IMG/VR virus record: IMGVR_UViG_3300000553_000004
Coordinates: 150,734 to 214,733 of that record
DNA length: 64,000 bases
Reading direction: 5' to 3' (one strand)
The notes under the pieces are model-generated. The model worked only from the letters and a program-made list of their open reading frames with translations, had not been told where the DNA came from and did not search any database. Shown here one piece after another: positions 1-64,000 of this stretch. Positions within the stretch are counted from its first letter, which is position 1. Every line of letters begins with the position of its first letter. A program made the position numbers and the translations under genes.

Positions 1-267
1 CAGACCCCCGTGAAGATGGAAGATGCAATCAATACATTTCTTGAACAATTTCAAGGCGAAACCTCACATCTGAAACTTCTTCAAAGTCAATCCAACGCCG
101 AGGTAATAATTACAATCTTTTATTAATATGATTTATAAACTCTTAATGGCATTGAAGTGTTTCGTGTTCGGTGGTTGTTTCCATCAGTGGGATAAGTGGA
201 TTACGACAAGTTCCTGTTATCAACATAGATATTGCAAACTATGCAATAAAATGAGTGAAAGGGAAGT

Positions 268-699
268 ATGATTAATTTAAAAGTCAGTGTAGACGCCGCA
301 AAGGCATTACCTTTACAAACCCGAGTGGTTGAGTGTGTTACAAAATCATCCTCATTACATCCGACATTTGGAAAAATCACTTGTTGGCGTGGTGCGTTGA
401 AAGACGAATACTTTTACATTGTCTTCATCGGTGGTGTAGTTGTGGTGTCAGTCGCCGAGTGTGAATTTCAATTGGGTCAGATATCCGTGAACTACGCCGA
501 ATCTGAATCGTTGTTGAAGTCGGCAGAAATTATCAAGGCGGCAGATAAAGAATTTAAACAACAGTTACAATCCGATTACACCAACATTATTGCAAAACAA
601 GAACAGGACGAAATCACGTTTGACGATGTTATGATTATTCTCGATTGGAGATATGCTGACTTGGCCAGAGTTGATGAATCTGATTTGTTTGGAGTATAA
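268..699 (+). CDS. hypothetical protein
   Basis: 143-aa ORF with upstream purine-rich RBS (gaaaggg). Confidence 0.6.
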   Translation: MINLKVSVDAAKALPLQTRVVECVTKSSSLHPTFGKITCWRGALKDEYFYIVFIGGVVVVSVAECEFQLGQISVNYAESESLLKSAEIIKAADKEFKQQLQSDYTNIIAKQEQDEITFDDVMIILDWRYADLARVDESDLFGV

Positions 700-1012
700 T
701 CATTATGCCCCTCTTCATTCTCCTAATGGTTTTTGGTTGGGGTGGATTCAACGCATTTAGTGGATTCACTTGTTTTATTATTTGTCTTTGTACCGTGTTT
801 TGTTTTTCCTACGAAAAGTAACCTTTAAAAATTATGGCAACTGAATATGTAACAAATGTGGTGGTTAGTCATCACAACACTTGGACGTTGATTAAACACG
901 TCGCAGGTACAATCAATAAGACCGCGCCTATAAAATCGTTTGATACTAATTCATTCGGTTGGGAAAATAGAACACCGCTTGACAAAACTCCATAACATGA
1001 TAAACTGTTGAT

Positions 1013-1984
1013 ATGAAATTAGACCACATTGAAAATCTTTATAGGCCGGAAGCCCAAATCATCTTGATGTTTCGTGAGTGTTATGCCCTGGAAAAAATTC
1101 ATGGCACGGCGGCGGGGTTCTCATTCGACCAATCGACAAACGAAATTTCATTTCAATCTGGAGGCGAATCATATTCACGTTTCGTTTCTCTATTCAATCA
1201 AGAACAAATAATCCAAGGTATCAAGAATCTGGGAATTCCTGTTGACAAGATTATTGAAATTTATGGTGAGGCGTATGCAGGTAGCCAACAAGGAATGTCA
1301 CATACCTACGGAAAAACCTTAAAATTTATCGTTTTCGACGTTAAGATTGGAGATAATTTCTTGAATGTTCCTGACGCCGAGGATGTGGCAAAGAAACTCG
1401 GGTTGGAATTTGTTTACTATACCAAGGTTCCATTGATTCGAGCAGTTCAAAACGAATTGGGTATTTTAGTTACTGAAACCTATCTCGGTGGTATTGACGC
1501 ACAACGTGACTTACCGAGTATGCAGGCAGTTCGCAACGGAGTTTCTACGCCTGAAGCCTTTACAAAGGGCGAAGGCCCGAAACGTGAAGGTGTTGTTCTC
1601 CGCCCATTGGTTGAGATGACTCTGAACAACGGAAGTCGTATCATCACCAAACACAAGGGAGATGCGTTTAAGGAGACTGCCACCGCACGTCCTGTCGTCG
1701 ACCCGTCCAAACTGATTGTCTTGGAAGAGGCGACAGCCATCGCAAATGAATGGGTCACAAATCACCGATTGGGACATATTTTACAGAAAATCCAACCGGT
1801 CTATCTCAAAGGCGAAATTCCCATCTTTGATATGTCACAAATTCCACAAATAATCACGGCAATGACCAATGACGTGATTCGAGAAGCCGAAGGTGAAATC
1901 GTGGTATCTGACGCCGCTAAGAAAGCCATTGGCAAAAAGGCAGTCGAATTGTTCAGGGGATATCTGAATTCTCAAGTCAAGTAA
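1013..1984 (+). CDS. RNA ligase, Rnl2-like nucleotidyltransferase
   Basis: Motif I EKIHG, then EIYGE, FIVFDV, REGVVLRP, ITKHK; leaderless start after promoter at 977. Confidence 0.85.
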   Translation: MKLDHIENLYRPEAQIILMFRECYALEKIHGTAAGFSFDQSTNEISFQSGGESYSRFVSLFNQEQIIQGIKNLGIPVDKIIEIYGEAYAGSQQGMSHTYGKTLKFIVFDVKIGDNFLNVPDAEDVAKKLGLEFVYYTKVPLIRAVQNELGILVTETYLGGIDAQRDLPSMQAVRNGVSTPEAFTKGEGPKREGVVLRPLVEMTLNNGSRIITKHKGDAFKETATARPVVDPSKLIVLEEATAIANEWVTNHRLGHILQKIQPVYLKGEIPIFDMSQIPQIITAMTNDVIREAEGEIVVSDAAKKAIGKKAVELFRGYLNSQVK

Positions 1985-1985
1985 A

Positions 1986-2291
1986 ATGAGTAAGCCAAAA
2001 TTCAAAAGAGGTGAGACTGTAACCGTTCTTTCTAGGAAAAATTCCAAGGGAGAATGTTCGTGGGAGAATAATCATGTAGGCGGCAATGCTATTATCACCG
2101 GTGATAACAAACTGAAAAATAAGATTGACACATTATGTTATACTTTAGAATTACCACATCAATATTCTCTCCTTTTGTTAAATGAAGATGGTGGGCCTGA
2201 TAGGACGTGTAAATGGTTTGAGGAAAAATTTCTCGAATCATATTGTACAAATGTGGAGAGAGGATTGAAATTTCTTGAACCGTTGAATTAA
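1986..2291 (+). CDS. hypothetical protein (paralogous to 9559 and 9951)
   Basis: Shared KPKF(K)xG(E/Q)TV start and YC(T/S)NxxRG end. Confidence 0.65.
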   Translation: MSKPKFKRGETVTVLSRKNSKGECSWENNHVGGNAIITGDNKLKNKIDTLCYTLELPHQYSLLLLNEDGGPDRTCKWFEEKFLESYCTNVERGLKFLEPLN

Positions 2292-2407
2292 TTTATGTTA
2301 CTCACCGCTCTTATTATTGTGGTTATGTGTTGTCTTCTGTTTTCTTGTGAAGAATTTGGTGGATAACCAACGCTTGACTTATCGTGAGATGAGTATATTC
2401 TTTCTAT

Positions 2408-2926
2408 ATGGTAACAACACAACCACGGAACATCATCAGGTTTATCGATAGTGATATCGGTAAACAGGTAATATTTTCACCACACGAAGATTCTCTCCTT
2501 TATGAACGGTGGTTGGATGGGAAAGTTGGAACAATCAAGAAAATCAAAAATAGTCTATTTGACCAACAAATCACAGTTGATTTCAATTATCTTTTACAAT
2601 TTTCACCCACACCGAACATTCGTTCATCCGTTTTTAAAACTTCGGATAGAGATTCGGTTATTAAATCCATTGTTGGTAGAAAGATTACTTTTTGCCATGA
2701 GAAATCGAAGTGGAACACAGAACGGAATGTTCCCGTAAACGGTATGTTCCTCAGCGAAATTGGTGGTAGAGAATATGATTTTGTTGAAGAAAATGTTGTT
2801 GGTGGTAGTATCTATTTTGGTCTGAATACACCCACAACCGAGGTGAAGTTTGTTAATAGTTATTACCAATCGTCTCCTATTGGACCTGAATTCACCATCT
2901 CCGGCAACAATTTAATTTTCAAATAA
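2408..2926 (+). CDS. hypothetical protein
   Basis: ORF directly after promoter at 2372. Confidence 0.65.
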   Translation: MVTTQPRNIIRFIDSDIGKQVIFSPHEDSLLYERWLDGKVGTIKKIKNSLFDQQITVDFNYLLQFSPTPNIRSSVFKTSDRDSVIKSIVGRKITFCHEKSKWNTERNVPVNGMFLSEIGGREYDFVEENVVGGSIYFGLNTPTTEVKFVNSYYQSSPIGPEFTISGNNLIFK

Positions 2927-2927
2927 T

Positions 2928-3485
2928 ATGTCATACATTGTCGTTCGTGATTATTCACGCACAGATAAACAATATCTGTTGAAAGTCCTTTCAAGGAACA
3001 TGGTAAATCTCCAATCGGCAACCGATTGGGCGGATTCTATGAAGAAGTCGGACATTAGAGGCGCCAAGACAAGGAGACAGAAAAAACACCTTGAACACAC
3101 CGATTATTACGTTGTTCAAAGTGTTGAGGAAAATGTTGAAATAAAAGCAGAACGGTTGATGTTTCAGGGGCATAAAATTTCTTTCAGTATTGACGACCTC
3201 TCCACGGTCTGTGTGAGTGAGAAACATAACCAAAATACCGGCCTTACTCATATATTTGAGGGTCGTGGTAGAAGTATGAACGAGGCATTTGATGATTGCC
3301 GATTGAAAATTTGGGAATTGGAAGCAGTTATTCCTGCCGGTTGGCTCCGGTTGGCTCCTACGGATTTTGTTAAAACAACCGACAAAAAATTTAATGGTTA
3401 CTATTGGGTAACGGCGACGGATAGAAATGATTTGTGGAACATCAAATATCTTAATTATAAAACCTTGTTTATCCGAAAAGTATGA
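2928..3485 (+). CDS. hypothetical protein
   Basis: 185-aa ORF coupled to neighbours. Confidence 0.65.
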   Translation: MSYIVVRDYSRTDKQYLLKVLSRNMVNLQSATDWADSMKKSDIRGAKTRRQKKHLEHTDYYVVQSVEENVEIKAERLMFQGHKISFSIDDLSTVCVSEKHNQNTGLTHIFEGRGRSMNEAFDDCRLKIWELEAVIPAGWLRLAPTDFVKTTDKKFNGYYWVTATDRNDLWNIKYLNYKTLFIRKV

Positions 3486-3702
3486 AATTTGACAACAACT
3501 CGGGTCTGATAATCGAAGAACTTCGCAACGGCTTCTTGGGCCGTAAAGTCACCTATTTTCTCTGGCATGGTAAACGTCTCATCGCCACGTCGATTGATAG
3601 AACAAATTGGAAGATGGCTTCATGGGCGAATAAGGTTACTAATGTCAGCCTGAAACAAATCGATGATGGAATGTTCAAAGGATTGTCACAAACTATTGAC
3701 GT

Positions 3703-4083
3703 ATGAAAGTTAAAATAACATTTGAATTGGATTTGAAGGATACTCACTACAACATCAAAAAAGTGAAGTTGATTCCGGTTTGTTTGATGAATTTGGGTAT
3801 GTGGTTTTCCAAACTCAACTGTCACTATTTGTCAGATAAATGTGATAGGATAGTTGCCAACTCCGCCAAGGATTGCCCTTACAACGATGTAATGAAGAAG
3901 GCATTGTTGGAACAGGTCGACCAAAATATAACATTGAGTGGACAATTGTTTAACAATTACAGAATTGAAGGAATCACCGAAGACGGGTATAAATTTGAAT
4001 TTACTCACCAAGACCCCGGCTATAAGGAAAAAACTTTGGTCGATGGTGTTGAAGTTCATCTCGAATCGTATGACGGAGACTAA
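3703..4083 (+). CDS. hypothetical protein
   Basis: ATGA-coupled ORF. Confidence 0.6.
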   Translation: MKVKITFELDLKDTHYNIKKVKLIPVCLMNLGMWFSKLNCHYLSDKCDRIVANSAKDCPYNDVMKKALLEQVDQNITLSGQLFNNYRIEGITEDGYKFEFTHQDPGYKEKTLVDGVEVHLESYDGD

Positions 4084-5210
4084 CGCTTGACTTACTATAA
4101 CCATCTGATAATCTACCCACATGAAACGAGTTATTTACACCGGCGGGCCCATACGAGTTGAAGTCTGGAATCAAGGACAACAGCCTGATTACAATCTGAC
4201 TTACGGTATGACAGGCGAATACATCGGCAATACATTTATTCCCGATGACAAGGAATGTCCTTCCTTTAACATCAAGTCGAAACATTTTTATTTCCCCAGA
4301 CGATAATTGTATGAAATTGAAAATTGGAGATGTGGTAGAATTGAAAATCACCAGAGAACTGCAGGTGGTTATCGATGTCCCTTCATCTGACCGAATCGAT
4401 ATCAGACCGCTTGGGACTGATAAGGGGAAAGTTGGAATCCCTAATTATTGGGTAAAACGGGTGGTTACTGAAATTAAATAATTTATGAGTTCCAAACTAA
4501 AAAGAACCGTTGATATAAAATTTACAGTTGATTACTGTGTATATTATATCGGCGGTGGAAAGCTCATTGCGTCGACTGCTGCTCCGACACGTTCAATATT
4601 GTTAAAAGGAATGAAGACAATTCGTGAACGGTACAAAGACGAGGCAGAAATCATAACATTTGAATCAATCAAAAAGAATGTGACGACGAAAGAGGCGAAA
4701 GGAAAATACACCGTATTCAGACCGGCCTCAATGACTCACGATAATTTAAAAAAGTTTTACAACGAAGTCTAATTTATGTGGAAATTCAAATTCACCAAAC
4801 CCAAACCTGTGTTGAGTGTTGCGCCCGAGACAGTAGTGGCCGAGGCGTCTACGATAAACATTGATTGTGTGTATCTATCCATACTTAATGATTTGGAACC
4901 GGCAAATGTTAATGATTGGGCCTGTAACCATAATTGGTATGGAAACCAAAGAAAAGGTTATATAATCTTATGCAATTCAGACCTTAAAACCGCAACTGTG
5001 GCTAGGATGTTTAATAATATTTTTACCACATCACAAGAACGGACAATTTACAAAAAGTGTAAGGATATGGAACGTCTAAAAGACGAAGAAAAATCGATTC
5101 GTGACCATCTAGCAGACCTTGAAACCTTAAAATCCAATTTTCCTCATTGTGTCTCACCGACAACCAAGTGACGCTTGACAATTCTTAAACATCAACTATA
5201 ATTTTAATAC

Positions 5211-5909
5211 ATGAAAACATTACTCATTACCTCACTGTTAGTTCTCGTCGCCCTCACAACTGTTCCGGCAGTTCGAGCGGAAGTCAATCCTGTCTCTGTC
5301 GTTACCAACGCAGTCGAACAGGCCAAACGAGCGGTTGCCCAAGCCCAATCAGCCTTGGCATCCATTCAATCGTTGACAGGCGTCGTTATCTCGACGAACC
5401 AAACGGTTGTGTCAACCAATGCCACACAAGTCGCCACGACTAACGGAGTCAAGGCCACCATCAATGAGGCAGTCATCGATATTCTTCACGGTGTCACCAC
5501 GGCGAGTAGTGACATCTATCAGGCATCCAAAACGGCGATTACAAAGGCGGTGGATTTCACTATGACCGAAACTCCGATTGTGGTCAAAGAGTTTCTCCAT
5601 TGGAAAATGGCGGAGGCAATTGTCTACGCCGTCGCTTGGTCTGTCCCCGCCTTCGTCCTATTGTTTGTCGCGCGGGCTTTCAACAAACGTAGTCAGTCGG
5701 TGGAAGTTCCGGCCTCATCCAGAGACAAGACCGACCAAAACGATTACTCCGTCTTGAAGTGGGTATTCCGTAGTCTTGCCGCCTTGGCGTTCATGTATAT
5801 CTTGGTCAATCAGGGGATGGTTATCACGAAGATTGCCTTGGCTCCCCGAGTGTATCTCATTGAATACGTGGTTAGTACGGTTCATAATGGTGTTCCGCCG
5901 AGTCAATAA
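5211..5909 (+). CDS. secreted/membrane protein
   Basis: Signal peptide (…VRA), TN-rich linker, two TM helices; own promoter; terminator downstream. Confidence 0.75.
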   Translation: MKTLLITSLLVLVALTTVPAVRAEVNPVSVVTNAVEQAKRAVAQAQSALASIQSLTGVVISTNQTVVSTNATQVATTNGVKATINEAVIDILHGVTTASSDIYQASKTAITKAVDFTMTETPIVVKEFLHWKMAEAIVYAVAWSVPAFVLLFVARAFNKRSQSVEVPASSRDKTDQNDYSVLKWVFRSLAALAFMYILVNQGMVITKIALAPRVYLIEYVVSTVHNGVPPSQ

Positions 5910-5951
5910 AACTTTTGGTGTATGTTTGTTCTGCTGTAAGTTTGTTCGCAG

Positions 5952-5987
5952 AAATCCCGTAGGTTGAAAAACTTACGGGGTTTTTGT
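5952..5987 (+). terminator. Rho-independent terminator
   Basis: cccgtagg…cttacggg followed by T-run. Confidence 0.75.
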
Positions 5988-7953
5988 TTATATAGAGTCA
6001 CGCTTGACTTATTTTAATCCTCTGATAGTATTGTTATATGAAACGGACTTCCACAAAAACCAAACCACAAAGAATGTCTGGCTTCATGTCGGTATTGCCG
6101 ACTCGACGAATCGTTCATGTCAAAATCATAAACATCAACAGCGGCGAATATCCATTCCAAGTTGTATTGGTGGAAGACGACAAAGTGGTAGCAGAAGATT
6201 TTGAATTTTTCTTCGTGGCAGACCCATCATTAGTTAAACTTTATCCGACCCGAGAATCTGCCGTTCACGGTGAACTTGAACGGTTACACGAAGAATACAG
6301 TAAAGAACGTCGGAAGTTGAGAATTCAACAGCAGAGATACAAGTGGGCATTACGTCAGGTTGAAGATTACAAACACTTCGACGAATTGCAAAATCCAATC
6401 TTTACACAATAAAATATGAAACCCGTTAAATTTGAATCATTTCACAAATCACACCAGCGAATTTTTGGAAGTAAACCCACCTTCCGAGAAATGGCATTAG
6501 GCGATGGAATTAACAGACACCAACGCCGTGTGATTAATACGGAGAATGTGAGTGAGGCGGTTATCACCAGAACCAAACCTACCAAATCTAAAAAGAAAAC
6601 TCTTTGTCCCCACTGCGCCACGACCAATTTGATTAAGGTGGATGCGTACAGCAATGAATGTACTAATTGTGGTTGGAATGAGTTGAGTTGATATGAATAT
6701 CAAAGTAATAAATCTTGTAGAATTTGAAGCCATCGTAAGGGCCAAATTGAAACACAATTGGGACAGAGACATCAAACAACATCAGACTTGTAATTTGATT
6801 GGATACTTGATGACGTCAGGCTTTCCTAAATTGGATGTCAACAACTTTGGTGTATTTCTCAAATCATTACAAGAATCAATCGTCATAGACTCCGTGGCCG
6901 TGGATTTGAATGATGCTACATATTACTATCTAATCAACGGAACTTCACAAGGATTAATCAAGAAATCCGATGTTCAGCCAGTGTGAAATCGTGAAGGCTT
7001 GACTTATTTCATAGGTCTGATAAATTAACTCCAATGAACGAAGAACCAACACCGACAAAAAACGTAGAAAAAGTGACGAACTTTCTATTTTATTACGATT
7101 GTATTCCAGAGACAAATGCAATTCGTCTTAAATTATTGAATTTGGCAGAAATTATTCAAATCAATAAATACGATTTTGTGTTTCAGATGCCTACCGTTCA
7201 CGTCATGGACACCACCAAAAATGTTAAACCGACTATCGAAAAGTATATTAATTGGAGAGGTAAAGAACGTGAACGGGAAGTGTATCCTAAACCTAAACCA
7301 TTCCCATACGCACATTATTTGGTATTTTCCTCACCATTAACAGAAAAAGAATTGGAATTTTGGAGAATTTTTAAATTGGGATATTTATCCCATCGATGCG
7401 GAGTTTATTTATGAAACCTATTAGTCAAAGAGTGGCCGAGAAATTGGAACGAGAAAGAAAGGAACGTATGAGACGTTCTACCGGAGAAAAACGGTATAAA
7501 TCTTTTAGTATTCCACTATACGGATACCCCTACATTGAGACTGAGGGTGATATTCTATTTCTAAAGATGCAGGCCAAGAAATTTGTCGATACGTGTGTAC
7601 ATTTCGCTCCATCTCAATTTTTGCAACTGGTGAAAGATGCCATTCACGAAAAAGAAGAGAACGAGATTACACGGAGAAACACTCCGCCGGTGCCGGAGGT
7701 GTTGTTGATGTCGCCCACTGTGTCGGCATACACAGAACCGACTGTAGCTCCACTGACAGAAGAACAGTTGAATGATTTATCTGAACTATCTGACGCATTA
7801 CGTTCTAATAGAAGTGTCCCCGAGACTCCTCTACCGTCTAGTGTACTACGAGCCACATCCAACTTAGGTGACTATTACACGAGTGCGGCAATCCATTACA
7901 CAGCCATAGGGTGAGAGGCTTGACTTGTTATAATACTGTGTTAGATTGTTGTT

Positions 7954-8292
7954 ATGAAAATTTCACGTTGGCCATCAAATATTATCGACTTTATTCGTAG
8001 TATCGACTTGATTGGGGTTATGATTATCGTTGCCATTATCGGTCTACAGGCGGCGATGCTGCTGCCGGCTTTGGCGAAAGCTAAAGAAAAAGCCAAGAAG
8101 AATAGAGTCATCGAACGGCAGAGAGTAAAATATGGGACGTTCGCCATTGGTGATGTCGTATTTGTCAAGAGTATAAACGTCAAGGGTGGTATCAACAACA
8201 TTGACGGCGATTACATGGATATTTTGACTATTGGTAAGGATGGTCAACCGACGATTCTTAAAGGTATTAACGTATCACTGATAACCAAATGA
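7954..8292 (+). CDS. protein with prepilin-like N-terminal helix
   Basis: LIGVMIIVAIIGLQAAMLLPALAKAKEKA resembles the PVC prepilin-type N-terminal segment. Confidence 0.7.
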   Translation: MKISRWPSNIIDFIRSIDLIGVMIIVAIIGLQAAMLLPALAKAKEKAKKNRVIERQRVKYGTFAIGDVVFVKSINVKGGINNIDGDYMDILTIGKDGQPTILKGINVSLITK

Positions 8293-8474
8293 ATAAAATC
8301 ATTTTCAATGAAGAATCTTGGCCTTATACCGGCAGAAAAGTTCCTGAGGGAGTTCAATTGTCGGTGAGATTTCCTTGTGATAACAAGGGTAAGACGTCAA
8401 GTTGGAAAGACCTTTGTTGGTATAATTCCACAAGGGATATCTGGATTTATCTGTCAACGTTACCTAAATAATTT

Positions 8475-8987
8475 ATGAAAACTAAAATCAAAGACTTTTT
8501 TATCAAAATCGGCAATCTTATTGTAATATCTACCCTCATTGGTATCACAGGATGTATCATCTTTGCCGTGTGGGTCGGAGCGGTCATCAATTCTGTTCTT
8601 GATTGGATTGTCGCCGGTGATGGTTGTAGCCATAATACCACGAAACCAACAACGGAATATATTGAACTATCTCCCAAAGCGATTCCAACTGGCGAACAGG
8701 TTGAATCGGCCTTCGTCAAGAAAGAATTGCCCACCGCATATTCACCGACTGACAATCCCTTATATCAGATGCAAAAGGACTACGACGAGTGGAAGGCCAA
8801 ACCGAAGGTTGGACTTGAAGTTGTTTTCAAGGCGGTGGACGATTCAAACGTCAGAATGTCGGACGCAAAATCTAAAATGGAACGAATTCTGGCTGCTCAG
8901 AAGAACCGTCGTATTCTCCGTGATAGTAAGGGTAGATTTATTAAAGGTACTGGAGTTTCGTTTAGTAAACGTTTCAAAGCCAACTAA
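8475..8987 (+). CDS. membrane-anchored hypothetical protein
   Basis: N-terminal TM; C-terminal RDSKGRF motif. Confidence 0.6.
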   Translation: MKTKIKDFFIKIGNLIVISTLIGITGCIIFAVWVGAVINSVLDWIVAGDGCSHNTTKPTTEYIELSPKAIPTGEQVESAFVKKELPTAYSPTDNPLYQMQKDYDEWKAKPKVGLEVVFKAVDDSNVRMSDAKSKMERILAAQKNRRILRDSKGRFIKGTGVSFSKRFKAN

Positions 8988-8997
8988 CATCATCGTT

Positions 8998-9288
8998 ATG
9001 GAAATGTACAGTATAAACATAAATGAAAGTAAAACCGAAATATTTCGGGTGTTGACAATTCTATTTTCTAAAGGTTATGTGTTTTCGGATAATAGAATTA
9101 ACACGATTGGACAGTTTGACCGGAGTTACGGTGGTGATTCGTTTTCTTATTGGCTGTATTTAGTTATAGGTTCCGAACGGGCGAATGGATGTAAGGTACA
9201 AATGCACGCATTCACCAGTCATCAGATGGGCAGTACGACCGTCGCGGTTGAGGATTTTGTAAATAAAATTCATGAAAAAGAAATATAA
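8998..9288 (+). CDS. ~100-aa paralogue family member 1
   Basis: LFSKGYVF…GCK pattern shared with 9272, 14332, 14637, 14955, 15229, 15863; start moved to MEMYS. Confidence 0.65.
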   Translation: MEMYSININESKTEIFRVLTILFSKGYVFSDNRINTIGQFDRSYGGDSFSYWLYLVIGSERANGCKVQMHAFTSHQMGSTTVAVEDFVNKIHEKEI

Positions 9289-9562
9289 AATAAAATTGAC
9301 GACTAATAATGTAAAGGAAATCATTACGACTTTACTTGGAGTCCATAGTTTCGTTTTTAACCTTGAGAGATATAGAACGTGGGAGTCGGTGGAACTTGAA
9401 ATTATCAAATCTGATAAGGGATTACGTTGGCCTTGGATTCTTTTGGGTTATACTGATAGATGTAGTAAGACGATAATACCGTCGAGGGTTGATTGGGATG
9501 GCCTTGATGATTACAAGGAAATAACTCTTGACGAATTTATTAAAAAGGAATTGACAGTATGA
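9272..9562 (+). CDS. ~100-aa paralogue family member 2
   Basis: YKIKL…FVF…RC…ITLDEF. Confidence 0.65.
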   Translation: MKKKYKIKLTTNNVKEIITTLLGVHSFVFNLERYRTWESVELEIIKSDKGLRWPWILLGYTDRCSKTIIPSRVDWDGLDDYKEITLDEFIKKELTV

Positions 9563-10350
9563 GTTGCATTATTAAACCGGCGGTTATATGTGAGACGGCC
9601 ACATACCAACCAAAATTTAAACTAGGACAGACTGTTAATGTCAATACTAAGTGGGATGCTGACATGACCGATGATGATTCGTTGTTTGTTATAGGAACTC
9701 ATTTAGAATTAAAAAAGTGGATAACGTCCTTGGAGGCTTCCGGCGATTCATATGATAATTCAGATACGACGCATACATTATATTTGACTTATTATATCCG
9801 AGGCGACTATTGCCAATGGAGCTGGGAAGAATCATTGATATTATATTGTAGTAATGAGGCTAGAGGCAAAAAAATATTAGCTAGTGACATAGACAAGGCG
9901 TTTCGCACATTCACCTACACCGATTTTGAGAAATTTAAAAAAGAGTATCTATGCCAACCGTAACCACACAATTTGTCCGCCCTATAATCGGCGTTCCGTC
10001 GCCATATAAACCAAAATATATGACGGGTCAGACGATTGAGATTAAAAATTCAATCAGACCACAATTCGAAATAATCATAGCAACATACTACCAAGTATCA
10101 AAGGTATATTCATCACTACAAAGCGGCCGTTTCGACGATTCATGTTCCAATCGCACATTATACATCACATATAACCAAGAAATGTCGACGTGTGGGTGTC
10201 AGTGGGAAGTTGATTGTGAACTTTATTGTAGTAATACCAATCTGTTACAGTCGGATAAATATTTCAACAAATCAACAATGAGTTATTGGGGTTGGTCGGT
10301 TGGATATGTGACAGATGATGGCGGAATTAACATAATCACTCCATAACACA

Positions 10351-10647
10351 ATGAAAACCAACGCATTCAGTTTAATTGAAACATTGGTGGTAATCGCAAT
10401 CGTGATTTATCTCACATCGGCATTGTCGCTTTGGAACTATTTCCGAATTGTTCATGGCAGAGACGGTGCGTGGTCACACTCGACTCCAGACACGGCTGAT
10501 GTTTTTGTCACACTCATTCCGGTAGTCAATACAGCGTTCTCTTTTCTATTTTGGACGTCATCGCCTCGTAGAGATGGACGTGGGTTTTATTTGAATTTTA
10601 ATAAGATTAATAAAATAATCACAAAATTATTTTGTGTAAAGAAGTGA
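10351..10647 (+). CDS. membrane protein with pilin-like N-terminus
   Basis: MKTNAFSLIETLVVIAI matches class III signal peptide pattern (A/G-F-S/T-L-I-E). Confidence 0.7.
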   Translation: MKTNAFSLIETLVVIAIVIYLTSALSLWNYFRIVHGRDGAWSHSTPDTADVFVTLIPVVNTAFSFLFWTSSPRRDGRGFYLNFNKINKIITKLFCVKK

Positions 10648-12558
10648 AAACTTTAATATCATGACAATTACCAAAGATACAACTGTGACAGTGGTGGATG
10701 GAAACTTCAAAATATTGATGGGGCCTGCTCTAACCACCTTCTACGCCAAGGAAAACACAGGCAGTGAAAACTCAAAGTTTGTGTTACGAACCAACGGTGA
10801 GATTGACAGACTGATAACGATGTTACAGGCAGCTAAAGAGACGATGAAACTGATTATCGTCGCATCTTGAAATATGAACTTTATATTAACATACTTAATG
10901 GTTTTTTTAATCATCGCCGTCATTCTTACAATATCATTTGGCTTGGTCGTTGGTACAATCAGTGGAGTGATGTATTTAATTGCCCACAACCATCCAATTT
11001 GGGCAGTTTTGTTCGCCATAGCCGTTGTATCACTCATCACAACCACGGTAATTGGATTGATTTGGTGAAGCCAAGAAACAATTTGACGATGCTAAAAAAG
11101 AAGACTTAGATTCATTCGGCCATTCTTGGATACCTCAAAGACATACACCCAAGAACATATAACAATTAAATACACATGAAAATTCAAGTAACCATAAAGG
11201 GTAAGGAGATTAAAGTAGAATCTTCAATCTTGTCATACATGCTCACCGCTCACAGTCTCGGTCTTCGAGATTGGGTAGAGTCAGAAAAGAATGGATTTAT
11301 TAAAGGTTTAACCAACGGAGTTGACCGTGAGACAGCAGAAAGAAATCTTGGGTATTTGTATGATGCATTGGATACGATTGCAAGTCACCGAGATGCCAAC
11401 GATAAACTTAAAAAGATTTTGGATGAGGCGTGTAACACCGTTTCCGAAGCTTAGAAATACATTTAATATGAAAAAACGAGCCAGAGACATTAACATTGGT
11501 GATACAGTCAAATTTGAAGTGGTAACGGCGATTGAAATCACTCCGAGAGGTAAATACGTATTCAAATCGGAACGTTGTTATCAATCAGGCGGCATTATGG
11601 GAGCTGGTATCAATCCTGAACAGTGGGTTTCTTTAAATAATTTTGAATTCTTGGATGCTCTCGAAGGAACCGAAATTTCCAAAGGCGGTTATGATGAAGA
11701 ATATAATTCATACCTATACCGAATCTTTGAACATAAGGGTAAGTTCTATAAATTTGAATATGTCAATGGCGAAATGTACAAATCCTACGAAGTCAAAAAG
11801 ACAAGTTGGATGGAGTATAAATGTGATTGGGTAGAAGTATGAAAAAGAAATTCAGCGTGACAATGAACTGGCAAATCTTTATGTCACTCGCCATGGTAAC
11901 ATACAAAGATATTGAGGCTAAAGACGTGGAAGAAGCCAAGGAGATTGCCTTGAATCGATTCAATACATTACACAACTGGACAGAAGGATGGGTTCAACAA
12001 GTTGAAGAATTGTGACGCTTGACCAACGAACCATTTGTGGTAATATAACAACATGAAAACTTTATCGACAAAATACCACACTCTGAACGGCGGTATTCCT
12101 ACCAAGACGCCGGCCAATGTAGGTGAAAATAGTATAGGCATGGACACTGGCTGTCAACGGAATTGGTTGCATTTGTGGATTGGACATCACAGACCTGCCA
12201 CGAAAAAAGAAAAGAAAGATGGTATGGAAGATGACATTTGGGTATCCGAGTCTGTTCATTTGTCCCGTGAAGATGCTCAACACTTAGTTGATGAAATCAA
12301 TGAGCGGTTATTCTAAAATATATCATTTGGTTTTAGAAACCGCCGGTAAGACAAAATGAAAACTATAACAATACATGAGGGTTGAACGTATATACGTTTT
12401 TATGAATATTAAATGTGACATGACAGAGAAGGAATACGCCGCTTGGATTTGTAAAATGATTATGGATGAACTTGAGGAACGGACAGGGAAAAGATGGCCA
12501 CCACGTATAACCGTGAAAGAGGGCTTGACCAATGAAATAAATTTGGTAGGATAAAGGT

Positions 12559-12960
12559 ATGAATTTGCCTACCGAATTAAAGATTGCATGTCCTAATTGT
12601 GACCAGCATATATCATTTCCGATATCCATGATAGGACAAATCATACCATGCCCTAATTGTGAATTGAGTATGTCATTAAATGTTCAAGGTCATTCGTTGG
12701 TAACTCCCAAAGAACCGCCTATTACTCAAGACGGTGTAATATGCCCCCACTGTAAAGGACAAATGGAAAAAACCAAGAGAACCGAATCCAATTTCATCTT
12801 ACAATTGTTAGGGGTTATATTGTTTATTATCGGACTGGGGTTTTGTTTTACATTGATTGGCGCCATCATCGGTATTCCACTCATGATTGTGGCTGGTAGA
12901 ATGGGATTTAAAAAGGAAAAAGTTTGGTTGTGTAATTGTGGTTATTTCTATAAAATATGA
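12559..12960 (+). CDS. Zn-ribbon membrane protein
   Basis: CPNCDQH…CPNC, CPHC, TM hairpin, CNCG. Confidence 0.7.
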   Translation: MNLPTELKIACPNCDQHISFPISMIGQIIPCPNCELSMSLNVQGHSLVTPKEPPITQDGVICPHCKGQMEKTKRTESNFILQLLGVILFIIGLGFCFTLIGAIIGIPLMIVAGRMGFKKEKVWLCNCGYFYKI

Positions 12961-13442
12961 ATAAAATCATTGTCGGTATAATGTTCTCTATTATAGTGTT
13001 TAGTGGATTCATGGTGTATTACAGCCTGACTACACCATACGTTGCCCCTACCACACCCAATGAGTCAGTAACAAGTGAATACTTACAGATATTCCATTCG
13101 GTATCACCCACACCAAAGAGTATGAACGGTGAAAGTGTTAATATAGGAGATTCGATTGGAATTGCCCTTATAGATGACATCTCACCAGAGGATAACGGAT
13201 ACTATATAGAACGTAATCGTTTTGGAGATGATGGAGTATTGAAGGTAGTAGGATATGGTAAGGAATCAGATGATAAGATTACTGATGACTATATGCCTAT
13301 AATCCGACTAACCGATGGTCGGCTTGTTAAGATTTCTGTCTCCATAAAGAGACTGACAGTTAGCCATAATCCGGTTGACCGTAGTCTGTGGAATGACTAT
13401 CAGTGGTTGGGAACTCTACCACACCGATATTACTTTAAGTAA
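12957..13442 (+). CDS. membrane-anchored hypothetical protein
   Basis: N-terminal TM helix, ATGA coupling. Confidence 0.6.
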   Translation: MNKIIVGIMFSIIVFSGFMVYYSLTTPYVAPTTPNESVTSEYLQIFHSVSPTPKSMNGESVNIGDSIGIALIDDISPEDNGYYIERNRFGDDGVLKVVGYGKESDDKITDDYMPIIRLTDGRLVKISVSIKRLTVSHNPVDRSLWNDYQWLGTLPHRYYFK

Positions 13443-14193
13443 ACGTATCCACTTACATCCCCATATACGGAGAGGGTACGACCAGTGAAGTTAAACAAAG
13501 CTAGACCCTATAAGGGGAGGGGTACCCCCAGCGCTACTTACTGCCAGAGGGCTAGGTAGGGGTTTTTATAACCATTAACTACGTGGACAATTATAGACCA
13601 TGTTAAGCGCCTATATATTATCGTTAACGTTATGGCGCAAATAGTGGAAACATTGTAGAAATTTCCCGGCAAGAAAATACGTTTCTCATTTAATACGTAT
13701 AACAATCGTTGGCTCGTCAAAAACCACGTTAATCAAAGTTATCGGTATTGGGTAGGCAAATTCCCTAGTGATGTACCACATCGTTTCTCTTGGCTTCGGG
13801 GTTGAAGTTCTGGCCGACAGGCCAAAAAGTTTAACAGCTTCACTGGGGCATAATTAGTAAAATCCAATTTTGAAAACATTATTATATTTTATTATTTTTA
13901 AGCATGGTAGGAATCAGGCTTGGTAAGGTCGTCCATAAAAAAATAAGGATATTGATAATAAATAAGAACTGCGCTTAGAGCCGGGTTGGATTGTTATTAA
14001 TAATAGGAATTGACCGAATTTTGAAAGGTTAACGTTAAAGTTGGAGAAACTGCGCCATACCACTATATGTGGTGTATCTAAAAATTGGACATACTATAAG
14101 TGGTATATTTTCAGAAATAATACTGAAAACATTAGACAAATCGCCACAGGGGATATGGATTGTATTGGTACGAGCCAGAGAAGATATAGGAAC

Positions 14194-14251
14194 GAACTGC
14201 GCTTCGGGAATTACGGGTCGCGGAACTGCCTTCCGGCTTGGTTCGCCTCAC
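14194..14251 (-). ncRNA. small RNA family A copy 1
   Basis: Minus-strand promoter 14252-14287; transcript GTGAGGCGAACCAAGCCGGAAGGCAGTTCCGC, near-identical to copies at 27031 and 35758. Confidence 0.6.
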
Positions 14252-14331
14252 AACAATAGATTATCAGGTTTTTATAAAACGTCAAGCCTTGCAGCTCTAC
14301 GCTTGACTGTAAAGGATGTCCTGATAAGATA

Positions 14332-14640
14332 ATGGGAAATGTCATGAGTCATCCTAAATACAAGCTAGAACTTAACACGGATTCATTTGAACCCATTATT
14401 ACAGAGTTGTTTAGGCATGGCTTTGTTTTCAGTAACGGTAGATTTAAGACTATGGCTGAAATTAAAGCCTGTCACGGTAATAATCCAGCTTGGGACTACC
14501 TAAATTTTGGCCATCATTTCGAATGTCGGATGGTTGTCTTTGGTAGCTTTTCATCTTGGATGCGTGAAACCGTGACTTTAAAGGAATTTCTAAAGATTAA
14601 GTATTACCAGCGCTTGACTGTAAAGAATAAACCAGTATGA
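14332..14640 (+). CDS. ~100-aa paralogue family member 3
   Basis: ELFRHGFVF…ECRMVV…TLKEFLK. Confidence 0.75.
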   Translation: MGNVMSHPKYKLELNTDSFEPIITELFRHGFVFSNGRFKTMAEIKACHGNNPAWDYLNFGHHFECRMVVFGSFSSWMRETVTLKEFLKIKYYQRLTVKNKPV

Positions 14641-14921
14641 TTCATCCTAGATACAAAATATGTCTTGACGCACATAATAGCTTCGACGCAATTGCGACGG
14701 AGTTGTTTAGGCATGGCTTTGTTTTCGGTCGGTTCCGATTGAAAACCATTGAAGAGATTGACAAGGAGTATAGTCTTAAATGGAGTTGGTCAGACATTAG
14801 TATTGGAATTGATTCCGAGTGTCGAATGGTCTTACATGCAAACGGTTTGAGTATGAATGAGTGTAAACTGATAACTCTTGAAGATTTTCTAAAGATTCCC
14901 TATTACCACCGCTTGACTTAA
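14637..14921 (+). CDS. ~100-aa paralogue family member 4
   Basis: ELFRHGFVF…ECRMVL…TLEDFLK. Confidence 0.75.
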   Translation: MIHPRYKICLDAHNSFDAIATELFRHGFVFGRFRLKTIEEIDKEYSLKWSWSDISIGIDSECRMVLHANGLSMNECKLITLEDFLKIPYYHRLT

Positions 14922-14954
14922 TCCCTTCTTTTGGTATCTTATTCAGACTTATAT

Positions 14955-15236
14955 ATGAGAATCGTTTACATCATCAAGACGCTCAAGCGGGCAGAGTTTA
15001 TCCGAGTTTTTAATAAACTGGCTCGTAAGGGTTACTGTTATGATGCGGATTGGCGCCTCCGCAAAGCCAGTTTGATTATTAAGGCTCGTAATGGACATCC
15101 GTTCCTTTTGTTGTTAAATGCCGACCCTGACTGTAAAATGGTGGTTTGTAACGGAAATCACCAGCGTTTTTCAAGTGACACCAAGGTCTTTACTCTCACG
15201 GTTGAAGACTATCTAAAACTTAAATTGTATGAATAA
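14955..15236 (+). CDS. ~100-aa paralogue family member 5
   Basis: LARKGYCY…DCKMVV…TVEDYLK. Confidence 0.7.
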   Translation: MRIVYIIKTLKRAEFIRVFNKLARKGYCYDADWRLRKASLIIKARNGHPFLLLLNADPDCKMVVCNGNHQRFSSDTKVFTLTVEDYLKLKLYE

Positions 15237-15525
15237 TTTGATAAAACCATACAAAATTGAGTGTACTGACTCTGACCAAGTGAAAGAACGTTTACTCTTT
15301 TTGATAAGTAAGGGTATGGTGTTTACCACTTACCGTCACCGAACTTGGGAAGTCATCTCTACTAAGTGTGGTGACCCGTGGCGGCGGTGGTGTTAGATTG
15401 AAGCTTGCCATGAAAATGATTGTTTGAAGGTTTTGAACACACGTCGATACCGGTTAGATAATGAGACTAAACACACTAAGATTGAGTTTGAAGATTTTGT
15501 GGCTCATGTCTTACCGTTGTTGTAA
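15229..15525 (+). pseudogene. paralogue family member 6 with single in-frame TAG (15394-15396)
   Basis: Manual translation MNNLIKPYKIECT…LISKGMVF…WC*IEACHENDCLKVLN…IEFEDFV; aligns end to end with 15863. Confidence 0.75.
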
Positions 15526-15562
15526 CGCTTGACTTTTTGTAACCTTTGTATAAATTGGAACC

Positions 15563-15856
15563 ATGAAAGGCATATTTGGTTGGTCTTATCCTCCGGGTTG
15601 TTCAGGTCCTCCGGATGATGATTACGTTTCTCACACTCTACGGTGTAAACACTGTAAGGCGTTCATTGGCGGTAAACCAGCCAGAATCGAACCGTGGGAA
15701 AGTTCCTGCCAGTGTGATGGTACAGTTGACGAAATCGGTCTGGCGCAGTGTGGCTTCGCTGTGACAACCCATCCGGCTCATAAAGAAGTCTGGGATGCCG
15801 GTGCGAGTGAGATTTTTGTCTGTAAACGTTGTAAAAAGGAAACCAAGGTTGGTTAA
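15563..15856 (+). CDS. Zn-binding hypothetical protein
   Basis: GWSYPPGCSG, CKHC, CKRC; leaderless. Confidence 0.7.
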   Translation: MKGIFGWSYPPGCSGPPDDDYVSHTLRCKHCKAFIGGKPARIEPWESSCQCDGTVDEIGLAQCGFAVTTHPAHKEVWDAGASEIFVCKRCKKETKVG

Positions 15857-15862
15857 ACTATT

Positions 15863-16153
15863 ATGAACCCAGCTGGATACAGAATTAAATGTCGTAGTAA
15901 TACAGAGTGTATGGCTCACATGGAAGTCCTTTTAAAGAGGGGATTTGTGTTCACTACTGACCGGCATAAAAAGATTAAGGATATTCGGGAAAACTGGCCG
16001 TTTAATTCTTGTGAGTGGAAATACATTTATGCCGGACACGAAGAACATTGCAAACGAGTTTTGAACGCATCCAAAGTGTCAGGTAATTGGAATTTTGATA
16101 TCGGTGAAATGACGGAAGTGTCACTTAACGACTTTTTGAAGTTGGATTTGTAA
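15863..16153 (+). CDS. ~100-aa paralogue family member 7
   Basis: YRIKC…LLKRGFVF…HCKRVL…VSLNDFLK. Confidence 0.75.
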   Translation: MNPAGYRIKCRSNTECMAHMEVLLKRGFVFTTDRHKKIKDIRENWPFNSCEWKYIYAGHEEHCKRVLNASKVSGNWNFDIGEMTEVSLNDFLKLDL

Positions 16154-16191
16154 GGGCTTGACTCTTTCGGAGAGTGTGTTAAGATTTTGGT

Positions 16192-16745
16192 GTTGATACG
16201 GTTTGTTTAGGTTGAACCGAGAAAAATAAACTGGTGGAGTCAGAAGCATAAGGTTGACAGAGTGGAACCAGAAACTCTGTTGGAGCGAGTGTAGATTATT
16301 AGGTCCCAATCGGGTTGGGTGAACAAAAACCCTTCAAACCGACAGGAACGGCGGCCTTTCCAGTCACGATAGGATTGTCTAAGGCCGCCGTCTTCAATTG
16401 ACCGAAGGTGAGTCAGCTCAAAATGACGATAACTTAGGATGGAATAGGTTCACAAAAATCCCCCCAATGAGGGTAGGAGTGCGAGCCTGTTTCATGCGTT
16501 GTTCACTTTATCGATAAAGTGATATGAGTTCTCGTAGTATCGACCACCCGCTTTGACGCTTCGTATCAATAGATTAACAGAGTTATTATAATCGTCAAGC
16601 CTTGGAAACTGTGAGGTAATGTCGAAGATAATGGGAAGAACAATCGGTAATGAGATTGACTTGAAACCCAAGGAACTTGGTCAGTCTGATTAGACCGATA
16701 CAACGATGGTAAATCCAGTTGTAAACGTCACTGTCAACCAATGGT
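16192..16745 (+). ncRNA. candidate large structured ncRNA
   Basis: Own promoter (16156-16185), no credible ORF, many helices incl. 11-bp acggcggcctt/aaggccgccgt. Confidence 0.5.
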
Positions 16746-17185
16746 ATACGAATTCTCATGGGTAAACGGTGATAGTCATCTTGAAGTTAACCACGGGGTT
16801 AATCCCCTTGGCTTTCAAAATTGCCATGGCCTTTGGTAAGGTCAACTTAGACACATTAAACAGATTGTCACATTCTGACTCCCGTTGGTTGTTGTAGAAG
16901 AAATATCCCTTACTGAGATTGGTTCCTTCAACCACGGTTATAAATTTGTAGATTGTGTCACTCACTATGATTGAATACTATCAAGATTCTCTATTATGTC
17001 AAGCGTAGTAATTTTCCATCCTCTGACAATCTTATTGTATTTAATTGCCCAATGAATATTAGATGGGTGGATATGATTGTAAATTTTTATAAAATCTTTT
17101 CTAATTCCTATAAACGTTAAGAAATAGGCGACATCGGTTTTATATCGGCGCTTGACAATTTTTAAATCTTCTGTAAATTGACAAT

Positions 17186-17809
17186 ATGAAAGAAAACATT
17201 ATATTGAAATTTCCGGTCGGTATGTTCACCCATACAGAACTCGCCCTTGTTAATGGTAAAACTAATCAGCAGGTATGGCCGGCCTATCAAAAGGCAATCG
17301 CCGACGGCATCATAGTTTCGGCTGGTAATCGGCCGAATTCTACGGGTAAAGGTAAACCGTCACGAATTTGGACAGTGGTTGTTGGTCAACCGGTTCCACT
17401 TGTGGCCAAGGTTGAAGTGGTTAAAGTTCCCGTGGATTTAGCTCTTCATCATCGTGGAGTTCCGGCCGCCAAAAAGGAAAAGGTTGCCAAGGTAGAAAAG
17501 AATGAAGTCGTGGCCGAAGTCATGCCTACCGTGGCGCCGACCGAAACGGTTGTAACCGAGGTGGTTGCTACCGTCGTGGTTGAAGAGGTTCCCTTTGTCA
17601 GGAATAATGACCGTGAAATTCAGACCATCAAACATCTCTGTTCCGTCTGTAAGTCGCCTCTGTTGGCTCAAAATGACGATACGGGGGTTATGGTATGGTG
17701 TTCGCAACCGAAGTCAATCTGTGACATCCATGAAAACCCGTATGGACACGGCCGGAATATCAATGATGCCTATGAAGCGTTGTGTGATAAATACAAGTTA
17801 AACCGTTAA
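17186..17809 (+). CDS. putative winged-helix DNA-binding protein with V/E/P-rich linker and C-terminal Cys/His domain
   Basis: FPxGxFT start, GKP wing-like motif; paralogous N-terminus to 19247. Confidence 0.55.
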   Translation: MKENIILKFPVGMFTHTELALVNGKTNQQVWPAYQKAIADGIIVSAGNRPNSTGKGKPSRIWTVVVGQPVPLVAKVEVVKVPVDLALHHRGVPAAKKEKVAKVEKNEVVAEVMPTVAPTETVVTEVVATVVVEEVPFVRNNDREIQTIKHLCSVCKSPLLAQNDDTGVMVWCSQPKSICDIHENPYGHGRNINDAYEALCDKYKLNR

Positions 17810-18325
17810 GGCTTGACTTCTATAAATAACCAACTAAACTTTTTATATGAAATTTTCAAAACAATATACCGATGAAGAATGGTTTTCGTTATCGCTTGAA
17901 CAACGAAAAAGATATCCGACATATAAAATGATGTTTCTTCTTCTTGAAGATGTTGGTAGAATTGAACGGGTTGTTTGTCAACTTATCCGATTACCCAAAG
18001 GAGTTTGGTCTGAATTGTATTATATTTCCATGGCGTCTAAACATCATACATTGCCGGGATTCAGTAGTTCAAAAGATGAACTGGGCCGTAGCGTGTTCAC
18101 ATCTACATTAACCGATTCAAACTTGTTTGATACTCATTATTTAGCTCACATTGAACTCGTTAAACGTCATAATACACATATTAACAATTACAAAAAATCC
18201 ATTTCTTTTTTACAAAAAATGCTAAATAGTTCTTTGAAAATATCAAAACGTCTTAAAAAGATAAAAGTGGATAACAAATACAAAAATACATACCGTAAAA
18301 CTCGTTACGGATATTACGCAATTAT

Positions 18326-19078
18326 TTAATGATGTTTTGGTTGTGGTAAAGTCAAAAGTAACCATTCTTTTTTCTTTCCAGTATGTTTTCTTATTCCCCT
18401 AACTAACAATCTTATACCAAAATAAGATAAATGTGGATTTTTAATACTAAAATGAAAACTTGTTCCTTCAAATTTCTCTTTGGTCAACCGATTATAGAAG
18501 ACGTGAACGGTTTTGTCTATAAATCGTTCTCTCATTTCACCCATAAGTTTTTTATTGGTTAAACTTATTTTTCTTTTGGTGTCTTCCGATACCACTTTCC
18601 CTTTAAGTTTATCTGATATTTTCTTTCTAATTTCAGTAGTGAAAACTTGTCGTTCGGCAAGAAAATTTTGGTTGTAACATTTATTCTGTTCCGTCTTGGC
18701 AATGTCAAGATATTTTTGTTCTACCAAGATTAGTTTGTCTATTGGAACTTTTTCAACCACTTGAAATATAAAGTTTTCTTCTCCATACTTGTTCCAAGAT
18801 GACTGTAAATGTGGATTGGTATGTCGGCTCTCTGTCAACATCGTTTGATGTTGTCTCCTTCTATTCCAAAAGTAGTTGGTTGACCCAACATAATATTTCC
18901 CATTAACCTTGTTTATTATCTTGTATATCCCTGACACTTTCTTTCTTTTTGTAATATCGTTGAAGGCTTTCCACTCGCATTCTGTCTTTGTTTTTTTCGT
19001 AAAATCTCTTTCCTCGTTCCCGATTTTGTTCTCTAATCTGTTCAACGGTGAGTCTGTTATTTCGTTTTGGCATATCAT
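18326..19078 (-). CDS. GIY-YIG homing endonuclease
   Basis: SGIYKIINKVNGKYYVGS…HxNxxLQ…WNKYG; NUMOD3-like repeats; start re-called at MICQ. Confidence 0.88.
   Translation of the reverse strand: MICQNEITDSPLNRLENKIGNEERDFTKKTKTECEWKAFNDITKRKKVSGIYKIINKVNGKYYVGSTNYFWNRRRQHQTMLTESRHTNPHLQSSWNKYGEENFIFQVVEKVPIDKLILVEQKYLDIAKTEQNKCYNQNFLAERQVFTTEIRKKISDKLKGKVVSEDTKRKISLTNKKLMGEMRERFIDKTVHVFYNRLTKEKFEGTSFHFSIKNPHLSYFGIRLLVRGIRKHTGKKKEWLLLTLPQPKHH
18903..19073 (-). CDS. small basic endonuclease-associated protein (overlapping, alternative frame)
   Basis: MPKRNNRLTVEQIREQNRERGKRFYEKNKDRMRVESLQRYYKKKESVRDIQDNKQG; homologues at 40496, 55456, 59407. Confidence 0.65.
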   Translation of the reverse strand: MPKRNNRLTVEQIREQNRERGKRFYEKNKDRMRVESLQRYYKKKESVRDIQDNKQG

Positions 19079-19246
19079 AATGTTCCTTTCAGATAATAAG
19101 TATGTTGTTGAACATCTAAACGTTAAGAAATCTTTGGAATTCATTTTTATATTGACGCTTGACTTCTTAAAACAATGGTATAGAATTTTGTCATAGTTAA
19201 AAACAACAACTACAACAAACAAACAAACAAAAACAAATAACAAACT

Positions 19247-19789
19247 ATGAAAAACAACAAACAAAACAAGTCGAATCGTAAAAGCATGAAGGGTCGTTGG
19301 GGGAAAGTCGGAGCCCCGCCCAAGGCCACCAAGTTCCCCCGTGGAGCGTTCACGATGGAATCCCTGTTCAACATGAACCAAAATCAGTGTGAGCTGTCCC
19401 TCCGCACCAAGGTGGATATCGGAGTGGAATCCGGCGCCCTCATCGCCCTCAAAGCCCGTAAACAAAAGGGTGGCGCCGTTGGTCGGCCGAAGGCGATTTT
19501 CATCCTGAAGGAAAATTTCGACGCCTCGAAACACGAACTGGCCCCGCCGAAGTCGACGAAGACCAAGGTTGTCAAGCCCCAGACCGTGGCTGTCGTTGAA
19601 GTCGCCCAGCCGACTGTGGCTCCCGTCGCCCCCGAGGCTCTGGCGCCGGTTGTCGAAACGATTGTCGAAGCGGTTGTCAATCAACCCGTTCCGGTGAATG
19701 AAGTGATTTCTACCGAACCGGCCGCCGCGCCCGCTGTGGTTCTCGCCCCCGTCACGGCCGAGACTCTCGTTGAAATGTTGGTGAGTTAA
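19247..19789 (+). CDS. putative winged-helix protein with A/V/P/E-rich tail
   Basis: FPRGAFT…GRPKAIF; C-rich codon usage; terminator at ~19811-19841. Confidence 0.65.
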   Translation: MKNNKQNKSNRKSMKGRWGKVGAPPKATKFPRGAFTMESLFNMNQNQCELSLRTKVDIGVESGALIALKARKQKGGAVGRPKAIFILKENFDASKHELAPPKSTKTKVVKPQTVAVVEVAQPTVAPVAPEALAPVVETIVEAVVNQPVPVNEVISTEPAAAPAVVLAPVTAETLVEMLVS

Positions 19790-19885
19790 TCCGACTCTGT
19801 TGTGACACAAGGCCCGCAGTTTAACGACTGTGGGTCTTTTTCTTGCGACGCTTGACAATTCTTAAATGTTTGGTAATCTACGTAT

Positions 19886-19947
19886 GGGTGGTTAGCTCAT
19901 TGGCAGAGCCCTTTGTATGATGGGTTCGATTCCCATACCATCCACCA
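19886..19947 (+). ncRNA. tRNA-like RNA lacking anticodon arm (G3-U70, A73, CCA)
   Basis: GGGTGGT/ACCATCC acceptor, GCTC/GAGC D arm, 10-nt linker, ATGGG-TTCGATT-CCCAT T arm, ACCA; own promoter. Confidence 0.75.
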
Positions 19948-20400
19948 ATTTTATGCTTGATATACGTCAACCAATGGAAACTCGCATTGAACGTCGTGAA
20001 CGGCGCAAGAATGAACGTCGTCGTACGCAGTTCAATGAACGCACTCGCACGTGTCATTCATGTGGTGGGACTGAGCGTTGGTGTACTTGCTGTGAAGTAT
20101 TTTCATGCTATGGTTCATGCAATGACGGATACGGAACTTGCCAGTGTTCGTAACGCTTGACTTGTGGTAAATTTCCTATAAATTAAAATCATGTTCAGGC
20201 TCGACTATAACGGCGGCGATGTTCAATGCCCACATTGTAAACAATCTTTTGGGATTGAATGGGATACTGAATATGGTGACCCGTTAATGAGCGACCAAAC
20301 AACCGAATGTCTTGAATGCAAGAAAACTTTCACATTTCAGGCTCTTTTAACCTATTCGACTTGGGCTTGACATTTTAATAATCTTTAGTATTCTCTTCAT

Positions 20401-21855
20401 ATGAGTTTTAACACTGACAATTTACTTGAACCGCAAAAACCACACGCCGAGTTACTTTCGGCCTCACTCGCCGCCAACGGTATTTCGTGGGATGCGTCTG
20501 GAACTGGTATGGGAAAAACGTTCGTTGGCGCCGCCATCGCTCGCCATCGCAATAAAAAGTTCGCCGTCATCTCTCCGAAGCTGAACATTCCGAAGTGGAA
20601 GGCGACGCTTGACACGTTCGGTATGAAACCCGAATTTATCATCAATTACGAAAAATTGGCCCGTGGTAACACGGATTACTATCACTATCGTACCAAGGGA
20701 ATGACCAAGCAGGAAGTCCCCCATTTTCTCCGTGGCGAATTCAAACTTCCCCGTGGTTGCAAAGACATGGAAATTTATTTCGACGAAAGCCACCGCATGA
20801 AAGGCTACGAGTCATTAAACGCTGGTTTACTCTACTCGGCAAGCGAACAGGGAATTCCGATTCACCTTATGTCTGCTACGCAGGCTATGACACCGCTTGA
20901 CATGCGAGCCTTTGGTTACGCCGCCGGTCTTCACAAGGGAATGAATCATGTGAAGCTTGATAACTTTGGGATGCGCAAGTTTAAATCGTTCATGGAAGAA
21001 GCGGGAGCAGAATATACCGGCCGTTGGGGTTCCATGTTTTTCGACTGTAATAAGCCGGAGTCAATCACAAAGTTGCAGGAAATTCGTCGCCAGTTGTTTG
21101 ACGTTAAAAAGATTGCCAGTCGCATGAAACGTGAAGACTTTGGTGACATCTTTCCTAATAATCAGATTGAATGCACGCCTTACGACATGGGTGCGAATGG
21201 CGACAAGATTTCCCGTGTGTATGAAGATATGCAGAATGAGCTTGCCAGATTGGAAAAATTCTCTGAAAACTATTCTCAACATATCTTCGCCGTCCTGACC
21301 AAGGCTCGCCGACTGGCCGAATTGTATAAGGTTCCTACTCTCTGTGAACTCGCCGAGGATATGATTGAAGAGGGCAAGTCTGTTCTCATCTTCGTCAACT
21401 ATACTGATAGTATCGACGCGCTTTATGCTCGTTTGTCAAAGGTTTTCGGCGAGGAAATGATTGGACGTATTTACGGTGGCCAGACATTCAACGCTCGCCA
21501 CTCCGACATCGCCGACTTTCAATCCGACAAAAAACGGATTATGCTTGCCAACCTCACCGCTGGTGGTGAATGTATTGATTTGCAAGACATTACGGGAAAA
21601 CATCCTCGGGTGTCTTTCATCAATCCCTCATATCGAGCCATCTCGGTTTTACAGTGTATCGGTCGCCATGACCGCGCAGGTGCAAAGTCTGATTGTCTCA
21701 CTAACTTAGTCTTAGCGCATGGGACAATTGAGTCAAGCGTTGGCGCCAAGTTCAACGGTAAAAAGGGACACTTGGATATTCTGAATGACGGTGACTTTGT
21801 ACCGGATGGGATTAGTTTCACGACGTCACGCATCGTCGCAGGAATGGATGTCTGA
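20401..21855 (+). CDS. superfamily 2 (SNF2-like) helicase/ATPase
   Basis: GTGMGKT, DESH, SAT, QCIGRHDRAG. Confidence 0.88.
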   Translation: MSFNTDNLLEPQKPHAELLSASLAANGISWDASGTGMGKTFVGAAIARHRNKKFAVISPKLNIPKWKATLDTFGMKPEFIINYEKLARGNTDYYHYRTKGMTKQEVPHFLRGEFKLPRGCKDMEIYFDESHRMKGYESLNAGLLYSASEQGIPIHLMSATQAMTPLDMRAFGYAAGLHKGMNHVKLDNFGMRKFKSFMEEAGAEYTGRWGSMFFDCNKPESITKLQEIRRQLFDVKKIASRMKREDFGDIFPNNQIECTPYDMGANGDKISRVYEDMQNELARLEKFSENYSQHIFAVLTKARRLAELYKVPTLCELAEDMIEEGKSVLIFVNYTDSIDALYARLSKVFGEEMIGRIYGGQTFNARHSDIADFQSDKKRIMLANLTAGGECIDLQDITGKHPRVSFINPSYRAISVLQCIGRHDRAGAKSDCLTNLVLAHGTIESSVGAKFNGKKGHLDILNDGDFVPDGISFTTSRIVAGMDV

Positions 21856-22830
21856 GGCTTGATTTTTGGTAAACATCGTATAAATTAAACCTATGTTTGA
21901 TAGAATCCATTTGACCAGAACCGAACAGGCCGTTTCAGATTCGTTGGCTCATGCCCGAATTCAACAGGATTACATACATGACACGTTGAGGGTGGTACAT
22001 CACGGCAGTAATGATTGGGACGGTGACGTGGATATTAACATCTATGAAGAACACGTTGCCGATGCTGTAAAGGTCGTTGAAGACCACACTGGTACAAAGT
22101 GTACGTCAACGTTTTTGAAAATCGGTAAGAAAACTGGCCGAAGGATTTGGAAAATCACCGCAAAGGGATACATCAATGGTCCGTGTGGCCACTACGCCCG
22201 AGTTGAATGGGAAAAGAAAAATGGAAAGCCGTATCCGATGGAACTTGTGGTCGAGGCTTGACGGTAAACAAATAACTGTTAGTATAACAATACAAAATTT
22301 ATGCCATGTCGTTGTGATTATCCCGATACGTGTAACGAGGACCCAGGTCTTCGTGATTCCGCCAACAAATCCACCCGCGCAGCTTGTGACATGAGGACAA
22401 TCCTCCGTCGTCACAATCTCGAACTTGAATTGACGCTCGAGACTCGGAAGTGGATTAAGAAACACGATGACAAAGATGCCGCTCGCATCGCCGTGGAAAC
22501 TCGGAAAGGGTTGCGTCAACGTGTCAAACAAGCCGCACTCGACAAGCTGAGTCTCGAAGAGCGCCGTGTGTTGGGGTTGTGAGGTATGAATCGTTACACC
22601 GAGTTGACCTGTAAGTTTTGGCCCCATTACAATATCACGGCAGGCTTAACAAACCTTGCCTTTTGGTTGCCATCTGTTATATATTGGACACCGCCGGTAA
22701 TATTTCCAATTATAACATCGTCAATGGGAATGCTTTGTGTCTATTGGGGAATACAGGGAATTCTACATCATCGTCACCAGCGTAAACAACGCTTGACTAA
22801 AAGTAATCCGTTGGTATAGTTATTTGTGTC

Positions 22831-22909
22831 GCGGATGTAGCTGAGTTGGATTTCAAGCAGTGGTTTTCTAAACCACGTTACGTGGGTTCAAATCCCACCA
22901 TCCGCACCA
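22831..22909 (+). tRNA. tRNA-Arg(UCU)
   Basis: Cloverleaf; GTGGT-TTTCTAA-ACCAC; CCA encoded. Confidence 0.9.
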
Positions 22910-22916
22910 ATTTTAA

Positions 22917-23015
22917 TGGCCTTTAGCTCAATGGCAGAGCAGAGCACTCACGCGGGCAGTTACGCCTGCATCGTTAATGCTTTGGTTGACAGTTCGAGTC
23001 TGTCAAGGCCAACCA
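22917..23015 (+). tRNA. tRNA (probably CAU, Ile2/Met) with 24-nt insertion in anticodon loop
   Basis: TGGCCTT/AAGGCCA acceptor, canonical D and T arms, 31-nt anticodon loop CTCA[24 nt]TAA. Confidence 0.75.
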
Positions 23016-23622
23016 TTTTATTATTAGGATAATGTAATTCCATGTGACAGTTATGACATAATAATTGACATTTATTAACTTCAATTTGTAATTTATTGAA
23101 GGAATATCCCGACATTTTTCTTAAATCCAATCCACTTTCTTTTTCATTTGGATTTTTGTGATGAAACGTTAATGCTGAATAATTTCTGTTGTATCCACAA
23201 TTACTACATTTACCACCCAATTGTTTAATAAAAAATAATTTTCGTTCAATCCCACGATTTTTATTTTTAGTATAATTATTTTTTTCATTTTGAAAATTAA
23301 ATTGACTTTTACTAACTTTATATGTTCCTTCACTCATCGCAATAGTTTTTAAGTTATACTTTTTTAACCAATATCTTATGTTTGTTTGAGAAGATGACAA
23401 CATTTTGGCTATTTGATATGTTGATTTGTTTTGATTTATTAACTCTTTTAATTTATCAAGTGGAATTTCAACGTGGTCATAAGGAGAATTTATTGTTTTA
23501 ATTCCAAGTTTTTTCATATATCGTTTTGTCGTAGTCACCGGCATATTCAATTCTTTGGCAATTTTATAGTATCCATATCCTTTTTTAGATAGTTCTTTAT
23601 ATTTTTCTATTAGATGCTCCAT
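22960..23622 (-). CDS. HTH + HNH homing endonuclease
   Basis: Two HTH-like repeats; CSNCGY…FHH…CQLLCHNCH. Confidence 0.85.
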   Translation of the reverse strand: MEHLIEKYKELSKKGYGYYKIAKELNMPVTTTKRYMKKLGIKTINSPYDHVEIPLDKLKELINQNKSTYQIAKMLSSSQTNIRYWLKKYNLKTIAMSEGTYKVSKSQFNFQNEKNNYTKNKNRGIERKLFFIKQLGGKCSNCGYNRNYSALTFHHKNPNEKESGLDLRKMSGYSFNKLQIEVNKCQLLCHNCHMELHYPNNKMVGLDRLELSTKALTMQA

Positions 23623-23952
23623 AGTTTAATTTATGTTTATACTCATAAGTAGTAAACTATGAACCAAAACAACAATAAATCCACGCTTGACATTATTTTA
23701 TTTTGGTTGTAATGTTTGGTATGGGAATCGAATACATAAAAGACGGAAATGGTCAAATCATTGGAAGTAAAAACGGCGACTGGATTAGAGATAAATCGGG
23801 TCGCCAAATTGCCCGTTTCAATGAAGGAACAAATCAGACTTTGACGGCTGATGGTAAGAGATTCGGACAAGGCAATCAATTGACGGCCGCCTTGAAGTCA
23901 AAAGGAAAATAACGACGCTTGACATTTTTGGTTTCTTTGTTAGTATGTATTT

Positions 23953-24330
23953 GTTGTTCGTAAGTAAAGAATTGGTGAAAACCAGAGTGTTGAAAGCGAA
24001 CAAACTGGTCGGTCTGAGATGAACGGTAAGAGTCACTTAAATCATGTGATGTTTCCGTTCTGTACTGGTAGAGCCCGTAGATTGGTCCGATACGGCTACA
24101 AATTTGGCCTCTTGTTCCACCCTCAATGGGTGTTGGTGAAAGTCATCACGACTCCTTTGTTGGGGTTTTAACAATGCTGATAATTTTTGGTGAATGAAAC
24201 CCCGCGGGGTGGAGTTCGCAAATTGGCCTCTTGTTTCATCATCCTCAATGGGTGGTGATGGTGTAAGAAAACATGAAGACCTTCGGTTTAAGAAGGGATA
24301 ACAAAGCTAATTCGATTTCCCGAAAGGGGC
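23953..24330 (+). ncRNA. candidate structured ncRNA with internally duplicated motif
   Basis: Own promoter 23917-23946; no credible ORF; aaat(t)tggcctcttgtt + TCAAT-loop hairpin occurs twice. Confidence 0.55.
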
Positions 24331-24363
24331 TTGACAGACTAAGAAGTTCTGTTAAGATAAGTT

Positions 24364-24610
24364 TGTTCCGTGACTGAGTAACTGCTACTGTTAGCAGTAA
24401 GGTGATGGCAGGGTGAAGAATCCTGTTAGACACGAAAGTAACTCGGAGTAGGTAAGGCAGAGAAACTGATGGGTCGTACAACCGTTGAGGTTTTTCGTAG
24501 ACACGTATATATGCTATAACAGCGTGTCTTAGGTGGCGACGGCTGCCAGCTGGCTGAATAACCGAAAGAGTGAGGATAGTCGAGAGTAACAAGCGAGTCT
24601 CTCCGGAACA
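24364..24610 (+). ncRNA. candidate structured ncRNA
   Basis: Own promoter at 24329; ends pair (tgttccg/cggaaca); internal hairpins. Confidence 0.55.
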
Positions 24611-24672
24611 TTAAATTTCAACGCTTGACAACGGGTCAAGTCGTGGTAAGATAGTTTTGTTGGTTTTAGGAT

Positions 24673-24756
24673 TGCGGAGACAAGCCGAGGGACGCTGGCC
24701 ACGCTCATAACGTGGGTTAATAACTATGAATGGTTCGACTCCATTCTCCGCTACCA
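24673..24756 (+). tRNA. atypical tRNA-Met(CAU), initiator-like 1:72 mismatch
   Basis: GCGGAG/CTCCGC with T.T at 1:72; CCACG-CTCATAA-CGTGG; aberrant D arm, long variable region. Confidence 0.7.
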
Positions 24757-25066
24757 AATTTCGATTAGATAAGGCTGGAGAAAATCAGTCTCGGGCGCTT
24801 GCCGCCTCAAAAGTCGGTAGTTACGATACGTAAGTTGTGGCAACACAATGTAACCGGAAATAACTTCTAATTAGAATGAGTCAGTTGTCCCGTTGGTGGG
24901 ATAAGTCGGCGAAAGCCGATGGTGGGGAAGGTCCACGATTGACAAGAACCCTGAGTTAAGGTCCAAACCGTAATGAATCCAGATATACTTGGATGACATT
25001 CGCCTTCAACTCACGGGACATTTTTTGTAAGTGTTTTCAAAGTTTGAGGACTACTTATTTGTAGAT

Positions 25067-25142
25067 GCGGGTTTCATATAATTAGAAGTATGGGATTCAT
25101 CCGAATTCACGTCCGGTCGAGCATTACCCGGAACTCGCTCCA
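25067..25142 (+). tRNA. atypical tRNA-Gly(UCC)-like
   Basis: GCGGGTT/AACTCGC, U73, CCA; TCC in anticodon loop; no GG in D loop, no TTC in T loop. Confidence 0.55.
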
Positions 25143-25545
25143 ATTTCTTCTCAGTGGTGGTTTACAAACATATCTTGAAGTCGGGCAATCTCTTCATTCA
25201 ATTCCGTTTCAACTTTATTCACCGCGTTCAAACATTCAAGCGGCATAAAGCAGTTGTATTTCTCATTCCAGAATCCTTCCTGACGTTTACTGACTCCGGT
25301 CGAAGCTGCCGTGTCATCACCGCTGGCAGCATATTGAAGCGCCTTATCATCACTTGAAAACCGCTTGGTGTGAGTTGCGTTGGTATACGGAGGAAAGAAT
25401 TTGTATGTTTTTTTCATATGGTTAGTTTAACAAATTACTTTGAATAGTCAAGCCTCACACCGGTATGGTGGTACCACCAGCGCATAAAATTAGGATACCC
25501 CACCCGTATAGGATGGAGTACCCCTAGCGCTTGAATCACCGGCCC

Positions 25546-25983
25546 TTATTCCACCGGCTGATAGGATGTCAGTGTGATGCCACTTGCCCGACTCCGTAGA
25601 AATTTCTTGAACTTGTAGGTGGCCTTACCATCCTTGAATTGGATATCCAATCCGGTCAAGTAATCTGAATTCATTGAAATTAATCGAACATTGTGGAATT
25701 TTGAATCTGCGGCAGAATAAGAATTCTTCCAGTAAGTGAACGTGACGTGAGGTACATTCTTGGGAGTGTTACTCGTGTTCACGACTCCGCTCTTGGGAAT
25801 CCGAATGGTGACGGTCTTGGCGGTATGTTTCCGACGAAAGACGTTGTAAAAGAAACATTCACTGACTTCCTGACCGATTGAATGTTTAACTGACTTTACT
25901 TGTGACGACCCACGGGCCGTATACAAGTCGCCCTTACGAATAATTTCGTTTGGTTTCAATTGCCGATGATTATCAAGTTTCAT
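25546..25983 (-). CDS. hypothetical protein
   Basis: ORF directly after minus-strand promoter at 26016. Confidence 0.7.
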   Translation of the reverse strand: MKLDNHRQLKPNEIIRKGDLYTARGSSQVKSVKHSIGQEVSECFFYNVFRRKHTAKTVTIRIPKSGVVNTSNTPKNVPHVTFTYWKNSYSAADSKFHNVRLISMNSDYLTGLDIQFKDGKATYKFKKFLRSRASGITLTSYQPVE

Positions 25984-26058
25984 AATTTTATTATTATACC
26001 GATTTTGTTTTGTTTGTCAAGCCCCGACTAGGGGCGAGTACCCCTAGCGCTGACAGAT

Positions 26059-26919
26059 TTATAACCCAATGCTCTTAGTTTTTGGATGTTTGAGTTTACC
26101 ATAGCCGCCCATTCCACGTTTTTTAAGAGCAGACCAAGCCTTGGCGAAAACGCCGCCTGCAGGCTGTTGGCCGTGAACTACAAGCGCAAATGACTTGTCA
26201 CCAGAATAACAATGTGAATCGTCATGGTCAATAGATAAACCAAGGCTTGCCGCTTCTTCCGGTGACGTTACAACCTTGGCAAATTTCAGATTGTGTTTTG
26301 CTATCAGGTGGTCATGCGTTCCCCCGTAAGAGGCGGTGAGCTTAAAATTGGCCGGAATTGTTCCCAGACGTTTCACCCAGAACGGTAAAGCTTTAGTATA
26401 GGAATAGAATAACCGAGTGGGATTGCGACGAGCAACTTCCATCCAAGCGTCAAAATATTTTTGAGTAAAGTAGTCACCGGAGACATGAACCCGAGTCGGC
26501 TTACCCCACCGAGCGACGGGCAAACTGCGTTCAATCAATTCGACGGTTGCTTGCTTTCCTTTTGTCAAAGCATGAAGCAAGGTTAGAAAATTCCACCAGC
26601 GAGCAGCACGGACGCCGGGACGTAGAACTTCATCAATTGCGGTGAAGCAACGGAATTCTGTATCCGGGCCGTCCTGAATCCCGAAGCCGCTGAATGTTCC
26701 TTTGGCGCTTGCCGTGTTAGTGCTTCGCGCCGCTTTCAACGTCGCACAGGAACGACAATCTTTGGCAAAGGGACAACTATGCCCAGCCGGCATGGAAAAG
26801 GTGATAATGTCATCCAGTTTATTGTTGCGGTCAGCAAATTTGAGGTCAGCCGTCGCAGCGTCAAAACCTTTTGACTGGAGAAAATTCTCCATGAAGTTTT
26901 TCATTTTCGTATCAATCAT
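26059..26919 (-). CDS. Gp88-like protein (radical-SAM-like fold)
   Basis: FSMPAGHSCPFAKDC…CFTA, RVHVSGDYF, FYSYTK. Confidence 0.75.
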   Translation of the reverse strand: MIDTKMKNFMENFLQSKGFDAATADLKFADRNNKLDDIITFSMPAGHSCPFAKDCRSCATLKAARSTNTASAKGTFSGFGIQDGPDTEFRCFTAIDEVLRPGVRAARWWNFLTLLHALTKGKQATVELIERSLPVARWGKPTRVHVSGDYFTQKYFDAWMEVARRNPTRLFYSYTKALPFWVKRLGTIPANFKLTASYGGTHDHLIAKHNLKFAKVVTSPEEAASLGLSIDHDDSHCYSGDKSFALVVHGQQPAGGVFAKAWSALKKRGMGGYGKLKHPKTKSIGL

Positions 26920-26974
26920 ATTTACAATTTATATTATTAAAAGGAAATGTCAAGCGTGCTGACCTCGACCAAAT

Positions 26975-27031
26975 ATTAACGATAAAGTGATTTGGGGTGG
27001 CGGAACTGCCTTCCGGCTTTGTTCGCCTCAC
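26975..27031 (-). ncRNA. small RNA family A copy 2
   Basis: Promoter 27032-27067; GTGAGGCGAACAAAGCCGGAAGGCAGTTCCGC. Confidence 0.6.
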
Positions 27032-28023
27032 ATAGATAATTTATCAAAAGTATTGCAGAAGTCAAGCCTCACCCGATTTTCACAGGTGAGGCTTGGTGAG
27101 AGTGTGGATTAAATTTTGTTCTGTTTTCGACAGACATACAGGGCCTGAAAGACGCCCATCATTTTAGGAAATGTCGTAATAAGATAATCACGAGCGATTT
27201 CAGGATTTTTCAATCCATAAACAAATCGTGGCAAGCCACGGGAATCATCACGGGCTGCCAATTCTAGTTGGCGTTCGGCTGTTGTGAGAGGACGACGGAA
27301 AAGGCCGACCTTGCGAGCGATGGCCGGAAACCCCTTCGAGTATTCACGCCACATCGGGTCAGGCCGTTCATTATCCGAACAGATTTTGTTCAACCGGCTG
27401 CCGACATAATTGACATCGTAATTCATGTTCAACACTGAACTCATAGTCGAACAGAGAATAACGACGGTGGGCGCCGTCTGGCAAAATGTCATCACGGCCA
27501 ACGTGGTATCTCGCCATGGCAATGAATAAGGAACTTTTTGTCTCGAACCAGTTAATTCACGACTGTTACGAAGTATGTTCACTGTTTGGTTGTCTTCCAT
27601 AAAAGATAATGGAAGATTGGTGTTATTTTGACACATATTATTTTTTGTTTGTTGTTTGTTTGTTACGAAATCAATTTATCAAAGTTTGTAGAAATGTCAA
27701 GCGACGTCAGGGAACTGAAATAGTTCCTGTAAGGTGGGAGTGAACCCAAGTTCGGTGGTGATTTTATTCTTCTTCACCATGAGACGTGTGGCGATTTGGC
27801 GAGCCATATAGGCCGGACGTTCACCATCTTGGTAAAGGTTTTCAGGTGAGAGTTGTCCTTCAATGTCCCGTAGTTCATCAAAGAGTTGTTCTTTTCGTGT
27901 AGCAGTCATGTCTGTAAATTATCAAAACATTGTAGTAAGTCAAGCGGTGGTTAACCGAGGCTTGACAATATTAATATGTTTGGTAACTTATCAATATGAA
28001 ATACATCACTGTTTCACCAACAC

Positions 28024-28755
28024 TTGAAAAAGGCCGTAAGGGCCAAAATGGAAGCCACTCTCGACATCTGTCGAGCCAAGTATCAAAAACATATTCCCAC
28101 CCCGATTCTCAAATTTCGCCAATTGGGTCGAACCGCTGGAGTGTGTGATTATAGTCTCAACGATATGGCGTCAACCAAAATCGTAATCAATCCCGACTTT
28201 TTCAAAAATCATTATGACGACATGATGAACGATACCGTTCCACATGAAGTCGCACATTACATCGCAGTGTTCATTCACGGACGGGCTGGCCACGGACACG
28301 GTTGGTTATGGAAGAATGTCATGGCGGTCGTTGGTATTAGTGGCGCAGACCGTTGTCACCAATACAGTCTCGAAGGGGTCAAGGCCCGTAACATGGATAA
28401 ACCTTACAAATATTCGTGTGGTTGTGATGGCGAACGTGGTGTTCATATGCTCACCAAAACGAAACACAAACGTCACCAAGACTCGGTGACGATGACGTGT
28501 AAGGGTTACATCTGTCGCCGGTGTCGTGGTAGTTTGACCTACGAAGGATTTACGATGGGAGGTCAATACGTTCCCGCCAAGAAACCGTTTGTGGTTCAAC
28601 CTACAACTGTTCCCGTGGTGGAAATCCACCCAAAGACAGTCATACCGATTCAGATGGTTCCGATACCGTTAACGGAGACGGAAGGCGCCTATCGAATGAT
28701 GACACGATTTGTTAATGGGTCGCTCGTGAACGTTAAAGTTCCCGTGATGGCCTAA
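28024..28755 (+). CDS. SprT-like zinc metalloprotease
   Basis: TVPHEVAH…HGWLWK, YxCxC, CRRC; start uncertain (see findings). Confidence 0.85.
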   Translation: MKKAVRAKMEATLDICRAKYQKHIPTPILKFRQLGRTAGVCDYSLNDMASTKIVINPDFFKNHYDDMMNDTVPHEVAHYIAVFIHGRAGHGHGWLWKNVMAVVGISGADRCHQYSLEGVKARNMDKPYKYSCGCDGERGVHMLTKTKHKRHQDSVTMTCKGYICRRCRGSLTYEGFTMGGQYVPAKKPFVVQPTTVPVVEIHPKTVIPIQMVPIPLTETEGAYRMMTRFVNGSLVNVKVPVMA

Positions 28756-28809
28756 CGCAAAAGGGAAGCTGGAGTGTGATGACTCCGGCTTTCTTCTTTT
28801 TCATTTACA

Positions 28810-28874
28810 TTAACGTTAAAGGAATTAACGCACTCGCCGATACCCTACTCTTGGTTTTTGACAACCTCATCAAC
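28810..28874 (-). ncRNA. small RNA family C copy 1
   Basis: Promoter 28875-28910; GATGAGGTT…AACCAAGAGTAGGGTATCGGCG…TGCGTT shared with 39186. Confidence 0.5.
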
Positions 28875-28904
28875 AAAGATAGGTTAACAAATTGTTTAGG
28901 GAAG

Positions 28905-29285
28905 TCAAGCGGCGAGAGCTTTCTTGACTTCGGAGATGGTTGCCAAAGGCTTGATGATTTTTGGCTTGCCTCTGGGATTTAATGAGAACCCTTTACTTCG
29001 TTCAAGAACTTCTTTACGAGACAGACACAAAGTTTCTAACTTTGACCGTCCGTGATTACAAGCATAACACGCAATTACTTTTCTCTGTTCTCCATGACGT
29101 TTTTTCTTCCATCGGGAAAGATTGTAACGTGAAATTACGTGCTCTATTGTTGCCGAATTTGGTGGTAAAGTTTGACCAGATGGAATATTTTTAATGTCAG
29201 TTAAAATTGTAAGGCACCCACAATAAAAACAATTTGGATTGTTTGCGTGAAGTTTAAGTTTTAACGTCCGATTACTCATCGTCAT
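28905..29285 (-). CDS. HNH endonuclease
   Basis: CFYCG…ATIEHV…ACYACNH. Confidence 0.85.
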   Translation of the reverse strand: MTMSNRTLKLKLHANNPNCFYCGCLTILTDIKNIPSGQTLPPNSATIEHVISRYNLSRWKKKRHGEQRKVIACYACNHGRSKLETLCLSRKEVLERSKGFSLNPRGKPKIIKPLATISEVKKALAA

Positions 29286-30866
29286 CGATTTCAGTGTTCG
29301 GTGGAATTCCGTGAATGATACACGCAGTCCACTTGACTACGCCTACCAAAGTCTGACCTGCAATCAGAAGCATGAAGAATGTCAACCAAGGATTCTCGGT
29401 GGCAAATTTGAAGAATGAGTCAAGCATATTATTTTTGTTTGTCGCATAGTATAAGGACAAAGAAATATATCCCAAGTCCAATATACAGTATTGTCACGTT
29501 GAAGAAAGTGTATCAGAGTTTTTATAGAAGTCAAGCCTCAAACTTCACCATCGGCTTTGCCGCCCATTAATCGGTGATTCTCGGATATTAGACTGTCATT
29601 ATCTTTTTTGAGTTCCGTCCACGCCTCACTTAAATCCCGAATCGTTTCGGCGTTAATCGCCATACTCCGACAGAGTGGACATGGAATATGGTGATTTTCG
29701 TCTCTGATGAATGAAATTTCATCGTGTCCTTGTGAACATTTAGTAAACATACAGACGCCGTTCTCCGTTCAATACGGGGTTGTCGTGACCCCCACGACTG
29801 AAATCAGACTCTTGTGAATCGTTATGTTTCGGTTTGTTTCCGTTGGACTTCCGTGGTTTGTCGTTACGGTATTTACCGAACTTGTCTGTATTTCTGGATT
29901 TTCCCATAAAATTAACGAGGTGTGGTTGGTTTCACCGGTTCGGTGGATACTTCGGTGACATCCTTGGTGGCAACTGTGACCACTTTGGGTGTATTCTTGA
30001 CGAGTTTGTCTACCGCCTCTTCGATGTCAATGACGTATTGATGCATCACCGACTCGTGTTTCTTCACTCCGGTACGATGGTCGATGATGGCTTGAATCCG
30101 CCACTTCTGAGGGCGGCAGTCATCGTCAAGGTCTTTGTGGTATCTGGCAAAAACCAAATCCTGAGCCTGTCTGTAAATGTCAGCAGTCATGGTCATCTTT
30201 CTTGTCAAATTTCGGTTTACGAACGTGTTTCTTTTTGGACGGAACCACTCGGGTCTTGATGTCACATCCTTTACGACGTTCGGTGATTAACTCCATTTGA
30301 GTTTTCAATTTCGGTTTCTTCGCTTTTTTCATATAGTTAATTTATCAAAGAATTAACAAATGTCAAGCGGGCGTCAAAAATTAAAGGGCTTCGGAGATGA
30401 TTTCACGATTGGTCATTAACCTTCCGTCCCAAGTGGCAGGGCTCGAACCGGCGGCGTGGCCCTATAAACTGGGTAACAAAGAAGATAAATAAATTACAAT
30501 TTTTTTACCGATTTCTTTTTCGTAGGTTTCACGTCACCCGTAGATTCGGTAGACGGAATCCGTTTAGTTACGGCAACCTCCAATTGTTTTTGAAGTTTTT
30601 TTCTTTGTTTTGCGCTTCCATTCTCGATGAGGGTGGAGAATTTCTCCGCGATGGTCATCCCATCATACTTGTCCTGACGGGCATACGCCTCATGACGTTT
30701 ACGGTCCTGCTTGGCGTGGGCCTTGTTCTGGCTGTAACCGTTTTTCTTCGTCGCAATGACGTGCGTTTTACGTTTCTCGCCGGTGGATGAAATCGTCGCG
30801 GCCTGTGGATATTTTTGTTTACTCATAATGGTTTAAAGTTATCAGATGTTTATAAAAAGTCAAGCC

Positions 30867-31004
30867 TTAACGAACACAGGCGTAGTAGATGACGTAGAAC
30901 CAACCGAAAATCCCATGAAGGATTGCCCAGCCGATTGATTTATTGATGGTGAACGAGATGGCAATTGCCATCGCCGAACCGAATCCAATTACTGATTTAA
31001 TCAT
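30867..31004 (-). CDS. 45-aa membrane protein
   Basis: MIKSVIGFGSAMAIAISFTINKSIGWAILHGIFGWFYVIYYACVR; after promoter at 31063; below ORF-track cutoff. Confidence 0.7.
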   Translation of the reverse strand: MIKSVIGFGSAMAIAISFTINKSIGWAILHGIFGWFYVIYYACVR

Positions 31005-33056
31005 ATTTTTGTTTTGTTGTTTGTTTTATTAACGACTTCAATTTATCACAGTAATCTATTTAGTCAAGCGGTCAGTCCCACCACATACGAGTCACATTGT
31101 CGAAGGGATATTTGTGTTCAATGTAATCACAATAATCGGCCCCACACACGTTTTTAACCTTGCCGGTGACATACATACAGACACTTAACTCACGAGCGAG
31201 GATGATTTTACAATCATCGGGGAGGGATTCCAACATGGACGGTGTGAATTCGTTGTATTCAGGACAAGCCTCTTCCATGATTCGGATTGCGGTCACTTTG
31301 TCCACGGGTGAGACAGCCCGAAAATCCAATTGACGAGTCTCTTCGTTGTAGGCAATCAGAACCGAACGGCGAACGGTTTCATTGATGAATTTTTGGTTAA
31401 TAATCATGACTTAAATTTATCAAATGTTTATTGTAAGTCAAGCCTCATACATCTACGCTTGACATTATGGTAATGTTTGATATTTTAACCACATGAATTT
31501 GAAGTCCACTATTACCGATGTTTGTTCCGCCATCCTCACTCAACATCTTGGGTCCATTGAAAACGTCGTGATTGATTCGGCCTGTAAGACTGTTATTACC
31601 GAGTGGAATACTCATCACACCGAACAGATTGACACTCGCCACGAACTCGCCGAGTGGAGTCGGACGATGGATGGTATCAGAACCGAACAGCTCGGATGTG
31701 GTAATTGTGAACATTGTTCATGTGGCGAATCCCATTAATTTTATGTCAGTACAATACATTGAAAACGAAATCGTTCATCTCAATGGTGAACTCGTAACCG
31801 TAGTCCGTCAATTCACTCAGACTCAGAGTGATTCATGGAACGGTCAACTATCCGTAATCAAGGTCGGTGAGAATCGGTATAAGTATCTCATCACTGCGAT
31901 GGATGGCAAGTCGACGTTATTTTCAATGTGTGATGTTCTCCGAGTCGAACCGTCTCTATCAGTCAGTGTGGGAACTTCCCAAATAATCCGACTGAAAGGT
32001 TCAATGTAATGTGTATTATTGTTTTATTCGCTCTATTAGGTTTACCGATAGGCGCAGTCGGTTTGTTCTGTCTCATCTACTTCTTCTTTTTCATGAGTCG
32101 GTGACGCTTGACATTAATTAAATGTTTGGTATTTTAATCACATGAATAACAATTTACTTTTACAGGCTCAGAAATGGTTGGCTACTATCGGCATCAAATC
32201 CGAAGCATGTCAGACCTTTCTCAAAGTCAGTCGCAAAGATGTCGACGACAGTGGCCTTTTCGAAACCGATTCATTTCTTCGTGAATTGAAACTTGGTATC
32301 GGTAGTAATAAACTCTATCTCGGATTGGATGATGTGGCGAACTATCACATCAAAGCATTCTAACCCCACACGGGGAGTGGGTACCCCCAGCGCATTACCT
32401 TTTTGGGACCCCCAGCGCTGTTTCACCCGCTACCCGCGCCTGAATACTGCGCTGGTGACGCTTGACAATTAAAACAAACAATGTAGTATTTCAATATGAA
32501 TGAATACATCGTCAATCTCACTTGGTCTGTAACCGGCTCGGTCAAGGTCAAGGCAAACTCACCCGAAGAAGCTGCCGAACTAGCTAAGGGCCCTACGGTT
32601 TCCTTGCCCGAATCCAATTATTATCTCGAAGATTCAATCACCTGTAACCCTGATGCCGACGTCCGGTTAATATCGTAATACTATGAAACAACTACTGACA
32701 TGGTTACGTAAACGTACACCGTCGTTTATTTGCGCAGTAATAGGTCACGGGCATCTTTCAACAGTCGAACCGTATCAAACGATATGGACATACAAAAATT
32801 ATAAGGGACTGACCGTAGAGGATTTAACGAAGACCGATAACGTATCCGAAGTATCAGTCCGCGGAAAGTTAAAATGTAAACGTTGTGGACAGATTTCCAT
32901 CGGTAACGTTAAATATAAAAACTATTGTTAGTTTAACGTTAAAGGACACCAATACACAATAAACCATATGGCGCCTAATAGGCGGTCATACATGCGCAGA
33001 ATTGTGGCGTACTTGAAGTATATTACCATTTTTTATCGCAACGTCAAGCGCCAGGA

Positions 33057-33132
33057 GTTAACGTTAAAGGAATTAACGCAGGCCTTGGTCCCACATTCTC
33101 GGCGCCTTTCGGTCGGCCTCATCATCTCTCAC
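33057..33132 (-). ncRNA. small RNA family C copy 2
   Basis: Promoter 33133-33168; GTGAGAGATGATGAGGCCGA…CGCCG…TGCGTT. Confidence 0.5.
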
Positions 33133-33345
33133 ATGAATAGTTTAACAAATAAGACCGAGAAGTCAAGCGGTGGGAAAACGTGTGAGTTTTATTGGCAAAG
33201 TTTGGATACGTCCAAACACAATCCAATGGTTCACTCACATGAATAGTTTAACAAATAAGACCGAGAAGTCAAGCGGTGGGAAAACGTGTGAGTTTTATTG
33301 GCAAAGTTTGGATACGTCCAAACACAATCCAATGGTTCACTCACA
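33128..33345. repeat. exact tandem duplication, 106-bp unit (promoter + hairpin RNA)
   Basis: ctcaca at 33128, 33234, 33340; identical units. Confidence 0.92.
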
Positions 33346-34404
33346 ACCCGTAAGAGTTAGCCAGTCTGAATCCGTTAACAGAGGTCGAGCTGAGGAAGTG
33401 GTTATCTAGAAACCTTAAACTGTCATTTCGTTAAACATAATACGGAAACCGAACTGCTTTTGTGTCCCTTACATTGTCTTTCCTTTACACCATCAATCTA
33501 TCATACTATCCAAAAGAGTCAAGCGTGGTCTGACACCGCTTGACAATAGTTAAAACAATGATAGTATTCAATTATGAACGGAAAGATTAAATTCGACGAA
33601 CTGAGTGACTTGGCAGAGTTTCTCAAACACTTCACCGGTAGCTCGGCTATCTTTGAAGTCCGCCAAGACATGACGACGAAACGGTGGATACTTGAATTTA
33701 CCGGAGGCTTTTAATTATGAAAATTACAACAGTTGTCGAGAATAATCCGGCGAACGTATGAAAACCGGCCGCAAAGTCGCCGTCATTACATATATCCAAG
33801 TCATGATGTTCAAGGCTTGACATTAGTTAAACATTTGGTAAACTTTTTATATGAAGAAATTCTGTATGGTTGCCATTTCCAACCTGTCATTCACAAGGGG
33901 AAAGCGGTGGGCTGAAAAGTATGTGGAGTTGCGAATGGAATTTCATCGTAAACACGGCCACGGGTTGATTCTGTCAACGTGGCATGGCGTCGAATTTTTC
34001 GACAACGTGTTAAAGGCCCTCAATGGCGATATGTGTAAGGAACCCAAAGGGGAATACCGAAATAATTTCCTCAAACTGATTGAGATTGGTTCGAGGGAGG
34101 CTTGACATTAGTTAAACATTTGATACAATTTCTATATGACAAAAACCACCTTAGTCTTTATTGGGACGAACATCAGCCCGAAAGTCGGCGACATTCTGAC
34201 TGACTTCCGAGGCGATACCGAAATTTTCTGCTCGTCGAATCCGCCCTACGAGCCCGAGGACAGTCTCAACCGCGGCGCCAAGGTATACACCCGCAAGGCC
34301 GGAAAGACAAGTCAAAATCACAGTTATCCTTCCGTGTATGGGTTGGAATTTGTCCTGACGCCCGAGGCTTGACAATCCAAGACAAATGTGGTATGATTCA
34401 GCCA

Positions 34405-34845
34405 ATGAAAAAAGAATTGTCTGCAATGATTTTCCCGGTTGAGAACTATACCGATAAAATCCATTTTGGTGTTAAAAGTCAAATGGAAAAATATTCCCAC
34501 TTGTCTTTTACCATCGGACAGCTCAAGCCATATCTTCAAAGTGGTTACCCTTGGTTGAAAGATTTAAGTGAACGTCAAGACATTCTTCTCAAACAAATTA
34601 TAAAAACGGGGCTTGCCAAATTGGTTCAATTGGGTATGGTTAAGAAAGTCACAAGTAAGGTTCAAGTGGAACCACAATGGCAATGGGCTTCAAAGGTCGC
34701 CGAGAGTGGCTACACGAATATCACCAACGAGAACGAAGTCGCACAGACTGACGAAGCCCGCAAGGCCGCCAGTCGTCGGGCAATTGGTGGACGTTCCCTT
34801 CACAGACTCAACGGTAAAGCTAAGCTCGGACAGCTACACGCTTGA
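34405..34845 (+). CDS. hypothetical, possibly winged-helix
   Basis: Start after promoter at 34366; GLAKLVQLGMVKKV. Confidence 0.6.
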   Translation: MKKELSAMIFPVENYTDKIHFGVKSQMEKYSHLSFTIGQLKPYLQSGYPWLKDLSERQDILLKQIIKTGLAKLVQLGMVKKVTSKVQVEPQWQWASKVAESGYTNITNENEVAQTDEARKAASRRAIGGRSLHRLNGKAKLGQLHA

Positions 34846-34875
34846 CAATAGTTAAATATTTGGTAGTATTTCTAT

Positions 34876-35223
34876 ATGAAATTACTCACCAAACAAATCG
34901 AAAAAGCTCTGGCCAATCCCACCCTCAACGGCCAAAACGCTCAATATCCCATCTGTAAGTTTTTCAATCCGTGTGGAGCTGCAACGTGGCTCATCTTCGC
35001 CCGTGAAACTGGCGACTCGGCAGACATCCTTTGGGGTGTGGCTGACCTCGGGTTCGGTTGCGTCGAATATGGGACAATCAGCTTGTCAGAGCTCCAAAAT
35101 CTCCGTCTCCCTTTCGGTCTGACCATTGAACGTGATTTACATTGGGCGCCCAAGACTCACGCCAACGGTGACAAGTGGAACCTCGCCGACTATCTGAAAC
35201 TCAACTCTCTGTCGTCAATCTGA
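34876..35223 (+). CDS. DUF2958-like protein
   Basis: KFFNPCGAATWL…DLGFGCVEYGTISLSEL…GLTIERDLHW. Confidence 0.8.
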   Translation: MKLLTKQIEKALANPTLNGQNAQYPICKFFNPCGAATWLIFARETGDSADILWGVADLGFGCVEYGTISLSELQNLRLPFGLTIERDLHWAPKTHANGDKWNLADYLKLNSLSSI

Positions 35224-35757
35224 CACCGCTTGACAATTCTCAAACATTTGATAAAATACTTTTATGATTAATTTCATTATCCCAAAAACCTCCATGTGTG
35301 TCGTCATTTCCTATCGGGACGGCAACAAAACCGAAACTCTCATTCCTACTCCGTGTAACAACGCGGATTTGCGGAATACAATGTTGATGAAACATCGAGT
35401 GGGCTTCTCCGAGATTCGGGGAATCAAGTCCGTCGAGGCCGGCGAGATGTTTCGCGGCCGGTGACACGCTTGACAATTACCGAATGTTTGGTAACTTGTT
35501 TAGGTAAGAAGAATTTAAAAATCATGGTTGTTGGTTGGTTCGGGGCTTTTCTTTTTTCTCCCCGATGGTCCCTATATTTTGGGAAACCAACCAACAATCG
35601 AATCTGGTGGCTGTTTGGGACTATCCGTGATATAATCGTGGGTCGCACGGGACCTCGTTACCAAAACTCTAATAGCTACCGTTACACGGAGTCAAGCCTC
35701 ATTCCGAGTATATGGAGTGGGGCTTGACTCCTGCAAATCTTTTGTTAAACTATTCAT

Positions 35758-35815
35758 GTGAGGCGAATCAAGCCGGAAGGGAGTTACGCGACCCGTAATT
35801 CCTTTATCGATAAAG
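35758..35815 (+). ncRNA. small RNA family A copy 3
   Basis: Promoter 35722-35757; GTGAGGCGAATCAAGCCGGAAGGGAGTTACGC. Confidence 0.6.
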
Positions 35816-36506
35816 ATGGGACGCTTGACAATAGTTAAATGTTTGGTATATTGTATTTACATATGACACCTGAACAGACCAAACTAATCTCCGACTTGGC
35901 CGCCGACTTGAAACCAATGGTTAAAGATATTGAGGCCGGCATACCTACCACCCAAAACAATTACGGCCGTTATGGGTCGCTCATCAGTCAATTGTCAAAG
36001 GGTGACAAACGAGTCGGCGCCATCATCGCTCTGGCGCTGATTGAAGCCGGTGCGAATCGTGTTGGTGTTCAAAACGCACTGAAACTCTTTGTGTAAGGCT
36101 TGACATTTCTTTAACATTTGATACACTTTCTATATGAAAAAACTATTCAAACAAAAACCGCGCAACCAAGTTGGGTATCGTTACAGTAACAATTACATTG
36201 GAACTGTCACTGTCACGCCGGAAAATCTGAAACGACTCTCGGAGTTTCGTCAAGCCGTCCGTGAAATCGGTCGCTCGACTTCGATTCGTGGCCGGTCAGC
36301 CAATCGTCGGGCTCTTGCCGAACGCCATGGTTTGATATATAACATGGTCTTGTCAGACGTTCCCGCCAAGTTCGCAACGTCGCTCGATGTTTACTGGCGT
36401 TAATAATTTGTCAAGCGTTGTGTCGCAGTAAACGTCACCATTATTCAGTGTGATGATTGAAAGATGCAACGCTTGACAATAGTTAAAACAATGGTATTCT
36501 TTGGTT

Positions 36507-36941
36507 ATGAATAACACAATCGACCTCGACAAACAATTTTTCTTCGGTGGTAACGCCACCTTCACCGTTGAATCCGAAAAATCGGGCGAACATAAGACCT
36601 ACAAAATCCGCCGGACGAAGCCCACCCCGCGTTTCCCGAACCCGTCGCTCATGTTGTCACTCCTCAGTGGCCCGTGTAATGAAACGAATTACAGTTATAT
36701 CGGTATCGTTAACGAAGAAACCGGCTCGCTCCGTCTGACCAAGGCGAGTAAACGGAATGAACAGAGTCCCGACGTTTTAACCTTCAATTGGTTAATGAAA
36801 CATCTCTTTACCGATAAAGTTCTAATGAATGCAAAGGTACACCACGAAGGGAAGTGTGGAGTCTGCGCAAGAAAATTGACAGTTCCCGAATCAATTTTGA
36901 GAGGCATAGGTCCCGAATGTTGGAGCCGGATTGCCGGTTGA
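36507..36941 (+). CDS. DUF6011-like Zn-finger protein
   Basis: CGVCARKLTVPESILRGIGPEC. Confidence 0.8.
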   Translation: MNNTIDLDKQFFFGGNATFTVESEKSGEHKTYKIRRTKPTPRFPNPSLMLSLLSGPCNETNYSYIGIVNEETGSLRLTKASKRNEQSPDVLTFNWLMKHLFTDKVLMNAKVHHEGKCGVCARKLTVPESILRGIGPECWSRIAG

Positions 36942-37014
36942 GGCTTGACAAGTCCCCGTGTATAACAGCGGGGATTTTGTCCTGCGGTAAACTTTCGGGC
37001 TAAAAATCAATGCA

Positions 37015-37069
37015 GGTGTAGTATCGACGTTCCGCTTGTTCAGCTCTCTTTTGACTCCGTATGTCTCAC
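37015..37069 (-). ncRNA. small RNA family B copy
   Basis: Promoter 37070-37105; GTGAG…AAGCGGAACGTCGATACTAC. Confidence 0.5.
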
Positions 37070-38736
37070 ATGGATACTATAACAAACTATCCCGCCGAGT
37101 CAAGCGTCGTAGAGTGAGGCTTGACATTCCTTTAACATTTGATACACTTTTTATATGATTAAAGGAATTACAATTTTAAGCCGCGATGGAAAACATAAAG
37201 GTCACTATACAGGCGGCGTCCGGCCCTGTCAAATGGAAGGTTGTCGTGGGAGTCGAATGGCTATCAGATGGGACGATGGAAAACTAACATATCCTTGTAG
37301 CACTTTGACTAAAGCCATTTCGTCGACCACGCATAAAATAATGTGACGCTTGACATTCCTTTAACATTTGATAATCTATCTATATGATTTTAACAGCTAA
37401 CGAGGAAACTCGGTTTAATTTATTGGAGGAAAAGTTTTCCAAGGGACAATGCACCGAGCCTGAAATTATCGAACTGCAAGAACTGCTCGACCGTTATTAC
37501 AACAATTGTCACGCTTGACATTAGTCAAACATTTGATACACTTTCTTTATGACAATTTCACAACTCGCCAAATTGAATAAGAAACACGGCGGCCATTTTT
37601 TCGACCATGACAACATGAAGGTTGCCGGTGATACACAGAAAAGTTATCGGATTGAATCCGACGAACTGAATAAGACCGTGATTCTCACTCGCAAACGGGA
37701 TAACCATCAATGGGAATTTTCCGCCAAGACCGGCCGCGTTACTCACGCTTGACATTTCACCAAACAACCCTATAATCATTTTACATATGCCACCTATCAA
37801 AAAGATGACTTTTAATGAGTGTATGGACGGTTATATCGCCGCCCTCGACACTATCACACAACAACAGATTGACGCCCTCGCCTATATCTTCGGCGCAAGT
37901 GGGTGTGGTTGGACGAAGGAAAAGGCTATCGCCGAATTGGGATTCGAGAAACACGACGCAGGTGATGAACTCGACGACAACGCTTGACATTCCTTTAACA
38001 ATTGATACACTTTCTATATGACAAAATCATACACACACGAACAAGTCACTTATGGGGCCAAGGGCCGCCGGTGGGAATTTACCGCCCCCAATTATCAATT
38101 TGCGACGCCGACGATGCCGGGAGGGGTCATTACGGCCCACAAGGTTGCCCGAGTCATCAACGGCTCGCATAAACGGTGTGACGGGATGGACAATCTGGCG
38201 CGGGGGAAGATGTCCACCATTTTCCACAAGGCCGCAACGGCGGCCAGCCGGAGGATTCGGTAAAAACAAACAAGGGGCGAACGGTGGGCGCAGTTCCACT
38301 TCGCAAGATGAAAACATTAAACGTTCGCCCCTCTTTCTTCACCGCTTGACAATTTTTAAATGGTTGGTAATATTCAGATATGAAAACAACCAAGGAAATC
38401 AAAAACTTTTTAAAGGAAATGGGCCTCACTGTCAGAGGTAACACGGGTACCGGAAAGTCTAAATGGCAATCTTTCCATGTTCCGTCTGACATCATTCCCA
38501 TTAGCCAGCTTCAAGTAATGAAATTCAGTCTGCCGGAGTTTCCGGTGGAGTTTCGCAAACTCTGTATCCGAACGGTTTATCCTGATTCTGAAACTCTTTA
38601 CTCGCAGGACACGGCCGGAAATGTCGGAAAGTATAGCATCGCCATGTTGCCCCACCAATGGGAACACGTCATGGCGGTCTGGCCGCTGAAGTTCATCGCT
38701 TGACATTTCTCAAAACAACTGTAAACTGTCTTTGTC

Positions 38737-39105
38737 ATGAAAAACAAAATTATCGCCTTCGCCGCCTTGGTTCAAGCCGAAACCGAGGCACGCATGAAAG
38801 CCGGAGGCAGTCACGAATCCACCATCGACGTCCACGCAAAGACGACGGTGAAAGAAGGCAAGAAATATGCCAAGGTTGACATCGGCCAGAGCGGCCGTTA
38901 CATGGTCGAGATGAGCACGGGCAACATCTTCGGCATCAAGGCTTACGGTCAAATCCACAAGGGGCATTTTTACGGGACTGTGGACACGATTAACGATTAT
39001 TACTGGGGCGAATACTACCCGATTCACAAGACCAACCCCGTCGGATGTTGCAAGTGGTCGGTGCCCAAACTCACTTTCGCTCCCCAGCCTGTTGCTGGGG
39101 CGTGA
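38737..39105 (+). CDS. hypothetical phage protein
   Basis: Start after promoter at 38698; GKKYAKVD…GNIFGIKAYG. Confidence 0.7.
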   Translation: MKNKIIAFAALVQAETEARMKAGGSHESTIDVHAKTTVKEGKKYAKVDIGQSGRYMVEMSTGNIFGIKAYGQIHKGHFYGTVDTINDYYWGEYYPIHKTNPVGCCKWSVPKLTFAPQPVAGA

Positions 39106-39185
39106 GGTTCGGTCAATCGGCATCAAGCCTCCCCGAGAAATTGGGCGAGGCTTGACTGCTGCGGTGAATATGTTAAACTTTCCTT

Positions 39186-39249
39186 GTGAGAGACGATGTG
39201 GCTGAAATACGCCGGAGAGTAGGGTAACGGCGGCTGCGTTCGTTTTTTT
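39186..39249 (+). ncRNA. small RNA family C copy 3
   Basis: Promoter 39150-39185; GTGAGAGACGATGTGGC…GCCGGAGAGTAGGGTAACGGCG; T-run after. Confidence 0.55.
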
Positions 39250-39337
39250 GAGTGTATAGGAATGAGACACGCTTGACAATTCATTTAAGTATTGTATTCT
39301 GTATTTGTAAACGGTAAACATCAAAACAAATAACAAT

Positions 39338-39796
39338 ATGAACGCTAACGAAATTATCTCACAAGTCGAGTCTCGCAGAGGCCGTCACGTCAAGGTTACA
39401 TGGCAACGTGTGGCCAAAGTCCTAAAGGGTGCTTCCTCACTCTTAATTGTCAAGCGCACTTCCGCTTGGGTTCGTTCAGGAATTGATTACGCAAATCTCA
39501 ACGTAGTTAAAGAAGGCATCGCAAATGGTGAACGTGGCGAAGTCCAACCTTTGCCTTGGGGTGAATGGATTCAATTCCCCTTTATCATCGGCCACAAGGG
39601 GACTGAATATGTTCGCCTTTATCCGGCGACGTTTGACAACCTTAAACCGGAAGTTGAATGGTCAATTAACGGAAGACCGGCAAGCTATGAAAGTTGTGAG
39701 CAGTATCTTCTTTCGTCTGAAAAACGGAAGGATGAAGATGACCGCCCGCTTTGTTTTACTGTCAAGGCCGAATCGGTCATTGACATTGCAGATTAG
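39338..39796 (+). CDS. hypothetical phage protein
   Basis: 152-aa ORF, A/C-rich leader. Confidence 0.75.
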   Translation: MNANEIISQVESRRGRHVKVTWQRVAKVLKGASSLLIVKRTSAWVRSGIDYANLNVVKEGIANGERGEVQPLPWGEWIQFPFIIGHKGTEYVRLYPATFDNLKPEVEWSINGRPASYESCEQYLLSSEKRKDEDDRPLCFTVKAESVIDIAD

Positions 39797-39802
39797 TTCG
39801 GT

Positions 39803-40501
39803 TCATATTGTAACCAGCCCCGATGAAAGACTCTGGGTCTGGTTTTTTTTCTTTTTATGGGCAAGACTCATTTTAAGTCTTGTTTCTGCTGAACGTTTCT
39901 TTCCCCAATGTGGACTATTAGGACCTGTGTTTACATTTCTTAAATGTTCTTTTTCATTTTCTGTTAGTTTTCTATGTGGTGAAGAATTAGACATTTTTAA
40001 TTTGACTTCATCGGAATATTTTTTGCCTATTTTGGCAATAGACATTTTCTCTCTTGCATAATCACTAAAAAATTGTTCGGTTGATTCAAATTTTAGATTG
40101 TAACATTTGTCTTGTTCATTTCTGGCAATGTCAAGATATTTTTGTTCTACTAATATTCTTTTATTAGGTTCGGTAATTTCTACTATTAGAAATTCAAAAT
40201 TATCCTTACCATATTTATTCCACGCACGCTGTAAGTAATCATTATAGTGTTTATTTTCAATTAAACAATTCTTATGTTCTCTCCATCGTCGTTGAATACT
40301 ATTAGCACTTCCAACATAATACTTGCCATTAGTCTTGTTTACTATCTTGTAAATTCCCGATACGTTTCTTTTCGTGGTAGTCGGCAAGTTTTTCTTTTCT
40401 AATTCTGTCTTTGTGTCGTTCGTAAAATCGTTTGGCACGTTCATTGTTTCGTTTTCTTTGTTCGTCAAGTGTAAGTTTGTCGTTTCGTTTTGGCATATCA
40501 T
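39803..40501 (-). CDS. GIY-YIG homing endonuclease
   Basis: SGIYKIVNKTNGKYYVGS; NUMOD3-like repeats. Confidence 0.88.
   Translation of the reverse strand: MICQNETTNLHLTNKENETMNVPNDFTNDTKTELEKKNLPTTTKRNVSGIYKIVNKTNGKYYVGSANSIQRRWREHKNCLIENKHYNDYLQRAWNKYGKDNFEFLIVEITEPNKRILVEQKYLDIARNEQDKCYNLKFESTEQFFSDYAREKMSIAKIGKKYSDEVKLKMSNSSPHRKLTENEKEHLRNVNTGPNSPHWGKKRSAETRLKMSLAHKKKKNQTQSLSSGLVTI
40329..40496 (-). CDS. small basic endonuclease-associated protein (overlapping)
   Basis: MPKRNDKLTLDEQRKRNNERAKRFYERHKDRIRKEKLADYHEKKRIGNLQDSKQD. Confidence 0.65.
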   Translation of the reverse strand: MPKRNDKLTLDEQRKRNNERAKRFYERHKDRIRKEKLADYHEKKRIGNLQDSKQD

Positions 40502-40559
40502 AAGTTATCCTTTCATTTAATAAGTATAATATGAAATTTGATAACGATAGAAAATTTAC

Positions 40560-40626
40560 AATTATCGTTAAAGGAATCAACGCACTCGTAGTATCGACCT
40601 CCCGCTTTTACGCTTCGTTATCTCAC
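40560..40626 (-). ncRNA. small RNA family B copy
   Basis: Promoter 40627-40662; GTGAGATAACGAAGCGTAAAAGCGGGAGGTCGATACTACGAG, near-identical to 16564 copy. Confidence 0.55.
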
Positions 40627-41335
40627 ACCAATAGTTTAACAAATAACCCAGATAAGTCAAGCGTCGGAGAGTGAGGCTTGACAATTTCTATTAGTAATAT
40701 AAACTACCTATATGAAAAAGTTCACGCACGTCGGTCATGTGGTTGGAACGGGAGACTTATATCCCAGCTACAACACCAAGCTCCGCGAAACTAAAACTCT
40801 GTGGGTGACGCCCAAGGGCATCAAGTTCCGCAAGTCTGATGGGTTCAAGCCGAATGATGAATGGCCGAAAACTCACTTGGACTTGGCCACGGTTATGTCG
40901 CAGGTCACCATCTGATATTGATTGAGGCTTGACGTTTCTTTAACATTTGATACACTTTCTATATGAAAAAAACAACTGACCAACTTATCGCCGAATACAA
41001 ATCCGAATTCATCCGCACCAACGGAAAAGAAATTTTCTGCTGCTGTTACACCAACGGCTGGTTCCGTGTCGGTAACTCGGATAAAGTTCGCCGTGTCAAA
41101 TTCGAGGAAATGATTGCCACTTTACAGAGTCGCCCGACCGTCAGCGACCGCACCGAAATGGTGAATGGTGTTCCGACCGTCATCAAGGCTAGCCAACACG
41201 TCGTCCGGTCCTATCTGGCGCCGCACTCCGATATTGTCGAAGAGCGTGACACTCCGCACTGCTGCTCCCCTTCTAACGAAACGTATTGGTCCATGTGAGG
41301 CTTGACAATACTCAAACAATCTATATCATTTAAAC

Positions 41336-41794
41336 ATGAGAACAAAATACTTCAAAAATATACGGGCATTTGACGCCATCAAACGGCTCGCTAACGATAG
41401 TCTCACCGCCCCATACGAGCAGACCGATTCGTGGAAGCCGTCCGCATACTCAATCTCGGAAGTATACAACCGCAACGACTTCCAACAAATCACTCGCCAA
41501 GAGGCGCGGAAGTTACGCCCGACGGCCTTCCGCACTCCGTTTTCTAAGGCTTGATTTCTTAAACAATTGTGGTAATCTAACCATATGAGAACAAAATATT
41601 TTACGAAACAATCGTCCTTCATCCGTGTGTGGCGAATCAGGAACAATTTCGTCGCATACTTTTCACGCGGACGGGGTTATGTGTGGTGTCGGTCGGCGTG
41701 TGATAACCTCGAAGACTGTATCGCCGGCAGCCTGACTCCCGTCACCCGCGACCAAGCTCGCAAGATGGAACCCAAGGCTTTCCGCAAGGCTTGA
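41336..41794 (+). other. two paralogous ~70-aa ORFs (41336-41554, 41585-41794; third member 43302-43520)
   Basis: MRTKYF…(I/V)TRxxARKxxPxAFR; each with own promoter. Confidence 0.7.
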
Positions 41795-43969
41795 CATTCC
41801 TTTAACATTTGATACACTTTCTATATGAAAAAGAAACTATCCAAAGCTCTTCAGGCCGCAATCAAACGTTATCTTGACAATCGTGACAATCGTGACAGTC
41901 AATCGGCAACGTTCGTCTGGGACAAGCCGGCTGACCAAAAAGCAATCTCTGAAATTGCTTTCACTGAAAAGTCAATGGTTCGTGTCGAACAATCATCTGG
42001 TCGTTGGTGGTTCACCGTGAAACGTGGCGCCCAACGTTGGACGTTCTACGCCCATGAAGACAATTACACGCAGACACTCACCGGCACGCAGGCAACGTCC
42101 TGTAGCCCGCTGACAACACTGTTCGGCAGGGCTTGATTTAGTTAAAACTTTCGGTAAACTGGCTTTATGAGAATGTTATCATCTACGCCGCCCCCGGAAG
42201 AGGAAACTCAAGCAGACCGTGACCGGCTGACTCGTCAAGGCCCGCCACTAGGCAAGCATCGTATCAATCTCGGGCCGCTCGGTTATGTGACCAAAGGCCA
42301 CTGGGGACGCAAGCCTGATTGGGCATTCGCAAATTGTGTCTTGGTGCTGGAGTTGGTGCTGGGTTCGGCTATGTGGGTTCGGTATCCTCGCCATGATATC
42401 GTCGCTTGACTTGTGGTAAACTTTCTATAAATTAAGTGTATGAGTTGCCCTTGTCCATGTTGTAAGACAGATTCCGACAATTTCGGTAAGCCACCGGTAA
42501 ACTGTCCAAAATGTAATAAACCAATGTGGAAGTGTTCCACAAGTTATGGCGCCGTTTGGGCGTTGCCGCCTATGTTAAAACATTTACGGGCTGGTAGTCT
42601 TCATGCTATTGTTTATGAATGTTACGAATGTAATGTGATTATACCAACAAATGTGAATCGTCACGATTATCATAAACGTCGTGACCCTGCTGATGGTGAA
42701 CTAAAACGTATGCTCACGGTAACATTATACCATGAGCCTGATTTTCAGACTTTTACCAAGTTTGGGCCATTTGCTAAGTCCGCTTGACTTTCTACAAACT
42801 TTCTATAAATTAAGTGTATGACGAAGACCGCACAAGAAGCTGAAGCACTCTCCAAGAAGCTACGGGTTGCTTTCGAGAAAGTCCAGAACAAGGAACACTG
42901 GAAGAATCCGATTGATGCCGTCATTCACAAGTCTGAAATGGATATCACCGGCGATGCCATTCAATTCTTCACCGGAACACAAGCCTTTTTCAGCTCCAAC
43001 AAACTGACTTTGGCCGAATGTGAGGCCGGCATGGTTCGTGTCACCGCTGCCGGTTACTACGCCGGCCCATGTAATTGATTTATGTTAATCACCAAACAAT
43101 TTGACGAAATCATCGTCGAACGAACACACTGCCCAAGTTGTCGGGCGCCAAGAGGCCATAACTGTTGCTCGGCCTTCGGTAACTTTGTCTCTCCACACAA
43201 AGACCGTGTGAAGGATTTTCAAAAGAGGTTCGATGTCAAGTTCACGGTGCTACCAAAGCTGAAGGCTTGATTTGTCAAAACAATCGTGGTAATCTAACAA
43301 CATGAAACGAGCCAAATATTACAAGATAGCCGGACTGTTCGCAGTGTTGCTTTGTCCTGCTGGTGGTGACAAGGGCTTCACTGTCCATGCTAACGGATTG
43401 CTTGGCGAACATTACAATCTGTCAACCGACTTCCCGAATGGTGGTATCAGCCGGATTAGTCGTGACGAAGCCGAACGGATTGCCCCTCGCTCAGCTCTCC
43501 GTCAATACAAGATAACATGACACTCGCCGACTTACAACATTTCAAATATGCTGGTGGTTATTTCAGAGACGCCAGAGTGCCAAAGGGCAAGACAGCTCCC
43601 GTGCTTCATGGTAGTGAAATCATTGAGGTTATACAGAAGCACCTGAATCCTCCAGTCGAACGACCTGGCAATGACCAGGCTTGTGTGGATGCTCAATGCC
43701 CTTGATACGCTTGACTTGAGCAAAGTTCTTGGTATCTTATCTATATGAAATTGATTCTCACCAAACACGCCGACCATGTTGAGGTTGAAGTGATGGACGG
43801 TAGCCTTCGCCTTCATTGCTACACTTTCAACAACATGAAACTTGCCGAGGCCTTTTGCACCGGCTTCCACTGTGCCAAGACTGTAATCAACGGCATGGTT
43901 CAATCTCTGCCACTCGGTTACGAGAAGCGGAAGGCTTGACCGGTGGGATTGGTGTGATATGATGTGGGT

Positions 43970-44016
43970 GTGAGGTTCCGATGGGTATGTTCCCTTACCG
44001 AAAGGTAGAGCCTCAA
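43970..44016 (+). ncRNA. small three-way-junction RNA
   Basis: Promoter 43934-43969; GAGGTTC/GAGCCTC enclosing GGG/CCC and TACC-GAAA-GGTA. Confidence 0.45.
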
Positions 44017-45165
44017 CACCACCCTACCGCGGGGGCTTGCCAAGGGGTTAAAACAGCCCTACATTCCCCCCTACCGTGGGGTGGGGAGTGGCCTTCTGGA
44101 CACCCCTTTTTGACACCCCCCGCGACCCTCGCATGTCCATTCTCGACGGGGACGCCATTTCCCGTTGGAAAAAAGAATACGTATCCACGTTCTATAATAA
44201 CTTGATTTTACCGTTTTCTATGGTAGACTTTTGTTCACATGTTAAACGAAGTTGAAAAAAATCCCGGAGAAATTTTAAATCTAAAAGACCGATGAAACTG
44301 ATTGAAAATTGGATTAGAAATTCGTCACACAGTCCTTGGTGTGAAGAGGCCGATGGAAACATCTATTCAAGTGGTGGAGATTGTAATTGTGGTAGAGTCG
44401 ATGTTTTGGATGCTATGAAATCGTCATATTTAAATGCTTTCAAAGATGGTATGAAACATGCCGCCTCTATCTGTGATGGTCATGAAGATTGGATGCCTGC
44501 CGATAATGAGGAATGTAGGGATGCAATTTTAAATGCGGTCAAAACTATAAAATTATGAATAAATTCAGAATTACAGCATTTAAAGGAAGTTGTTGGTCAA
44601 CTCCGGCCTTTGCGTGGTATGATTATAGTAAAATGAAAAATTCATATACATCTTGGGATTTGGTTTTCAGTATTCTTTGTTGGGAAATTGCCTTTGGAAA
44701 GATAAAACATTTATGAACGAAGAAACAATCACAATAACAAAAAAAGAATATGATTCTCTTAAAGAGGATGCTAAATTCATGAGAGCTCTGGAAGCAGCAG
44801 GGGTTGATAATTGGGAAGGTTATGACTTTGCGCTAGATGCGATGAAAGAACGTAAAGATGAAAAAACGAAAGCCGAGACAAATATAACACTTGGCTTTTT
44901 AAATAAAACTTAAACAAAATAAGGATAACACAAATGATTGCATCAATATGGATAACAATGTCACTGGGGTCGTGTCTCGAAGTAATTGTCGTTGGCATGG
45001 TCGTCGGGTTCGTCGTCGTAAGTATTCTCTGGAAGAAGTTCTTTTGAGTTATTATAAAACTGGGAATGTGATGCCAGCGGGGCGAGTCAACGTTCGTTGA
45101 CACGTAATTCCTTACTACTATCGGTTGAATGGGTATATTCGATGTCTTAGCGGATGTCCGTGGCG

Positions 45166-46068
45166 TCAAGAAACACCTTCGAAGAATGATTTTAGTATTG
45201 TATTATCACCGAATTCAAATTTAAGTCTGCGTATTAGATTCTCCGGAACATTCTTTATATCCGTATTATCTACATTGAATCTACCCAAATCGGATGATTT
45301 TCTATATTCGCCCATATCCACGATTGAAATCATATTCTTATCTGCATCATACCGGCCTTCAAAATCACTTCTGGTAGACGGGCCGTGGCATCTATCGGCA
45401 GGTCTTACGTGGAGTTCTTCGGTATCATTGTACCACCACCATATCTTATTTTTCTTATTTTTATAATTATGTCCAATATCATTATATGAGATGACTTCTT
45501 GTACGGCTTTCTTTGGATATTGTTTAACTACGTTCTGAATCTTATTCTTTATAGCATCCACGTCACCGCCTATTATGTAGATGTATTTGTGTTTCATTGA
45601 ACCCATTCCCAAGTAAATTGCGTTGGTTGCCTGATAGATGGTTCCTTTATGACCTTGATTGTCATCGGCAAACGTTACCACCACTTTTATAGATGGTTCA
45701 TCTCTCTTCAATAGTTTTAAAGATTGTCCAATTACGAAGGATTCTAGGTTCTTTATACCAATATCATCTATGAATAGTCTTTTAAGTTCGAGTATTTCTG
45801 TCGGTTTTACTTCTGGTTCGAGAAATCTACCAACAGTATAAAAAGGTACGCCGTAGATTATTACTCCAATCATTTGTCTATTTCCATCTATTTTTTTGTA
45901 TATACCGTAAATTCTTTTTATGCCGGATGGGAATGTTTCAAGGTAATGTTTAAGGACGAACGGTTCGGATTCCTGCCTACTTGTGGGTAAAATTTCAAAA
46001 TCATCCTTCATTTTCTCAAGGATGACAAATTCTTTTAATATTTTGACCACGGCATTTTTTATGCTCAT
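45166..46068 (-). CDS. Mom-like (GNAT-fold) DNA modification protein with C-terminal extension
   Basis: KHYL…GVIIYG…LELKRL…ESFVIGQSLK…VVTFAD..QGHKGTIYQATN..YLG. Confidence 0.8.
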   Translation of the reverse strand: MSIKNAVVKILKEFVILEKMKDDFEILPTSRQESEPFVLKHYLETFPSGIKRIYGIYKKIDGNRQMIGVIIYGVPFYTVGRFLEPEVKPTEILELKRLFIDDIGIKNLESFVIGQSLKLLKRDEPSIKVVVTFADDNQGHKGTIYQATNAIYLGMGSMKHKYIYIIGGDVDAIKNKIQNVVKQYPKKAVQEVISYNDIGHNYKNKKNKIWWWYNDTEELHVRPADRCHGPSTRSDFEGRYDADKNMISIVDMGEYRKSSDLGRFNVDNTDIKNVPENLIRRLKFEFGDNTILKSFFEGVS

Positions 46069-46119
46069 AGGTATAAATAGTCACGATTTATTGTTAATTT
46101 GATTCTATTTATTCTTTAT

Positions 46120-46812
46120 ATGAATGTTCATCAACTAAAAAAATTAATAAGAGAAGTCATCCAGGAAGTGGAAACGGATGTAGAATCAGACATAGAAGAC
46201 CCGAAAGATAATTCTGGCGAGTCAGAACCTATATCACCAGCAGATTTACGTAAAAAACAGTTTGGAACCAAGGGTACGGTTCTTTCATTGTCATTGGGTG
46301 GTATGAATAAAAATAATTCTAAAACTCTAAGAGATTTTATTGGAATGATAGCATATGAAGCCGGCAAACGTCAATTGGACATTATCCATGCCGAATTGGA
46401 AAAAGATGGTAAGATTGGTATGGAAATGGATACCAGAGAAATTGATAAAGTAGAACCAAAGACAAACGTTCCACCGGCCAAAACTGGTCCGTTGCCAAAA
46501 GGATGGAAGAGAACTCCACCGGATGCTGCAACATGGAACGCTATGAGTCCTGAAGAGAGAAGTTCATTTTTAGTTCCAAACTCTCACGAAGAGGATTGGA
46601 AAGCAGCTACCGACGCGGATGTAGCCAAAGCTAAGAGTAAACCTTCTAAGATTACAAAGGACACTCCTATGTATAATTTCGGAAGAGAAGGTAAATTACC
46701 TAAAGATAATGAATTGTGGACGGACAACGATTGGAAGACGTGGGAAAGATTGAATCCAATTCAAAAGAAACAGGTCAGATTTAACATTCCAAAATACGAA
46801 CCGGTTGACTGA
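46120..46812 (+). CDS. hypothetical (possibly virion-associated) protein
   Basis: N-terminal LKKLIREVIQE; upstream CTATTTAT; terminator at ~46838-46869. Confidence 0.65.
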   Translation: MNVHQLKKLIREVIQEVETDVESDIEDPKDNSGESEPISPADLRKKQFGTKGTVLSLSLGGMNKNNSKTLRDFIGMIAYEAGKRQLDIIHAELEKDGKIGMEMDTREIDKVEPKTNVPPAKTGPLPKGWKRTPPDAATWNAMSPEERSSFLVPNSHEEDWKAATDADVAKAKSKPSKITKDTPMYNFGREGKLPKDNELWTDNDWKTWERLNPIQKKQVRFNIPKYEPVD

Positions 46813-46911
46813 TTTAGTAATGGTATATTCATATTATAAAGGACATCCTTAATTGAGGGTGTCCTTTTTAATTTAATACGTTAAATGGACTTTATTAATA
46901 GTTATACTCAT

Positions 46912-48621
46912 ATGCAACGCACTGTCATAAACAAAGGTAAGAAATATCGTGTAAATGTAGCAGATTTTGATGGAGTTGGGCCATCTAGTGATTTTGGAAC
47001 ATTGTGGATGCAATCCACCGACCTAAATTGGTATGCTGTAAACGTCTCGGGGTCAGGTCTACCTGCTACCATTTATATAAATCAAACTCCACTCACTTGG
47101 CAATCTATAGGTGGTCAGGATTTCGGATATCAATTACTATACTGCGCCGACAACGGAAATGTATATAAAACGTATTTGAGTGGAAGTGCGGGAAATGTCA
47201 CCATGTCTATCAGTCAGACTCCTGCTCCCTCCAATTTAGATTATAAACCATATCTTTTATTAAAATCTATAACCGATGGATTTTCTTATCCTGTATATGC
47301 TAAGAGCGGTTCCATTTATCTATTTACTGATACCAATCATCCGATATTTATGAATGGTGGTAATACATATCACCCATTGCCAATCTCCCCCATCTCAGGA
47401 ACATTGATTGCCGATAAAGACGGATACTACCCGATTGACATCCATATACCAAATACATCATCGTGGAATATCAGTAATGGTGGTTATGGTTACGTATCAG
47501 TATATGGATGTAATTTATTAAAGAATCTAAATGCCTCCAACAATAATTTGTCCCAACCATTTATTAACACTATCTTATCGTCGTTGGTGACGGGTGGATT
47601 GAATAGTGGTTCGGTTTATTTGACGGGTAGTAACAATGGATATCCTACGGATTTGACTAATGTTACCACGCTTCAAAATAGACATTGGAATGTCAGTGTT
47701 AATCCAACTCCTATTACACCTTTGTCTGGAAGACTCATGGCAGATGCCGATGGGTATCTTCCGGTTGATGTAAACATTGCCGACCAAGCATCTTGGAGTG
47801 TAGGTTATGGTGGGTATACTTTCATTTCAGCATTAAATTGTCCTATTCTCTCCACGTTACATTGTGGTGGCAACAATCTTTCATCTATAATTTTGACGGG
47901 TGCGACTTCTTTAAATTATTTGGATGCTCCGAATGACCATCTTTCCTATATCGACCTAGCAACTAATACCGCATTGACTCAATTAGTATTGAGTAATAAC
48001 CAATTTACATCAATAGATTTATCTCACAATCCAATATTGGATTATTTGGCAGTGGATAATAATCTATTTACTACTCTAAGTTTACCGCATAATCCGATAC
48101 TTACAGGTTTAGTTTGTAACAGTAATCCAAACTTAGTATCCTTGGATTTATCATATAATCCGCTCATCAATGGAACGTTGAATTTTTCAAATAATCTTTC
48201 TCTTACCACGTTAAATATGAGTAATAATACAGGATTGGGTGCGACATTTACATATGACAGTGGTGGATTGCAAAATATTCAAAACTTAATTCTTGAAAAT
48301 ACCCAATGTGTATGGATATACGCCCAACTGAATCATCTAACCAACTTGGACGCATCTAATAATTCACAATTGACTGATTTGGAATGTTATAGTAACAATT
48401 TAACTTCACTAGACGTATCTAATGATGTGGCATTGACTAGATTGGATTGTTCTGATAATCAATTAACTCAAACATCCATTGATGGTATATTAGCATCCTT
48501 GGTTGCTCATGGATTAAGCGGAGGAACGGTTATTTTAGCTGGCGGAACGAATTCGCCACCAACAGATTTGACCAATGTAACTATACTTCGAAGTAGAGGA
48601 TGGACAGTAACCACAAACTAA
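46912..48621 (+). CDS. leucine-rich repeat protein
   Basis: LxxLxxxNNxLxxLD repeats, internally duplicated cap/SGxLxADxDGY modules. Confidence 0.85.
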   Translation: MQRTVINKGKKYRVNVADFDGVGPSSDFGTLWMQSTDLNWYAVNVSGSGLPATIYINQTPLTWQSIGGQDFGYQLLYCADNGNVYKTYLSGSAGNVTMSISQTPAPSNLDYKPYLLLKSITDGFSYPVYAKSGSIYLFTDTNHPIFMNGGNTYHPLPISPISGTLIADKDGYYPIDIHIPNTSSWNISNGGYGYVSVYGCNLLKNLNASNNNLSQPFINTILSSLVTGGLNSGSVYLTGSNNGYPTDLTNVTTLQNRHWNVSVNPTPITPLSGRLMADADGYLPVDVNIADQASWSVGYGGYTFISALNCPILSTLHCGGNNLSSIILTGATSLNYLDAPNDHLSYIDLATNTALTQLVLSNNQFTSIDLSHNPILDYLAVDNNLFTTLSLPHNPILTGLVCNSNPNLVSLDLSYNPLINGTLNFSNNLSLTTLNMSNNTGLGATFTYDSGGLQNIQNLILENTQCVWIYAQLNHLTNLDASNNSQLTDLECYSNNLTSLDVSNDVALTRLDCSDNQLTQTSIDGILASLVAHGLSGGTVILAGGTNSPPTDLTNVTILRSRGWTVTTN

Positions 48622-48629
48622 TACCAACT

Positions 48630-49310
48630 ATGTTACAACAAAACCTAAAAATAAAAACCGAACACATGGCAGAGAATAACTATCTCTTCATCCATATCCC
48701 CAAAACAGGCGGCAGAAGCGTATTATCCGCTATGGGTATCAAATTCCATTGTGAACACAAATCTTTACAGGAATACATAAAAGACCTAACCGAACCCGTG
48801 GTAAGAAGTAGATACAAATTCACCATCATCCGCAACCCTTGGGATAGAGCAGTATCATGGTATAGATTCTTCTATAAACCAATGCCCAACGAAATACCCC
48901 TAACCTTTGAACAATGGGTGTTATCTAAAACTGGCGGCAAAATGAACAACCGAACCGATAACCCATCCTTCAATAGAGTTAAAATCCCCTTGGATGTCCT
49001 CTCCTATTGCAGAAACGCCAGCGGTGAACTCCTAATGGATAAATACCTACGCTTCGAACACCTCAACGAAGACTTTAAAGAAATTGCCACCAAATTCAAT
49101 ATCACTACCCCATTACCCACCATCGGTAATCAAGACCAAAAACACGCCATCCAAACTGCCACTCACCTCATAAAGATGAATAAACAAGCAGAAGGATTCA
49201 TCCTTGATACCTCTACTAATTATAAAGACCTCTACAAATCCCAAGAATCAATTGATACTATCGCCAATATGAACCAAGAGTTAATCACAAAATTCAACTA
49301 TTCTTTCTAA
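48630..49310 (+). CDS. sulfotransferase family 2 protein
   Basis: FIHIPKTGG (5'PSB), IIRNPWDRAVSWY (3'PB). Confidence 0.85.
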   Translation: MLQQNLKIKTEHMAENNYLFIHIPKTGGRSVLSAMGIKFHCEHKSLQEYIKDLTEPVVRSRYKFTIIRNPWDRAVSWYRFFYKPMPNEIPLTFEQWVLSKTGGKMNNRTDNPSFNRVKIPLDVLSYCRNASGELLMDKYLRFEHLNEDFKEIATKFNITTPLPTIGNQDQKHAIQTATHLIKMNKQAEGFILDTSTNYKDLYKSQESIDTIANMNQELITKFNYSF

Positions 49311-49384
49311 TTCTTCATATGTATACAGATGGGTAACACATGAAGTGTTGCCAATAAAAAATAAATCAACAGGAAAACAAAATT

Positions 49385-49885
49385 ATGGCCATTACTACTA
49401 CAACCCCAATCTCCGCCTCGGTATTCAACCTCTGGTGGATTAAGAATGCAAACCTCTTCACTAACATACCAGTGTCAGGTAGCAGCACAACCAATCTCAA
49501 CTTAGCATTCGTTCCATTCAACGGCACCTATGCTCTAAGCACTACCCCATCAAGATTGAATCTTAATGTCGATGCTTTGAAAACAACTGATGCTACCTTC
49601 AATGGTGTCTATAACGGATTGGTCACGGAAATCCAACGTCAATATACCGTTAAGAATCCCGGTGCAGTATCAACCTTTGTTATCAAAACCTTGAACGTCA
49701 TGGCACAGAACCCTGATAGACCAGTATCTATCTTCGTTCAAGCATTAGTCAATGGAGCAGTAAAAACCTTCATGATTAATGACGTGTTCGCCCTCGCTGG
49801 CACAGACTCAACCTTCGCAGTCGTTCTTAATAATACTATGAACGAATTCGGTAGACAAGGTAAAGTGGCCGGAATCATCTCCTAA
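49385..49885 (+). CDS. hypothetical protein
   Basis: RBS acagga; terminator at ~49903-49934. Confidence 0.7.
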   Translation: MAITTTTPISASVFNLWWIKNANLFTNIPVSGSSTTNLNLAFVPFNGTYALSTTPSRLNLNVDALKTTDATFNGVYNGLVTEIQRQYTVKNPGAVSTFVIKTLNVMAQNPDRPVSIFVQALVNGAVKTFMINDVFALAGTDSTFAVVLNNTMNEFGRQGKVAGIIS

Positions 49886-49978
49886 ACAATATATCCACAA
49901 ACAAAAAGACACCCGATTATGGGTGTCTTTTTTTATAATTTGACATATGACATAAATTGGATATACTTATTTTTATAT

Positions 49979-50370
49979 GGGCTCGTAATGGTTTCGACAT
50001 GATGTTGAAGATAAACGAAGCACGCCGAGGATGTTATCAGGACTCGTAAAAAGATAACAAAAACATAAATGCTAACCTTAACCGTTTGGCCAACCTCGAT
50101 TTTTCATTCTCGGTGAATGAAGTTGAGGTCGCAGTAGCTTAATAACTACTCCGTCGCACTGACCGACTTCCTCTAAGTTGGATGTGGCGTAAAATAGAGG
50201 AAGAACTGCTTGTAGTTTAAATTATAAGACTGATACGAAAGGCCAGTATGCCAATCTATGACATGTAGGTTGTTCATTACCGATAATGTCGAATTCACCA
50301 AAATGAAATAAGCGTGTAGCGTCGGTTGTTAGATATGTTATGGACGTTGGTTCAACTCCAACCGAGTCCA
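49979..50370 (+). ncRNA. ssrA: tmRNA
   Basis: 5' GGGCTCG…TTCGAC; tag ORF 50071-50142 ANLNRLANLDFSFSVNEVEVAVA*; 3' GGAC-GTTGG-TTCAACT-CCAAC-CGAGTCC-A with G3-U70. Confidence 0.92.
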
Positions 50371-50391
50371 GGGAACAGTAGAATACAACCT

Positions 50392-50976
50392 TCACGGTGG
50401 TTGTTCCTGAGTAATGCTAATAGTATTCTTATGAGAAGAGATGATTTCTTTAATAAAAGATTTCATCTCTTCTTTTTTAAAATTACTTTTGGCATTATTG
50501 ATTGCCATACATACAAATTCAACATTTCCTCTAATATATCCCTTCGACGAATCTATTCTATCTAAACTAGCTTTTTTTAAAGATTTTAGTTTGTGATTTT
50601 GAGATGACGTTTTCATCAATTCCATTTTTATTCCTGTGTATGGACATATTCCATTTTGTTTATTCCATAATTCTTTTAAATATTTTTCGTCTATATCAAT
50701 ATCATTTTTGTGTTTTATTATCGATGCCCTACCTTTTCTAAGATATATTTTAAATGGTGTATATTCGGTTAATCTATTTCCTGAATATTTTTTTATATTA
50801 GTGTTAGATGGAATAGTTTTCCAGAATTCTTCACTCATATTTTTATTTCTGTGAGACGTTGAACACGATTGATTGCAAAAATGTTTCATTTCTTTTTTCT
50901 CACATCTTTTAAATTCTTTTAATAATTTTTCGAATGGAATTCCACAATTCTCACATTTTATTTTAATGGTTTTCAT
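50392..50976 (-). CDS. Zn-finger + HNH-like homing endonuclease
   Basis: CENC, FCNQSC; CPYTG…ASLDRIDSSKGY..GNVEFVC..IN.AK. Confidence 0.8.
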   Translation of the reverse strand: MKTIKIKCENCGIPFEKLLKEFKRCEKKEMKHFCNQSCSTSHRNKNMSEEFWKTIPSNTNIKKYSGNRLTEYTPFKIYLRKGRASIIKHKNDIDIDEKYLKELWNKQNGICPYTGIKMELMKTSSQNHKLKSLKKASLDRIDSSKGYIRGNVEFVCMAINNAKSNFKKEEMKSFIKEIISSHKNTISITQEQPP

Positions 50977-51312
50977 ATAAATAAATAGTGGAGACGGCAG
51001 GTAATCCGATTAATATATCCGTCTCCACCATTAAAATATATAGAATTTAGAAAATTCTCAATATATATCGATATGAAAAAAGAAGAATTAAAAGACACAA
51101 TAACCAATGCCGTTTTAAACTTCTTGAATGATGATAGAATTGTAAAAAATTCTAAAGATAATCAACCCACCGAACGTCCTATATTTAAAAAGATAGACGG
51201 TAATACTTTCGGTTTAAATAAAAAAGATAATTAACGTTTTTACTTTCTTTTCTATATCTATTGTTGTAGGACACAATACAGTGTTCACATAACACACACA
51301 GAAAGGTTAATT

Positions 51313-51927
51313 ATGTCACAAAAAGACTCTACTAGTTCCCAATATTATCCAATGGATAATTCTACAGACCAAATCATTTCAGTTTACGAAAATAAACTAA
51401 GTCAGAATATTGCCGCAAAAACTATATCTGCATCGAAACGGGGAGAGAATCCTGATTTCACAAAGGAAGAACTTCTATATCTAAACAAAAAGGCATGTGA
51501 ATTAGATGACTCAGAATTGAATGTCATCACTCCACCTCCGGTAATCACTCTTAAAAAAGGTAAAACTGAATTGAACATTAGACATGCTGCGGCATTGGTT
51601 CAAAAAATGGAAGAAAAATATCCAACAGGAACGGGCATTGTATCTTCGAAAGAAAATATACTTCCACCGTATCACGAAGAACAAGCCGATTATACGATTC
51701 ATCAAATTCAAAAAGAAGAACCTCTAAAAATTCCTGGAGGATTTGAACAACCAATTAAAACAATGAATAAGAATGCGTATGAAATTCGTGAAGCTGTTCT
51801 ATCCCATGCTCTGGGATGGGTTCAATACACCCACGAATTTAAATCCTTCCCAAAATCAGCTCCAACCGAAGATGACGTTTTAAACGTTGCCCAAAAGTTC
51901 TACAAATTCGTCGAGAATCGAAAATAA
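51313..51927 (+). CDS. hypothetical protein
   Basis: RBS gaaagg; C-terminal NAYEIR…AQKFYKFV domain. Confidence 0.65.
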   Translation: MSQKDSTSSQYYPMDNSTDQIISVYENKLSQNIAAKTISASKRGENPDFTKEELLYLNKKACELDDSELNVITPPPVITLKKGKTELNIRHAAALVQKMEEKYPTGTGIVSSKENILPPYHEEQADYTIHQIQKEEPLKIPGGFEQPIKTMNKNAYEIREAVLSHALGWVQYTHEFKSFPKSAPTEDDVLNVAQKFYKFVENRK

Positions 51928-51972
51928 TTCCAGTATTGACATCACACTAAAATTGTGGTAGTATAGGTTGTT

Positions 51973-52710
51973 ATGGAATTAAAAGAACTCATCAATGAAG
52001 CTAAATACGTCGTTGCATTTACAGGTGCGGGTCTGTCAACGGAGTCTGGTATTCCAGATTTCCGGTCAAGTAGCGGACTTTATTTAAGTGGAAAATACGA
52101 AGGATATACTCCTGAACACATCTTGAGTAATCGTTTCTTTCGTTCAAATAAAGAAATCTTCTTTTCATTCTACAAGGAAAGAATTATGGCGATGTCTGAC
52201 AAACAACCCAGCCGTGCGCATTTTGCATTGAAAAAGATGCAGGACGTTGGAAAGTTGAAATCGGTAATTAATCAAAACATTGACAATCTAATTCAAAAAG
52301 CTGGCACCACCAACGTTTTTGATTTACATGGAAATATTTCATCGTTCAGATGTGTCAGCGCTTGTGGTAAAGATTATACAGGCGAAGAATTCATGAAGAT
52401 GATGGAAGACAAGCCGGTTCCTCGTTGTGAATGTGGTGGAGTCGTAAGACCGAACACCGTTCTATTCGATGAATGGTTGAATGATGACATCTATGATGGT
52501 GCCTATCACGAAGCCAAGAAGGCTGATTTGATGATTGCAATTGGTTCATCGTTGGTCGTAAGACCAGCCTGCACATTGTTGTCAGAAATTGGCCCTGATT
52601 GTAAATTGGTAATTCTCAATAGGGATGAAACTCCCTATGACAAGAAAGCCACATTGATTCTTCGTGAACCGTGTGGTGAAGTGTTGGAGAATTTGGCAAA
52701 GGAATTATGA
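51973..52710 (+). CDS. cobB: Sir2/CobB NAD-dependent deacylase
   Basis: GAGLSTESGIPDFR, NQNID, LHG, CxxxC/CxC Zn site, GSSL. Confidence 0.93.
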   Translation: MELKELINEAKYVVAFTGAGLSTESGIPDFRSSSGLYLSGKYEGYTPEHILSNRFFRSNKEIFFSFYKERIMAMSDKQPSRAHFALKKMQDVGKLKSVINQNIDNLIQKAGTTNVFDLHGNISSFRCVSACGKDYTGEEFMKMMEDKPVPRCECGGVVRPNTVLFDEWLNDDIYDGAYHEAKKADLMIAIGSSLVVRPACTLLSEIGPDCKLVILNRDETPYDKKATLILREPCGEVLENLAKEL

Positions 52711-52879
52711 ACAGTAGTGAATATAAAACTCCCGATAGCATATTCACTTTTGGTGAAATAGGTGATTTCTATAAAGAAACTTGGATTGATGCCGAAACTC
52801 ATTTGAGAAGTTTTGATAACAGAACATTCCATTTGGAAAAGGTTGTTCAGTTTCTTGAGAATAGTAAAAAATACGTTAT

Positions 52880-53263
52880 ATGAATCCTCTGGCTCAAAAA
52901 TGGGATAAGACAGGTCTGTTAGATGGAATGACAGACTTTAGAAAAAATGGATGTGCAGTGATTCTGGAAGATGTTGCTAGAATATTAATTGAAACAACTC
53001 CTAAAGAAAATAAAGAACGGTCAAGACATGAACATTTTTGTGGTTACATATTGCCTATGGTTAAAGTAGGGTATAATTTGTTATATCCACAAAAATTTCC
53101 TGATGTTGTTGTCTTTGTAAAAGACTTTGAGGAATTTTTTAATAAAAATGAATCAGTGACCGAAGTTTTAAAATCATCCTCAAATGAGGATGTAGATGTA
53201 TTTTGTGAATTGTATGAACCGTATTTTATCAAAACGTTTATGAAACTTAGAATGGCAGAATGA
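52880..53263 (+). CDS. protein resembling N-terminus of gp23-type major capsid protein
   Basis: LAQKWDKTGLLDG…AVILED.A..L…ILPMV. Confidence 0.5.
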   Translation: MNPLAQKWDKTGLLDGMTDFRKNGCAVILEDVARILIETTPKENKERSRHEHFCGYILPMVKVGYNLLYPQKFPDVVVFVKDFEEFFNKNESVTEVLKSSSNEDVDVFCELYEPYFIKTFMKLRMAE

Positions 53264-53264
53264 T

Positions 53265-54008
53265 ATGAACGCATTTGTAAAAACAACCAATGGTAAGTTT
53301 CCCAATCCAAACTTTTGTTATGCTTGGAAGGGGCTTACCGAACTGCAATACAATGTAATTACATTTGAAGACGCCGACTTACAAGACCCGTCTTTCTGGA
53401 TGAGTTGCAATAGAACCACGCCGGTTTTTGCCGGCGTAATTGTATTCGATGAAATCTTGGAGAAATTAGGGGTCGATTACAAAAAGATTGACACCTATCC
53501 TACCATCCTACGTTCATATCTCAATCGTTATGTCGAGAAAACCACACTTGGAGAGTATAGAAAAGTGTGGGACAAAGATGAAGATAATCGTCCTCTTATG
53601 TTCATGAAACCCATTAAACAGAAACAGTTTAACGGTAGAGTCATGAAAAGTATTCTTGATTGGATTTGTATGACTAAATTTGCCGATGATACGGAAGTTT
53701 ACATTTCCGAGCCTGTTAATTTTCTCACCGAGTATAGAGTCTATATTCGTAATGGTAAAATTCTACTTGGAAGAAACTATCGCGGTGATTGGACAAAAGG
53801 CATAGACATTAATGTGGTTAAAGATGCAGTGGAAACATTTGCAGATGAAGCCCCTTGCGCTTATGCTTTGGACTTTGGGTTGACTGATGATGGTAAAACA
53901 TCCTTGGTAGAATTCAATGATGCAACCAGTCTTGGAAATTATGGATTGGATGCTGTAAACTTCGCTGATATGATTGTCAGTAGATGGGTTGAGATTTGTA
54001 ATCCATGA
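53265..54008 (+). CDS. ATP-grasp (R2K-like) protein
   Basis: FMKP..QKQFNG, SEPV.F.TEYRVY, YALDFG, LVEFND. Confidence 0.8.
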   Translation: MNAFVKTTNGKFPNPNFCYAWKGLTELQYNVITFEDADLQDPSFWMSCNRTTPVFAGVIVFDEILEKLGVDYKKIDTYPTILRSYLNRYVEKTTLGEYRKVWDKDEDNRPLMFMKPIKQKQFNGRVMKSILDWICMTKFADDTEVYISEPVNFLTEYRVYIRNGKILLGRNYRGDWTKGIDINVVKDAVETFADEAPCAYALDFGLTDDGKTSLVEFNDATSLGNYGLDAVNFADMIVSRWVEICNP

Positions 54009-54258
54009 ACGATACAAAGCCACAATGTTCTGTCTGTAACTGGACCGATTACGAAGGTGATTGGGGAGGTTGTAGATGGATTAGAGGGTTTAGAACTGTA
54101 TGTCCTGAATGTAAAAGACATTTTAGTGGATGTCATGATGCTCCAATATTGAGTGACCCACATCCATTTTTGGCTCACCGATTTAAAAGAAGAAATAGTT
54201 GGTGGTCAAAATTTAAAAAGAAATTCTTGGATGTTATAGACATGCTAGGATATTATCC

Positions 54259-54732
54259 ATGAAATATAAATTAATTAATAAGACTAAGATTTCTACAAAT
54301 GTTCTTAAAACGTTGATAGAGTTGGCTGCTCCAAAAGGAATTGATGAAGTCGACATTTCAATAAAATATGATTATTCTGGAGAGTCGGCTTGGCATGCAG
54401 TGGCATATGCATTTAAGAAAAAGAAATCCATTAATTTGTGGATAATGGATGGAGATTTAAACCTACCTAAATATAGTAACCCGTCTGCCTTAAAAAAGGT
54501 CGGTTATAGTCCCAGATTTTTAATTAAAAACCAAAATGAAGTATTAGTATCTCTGCTAGCTCATGAACTTAGGCACATATGGCAAGGAAATGTCAGTAAA
54601 CAGAATTTCTTAAAAAGTAAATTACACTATTACAAATCTTGGGATGGACTGACATATTCTAGCGTATATAAAATGGAATTAGATGCATGTAAATATGCAA
54701 AAAAAATATTAGACAAATATAGAAAATTATGA
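54259..54732 (+). CDS. putative zincin metallopeptidase
   Basis: LAHELRHIWQ…E.DA. Confidence 0.65.
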   Translation: MKYKLINKTKISTNVLKTLIELAAPKGIDEVDISIKYDYSGESAWHAVAYAFKKKKSINLWIMDGDLNLPKYSNPSALKKVGYSPRFLIKNQNEVLVSLLAHELRHIWQGNVSKQNFLKSKLHYYKSWDGLTYSSVYKMELDACKYAKKILDKYRKL

Positions 54733-55335
54733 TGTGTTTCGCATTTTATTTACAAATTGTAGAACTTCTTCTTTTGAATAATCATGTTTCGCAAAGTTTA
54801 TTCCTTGACAAACAAACTCTGCATTTCCTTTGATATATCCTTTTGATGAATCAATTCTATCTAAACTTGCCTTTTCTATTGAACGACATTTTCTAAAACT
54901 TAATTTGCTTTCTGGAAGTATCATTTTAATACCAGTATAAGGACATTTGCCGTTTTGAAATTCCCACAATTCTTTTAGAAAGTCTATATCTATATTAGAT
55001 TCCCACGAACCTCGATTCTTACTTTTATCTACAAAATATCCAAATGGAGATTTTCCTGTTTTATGTATATCATAACAAGATTTATTACAATAATGAATTC
55101 CTTTATTTTCTCTATGACGTGATGTGTATTTTCCACGTTTCATTTCAAATTCTTTACCGCATCCATTACATTTCACCTTTATCATTGTGATTGGTCTAAA
55201 ATAATTTAATTTACAAGTTCCACTACAAAAATGTCGTCCATTTCTCTCTTTTAGAGTATTTAAAAATACTTTACGAGATTTTTCAAATTGCTTATTACAT
55301 ACCATACAATTAACACTTATTATTTGATTTTTCAT
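54727..55335 (-). CDS. Zn-finger + HNH-like homing endonuclease (paralogue of 50392)
   Basis: CPYTG…ASLDRIDSSKGY. Confidence 0.8.
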   Translation of the reverse strand: MKNQIISVNCMVCNKQFEKSRKVFLNTLKERNGRHFCSGTCKLNYFRPITMIKVKCNGCGKEFEMKRGKYTSRHRENKGIHYCNKSCYDIHKTGKSPFGYFVDKSKNRGSWESNIDIDFLKELWEFQNGKCPYTGIKMILPESKLSFRKCRSIEKASLDRIDSSKGYIKGNAEFVCQGINFAKHDYSKEEVLQFVNKMRNTS

Positions 55336-55456
55336 AATAATTTTTTAAATTTTTCTTTCTTATTTGTTTTTTATTTCGTCGGTAATACCGCATTGATTTT
55401 TTGCAATTCGCTTGACGTTTTTCTTCTTCTGTGTTATATTTTTTATGTCTTCCCAT
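55310..55456 (-). CDS. small basic endonuclease-associated protein
   Basis: MGRHKKYNTEEEKRQANCKKSMRYYRRNKKQIRKKNLKNYYEKSNNKC. Confidence 0.65.
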   Translation of the reverse strand: MGRHKKYNTEEEKRQANCKKSMRYYRRNKKQIRKKNLKNYYEKSNNKC

Positions 55457-55513
55457 ATACAATAAATAGTGAAATGGAAAGAAAAAGTAATAAAAAAGTA
55501 ATAAAATAATTTT

Positions 55514-56380
55514 ATGTTAGGTGCTATTATCGGCGATATAGTAGGCTCTCCGTATGAAGGGTCTTCTTTAAATTGGGTGGATGATAAATCATTCCCTCTA
55601 TTTGCAAATGAACTTTCGAGATTCACAGACGACACAATCTTGACCTGCGCTACCGCAGACGCATTATTGAAAATCAGTGATAATAGATGTGATGATAACA
55701 CAGAGTCGTTGATGTCAATGGATAAGATATTTGCCGAGAAATACATAGAATGGAATTTAAAATATCCTGGTCGTGGATATGGAAGTGGATTTCAACAGTG
55801 GGTTGATAACGGTGGAATCGACATAAATCCAAGTTATGCAAATGGATGTATGATGCGTTGTAGTCCAATACCGTTATTTTATATAGATTCATATATGGCA
55901 AGATATACGGCATATGATAGTATTAAAATGACACATAATTCTCCTGAATCGCATCGAGGCGTATGTTCAATCGTGTCTGCTATTCATATGGCTTTACAAG
56001 GTTCTACCAAACTTCAAATCAAAGCTTATGTAGAAGAACAATTCGGTCATATGTTAGATTTAACGGTAGAACAATGGAGAGAACATCCTAAGACTTCGAT
56101 TAGGTGTAATCTCTCAGCTCCACAATCATTAGTATGTTTTATGGAATCTACTGATTATGAATCTACCATCAGAAATGCCGTTTATACTAAAGGTGATACT
56201 GATACTACTGCTGCAATTGCCGGTTCTATTGCAGAAGCTTTCTACGGAGTTAAGTCGATTCCACAAGAGATGATTGATGGAGCTAAATCGAGAATGACGC
56301 CTGAGATGATAGAATTGGTAAATAAATATTATTCAATAATTGGGGAACGTAGAGAACAATATAAAGGATTTAAAATATGA
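55514..56380 (+). CDS. ADP-ribosylglycohydrolase (DraG/ARH family)
   Basis: GAIIGD..GS.YE, FTDDT, NG.MMR, GDTDTTAAIAG. Confidence 0.92.
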   Translation: MLGAIIGDIVGSPYEGSSLNWVDDKSFPLFANELSRFTDDTILTCATADALLKISDNRCDDNTESLMSMDKIFAEKYIEWNLKYPGRGYGSGFQQWVDNGGIDINPSYANGCMMRCSPIPLFYIDSYMARYTAYDSIKMTHNSPESHRGVCSIVSAIHMALQGSTKLQIKAYVEEQFGHMLDLTVEQWREHPKTSIRCNLSAPQSLVCFMESTDYESTIRNAVYTKGDTDTTAAIAGSIAEAFYGVKSIPQEMIDGAKSRMTPEMIELVNKYYSIIGERREQYKGFKI

Positions 56381-56913
56381 AATATGTAAAAACATTAACA
56401 TTAATAACATTCACGTCGTTATTAACTGCAACCGCAGCCCCATCAACCAATCTTTTATCATCTACAAAAAGTGATATAGGACTTTGGGCATTTTCATTTA
56501 GTGGCAAAGGCAATTCAACTCTAAACAATACTCATACGAATAACAATTCCACGGTCGGTGTAGAATTTCAAATTGGTTATAATACCAAACTTATTCTTCC
56601 TACGGAAGTCGGAGTTCGTCAGTCAATTGGATATTCAAATTCAAAAGTAGAATCTTGGAATTTATCGACTAAAGTATATTCCGATTGGAATGTTATTAGA
56701 GTTGGTAATCTAGAAACGGATGCCGGAGCAAATTTCGGCGTATCGTATGGAAGTCAAGTTGGTGATTGGAGTATTTCTCCTGAAATTATCGGTAGACTTT
56801 ATTTAAAGAAGGATGTAGATTTATTTTGTAGAATTGAATATCCATACGACCTCACCTATGGTTCCTTTCAGAACAATTTAGCGTATAATTTTGGATTGCG
56901 ATTGCGGTTTTAG
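56377..56913 (+). CDS. outer-membrane beta-barrel-like protein
   Basis: Signal peptide, amphipathic strands, C-terminal YNFGLRLRF. Confidence 0.7.
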   Translation: MKYVKTLTLITFTSLLTATAAPSTNLLSSTKSDIGLWAFSFSGKGNSTLNNTHTNNNSTVGVEFQIGYNTKLILPTEVGVRQSIGYSNSKVESWNLSTKVYSDWNVIRVGNLETDAGANFGVSYGSQVGDWSISPEIIGRLYLKKDVDLFCRIEYPYDLTYGSFQNNLAYNFGLRLRF

Positions 56914-57067
56914 AAGTTCAAAAACGGTTACAATTAAAATTAAATAAGAGTTGACTTTTTCACTAACTCTGATATAGTTATTTACATGAAGAACAAACAA
57001 ACATAGGTTACTACAAACGACGATAACATCGCCTTCGTAATTTCTTTGTCTTCATATCTTCCTTTAT

Positions 57068-57143
57068 ATCCCATTAACTCAGCGGCCAGAGTGATGCTCT
57101 CTAAAAGCTTTCGTCATCGGTTCGAATCCGATATGGGATACCA
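57068..57143 (+). tRNA. amber suppressor tRNA (CUA)
   Basis: 76-nt cloverleaf, loop CT-CTA-AA with CTA at 57101-57103 (positions 34-36), CCA encoded. Confidence 0.85.
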
Positions 57144-57154
57144 ATTTTCTTTAC

Positions 57155-57209
57155 GGTCGAGATATACATTCAGTGTGTTCTTTTGGCTCAAGACCAAACT
57201 CGACCACCA
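57155..57209 (+). ncRNA. 55-nt tRNA-like RNA lacking anticodon arm
   Basis: GGTCGAG/CTCGACC-A-CCA, one small hairpin, TTTGG-CTCAAGA-CCAAA T-like arm. Confidence 0.65.
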
Positions 57210-57216
57210 TTTTAAC

Positions 57217-57294
57217 GGTCTGATAGCTCAATTGGCAGAGCGCTGGGAGGATAAAACCGACCGGAGGTTAGAGGTTCAAGTCCTTTTCAGACCA
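57217..57294 (+). tRNA. tRNA-like gene with aberrant extended anticodon arm
   Basis: Canonical acceptor, D, T arms; anticodon arm CTGG-GA-GG-ATAAAA-CC-GA-CCGG. Confidence 0.65.
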
Positions 57295-57361
57295 CTTTTT
57301 AAATATTAATAGAATACGAACTTGACGTTTTCGAATTTTGTGTTATAGTTATTGACAGTAA

Positions 57362-57446
57362 GCGAGTGTGATGTAATTGGCAGCCATCCGAGTCTTAGAA
57401 ATTCGGGGAGAAATCCGTGTAGGTTCAAATCCTATCACTCGTACCA
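57362..57446 (+). tRNA. tRNA-Leu(UAG)
   Basis: CT-TAG-AA loop, long variable arm, CCA. Confidence 0.9.
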
Positions 57447-57452
57447 ATTTAC

Positions 57453-57528
57453 GGGGTCTTAGCTCATCTGGTAGAGCGTCTGATTTGCATTCAGAAGGTG
57501 GCGAGTTCGAGTCTCGCAGGCTCCACCA
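57453..57528 (+). tRNA. tRNA-Ala(UGC)
   Basis: G3-U70, TT-TGC-AT loop, CCA. Confidence 0.93.
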
Positions 57529-57650
57529 AATTTTGGTGATTTAATAAAATCATCTGGTGGAATGGACAGTTTAACTGCTCCCAGTTTGTCGGTGTCGAAT
57601 AACCGACTATTTTCATAGGAAGTTTCAATAAATTCTTCATATTTATACGC

Positions 57651-58055
57651 ATGGAACACATTAAATCAAAACGTCCATTTGTAAAAATCTGCGCATATTG
57701 TCAGGGCATAAATAAACCACAGATGTCGAATTTCTCCACGGGTATAGATTCTAAAGTTAAAGATGAGATGAAACAGGTTGATGCTCAAGTAAAATCCAAA
57801 TCCGATGAATTAACATTTAGTCATGGAATTTGTGAACCACATTTAATACAAACATTACAAGAAATTCCTGGAATGACAAAAGAACGTATTAATTCTATGG
57901 TCAGTAAATTGACTGACTCGGCGCCGTGTTTATTAAATAATGACCAACTCCGACATTCTTACATGCGTGGTATATTTACGCCAGAACAGGTGAAACAGGT
58001 CCAACAATCAAATCAACATTTGACGGAACGATTTAAAAAACTTGCCGGAATCTAA
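57651..58055 (+). CDS. hypothetical protein
   Basis: CAYC, SHGICEPH, C-terminal RFKKLAGI; upstream ATATTTATA. Confidence 0.7.
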   Translation: MEHIKSKRPFVKICAYCQGINKPQMSNFSTGIDSKVKDEMKQVDAQVKSKSDELTFSHGICEPHLIQTLQEIPGMTKERINSMVSKLTDSAPCLLNNDQLRHSYMRGIFTPEQVKQVQQSNQHLTERFKKLAGI

Positions 58056-58277
58056 TCCTGAGTTATAATACAGTCCATGTTCACTAATGAATTGTCAGGA
58101 TTGTTTATCCCACTTATTATATATGGAATAATTGTAGGCATACTTTTATGTGGAGTTGGCGCCGGTGGATGTGTATTAATCCATCATTACAAAATTTCCA
58201 TAGAAGAACGTCAATCCAATGCCGTGATAGTAACAAACGTAGTATACGTTACAAATTCAATTTCAAAATAATTTAAT

Positions 58278-58574
58278 ATGTCACTAAAAATGGAACAATG
58301 TGTATTTTGTAAATTAACCACGTTAACCCGTGGACATCATATTATCCCAAAATGCAAATCAGGTACAACCATCGTACAGACATGCGAGAGTTGTGAATCA
58401 TTTATTCATTCCACTTGGACGCACAATGAATTAAGAGACGTCTATAATACAGTAGAAAGTATAATTGAAAACGAAAAGTTTGAAAAATTCTTAAAGTGGA
58501 GATGGAAACAGCCTGTGACCACAGTATTCAAATCTACTCTCGGTAAATCCAGAGATAAAAATAAATATCATTGA
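58278..58574 (+). CDS. small HNH endonuclease
   Basis: CVFC…HHIIPK…CESC..FIH. Confidence 0.75.
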   Translation: MSLKMEQCVFCKLTTLTRGHHIIPKCKSGTTIVQTCESCESFIHSTWTHNELRDVYNTVESIIENEKFEKFLKWRWKQPVTTVFKSTLGKSRDKNKYH

Positions 58575-58587
58575 ATATGGACACAAT

Positions 58588-59448
58588 TTAATATATTAAT
58601 TTCCATCCTTTCGTTTGTTTAATTTTATTTTTAATAAGTAACCATACACAACTATGATGTAAATCATATTTTATTCTAAAATCAAAACGAGTTCCTGTAA
58701 ATACTTCGCCTGTATATTGATTTTTAAAAGTATATATAGTTTTGTTATATTGAGAATGATTGTGACCAGAGCATTTATTTTTAATTTTATCTATAACACA
58801 TTGAAGACGTTTCTTTCCTTTCCATATAGATGAGAGACTAGATTTTGTTTGGTTTGAATGATGTTTTCCTAAAAATGGAGGATTGAGTTTATTATTTTTT
58901 ATCAATTGATTTAGATGGGGTATTGAATGAATTCTGCCTTTGTTGCTATTACTTATTTTCTTTTTTATTTCATCGGTCATATCTACTCTATCAGAGATAA
59001 ATGATATATTATAGCATTTACTTCTTTCTGTTTTAGCCATATCCAAATATTTTTGTTCTGTGTCTTTTAGTGTTTTGAAGTTTGCTGTTGTTTGCTCTAT
59101 TATTAGAAAATTAAAATTATTTTTACCGTGTTTATTCCACGAATTTTGAAGATAATTATTTTTGTGGTTGTTTTTATTTAAATGATAAATATGATTACTT
59201 CGTCTTTTATGAAAATTTTTTGTTGAACCAATATAATACTTACCATTAATTTTATTTATTATCTTGTAAATTCCGCTTACCTTTGTGGTATCGTTCGAGA
59301 TTTTCTTTTTTAATTCTTCTTTTGTGTCGGTTATAATACCGCATACGTCTAATTCTCCACTGCTCTCGGATTTCATCTGTGGTTCTATTAAGTTTTTTTC
59401 TCCCCATATAACATTTTCTTTTTTGATTGTTGACATTTCTCCGTTCAT
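58588..59448 (-). CDS. GIY-YIG homing endonuclease
   Basis: SGIYKIINKINGKYYIGS; NUMOD3-like repeats; start uncertain. Confidence 0.88.
   Translation of the reverse strand: MNGEMSTIKKENVIWGEKNLIEPQMKSESSGELDVCGIITDTKEELKKKISNDTTKVSGIYKIINKINGKYYIGSTKNFHKRRSNHIYHLNKNNHKNNYLQNSWNKHGKNNFNFLIIEQTTANFKTLKDTEQKYLDMAKTERSKCYNISFISDRVDMTDEIKKKISNSNKGRIHSIPHLNQLIKNNKLNPPFLGKHHSNQTKSSLSSIWKGKKRLQCVIDKIKNKCSGHNHSQYNKTIYTFKNQYTGEVFTGTRFDFRIKYDLHHSCVWLLIKNKIKQTKGWKLIY
59252..59407 (-). CDS. small basic endonuclease-associated protein (overlapping)
   Basis: MGRKKLNRTTDEIREQWRIRRMRYYNRHKRRIKKENLERYHKGKRNLQDNK. Confidence 0.65.
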   Translation of the reverse strand: MGRKKLNRTTDEIREQWRIRRMRYYNRHKRRIKKENLERYHKGKRNLQDNK

Positions 59449-59504
59449 ATGATATAAATAGAGTTGAAATTATTCAAAGTGACAAAAATCGTGATAAAAT
59501 AAAT

Positions 59505-59810
59505 ATGGAAAAATCTTATTGTTATATACTTCAAACTATAGAAAATACGTTATATTGCGGATGGACGCTTGATTTAGATAGACGAGTTATAGAACACAAT
59601 TCCCCAGATAGTAAAACAAAACATACAAGAATTCGTCAACCAGTAAAATTGGTTTATTTTGAAGAATTTGATACGAGGGCAAAAGCGGCCCAACGAGAAT
59701 GTCAAATAAAACGATTATCAAGAAAACAAAAAATCGAATTAATTAAACTAAAATATCCAGAATTTACTATTCCTAATTTTGTTAAGAAACCACCATTTAT
59801 AAAAATATGA
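59505..59810 (+). CDS. small GIY-YIG nuclease (UPF0213/YhbQ-like)
   Basis: YCYIL…LYCGWT.DL.RR..EHN…PVKLVYFE…A.QRE..IKRLSR. Confidence 0.85.
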   Translation: MEKSYCYILQTIENTLYCGWTLDLDRRVIEHNSPDSKTKHTRIRQPVKLVYFEEFDTRAKAAQRECQIKRLSRKQKIELIKLKYPEFTIPNFVKKPPFIKI

Positions 59811-60721
59811 CATTACGAGAAAGATATAGAGGCGCCATGTTAGGTTTGGCGGTTGGAGATGCGTTGGGCGTTCCAGCAGAATTTCAAGAACGAGGAACAT
59901 TTCCAAAGATTACTGAAATGATTGGCGGTGGCCCATTTCGTTTAAATCCTGGCGAGTGGACGGATGACACGACTATGGCATTATGTTTGGCAAATAGTTT
60001 GCTTGAAACAAATGAATTCAATGCAAAAGACCAAATGGATAAATACTGGCGATGGGTAGAGGATGGATATATGTCAAGTAATGGTAAAATGTTTGACATT
60101 GGAGATACTACATCAGAAGCACTTTGTAGATACAGAAAAACTGGCAATCCAATGGCAGGCAGCGACGACCCAAAATCTGCTGGTAATGGTTCTATAATGA
60201 GACTGGCACCAATACCACTTTTCTTTAAGGAAGATGACCAAGGATATCTTTTGACGGCAGCAAGATTAAGTTCAAAAACCACACATGGAGCCAAAACCTG
60301 TATTGATTCTTGTGTTTTATTATCTCTAGCAATTTATTTTGCTTTGAGAGAATTTCCTAAAGAACATTTGTTAAATATATTTACAGAACCGCCGCCATAT
60401 ACATCACCGGAGGTAATAGACATAGCAAAGGGTTCTTATAAAACCAAAACCGAAGACCAAATCAAATCAACGGGATACGTCATCCATACTCTTGAGGCGG
60501 CTTTGTGGTGTTTTCATAATACCGATACATTCGAGGATGGTTTGATAAAGGCGGTCAATCTTGGTCATGATTCAGATACCACAGGCGCCGTATATGGTCA
60601 ACTGGCAGGCGCTTATTACGGAGTTCAGGCGATTCCCCAAAGATGGCTTGACAAGATAGTGAAACGTGATATTATAATAACCGTCGCAGATAATCTGTTC
60701 GACAATAGACCATGCAATTAA
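59807..60721 (+). CDS. ADP-ribosylglycohydrolase (DraG/ARH family)
   Basis: GLAVGDALG, WTDDT, AGNGSIMR, DSDTTGAV.GQLAG. Confidence 0.94.
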   Translation: MTLRERYRGAMLGLAVGDALGVPAEFQERGTFPKITEMIGGGPFRLNPGEWTDDTTMALCLANSLLETNEFNAKDQMDKYWRWVEDGYMSSNGKMFDIGDTTSEALCRYRKTGNPMAGSDDPKSAGNGSIMRLAPIPLFFKEDDQGYLLTAARLSSKTTHGAKTCIDSCVLLSLAIYFALREFPKEHLLNIFTEPPPYTSPEVIDIAKGSYKTKTEDQIKSTGYVIHTLEAALWCFHNTDTFEDGLIKAVNLGHDSDTTGAVYGQLAGAYYGVQAIPQRWLDKIVKRDIIITVADNLFDNRPCN

Positions 60722-61073
60722 CATTTACACAAACCGAATTTGACAAACTGAGGACGTTCCAAAACCGAATGAATAAGGAATTCGGTGATACGGCGTATGT
60801 TGGAACCAACAACGCTGTTGTATTGGTGGAATACTCTCCACAATTGACGGCCATGCTACGCCCTATGGCGGAAGTAAAACAGTATGATTATGAACTTTTA
60901 CAACTTTCCTGTCAGGATTGTAAAACCAAGAGGATGTATTTGGCGGTTTCCGGTGAAACCACATACGTCTGTGAAGACTGCGTGGTAAGACGGAAGAAAA
61001 AAGGAGCCAATTAAGAATTGGTTTAAGGTGAAAATAATAGTTCGTTTCGGTTGTATAATACCTATTTATAGGT

Positions 61074-61874
61074 ATGAAAACGACGGAATTATTATGTAAT
61101 AAATGTGGAAAATCGTTTTTGATGATAGTAAAATACTATAATCAAAAAATTAAAAATGGTCAAAAAGAATTTTATTGTAGTAGAAATTGTTTTATTGATA
61201 ATGTAAAAAGAAAACCAATAAAGAAAATTTGTTTATATTGTCATAAAGAATTTGATTCGACGACATTTAAAGACGCTAAAAACTGTTGTTCTAATGTTTG
61301 TTCTTCAAGATATTCTCAATCATTTGTAAATAAAGATAACATTTCAAAATCTATGAAAAGATTTTGGAAAAACAATCCACAATTACATAAAAAAACAATT
61401 CCGGTTTTGTGTATTTTTTGTAAAGCCGAATTTATTCCAAATGGACAAGAAAAGTGTTGTAGTATAGAATGCAGAAAAAACAAAATGAGATTAAATGGGT
61501 TACTTTCTGTCCAAGTTCAAAAAGAAAATAGACGTAGTAAAAATGAAATTTATTTCGCTGAATTGTGTAAAAAACATTTTCAAAACGTAGAATTTAATAT
61601 ACCAAAATTTAATGGGTGGGATTGTGATGTAATTCTCAATGACCAAAAAGTTGCGGTTATGTGGAATGGTAAATGGCACTATGAGAAGATTACAAGAAAA
61701 CATTCGGTCAATCAAGTTCAAAATAGAGACAAGATAAAATTGAATGAAATCATTAAATGTGGATACACTCCATATGTAATAAAAGACCTTGGAAGAGAAG
61801 ATAATGTGTTTGTAGAATCTGAATTTAAAAAGTTTACAAAATTTTTGTTGACAGATTGTAAAAATGGTATATAG
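61074..61874 (+). CDS. Zn-finger + Vsr/DUF559-like endonuclease (probable homing endonuclease)
   Basis: Repeated CxxC/YCS modules; SKNE…DVIL…WNGKWHY…RDKIK. Confidence 0.7.
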   Translation: MKTTELLCNKCGKSFLMIVKYYNQKIKNGQKEFYCSRNCFIDNVKRKPIKKICLYCHKEFDSTTFKDAKNCCSNVCSSRYSQSFVNKDNISKSMKRFWKNNPQLHKKTIPVLCIFCKAEFIPNGQEKCCSIECRKNKMRLNGLLSVQVQKENRRSKNEIYFAELCKKHFQNVEFNIPKFNGWDCDVILNDQKVAVMWNGKWHYEKITRKHSVNQVQNRDKIKLNEIIKCGYTPYVIKDLGREDNVFVESEFKKFTKFLLTDCKNGI

Positions 61875-61892
61875 TTATATACAGTTAAGTTT

Positions 61893-61966
61893 GCCTGTGT
61901 CTTCTAATGGTAGGAACGTCGTTTCATAAGCGATTAATATGGGTTCAATTCCCGTCATAGGCACCA
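61893..61966 (+). tRNA. tRNA-Met(CAU)
   Basis: TT-CAT-AA loop, CCA. Confidence 0.88.
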
Positions 61967-61968
61967 AC

Positions 61969-62044
61969 GCTCCAGTGGTGAAATTGGATATCACACAAAG
62001 CTACGAACTTTGAATTTTAGGTTCAAATCCTAACCGGAGCACCA
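61969..62044 (+). tRNA. tRNA-Arg(ACG)
   Basis: CAAAG-CTACGAA-CTTTG, CCA. Confidence 0.9.
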
Positions 62045-62207
62045 ATTTTATGAAAACATCTTTTCAACAAGCGGATGAAATAAAAGATGCAAGAGACAAA
62101 GAGTTTCTTGACCAGTTTGAAAGAATTAGAGATGATAAACGAGAACGTGATAAAAAGACACGTCAATGGTCAAAACAGTTTGAAAAGTATTTTAAAGAAA
62201 ATTTAAT

Positions 62208-62282
62208 TGGCGTATAACTCAATGGATAGAGTATTGGTCTTCGAAACCAAGAATTTCGGTTCAAGTCCGAATATGCCTACCA
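62208..62282 (+). tRNA. tRNA-Arg(UCG)
   Basis: TTGGT-CTTCGAA-ACCAA, CCA. Confidence 0.88.
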
Positions 62283-62288
62283 AATTTT

Positions 62289-62360
62289 GCCTCTGTAGTT
62301 CAATGGTTAGAACGGGAATTTTGTAAATTTCAGATAAGCGTTCGATTCGCTTTTGAGGCT
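62289..62360 (+). tRNA. tRNA-Thr(UGU)
   Basis: TT-TGT-AA loop; CCA not encoded. Confidence 0.85.
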
Positions 62361-62361
62361 C

Positions 62362-62436
62362 GCTCCTATAGTATAATGGGTATTATTCGTGTTCGGTAAA
62401 CATGAGACGTGAGTTCAATTCTCACTGGGAGCTCCA
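62362..62436 (+). tRNA. tRNA-Thr(GGU)
   Basis: CGTGT-TCGGTAA-ACATG (C33 instead of U33), CCA. Confidence 0.85.
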
Positions 62437-62443
62437 AAATTTT

Positions 62444-62517
62444 GCCCGTTTAGTATAGTGATATTATGACGGTTTCGTAAACCGAAGACAGGAGTTTGAT
62501 TCTCCTAACGGGCTCCA
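62444..62517 (+). tRNA. tRNA-Thr(CGU)
   Basis: TT-CGT-AA loop, CCA. Confidence 0.85.
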
Positions 62518-62565
62518 AAATTTATATACGCTTGACAAAAAGTTTTGTTCGTGTATAGTTATTAA

Positions 62566-62630
62566 TGTTCGGTAGTTTAACGGAAGAACACTTAATCACA
62601 GTGATGTTGGCTCTAATCCAACTCGAACAA
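62566..62630 (+). ncRNA. tRNA-like RNA with truncated anticodon arm
   Basis: TGTTCGG/TCGAACA, D arm, 3-bp anticodon stem, GTTGG-CTCTAAT-CCAAC; own promoter at 62530. Confidence 0.5.
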
Positions 62631-62638
62631 GAATTTAT

Positions 62639-62713
62639 GGTGGGAAAGCCAAACGGTCAGGCAAGACTCTGCAAAAGTCTTTTTAGTTAGTTCGACTCTA
62701 ACTCTCACCTCCA
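62639..62713 (+). tRNA. tRNA-Cys(GCA)
   Basis: AGACT-CTGCAAA-AGTCT, U73, CCA. Confidence 0.9.
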
Positions 62714-62886
62714 GATTTTGCCGTTAGTGTAACAGACGTGAGAAAGCACAGTCGGAGTGTTATCTATAACGATTGGATGATATAGACCATCATAAAGGCT
62801 TGACAGAGAAGTAATTCGATTGTATGTTAAGCGAATAATGAGACAGAGACGGTGACATAACGGAGTTCCGTCACGGTGATTATTGT

Positions 62887-63210
62887 ATGAGTGATTCGAT
62901 TCAGAAAGACGATGAAAAGTTTAATGATTTAATCACTAAACAACATCCAACGTATGAATCATTTGCCGAATCGTTGCCATCTACAAATGACAACATTGAA
63001 AATGATGACGCCAAGTTAGAAACTTTGGTATATCTTCAAGACATAACGCAAGGGCCGAGAGAACATGATTCACTTGAAGAAAAGTATGAAGAAGAAATCA
63101 TGATTAACGAAGTCACGAAGATGCTTGATAACGATTTTAAAAGACGGTTGCAGCAAGGTGAAGACCCATTCGCCGAATTCTTTAGAAAAAAGGAAGACGA
63201 GCAATGGTGA
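62887..63210 (+). CDS. acidic hypothetical protein
   Basis: 107-aa D/E-rich ORF. Confidence 0.6.
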   Translation: MSDSIQKDDEKFNDLITKQHPTYESFAESLPSTNDNIENDDAKLETLVYLQDITQGPREHDSLEEKYEEEIMINEVTKMLDNDFKRRLQQGEDPFAEFFRKKEDEQW

Positions 63211-63605
63211 ACCAAGACGACAAGCGGTTCCTCGAATTACTGTGTAAGCAGAAAATTCACGAAAAAAGAAAGGCCGCTGTTGCCAAATACCCCGAAAGGG
63301 TATATGTTAGATGTGAAGATTTTAGAAATTGTGTGAAAAACACAATAAAAACGGTAGTTTGAAATAAAAAACAAAAAAAAGCGCAAACGCTTGACAGAAA
63401 CAAAAACTCTGATATACTTATTGACAGATGAAGACAGCATTACAAAATAATAAAGATAAGAAACACAACCCGCAGGGGTTGCCTAAGATGCTCGTATCGT
63501 CTAAAAAATCTGTGTGGCATACGTCATATAGTTATCAATTTAATGATACAAATATTGAAAGGAGCGGCGGACGCTCATAAAGTAGTAATAACAAAACTTT
63601 AAGAA

Positions 63606-63640
63606 CACCGCCCTCAAGAAAATGAGAGGCGGTTTTTCAT
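63606..63640 (+). terminator. terminator/attenuator after 50-aa leader ORF 63428-63580
   Basis: accgcc-ctca…tgag-a-ggcggt-tttt. Confidence 0.65.
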
Positions 63641-63942
63641 TTTAGAATTTAGAGTCAAGCTGGACTTAAAACGAAGTAACGGATAGCACCGTTTAAACGC
63701 TGTATAGTCGGTTGGTCGATGAACCAATTACTACACCTTACAAGGGAGTAGGTTAGACTATAAAAATCATGATATAAATCGGTGAATGCAAGTCCGTGTT
63801 TCATGACTTCAAAGAGAAAGCATTTTGTAGAAGGAAAGCCCCTAACGATGAAGGCTTGACTAATGTGGAGAGACACATAAATTTTTATGGGAAAGCCGCC
63901 CGAGCCAGGCTTGACAGTTCGGAGAGACGAACACAATTTTAT

Positions 63943-64000
63943 AGGCGGGCCGCTGGGCGGTGCCGAAACTCCAAATCTTGGCTTCGTCGGTTCAATTCCG
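63943..64000 (+). tRNA. tRNA-Trp(CCA), truncated by window end
   Basis: CT-CCA-AA loop followed by T arm gtcgg-ttcaatt-ccg. Confidence 0.7.

Follow-up and report, generated by a model that had tools for sequence, protein, structure and literature searches.

Upstream of an amber-suppressor tRNA operon in a viral genome, we found a short leader open reading frame that ends in UAG, the codon read by the first tRNA of the operon, and that is followed by a stop-free frame extending across all of the RNA genes. Comparison with related phages suggests that the leader is quite likely a translated UAG sensor, from which ribosomes that have passed the UAG would transit across the operon. A further reading, which we regard as fairly likely, is that the element is a natural, ribosome-read sensor of the state of the genetic code and that the operon serves as an mRNA as well as a tRNA precursor; the leader UAG would then gauge the activity of the suppressor encoded in the operon, and read-through ribosomes would determine how much of the suppressor, and of the non-canonical tRNA-like RNAs encoded with it, is produced.

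It is believed that the suppressor tRNAs of phages drive the recoding of stop codons and set the timing of late gene expression, and a suppressor without control is toxic. To our knowledge, nothing is known about the control of suppressor tRNA levels in phages. In the following, the window denotes the whole stretch of DNA that was analyzed (64,000 nucleotides).

The suppressor operon and its leader

The coordinates of all features are collected in Table 1. An earlier note on this DNA had described the TTGACT/TATAGT promoter, the ATG..TAG mini-ORF and the 100-codon open frame to TAA, and we verified every one of these statements against the sequence. The predicted promoter at position 56951 obtained a score of 10/12 and its design is also conserved in relatives; in the window, the tRNA operon promoters at 22794, 57322, 61848 and 62532 have the TTGAC-16-TATAGT(TAT) design in common. 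Because the ATG of the mini-ORF is located 7 nt past the –10 element, the mRNA would be leaderless or nearly so. No Shine-Dalgarno (SD) site was found at the leader AUG, which is usual for this phage, as just 11 of its 134 genes in the window have one.

The leader ahead of the suppressor tRNA is 82 nt long, and the remaining tRNA promoters of the window are followed by leaders of approximately 5–11 nt without an ORF. We considered an ATG directly after the 62532 promoter and rejected it; it opens a 41-codon frame in degenerate tRNA-like sequence, is unlike the leader and was judged to be a chance occurrence. A scan for terminator-like sites detected no intrinsic terminator on the + strand between positions 56986 and 57068. 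Similarly, an Rfam scan of positions 56900–57650 at permissive E-values revealed no T-box, and neither the leader nor the mini-tRNA matched a known family; the scan returned the tRNAs together with chance-level matches.

The first RNA gene encodes a class I tRNA with A73, an encoded CCA and a 7-nt anticodon loop (CUCUAAA) with U33 before the anticodon. In 13 lineages, including four found solely through a neighboring protein, 13 of its 20 pairs covaried (changes on both sides) and the anticodon loop was invariant. Such compensatory changes indicate that selection preserves its tRNA fold. In these phages, tRNA(CUA) carries A73 or G73 and has no close non-suppressor paralogue, and a scan of 185,579 genomes of bacteria and archaea detected no copy and hence gave no hint of a host. 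The mini-tRNA-like RNA was represented by 15 distinct copies, each exactly 55 nt long; 93% of the cells of the alignment were paired, and covariation was seen in 11 of 18 pairs. The aberrant tRNA-like gene, in which CCA is not encoded, is followed by a T run, and its homologues in relatives differ in the anticodon arm.

Table 1. Position and properties of the features of the suppressor operon (numbering as in the window)
Feature	Position	Strand	Properties
Sigma-70-like promoter (predicted)	56951–56978	+	TTGACT 56951–56956, 16-nt spacer, TATAGT 56973–56978, then TAT
Leader mini-ORF, ATG AAG AAC AAA CAA ACA TAG (MKNKQT)	56986–57006	+	ATG, five codons, TAG 57004–57006
Putative UAG sensor codon with 3΄ context GTT	57004–57009	+	Conserved in relatives
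Read-through frame	57007–57309	+	100 sense codons and TAA 57307–57309; spans all three operon RNA genes
Leader hairpin	57017–57038	+	Predicted fold; starts 10 nt past UAG
Pyrimidine-rich strand	57045–57055	+	Predicted pairing with AUG region 56986–56997
Amber-suppressor tRNA(CUA)	57068–57143	+	ARAGORN; Rfam RF00005, 57.5 bits (threshold 29); anticodon 57101–57103
55-nt mini-tRNA-like RNA	57155–57209	+	7-bp acceptor stem, short UUCAG-loop hairpin, T arm, A73, CCA; z = –3.2
Aberrant tRNA-like gene	57217–57295	+	ARAGORN 'Phe AAA'; Rfam 52.5 bits, 14-nt insert; non-canonical anticodon arm
Next promoter (predicted)	57322–57349	+	Would drive tRNA-Leu(UAG) and tRNA-Ala(UGC); marks suppressor operon end

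Leader, open frame and TAG usage in related phages

We gathered relatives independently of the leader, using the neighboring 178-aa protein and a pattern for the body of the tRNA. Of the lineages found with the 178-aa protein (42–61% identity), 5/7 had both the leader and tRNA(CUA), as had 18/33 distinct loci found with the tRNA-body pattern; in total, there were 23 distinct leader sequences. The phage family is T4-like and from freshwater, and the window phage comes from a freshwater bog. With a looser suppressor-tRNA pattern, we identified in IMG/VR approximately 25 unrelated suppressor-tRNA families, and the leader was absent from all but one of these (L017), which indicates that the element is specific to the T4-like family and not general. 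We found no cultured relative, and a distant blastn search of positions 56300–58300 against GenBank phages gave generic tRNA-Ala matches only. Single-protein scans of IMG/VR with two neighboring genes recovered only the same phage, as did the exact tRNA pattern.

In all 23 leaders, ATG and TAG were in frame, the ATG was located 7–10 nt beyond the –10 element, and 6–17 sense codons were present, the last of which always encoded Thr (ACA, ACG or ACT). The stop codon was TAG in 23/23 leaders, although TAG ends just 6–9% of genes in these phages, and the next base was a purine (GTT in 22/23, ATT in 1/23). Work by Bossi and by Miller and Albertini, both of 1983, is said to have found that a purine after UAG favors amber suppression in E. 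coli. Every leader matched its TAG with the anticodon CUA of the first gene, and among the leaders collected there was no case in which the leader stop codon and the first-tRNA anticodon had changed together.

Leader length changed independently at least four times (from 6 to 7 codons in three ways, and in a 17-codon class), in each case by a multiple of three. Many leader substitutions were synonymous; for example, Lys was encoded by AAG or AAA, and 4/4 differences within the last 10 codons of the long leader class were synonymous. These in-frame indels and synonymous changes suggest that the mini-ORF bears the marks of a coding sequence. The nucleotides of the mini-ORF were also strongly conserved, including some third positions, which suggests that RNA-level constraints act too and could account for part of the conservation. 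Conservation spanned at least eight operon architectures.

After the TAG, the frame was open for 88–232 codons in 13/14 lineages with enough sequence, and the gene contents of these operons varied. Over 2002 post-TAG codons, the leader frame was free of stop codons, compared with 95 stops in one of the remaining frames and 107 in the other. In the window, the read-through frame stops 13 nt ahead of the –35 element of the next promoter, and in two relatives (L087 and L088) it ends at a TGA within that element. The frame was kept open in another relative (L061) despite an inserted antisense HNH gene. A 2-nt deletion in the window shifts the frame through the tRNA, and the frame is still open; the T stem of the window mini-tRNA is altered on both strands at the site where relatives would carry TAA in the window's frame. 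Continuation after TAG is in the zero frame, with no slippery +1 frameshift site or upstream SD-like stimulator.

A short ATG..TAG followed by a 100-codon stop-free run could be a functionless product of chance in relatively G+C-rich tRNA DNA, and the run is indeed not extreme within the window. Stop-free runs of 50–110 codons occur in other tRNA clusters, and of 96 frames with no stop within another tRNA, 10 extended for at least 88 codons; for the window alone, the open frame exceeds chance weakly. However, when the start was fixed in other tRNA clusters, frames were open for a mean of 17.7 codons and a maximum of 85, so that 0/48 reached 88 codons, and the arrangement is conserved in the 23 distinct leaders and across their different operon architectures. 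Across the phage family, the open frame is clearly longer than expected by chance. The comparative data already contradict the chance explanation, the probability of which we consider close to negligible, and the relatives indicate that the leader and the open frame are under selection.

The read-through peptide differs among lineages except where the tRNA sequence forces it, and lineages differ in the frame used through the tRNA. Outside the tRNA-constrained segments, we saw no conserved, foldable protein family matching the frame. Using the post-TAG piece of one lineage (L039) as a protein query, we retrieved 3 called ORFs only and no additional lineages, because gene callers mostly ignore the frame. 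In some contigs, portions of it were annotated as ORFs of 102–125 aa, and these calls, together with the presence of a suppressor tRNA, would be consistent with an ordinary protein-coding gene that overlaps the tRNAs in a phage with recoded TAG (code 15), or with a functional protein made under suppression only. We regard such a gene as highly improbable: the peptide is unconserved and the tRNA is read in differing frames, as described above, and TAG usage in other genes also argues against it. Within the window, TAG ends 8/134 crude gene calls, and in related loci it terminates 25/279. For example, the 178-aa gene at positions 56377–56913 ends at TAG, and its homologues have 178–193 aa; in other words, TAG ends genes at homologue length. 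No convincing in-frame TAG was found in genes of the 64-kb window, of the 30 kb upstream of it or of the relatives' loci, the approximately 94 kb examined being early and auxiliary regions only. Both in the window and in the relatives, we rejected stop-to-stop frames that contain a TAG, since they look non-coding. A TAG-separated ORF pair (32683–33246) was also rejected as a recoded gene; it had no family matches and is most simply two small genes.

These results bear on what the earlier note had claimed. The conservation check that it had proposed, namely a search for the leader ATG..TAG and open frame upstream of suppressor tRNAs in related phages, gave a strongly positive result, and its statement that TAG looks like a true stop elsewhere was borne out by the gene calls. 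Its central claim, that suppression drives ribosomes over the pre-tRNA, appears to be the reading best supported by the conserved leader and open frame; such ribosome transit would couple the operon to the level of amber suppression in the infected cell. Two further points of the note found no support. The resemblance of the first read-through residues to ssrA tags was discarded; these residues vary among lineages, reflect an RNA hairpin and are unlike the tag of the phage's own tmRNA. The suggestion of an intermediate toward TAG recoding was not backed by the genes of the early and auxiliary regions or of the relatives' loci, in which in-frame TAG was lacking.

Leader folding and the proposed response to amber suppression

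In a 15-sequence alignment, 5/5 pairs of the predicted leader hairpin were changed on both sides, and no U run comes after this conserved hairpin. In the predicted folds of eight leaders, the closing stem contained the AUG, or the UAG where the leader was of the long class. The pairing of the AUG region with the pyrimidine-rich strand was 85% paired with some covariation. With the AUG paired in the folded leader, translation would be hindered except during transcription. Two long leaders (L056 and L069) lack an anti-AUG strand after TAG, and the anti-AUG part of the model described below is accordingly not universal.

Such pairings could also belong to an element that acts as RNA only, that is, a structured 5΄ domain for precursor processing, stability or folding, such as a stem for 5΄-end protection or processing. 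No ribosome would be involved, and the ATG, TAG and open frame would be by-products of RNA constraints and shared ancestry. The true covariation in the leader hairpin, the pairing of the AUG and UAG regions, the strong nucleotide conservation of the motif around TAG (including the nearly invariant GTT) and the absence of an SD site are all consistent with this possibility. However, SD absence is the rule in this phage, and an RNA-only element leaves unexplained the in-frame indels and synonymous substitutions, the exclusive use of TAG, the total of 2002 stop-free codons in one frame across rearranged operons, where the other frames have approximately 5% stops, and the frame end at the operon boundary. 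We consider it improbable.

For the translated sensor that we favor, we propose the following sequence of events. Transcription would start a few bases ahead of the ATG, and a ribosome would load on the near-leaderless AUG during RNA synthesis. At the UAG, after six codons, release factor 1 would compete with charged tRNA(CUA), the operon's own product. If release wins, the ribosome would depart, the AUG region would pair with the downstream pyrimidine strand and initiation would be shut off; the pre-tRNAs would then fold and be processed, and tRNA would be made. If suppression wins, the ribosome would proceed through the stop-free frame to the operon end, melting the anti-AUG stem so that more ribosomes could load and unfolding the nascent tRNA and tRNA-like RNAs. 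The read-through transcript would act as an mRNA and not as a tRNA precursor, and less mature suppressor would result. Negative feedback of this type, the sign of which is a guess, would keep suppression at a set level.

From the comparison of leaders, we infer that the leader ORF is translated and that read-through occurs. The full model including the negative sign is more tentative, and we would sooner doubt it than rely on it. A single ribosome would merely delay tRNA folding, and a strong negative effect presumes repeated loading, which is an assumption of the model. Moreover, simple feedback on the suppressor tRNA alone needs no open frame beyond that tRNA.

The same sensor might act with the opposite sign, as translation-coupled anti-termination that would provide positive feedback or a commitment switch. 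In this case, release at the UAG would expose a G-poor pyrimidine stretch, and Rho or another uncoupling-dependent process would halt transcription in the operon. When the UAG is read, the ribosome would trail RNA polymerase to the operon end and protect the transcript, so that suppression would activate the operon or the downstream tRNA-like RNAs. A stop-free frame to the exact operon end is a requirement of ribosome–polymerase coupling, and a near-leaderless AUG with subsequent sequestration is consistent with one pioneer ribosome. Furthermore, the last 30 nt before the tRNA contained 6–13 C compared with 0–3 G in the lineages checked, with the exception of L056 (6 G). Delayed-early transcription of T4 is sensitive to Rho polarity upon a translation block, which we counted in favor of anti-termination. 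An engineered UAG in a tna/trp leader makes downstream transcription dependent on suppression (PMC6412442). However, the C-rich stretch before the tRNA, as a candidate rut site, is short (approximately 30–60 nt), and part of it pairs with the AUG region in the folded leader. The suppressor tRNA starts 12–63 nt past the UAG and would probably be transcribed before Rho acts, and the phage's other tRNA operons require no translation. Taken together, we consider this opposite sign rather unlikely.

Comparison with known regulatory systems

We found no precedent in the literature for a leader with an amber stop codon before a suppressor tRNA operon; several known systems share parts of the design. 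The trp, his, leu, thr and pheA attenuators of enterobacteria likewise have a very short 5΄ ORF with codons matched to the operon product; the outcome of the ribosome at these codons reports the supply of charged tRNA and decides the fate of the transcript, and the pairings of the leader involve the ORF. Unlike in these attenuators, a stop codon would be sensed here, the product is a tRNA rather than a biosynthetic enzyme, the phage leader has no terminator/antiterminator pair with a U run, and the signal would be read-through into a long stop-free frame and not stalling.

In tnaC, which is subject to Rho-dependent attenuation, events at the leader stop codon determine the exposure of the RNA just downstream, as they might in the phage. 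In the engineered 'Uaa transcriptional switch', a UAG was placed in a tna/trp leader, and suppression controls transcription through unmasking of a rut site (PMC6412442); amber suppression of the leader UAG is the input signal of this switch, as it would be in the phage. The phage element differs in being natural, in lacking the Trp-sensing nascent peptide of tnaC and in its downstream tRNAs, which include the suppressor that reads UAG, so that the loop would be closed.

The gene for release factor 2, prfB, contains an early in-frame UGA, the stop codon on which the factor acts, and competition at this codon controls synthesis of the factor itself. The phage has a corresponding feature, with UAG as codon 7 of the frame in which the tRNA(CUA) gene lies. 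In prfB, escape occurs by a +1 frameshift, which an internal Shine-Dalgarno site promotes, and leads to a protein encoded in the same frame, whereas in the phage escape would occur by tRNA suppression and the RNA produced lies within the frame that would be translated. T-box riboswitches also have a leader codon that matches a specific tRNA and regulate genes of the pathway of that tRNA. In T-boxes, however, ribosomes play no part; the leader itself binds the tRNA and has a Stem I, a specifier loop and a T-box sequence. The in-frame ATG and the stop-free frame of the phage point to ribosomes.

Phages that are TAG-recoded or carry suppressors resemble the window phage in having a phage tRNA(CUA) and rare TAG stops, and acquisition of a suppressor by standard-code phages has been proposed as a step in recoding (Borges et al., bioRxiv 10.1101/2021.08.26.457843; Peters et al., PMC9523058). 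Neither of these studies describes a leader ORF or a self-sensing element. Unlike the recoded phages, the window phage is a T4-like phage of a freshwater bog, and the 94 kb that we examined showed no convincing in-frame TAG.

If the proposed sensor is real, it would be the first example of leader-ORF control of a tRNA operon and the first element in nature to sense the suppression of a stop codon by a tRNA, and it could be a control device in phage code switching. It would extend ribosome-mediated attenuation to tRNA genes and stop codons, and it would mean that tRNA genes can be selected to be translatable. It would also be a natural counterpart of engineered UAG-leader switches and could provide a compact part for genetic-code-expansion circuits. 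The design, a 7-codon leader ending in the codon of the suppressor and followed by an open frame as long as the operon, is concrete and easily tested.

In the tRNA cluster of T4, too, one operon encodes tRNAs along with small, stable RNAs that resemble tRNAs (species 1 and 2, or RNA C and D), and these are co-transcribed and processed from one precursor. As far as we know, wild-type T4 has neither an amber suppressor nor a leader mini-ORF, and the 55-nt mini-tRNA of the window differs from the T4 RNAs in its architecture, which is much smaller. The phage family as a whole is rich in odd translation RNAs, namely 55-nt mini-tRNAs, tRNAs with an 8-nt anticodon loop and a phage tmRNA.

The phage and its suppressor operon

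The hypolimnion of Trout Bog Lake is the source of the phage. Its viral contig (TBL_comb47_HYPODRAFT_10000011, identical to IMGVR_UViG_3300000553_000004) has a length of 214,733 bp, of which the window forms the final 64 kb, and shorter contigs carry identical copies. No cultured relative was found among GenBank phages. Gene content marks the phage as T4-like, because rIIB, an FtsH-like protease and two RNA ligase families lie directly upstream of the window, which itself contains numerous small early-type genes along with GIY-YIG and HNH homing endonucleases. The G+C content of the window is 40%, and ARAGORN called 13 tRNAs and one tmRNA in it, with one further tRNA from Rfam. The homing endonuclease genes are recurrent insertions within and around the tRNA operons. 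An NAD/ADP-ribose-related cluster encoding Sir2, an R2K ATP-grasp protein and two ADP-ribosylglycohydrolases adjoins these operons, and its synteny is kept in relatives.

The promoter, the leader mini-ORF running from ATG to TAG and the open frame through three RNAs that the earlier note had described were all found in place (see the table). As the next promoter shows, the read-through frame, i.e. the mini-ORF frame continued past its TAG, spans exactly one transcription unit. The promoter design TTGAC-16-TATAGT-TAT is common to the other tRNA promoters of the window, behind which the leaders are merely ~5–11 nt long and lack an ORF; the 82-nt leader is therefore peculiar to the suppressor operon among the tRNA operons of the window.

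Positions of the suppressor operon and of other features in the window (or in the related phage locus named)
Feature	Position	Strand	Remark
Promoter	TTGACT at 56951; TATAGT ending 56978		Spacer 16 nt
Leader mini-ORF	ATG 56986; TAG 57004-57006		Five further codons after ATG
Read-through frame	57007-57309		100 codons open after TAG, up to TAA 57307-57309
tRNA(CUA), amber suppressor	57068-57143		Inside read-through frame
55-nt mini-tRNA-like RNA	57155-57209	+	Inside read-through frame; ends ACCA
tRNA with non-canonical anticodon arm	57217-57295		Inside read-through frame
Same type, relatives	L039 10396-10474, 10668-10744; L065, L082, L063, L089		
Next promoter	Starts 57322		Drives tRNA-Leu(UAG) and tRNA-Ala(UGC)
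178-aa protein gene	56377-56910		Just upstream of operon
tmRNA, phage-encoded	49979-50370	+	Rfam 131 bits; tag ends VAVA
NAD/ADP-ribose-related cluster	51973-56380; 59807-60721		
Homing endonuclease genes	54727-55335; 58588-59448; 61074-61874		
Divergence at lost operon	L035 10630-10660		
HNH endonuclease gene	L061 2144-2518	-	Antisense inside read-through frame
Second small-RNA type	L036 10474-10532; L087 about 7800-7855		
tRNA genes with D-loop insert	L036 about 10515-10700; L039 about 10484-10650		Insert ~95 nt
96-nt tRNA	22917-23012		
CAG-anticodon (Leu) tRNAs	L039 12559-12636; L036 11624-11701; L061 7320; L082 4525		Short variable arm
Degenerate tRNA-like sequence	62532-62640		Between strong promoter and tRNA-Cys

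We found no sign of TAG recoding in the window, in the 30 kb upstream or in the relatives' loci, all regions of early and auxiliary genes, and no convincing gene interrupted by TAG within the window. TAG ends 8 of the 134 gene calls in the window, and the 178-aa gene, which stops at TAG, matches its homologues in length. TAG is a true stop elsewhere, as the earlier note had suggested. Its proposal of an intermediate towards recoding found no backing in these regions; nor did the likeness to ssrA tags that it had seen in the read-through residues.

Conservation of the leader and of the frame behind it

Relatives were gathered without reference to the leader by two routes. The first used the 178-aa protein as query, whose homologues showed 42–61% identity, and seven lineages were fetched. 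tRNA(CUA) heads a tRNA cluster at the same place in five of them (L036, L039, L087, L088 and L089), and one contig was too short for judging operon presence. The remaining lineage, L035, has the most similar neighbouring protein, yet it has lost the suppressor operon: the –35 element and the spacer are kept and divergence starts within the –10 element, so that the operon is dispensable or mobile. The second route used a pattern of the tRNA body only, which matched 33 distinct loci across IMG/VR and JGI/ENA metagenomes and none in 185,579 genomes of bacteria and archaea. Both routes combined gave 23 distinct leader sequences. Nothing resembling the leader was found in unrelated phage Sup-tRNA families, whose members follow other tRNAs or genes. 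On a TARA Oceans contig (L047), a marine Sup-tRNA that resembles tRNA(CUA) in its body is preceded, ~75 nt upstream, by an ATG in frame, with a total of 14 sense codons and then TAG-ATT; the frame past TAG is open for just 36 codons. This element may be related to the leader, either distantly or in a decayed form.

All 23 leaders contained a sigma-70-like promoter with ATG 7–10 nt after the –10 element, and a mini-ORF of 6, 7 or 17 sense codons whose final codon encodes Thr and whose stop is TAG; the next triplet is GTT in 22 and ATT in one. By comparison, TAG terminates just 6–9% of genes in these phages. The encoded peptides include MKNKQT, MKNIFT, MKNNFT, MKNNYT, MNKAST, MKNIFNT, MKNNFTT and MNNMTPT, and those of the long class end in LVKIGGCSPT. 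Several features point to a translated ORF beyond a mere RNA motif: length changes, in at least four independent events, are all multiples of three; Thr codons vary among ACA, ACG and ACT, and Lys codons between AAG and AAA; over their last ten codons, the two long-class leaders differ at four sites, all of them synonymous third-position changes, which preserve no hairpin; and the start context, with an A-rich second codon and without a Shine-Dalgarno site, is usual for this phage, in which such a motif precedes just 11 of the 134 crude gene calls in the window and AAA is the most frequent second codon.

The leader RNA is also structured. A hairpin 9–14 nt past UAG showed both-side changes in 5/5 pairs, and a pyrimidine-rich strand 10–20 nt before the tRNA is the pairing partner of the AUG region (AUGAAGA/UCUUCAU in the window, AGAAUGA/UCAUUCU in most lineages, GUAAUGA/UCAUUAC in L036), with ~85% of cells paired, two pairs covarying and independent folds of eight leaders in agreement. 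In the long class, the closing stem takes in the UAG region, not AUG. In nearly all lineages, the tRNA is immediately preceded by a G-poor stretch of 30 nt (6–13 C versus 0–3 G), the exception being L056 with 6 G.

Past TAG, 88–232 codons were open in 13 of the 14 lineages with sufficient sequence; in the fourteenth, a second TAG interrupts the frame after 43 codons, beyond which it extends to 167. Summed over lineages, the read-through frame contained no stop in 2002 codons, compared with 95 and 107 stops in the other two frames. In tRNA clusters without the leader, with all three frames read from a point 60 nt upstream, open runs had a mean of 17.7 codons and a maximum of 85, and none of 48 reached 88 codons. 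Among frames already open through unrelated tRNAs, 10 of 96 ran for at least 88 codons, and the 100-codon run of the window is by itself unremarkable. Shared ancestry alone is insufficient to explain the open frame, because lineages differ greatly in what lies behind the suppressor, which may be one or two mini-tRNAs, another tRNA(CUA), tRNAs whose anticodon loops have 8 nt, a tRNA carrying a ~95-nt D-loop insert or other RNA over several hundred bases. The HNH gene inserted on the opposite strand in L061 leaves 164 codons open up to a single TGA at the insert boundary, past which the same frame is open for another 169. In the window, a 2-nt deletion before the tRNA causes it to be read in a frame other than that of the closest relatives, still open to the operon end; at one site at which the relatives' sequence would place a TAA in this frame, the T stem of the mini-tRNA is altered on both strands. 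The sole tRNA frame never used is closed by U8-A9-G10 and an anticodon-loop TAA. The frame ends at a TGA within the –35 element of the next promoter in L087 and L088, and 13 nt before that element in the window.

Possible sensing of amber suppression

This conservation of leader and open frame in relatives, a check that the earlier note had proposed, strongly supports its core inference that suppression would drive ribosomes over the pre-tRNA operon. Because the mini-ORF is translatable, its stop is always the codon read by the operon's own tRNA and the frame is stop-free to the operon end, the simplest account of these sequences is a ribosome-read sensor of amber suppression. At the leader UAG, charged tRNA(CUA) would compete with release factor 1; termination would leave the leader folded and the transcript an ordinary tRNA precursor, and suppression would send ribosomes over the entire operon. 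We slightly favour negative feedback, in which read-through ribosomes would hold AUG open for repeated loading, nascent tRNAs would be unfolded as the precursor becomes an mRNA, and suppressor activity would be kept at a set point. The opposite sign would fit nearly as well: a ribosome trailing the polymerase could shield transcription from Rho at the G-poor stretch. This version has an engineered precedent, since a UAG placed in the tna or trp leader made downstream transcription dependent on suppression (PMC6412442).

A sensor with either sign would work like a leader-peptide attenuator or RF2 autoregulation, but the element has neither a terminator/antiterminator pair nor a frameshift site and so is a member of neither; no intrinsic terminator was found in the leader. 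No Rfam family matched the leader, and it is not a T-box. No leader ORF is described in papers on phage suppressor tRNAs and recoding, and our full-text literature search returned no natural stop-codon leader before a suppressor tRNA and no leader ORF reading into tRNA genes. The element would extend ribosome-mediated leader control, and simple constructs could test it directly. It may be relevant that ribosomes translating a precursor during its cleavage by processing enzymes would finish on fragments without a stop; the phage tmRNA lies 6–8 kb upstream of the suppressor operon in every relative examined, and that it rescues ribosomes so stranded is speculation.

RNAs of the operon and unusual tRNAs

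tRNA(CUA), of class I, is well preserved, with 13 of 20 pairs covarying; its anticodon loop is invariant, also in lineages reached solely via the neighbouring protein, and these phages encode no non-suppressor paralogue close to it. The anticodon-less RNA that the earlier note had pointed out proved to be a real family. Its 15 distinct copies share a length of exactly 55 nt, 93% of their cells are paired, and covariation is seen in 11 of 18 pairs; none of 200 shuffles of the window copy was equally stable (z = –3.2). It consists of a 7-bp acceptor stem starting with GGU, a 5–6-bp hairpin with a UUCAG loop and a T arm, followed by A/G73 and an encoded CCA, without D or anticodon arms. No Rfam family matched it. 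This mini-tRNA also occurs in L017, L036, L039, L048, L050, L053, L057, L065, L082, L087 and L089, with two copies at some loci. A second small-RNA type in these operons has an acceptor-like stem ending in ACCA around two short hairpins, without a T loop.

The tRNAs with non-canonical anticodon arms share the suppressor's read-through frame. ARAGORN assigned them 8-nt anticodon loops, e.g. CCUUAAAA, CCUAAAAA and UGUAAAAA (called 'ttaa', 'taaa' and 'aa'), and they could be four-base decoders, stop-related decoders or non-decoders. Large inserts also occur within tRNA genes, in the D loop in L036 and L039, and the 96-nt tRNA of the window, detected by Rfam and not by ARAGORN, carries extra sequence around its anticodon arm. 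The degenerate tRNA-like sequence before tRNA-Cys, called by no tool, has recognisable acceptor, D and T arms and a truncated anticodon arm; an ATG lies 6 nt past the –10 element of its promoter and bears no likeness to the leader. Finally, several relatives encode CAG-anticodon (Leu) tRNAs of class I shape, with a short variable arm, which is foreign to bacterial tRNA-Leu.

What the first reader, a model, noticed from the sequence alone, without database searches (positions are those of the whole stretch)
63428..63640. Leader peptide plus terminator upstream of an ncRNA/tRNA-Trp unit: candidate attenuator
Seen: promoter at 63389, 50-aa ORF MKTALQ…SVWHTSYSYQF…RSGGRS*, then a terminator whose 5' arm (accgcc) is complementary to ggcgg in the last codons (63566-63570). 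Known: this geometry defines ribosome-mediated attenuation. Inference: phage tRNA supply is switched on when ribosomes stall, e.g. after host tRNA depletion.
Basis: partly seen in the sequence, partly recalled or inferred. Interest (0 to 1): 0.6.

Follow-up and report, generated by a model that had tools for sequence, protein, structure and literature searches.

The report
Phage leader gene with terminator switch
A freshwater jumbo phage places a small translated gene and a two-state RNA terminator between a tRNA-type promoter and a structured RNA plus tRNA-Trp, so tRNA transcription may depend on how well ribosomes are working; this is conserved in related phages but has not been tested experimentally.

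Summary
A strong TG-extended promoter sits at 63391-63418. A 50-codon ORF runs 63428-63580. An intrinsic terminator spans 63607-63643, and GGCGG (63566-70) in the last codons is complementary to its 5' arm.

Fifteen distinct versions from other metagenomes keep the same layout.
- The ORF looks translated: the frame holds through in-frame indels, and pN/pS is 0.33 in the first 20 codons. It starts 7-10 nt after the -10 box, which is this phage's usual leaderless layout.
- The promoter belongs to a class that otherwise drives tRNA and tmRNA genes (8 of 10 members).
- All 15 versions fold into two exclusive states: small hairpin plus terminator, or antiterminator.
- One divergent relative changed both terminator arms and the Gly codons together. 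Two relatives carry compensatory changes in the small hairpin.

Weaknesses:
- In this sequence alone the antiterminator is only marginally better than chance (p about 0.06-0.13).
- Covariation rests on few lineages.
- There is no run of regulatory codons.
- Most relatives place a 55-aa gene before the RNA genes.
- No RNA data exist.

Verdict: a credible translation-sensing attenuator and a new variant of a known kind. The mechanism is unproven.

The parts
63391..63418 (+). Promoter: -35 TTGACA (63391-96), 16-nt spacer, TG-extended -10 TGATATACT (63410-18), followed by TATTGAC. It belongs to the phage's stable-RNA promoter class.
   Evidence: 11/12 match, TG present; of 10 promoters of the form TATA[GC]T+TAT in the genome, 8 lie within 90 nt upstream of a tRNA or tmRNA gene, against 3 of 181 other promoters (Fisher p = 2e-10). 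The promoter is nearly invariant in 15 variants.
63428..63580 (+). ORF50, a 50-aa leaderless small ORF and the candidate leader gene. There is no Shine-Dalgarno sequence. The ATG lies 9 nt after the -10 box here and 7 nt after it in most relatives, which start ATGATG.
   Evidence: the frame is kept in all variants, indels are in frame, and pN/pS is 0.33 over codons 1-20; a family of 49-54-aa homologues exists. Searches found no known family. AlphaFold2 found no confident fold.
63562..63576 (+). Hairpin H2: GAGCG (63562-66), loop GCGGA, CGCTC (63572-76), lying inside the last five codons. It competes with the antiterminator, and its loop exposes GCGG.
   Evidence: Compensatory changes: L032 has GAGAG/CTCTC and L030 has AAGG/CCTT, both accompanied by amino-acid changes.
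63562..63570 (+). Antiterminator 5' strand: GAG (63562-64), bulged C, GGCGG (63566-70). It covers the codons for the invariant Gly-Gly.
   Evidence: it pairs with 63608-15 in the minimum-energy fold of transcripts that end before the terminator's 3' arm. This holds in 15 of 15 variants, with a gain of -4.6 to -11.0 kcal/mol. L030 has GGTGGG opposite a CCCACC arm.
63578..63601 (+). Hairpin H3: TAAAGT (63578-83, including the TAA stop codon) pairs with ACTTTA (63596-63601). It is present in both states.
   Evidence: L028 has TAAAAT/ATTTTA, a compensatory G-C to A-U change. The stop codon is TAA in 15 of 15 variants.
63607..63643 (+). Intrinsic terminator: 5' arm ACCGCCCTC (63607-15), loop 63616-23, 3' arm GAGAGGCGGT (63624-33), then T tract TTTTCATTTT (63634-43).
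   Evidence: -13.4 kcal/mol. It is conserved in 15 variants with variable loops. Both arms change together in L030 (CCCACC/GGTGGG).
63654..63860 (+). Downstream structured non-coding RNA of about 207 nt, closed by the helix 63654-61 / 63853-60. It is the first element behind the terminator in this phage.
   Evidence: 67 consensus pairs, 7 with double compensatory changes, and G-U pairs that fix the + strand. No Rfam family matches. It is also present in the distant relative L030.
63863..63942 (+). Two copies of a stem-loop with loop GAGAGA (63863-78 and 63917-32), each followed by an A/T-rich linker. Together they form the 5' leader of tRNA-Trp. The duplication is specific to the window lineage.
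   Evidence: the stems covary between relatives (GTTCG/CGAAC, CCAGC/GCTGG, GTTG/CAAC, TGTG/CACA). In relatives the tRNA starts 21-26 nt after the TTGAC box, too close for that box to act as its promoter.
63943..64000 (+). tRNA-Trp (anticodon CCA), cut off by the end of the contig. The full gene is seen in the identical locus L002 at 1724-1794.
   Evidence: tRNA-Trp occupies the same position in L004, L013, L025, L026, L028, L029 and L030.

Best explanation
The stretch 63391-63643 is the leader of a phage stable-RNA operon and most likely works as a translation-sensing transcription attenuator.

A strong tRNA-type promoter starts an RNA whose first codons belong to a leaderless 50-codon ORF. 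The last six codons of that ORF carry the 5' strand of an antiterminator (GAG-GGCGG), 7 nt before an invariant TAA.

When no ribosome covers these codons, the strand pairs with the terminator's 5' arm, nucleating from the exposed loop of hairpin H2. Polymerase then reads through into the structured RNA, tRNA-Trp and, in relatives, a 55-aa gene and further tRNAs.

When a ribosome follows the polymerase closely and reaches the stop codon, it covers that strand. The terminator hairpin then forms and transcription ends at 63634-43.

Output of the downstream RNAs would therefore rise when translation is slow or blocked anywhere in roughly the first 40 codons.

Shown: the anatomy, its conservation, the two predicted states, the partial covariation and the promoter class. 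Inferred: that ORF50 is translated, that the terminator works, and that ribosome position decides between the two states.
For: - Anatomy is confirmed.
- Promoter class: 8 of the 10 promoters of this type lie within 90 nt of a tRNA or tmRNA gene, Fisher p = 2e-10 (examples).
- Room for another promoter: only about 20 nt lie between the T tract and the ncRNA helix in the window and in L025. The downstream TTGAC boxes are the 3' strand of the ncRNA closing helix and sit too close to the tRNA 5' end.
- ORF50 coding signature: the frame is preserved with indels in multiples of three, whereas the spacer after the stop codon varies by 1, 2 or 4 nt. pN/pS is 0.33 for codons 1-20. A family of 49-54-aa homologues exists.
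- Leaderless starts are the rule in this phage: a -10 box followed by 6 nt and then ATG is enriched about ninefold, and only 16 of 96 ORFs have an SD-like motif.
- Two-state fold: it is predicted in 15 of 15 variants, with an antiterminator gain of -4.6 to -11.0 kcal/mol and the terminator state 4-12 kcal/mol lower.
- Covariation: the L030 terminator arm CCCACC gains 0 to -0.7 kcal/mol with the ORF ends of the other 14 variants but -7.0 with its own GGTGGG. That value is reached by 1-3% of shuffled or synonymously recoded controls. H2 is compensated in L032 and L030, and H3 in L028.
- Codon pattern: paired third-codon positions are frozen even where the amino acid varies (63562 is G in 14 of 14 under R/G/E/T codons). 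The unpaired four-fold site 63577 shows all four bases.
- The closest variants have no synonymous change in the last 14 codons despite 26 summed nonsynonymous differences.
Against: - In the window alone the antiterminator is not significant (rank 4-5 of 31 terminators; shuffles p = 0.064 and 0.11).
- Given the peptide ...RSGGRS and a CCGCC stem, synonymous recoding gives equal or larger pairing gains. Some of the complementarity therefore follows from Gly-Gly codons.
- The decisive three-way covariation comes from one lineage (L030). Given a conserved Gly-Gly, it needs only one specific synonymous base, roughly a 1-in-4 chance.
- Seven close variants show no double compensatory change.
- There is no run of codons for any amino acid, and the Trp codon is replaced in P0011.
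- The peptide sequence is conserved, which suggests a function of its own.
- In the window the ATG is 9 nt from the -10 box, not the 6-7 nt typical of leaderless genes. The transcript would carry a 2-nt leader of unknown efficiency.
- The host is unknown, so coupling of transcription and translation cannot be assumed.
- No RNA run holds the sequence.
- A weak promoter-like site (63856, 9/12, no TG) exists in the window lineage only.
Confidence: 0.45

Rival explanations
1. ORF50 is an ordinary small phage protein gene with its own strong promoter. The hairpins and terminator only end and stabilise its mRNA. The terminator is constitutively leaky, which sets a fixed ratio between ORF50 mRNA and the downstream ORF55/ncRNA/tRNA transcript. 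The complementarity to the Gly-Gly codons either is a by-product or merely tunes how leaky the terminator is, without sensing ribosomes.
For: - The peptide sequence is conserved across a family, with pN/pS 0.33-0.48 over codons 1-37.
- The leaderless start is the phage's standard gene layout.
- The pairing gain is unremarkable against other terminators and shuffles, and follows largely from GGN GGN codons.
- ORF55 directly follows the terminator in 13 of 15 variants, which resembles a plain small-gene operon with an internal terminator.
Against: - The promoter is of the stable-RNA class, not the class that precedes protein genes.
- RNA-level constraint overrides the protein at the C-terminus: compensatory amino-acid-changing substitutions occur in H2, and third positions are frozen under varying amino acids.
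- The L030 terminator and Gly codons changed together.
- AlphaFold2 gives no fold (pLDDT 59.9, no secondary structure).
- Even in this model a translating ribosome would necessarily disturb H2 and the antiterminator strand.
Confidence: 0.28
2. The two-state RNA is a genuine switch but is set by a trans factor rather than by the ribosome. Candidates are the basic ORF50 peptide binding its own H2 hairpin (autoregulation), ORF55, a host protein, or the downstream ncRNA or a tRNA pairing with the exposed H2 loop.
For: - The H2 loop GCGGA is invariant even at position 63571, which is unpaired in both states. This hints at recognition by something.
- ORF50 has a net charge of about +6, and its family is always linked to this RNA.
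- H2 and the antiterminator both show compensatory change.
Against: - No RNA-binding or other domain was detected, and there is no predicted fold.
- No T-box or other riboswitch family was detected even at E <= 10.
- The fixed placement of the stop codon 7-9 nt after the antiterminator strand is explained more simply by ribosome occlusion.
Confidence: 0.12
3. The 215-nt promoter-to-terminator transcript is a non-coding small RNA, and the open frame is incidental.
For: - It is driven by a stable-RNA-type promoter.
- The fold is very stable (MFE -58.7 kcal/mol, z = -6.39).
- There is no SD sequence, and the ATG is not exactly at the expected transcription start in the window.
Against: - The frame stays open over 48-54 codons in every variant of an A+T-rich sequence.
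- All indels inside the frame are multiples of three, while those just after the stop codon are not.
- There is synonymous excess in the first 20 codons.
- Most relatives carry ATGATG with the first ATG at the leaderless distance.
- Part of the set was found by protein search, which favours intact frames. The variants found through DNA or through a neighbouring gene (window, L004, L008/L013) agree.
Confidence: 0.07

Closest known systems
Leader-peptide transcription attenuators of amino-acid operons (trpL, hisL, pheL, leuL, thrL, ilvL of enterobacteria; established knowledge)
   Same: A promoter-proximal translated ORF, an intrinsic terminator ahead of the regulated genes, a mutually exclusive antiterminator that shares the terminator's 5' arm, and a stop codon placed so that a terminating ribosome covers the antiterminator's 5' strand.
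   Different: - There is no run of regulatory codons.
- The ORF is 50 codons long, with a conserved sequence, and sits on a leaderless mRNA.
- The competing hairpin (H2) lies around the antiterminator strand rather than upstream of it. An untranslated transcript is therefore predicted to read through rather than super-attenuate.
- The regulated genes are a structured RNA and tRNAs of a phage.
Ribosome-stalling attenuators of Gram-positive resistance genes (bmrB-bmrCD, PMC4191407; vmlR, PMC9226507)
   Same: Any slowing of the ribosome within an upstream ORF, rather than shortage of one amino acid, shifts a terminator/antiterminator balance towards read-through. This is the logic proposed here.
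   Different: Those elements respond to antibiotics, have SD-led short uORFs and control protein genes. Here the signal is unknown, the ORF is leaderless and the target is stable RNA.
Computationally defined terminator/antiterminator riboregulators (PASIFIC approach, PMC5314783)
   Same: Two mutually exclusive structures, one of which is an intrinsic terminator, located in a 5' leader.
   Different: That class is generic and says nothing about the ligand. Here the switch overlaps the end of a coding frame.
Small stable RNAs co-transcribed with tRNAs in the phage T4 tRNA gene cluster (species 1 and 2 RNAs; own knowledge, not checked here)
   Same: An unexplained structured RNA embedded in a phage tRNA transcription unit and probably processed from the same precursor.
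   Different: I know of no leader ORF or terminator switch for the T4 cluster. There is no sequence relation: no phage record matched.
PyrG leader (Rfam RF02371)
   Same: It is the best Rfam match to 63569-63643: a short leader with a terminator hairpin.
   Different: The score is 25.7 bits against a gathering score of 65 (E = 0.43), and the match is essentially to the generic terminator. This element is not a member.

Membership tests
Ribosome-mediated (leader-peptide) transcription attenuator | A short ORF at the start of the transcript that is translated | tested here: met
   Comparative evidence only. The frame is kept with in-frame indels, pN/pS is 0.33 over codons 1-20, and a homologue family exists. 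The start is leaderless, as in many genes of this phage. Translation itself was not observed.
Ribosome-mediated (leader-peptide) transcription attenuator | An intrinsic terminator between the leader ORF and the regulated genes | tested here: met
   A 9-bp G+C-rich stem plus T tract at 63607-43 (-13.4 kcal/mol), conserved in 15 variants.
Ribosome-mediated (leader-peptide) transcription attenuator | An antiterminator helix mutually exclusive with the terminator | tested here: met
   It is predicted in 15 of 15 variants, with cognate-specific pairing in L030. Statistical support is moderate only.
Ribosome-mediated (leader-peptide) transcription attenuator | Ribosome position decides which helix forms (the stop codon is placed so that a terminating ribosome masks the antiterminator strand) | tested here: met
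   By geometry only. The antiterminator strand 63562-70 ends 7 nt before TAA at 63578-80, with a spacing of 7-9 nt in all variants. The functional consequence cannot be tested here.
Ribosome-mediated (leader-peptide) transcription attenuator | Clustered regulatory codons for the sensed amino acid | tested here: not met
   There is one Trp codon and no tandem repeats of any codon. Trp at this position is replaced in P0011. This feature defines the amino-acid operon subtype but not the stalling-sensor subtype.
Ribosome-mediated (leader-peptide) transcription attenuator | Regulated genes lack a promoter of their own | tested here: inconclusive
   There is no room for one in the window or in L025 (about 20 nt). 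The TTGAC boxes are structural. However, a weak site at 63856 (9/12) exists in the window, and unrecognised promoter types cannot be excluded.
Ribosome-mediated (leader-peptide) transcription attenuator | Read-through depends on leader translation | not testable with these tools
   No RNA run holds the stretch. Reporter assays or Term-seq are needed.
T-box riboswitch | Stem I with a specifier codon, and a T-box sequence in the antiterminator bulge | tested here: not met
   No Rfam T-box match even at E <= 10. The antiterminator's internal loop is 3 x 4 nt with no NCCA-pairing motif.
Any curated Rfam leader or sRNA family | Score at or above the family's gathering threshold | tested here: not met
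   Only tRNA and tmRNA pass in the window and in L002-L004. The best sub-threshold match is the PyrG leader at 25.7 bits against 65.

The most novel reading that the evidence does not exclude
The element is a phage-built sensor of host translational capacity. When ribosomes lag or stall on the leaderless ORF50, the antiterminator forms and switches on an operon of a novel structured RNA, tRNA-Trp and, in relatives, tRNA-Lys, tRNA-Ile and a 55-aa protein. Stalling could follow from tRNA-cleaving defence nucleases, starvation or translation-targeting toxins. This would be an inducible counter-measure to tRNA depletion, and the first attenuator known to control tRNA genes in a virus.
Probability: 0.2. 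Interest if true: 0.85.

Novelty: new variant of a known kind. Interest (0 to 1): 0.62.

Why it matters
Phage tRNA genes are now thought to replace host tRNAs destroyed by anticodon nucleases and related defences (PMC10264068, PMC11464382). How phages time or dose their tRNA output is almost unknown.

A leader that reads ribosome progress and gates a tRNA/ncRNA operon would be a simple feedback between translation capacity and tRNA supply. It would also extend classical attenuation to stable-RNA genes, to leaderless mRNAs and to viruses.

The same locus yields three further things:
- a conserved, unclassified structured RNA of about 207 nt that is always attached to tRNA-Trp;
- a clear case of RNA structure overriding protein sequence at the end of a gene;
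- a genome whose genes are mostly expressed from leaderless transcripts.

If the switch instead proves to be a constitutive leaky terminator, the finding is ordinary.

Tried and rejected
Searches that found nothing:
- blastn of 63200-64000 against 50,697 phage records: no match.
- Rfam at gathering and at E <= 10: nothing but tRNA, tmRNA and noise.
- ORF50 against PHROGs, Pfam, the ESM Atlas and the PDB profile search: nothing.
- AlphaFold2 on a 17-sequence alignment: pLDDT 59.9 and no secondary structure. With so shallow an alignment this is not evidence against a fold.
- Sequencing runs: 24 freshwater DNA holders and no RNA run.
- A promoter/start DNA pattern in IMG/VR returned only loci already held.
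- Literature searches for attenuators or leader peptides in front of phage tRNA genes found none.

Ideas considered and rejected:
- Trp-specific sensing: only one TGG codon, and it is not invariant.
- Lack of an SD sequence as an argument against translation: the whole phage is SD-poor and leaderless.
- The TTGAC boxes at 63856 and 63912 as tRNA-Trp promoters: they are the ncRNA closing helix and its duplicate. In relatives the tRNA begins only 21-26 nt after the box, upstream of any possible start site.
- An internal promoter TTGAAA-17-TAAAGT at 63555: its -10 is not conserved in L004, L010 or L019, and its transcript would begin just before the terminator.
- A minus-strand reading of the ncRNA region: G-U pairs would become A-C, and the 93-aa minus-strand ORF has no support.
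- The formal pair-counting tool was not used for the terminator and antiterminator. MAFFT shifts L030 by one column, so per-sequence constrained folds and a swap matrix were used instead.

Full report
SOURCE. The window is the last 64 kb of a 214,733-bp viral contig. The contig comes from the Trout Bog Lake hypolimnion assembly (contig name). It ends at window position 64000, inside tRNA-Trp. No record in the phage collection resembles the region. Near-identical DNA occurs in about 20 freshwater metagenome runs, and none of them is RNA.

OBSERVATION.
- The promoter has -35 TTGACA at 63391-96, a 16-nt spacer, TG at 63410-11 and -10 TATACT at 63413-18.
- The ORF runs 63428-63580 (50 aa). A TGA two codons upstream excludes any earlier start.
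- The terminator has 5' arm 63607-15, loop 63616-23, 3' arm 63624-33 (9 bp with one bulged A, -13.4 kcal/mol) and a T tract at 63634-43.
- GGCGG at 63566-70 is complementary to CCGCC at 63608-12. The pairing extends through GAG 63562-64 with CTC 63613-15.

The whole promoter-to-terminator RNA folds far better than shuffled versions (MFE -58.7 kcal/mol, z = -6.39). Rfam recognises nothing here. The best match is the PyrG leader at 25.7 bits against a threshold of 65.

RELATIVES. I collected 15 distinct versions of the unit. They were found in four ways: through the neighbouring 107-aa gene, through a DNA pattern, through word and profile protein searches, and through a metagenome scan. The DNA was fetched, and the sequences are listed.

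Synteny is constant. The order is tRNA-Cys, a gene of about 100 aa, the promoter, ORF50, the terminator, usually a conserved 55-aa ORF, a structured RNA of about 207 nt, a short hairpin, and then tRNA-Trp. tRNA-Trp is often followed by tRNA-Lys, tRNA-Ile and tRNA-Lys. The window lineage and L025 lack the 55-aa ORF. In those two, only about 20 nt lie between the terminator's T tract and the structured RNA.

IS ORF50 TRANSLATED? Probably.
- The frame is open in every version (48-54 codons) in A+T-rich DNA.
- Every indel inside the frame is a multiple of three. The spacer just after the stop codon varies by 1, 2 and 4 nt.
- Among five close variants, pN/pS is 0.33 for codons 1-20 and 0.48 for codons 21-37.
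- The profile search found further homologues of 49-54 aa. They share M1, L5, S25, Y34, F38, D40, G47, G48 and S50.

One caveat applies. Members found by protein search are biased towards intact frames. The three versions found independently of the ORF (window, L004, L008/L013) agree with the rest.

The missing Shine-Dalgarno sequence is not an objection. Only 16 of 96 ORFs in the window have an SD-like motif. The phage carries more than 100 promoters of the form TTGACN-16-TGnTAnnnT, typically followed by exactly 6 nt and then ATG. That spacing occurs 9 times where about 1 is expected under the strictest motif. The phage therefore relies heavily on leaderless mRNAs.

Most ORF50 relatives begin ATGATG, with the first ATG 7 nt after the -10 box. 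The window version has lost one T, which leaves its ATG 9 nt after the -10 box.

No family, fold or atlas neighbour was found for the peptide. AlphaFold2 predicts no structure (pLDDT 59.9).

IS IT A LEADER? The promoter says so. Ten promoters in the genome have -10 TATAGT or TATACT followed by TAT. Eight of these lie 11-90 nt upstream of a tRNA or tmRNA gene, compared with 3 of 181 other promoters (Fisher p = 2e-10; examples). The ninth drives a LAGLIDADG endonuclease. The tenth is this one.

Its initial transcribed sequence TATTGACAG is shared with the tRNA-Leu promoter at 57322. The stretch AACTCTGATATA-TTATT-ACA-ATGAAGA is shared with the promoter at 56951, which heads a tRNA cluster through a 6-codon mini-ORF.

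The TTGAC boxes at 63856 and 63912 look like -35 boxes but are not promoters for the tRNA. GGCTTGAC is the 3' strand of the 8-bp helix that closes the structured RNA (63654-61 with 63853-60). That RNA has 67 consensus pairs, 7 of them with double compensatory changes. Its G-U pairs fix it to the + strand. In relatives the tRNA starts only 21-26 nt after the box.

In the window lineage this module is duplicated. The first copy carries a weak -10-like TAAATT (9/12). I cannot exclude that this site acts as a promoter in this lineage only.

THE SWITCH. In transcripts cut before the terminator's 3' arm, the minimum-energy fold pairs the ORF's last codons with the terminator's 5' arm. This holds in all 15 versions. 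The resulting helix encloses hairpin H3 (63578-83 with 63596-63601, which includes the TAA). It gains -4.6 to -11.0 kcal/mol over the fold without it.

In full-length transcripts three elements form instead: the terminator, H3, and a small hairpin H2 (63562-66 with 63572-76). This state is 4-12 kcal/mol lower. The H2 loop GCGGA exposes four of the five core antiterminator bases, which gives an obvious nucleation site.

HOW STRONG IS THE EVIDENCE? In the window alone it is weak.
- A gain of -6.8 kcal/mol ranks 4th-5th among 31 terminator-like hairpins of the genome.
- The same gain is reached by 6.4% of whole-ORF shuffles and 11% of local shuffles.
- If the peptide is held fixed and its last eight codons are recoded at random, the gain is on average even larger. 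This happens because GGN GGN pairs readily with CCGCC and because recoding destroys H2.

Comparison with relatives adds weight.
- In L030 both terminator arms have changed (CCCACC and GGTGGG). The Gly-Gly codons read GGT GGG there, instead of GGC GGA.
- In a swap matrix, the L030 arm gains 0 to -0.7 kcal/mol with the other 14 ORF ends and -7.0 with its own. Only 1.2-3.3% of shuffled or recoded L030 controls reach that value.
- H2 is maintained by paired changes that alter amino acids: GAGAG/CTCTC in L032 (Ser to Arg and Arg to Leu) and AAGG/CCTT in L030.
- H3 changes G-C to A-U in L028.
- The outer three antiterminator pairs exist as GAG/CTC, GGG/CCC or GGGA/TCCC in different lineages.
- Position 63562 is G in 14 of 14 versions, although its codon encodes R, G, E or T.
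- 63565, 63568 and 63574 are invariant or compensated.
- 63577 is unpaired in both states and four-fold degenerate, and it shows all four bases.
- The five closest variants have no synonymous change in the last 14 codons, against 26 summed nonsynonymous differences.

The limits are plain.
- The three-way covariation comes from one lineage. Given a conserved Gly-Gly, it needs only one particular wobble base.
- Position 63571 is unpaired yet invariant.
- Seven close variants show no double change.

I therefore rate a selected antiterminator at about 0.6-0.65.

MECHANISM. The antiterminator's 5' strand ends 7 nt before an invariant TAA (9 nt in L030). A ribosome at the stop codon must therefore cover it, together with H2 and the 5' strand of H3. 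That leaves the terminator arm free to form the terminator.

A ribosome stalled at or before about codon 40, or no ribosome at all, leaves the strand available. Efficient, closely coupled translation would thus favour termination, and slow or absent translation would favour read-through.

This differs from trp-type attenuators. Those contain runs of regulatory codons, and their untranslated leaders terminate. The proposed logic is closer to the general stalling sensors bmrB-bmrCD and vmlR (PMC4191407, PMC9226507).

Nothing links the sensor to tryptophan specifically. There is one TGG codon, and it is replaced in P0011.

It fits the known role of phage tRNAs against tRNA-targeting defences (PMC10264068). 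It also fits the presence of an RNA ligase gene at 1013-1984. It remains conjecture.

RIVALS.
- A plain small gene followed by a constitutively leaky terminator (0.28).
- A switch set by a trans factor, such as the basic ORF50 peptide (0.12).
- A non-coding small RNA (0.07).
- The attenuator reading (0.45).

NOVELTY. Literature searches for leader peptides or attenuators in front of phage tRNA genes returned nothing relevant. The parts are all of known kinds. The combination is not described: a leaderless conserved ORF, a terminator switch overlapping its last codons, a stable-RNA promoter, and a phage ncRNA/tRNA operon as the target. I class it as a new variant of a known kind.

Noticed in passing
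window 63654-63860 (also L004 4939-5144, L013 1979-2184, L019 1744-1946, L030 about 2003-2165): An unclassified structured RNA of about 207 nt, closed by an 8-bp helix. It has 67 consensus pairs, 7 of them with double compensatory changes, and lies on the + strand. It always sits directly upstream of tRNA-Trp and matches no Rfam family. Its function is unknown.
   Followed up: partly
window 63863-63878 and 63917-63932: Two copies of a short hairpin with the conserved loop GAGAGA. Its stem covaries between relatives (TGTG/CACA, GTTCG/CGAAC, CCAGC/GCTGG, GTTG/CAAC). It is followed by AATTTTAT and then the tRNA 5' end. The module, together with GGCTTGAC, is duplicated only in the window lineage.
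   Followed up: partly
window 63943-64000 (complete in L002 1724-1794): The tRNA-Trp of this lineage (and of L013) is non-canonical. It has a shortened D region and a 7-bp anticodon stem with an A-C mismatch. ARAGORN calls it, but Rfam's tRNA model misses it at the gathering score. Relatives L004, L019 and L030 have a canonical tRNA-Trp at the same place.
   Followed up: partly
whole genome G000; examples at window 34842, 36100, 37984, 40929, 41791: More than 100 promoters of the form (GC)TTGACN-16-TGnTAnnnT are followed by exactly 6 nt and then ATG. Only 16 of 96 ORFs have an SD-like motif. The phage seems to express most genes from leaderless mRNAs, which constrains what its unknown host can be.
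   Followed up: partly
window 22793, 49940, 56951, 57322, 61848, 62532, 63391; genome minus strand at 64787 and 65685: A distinct promoter class (-10 TATAGT or TATACT followed by TAT) is almost exclusive to tRNA and tmRNA genes: 8 of 10 members, Fisher p = 2e-10.
   Followed up: yes
window 56951-57143: A promoter paralogous to the ORF50 promoter is followed by a 6-codon mini-ORF (MKNKQT, stop) and a 90-nt leader. It precedes a tRNA with anticodon CUA, which ARAGORN labels Pyl and which would be a potential amber suppressor.
   Followed up: no
window 49979-50371: A phage-encoded tmRNA (Rfam 131 bits) with its own stable-RNA promoter at 49940. The predicted tag is unusually long at 23 residues and ends in VAVA.
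   Followed up: no
L004 4759-4926, L013 1803-1970 and 11 other variants; absent from the window and L025: A conserved 55-aa ORF of unknown function starts about 5-12 nt after the terminator's T tract, with no promoter or SD sequence. It must be expressed from read-through transcripts. It has been cleanly deleted in the window lineage.
   Followed up: partly
window 22917-23012: Rfam finds a tRNA of 96 nt (54.7 bits) that ARAGORN does not report. It may carry an insertion or an intron.
   Followed up: no
window 1013-1984, 55514-56380, 59807-60721, 45166-46068, 61074-61874, 58588-59448; L002 1842-2270; genome about 102300-102990 (minus strand): The region encodes an RNA ligase, two ADP-ribosylglycohydrolases and a Mom-like protein. 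It also encodes four kinds of homing-type endonuclease (HNH, GIY-YIG, PD-(D/E)XK, LAGLIDADG) interspersed with the tRNA genes.
   Followed up: partly
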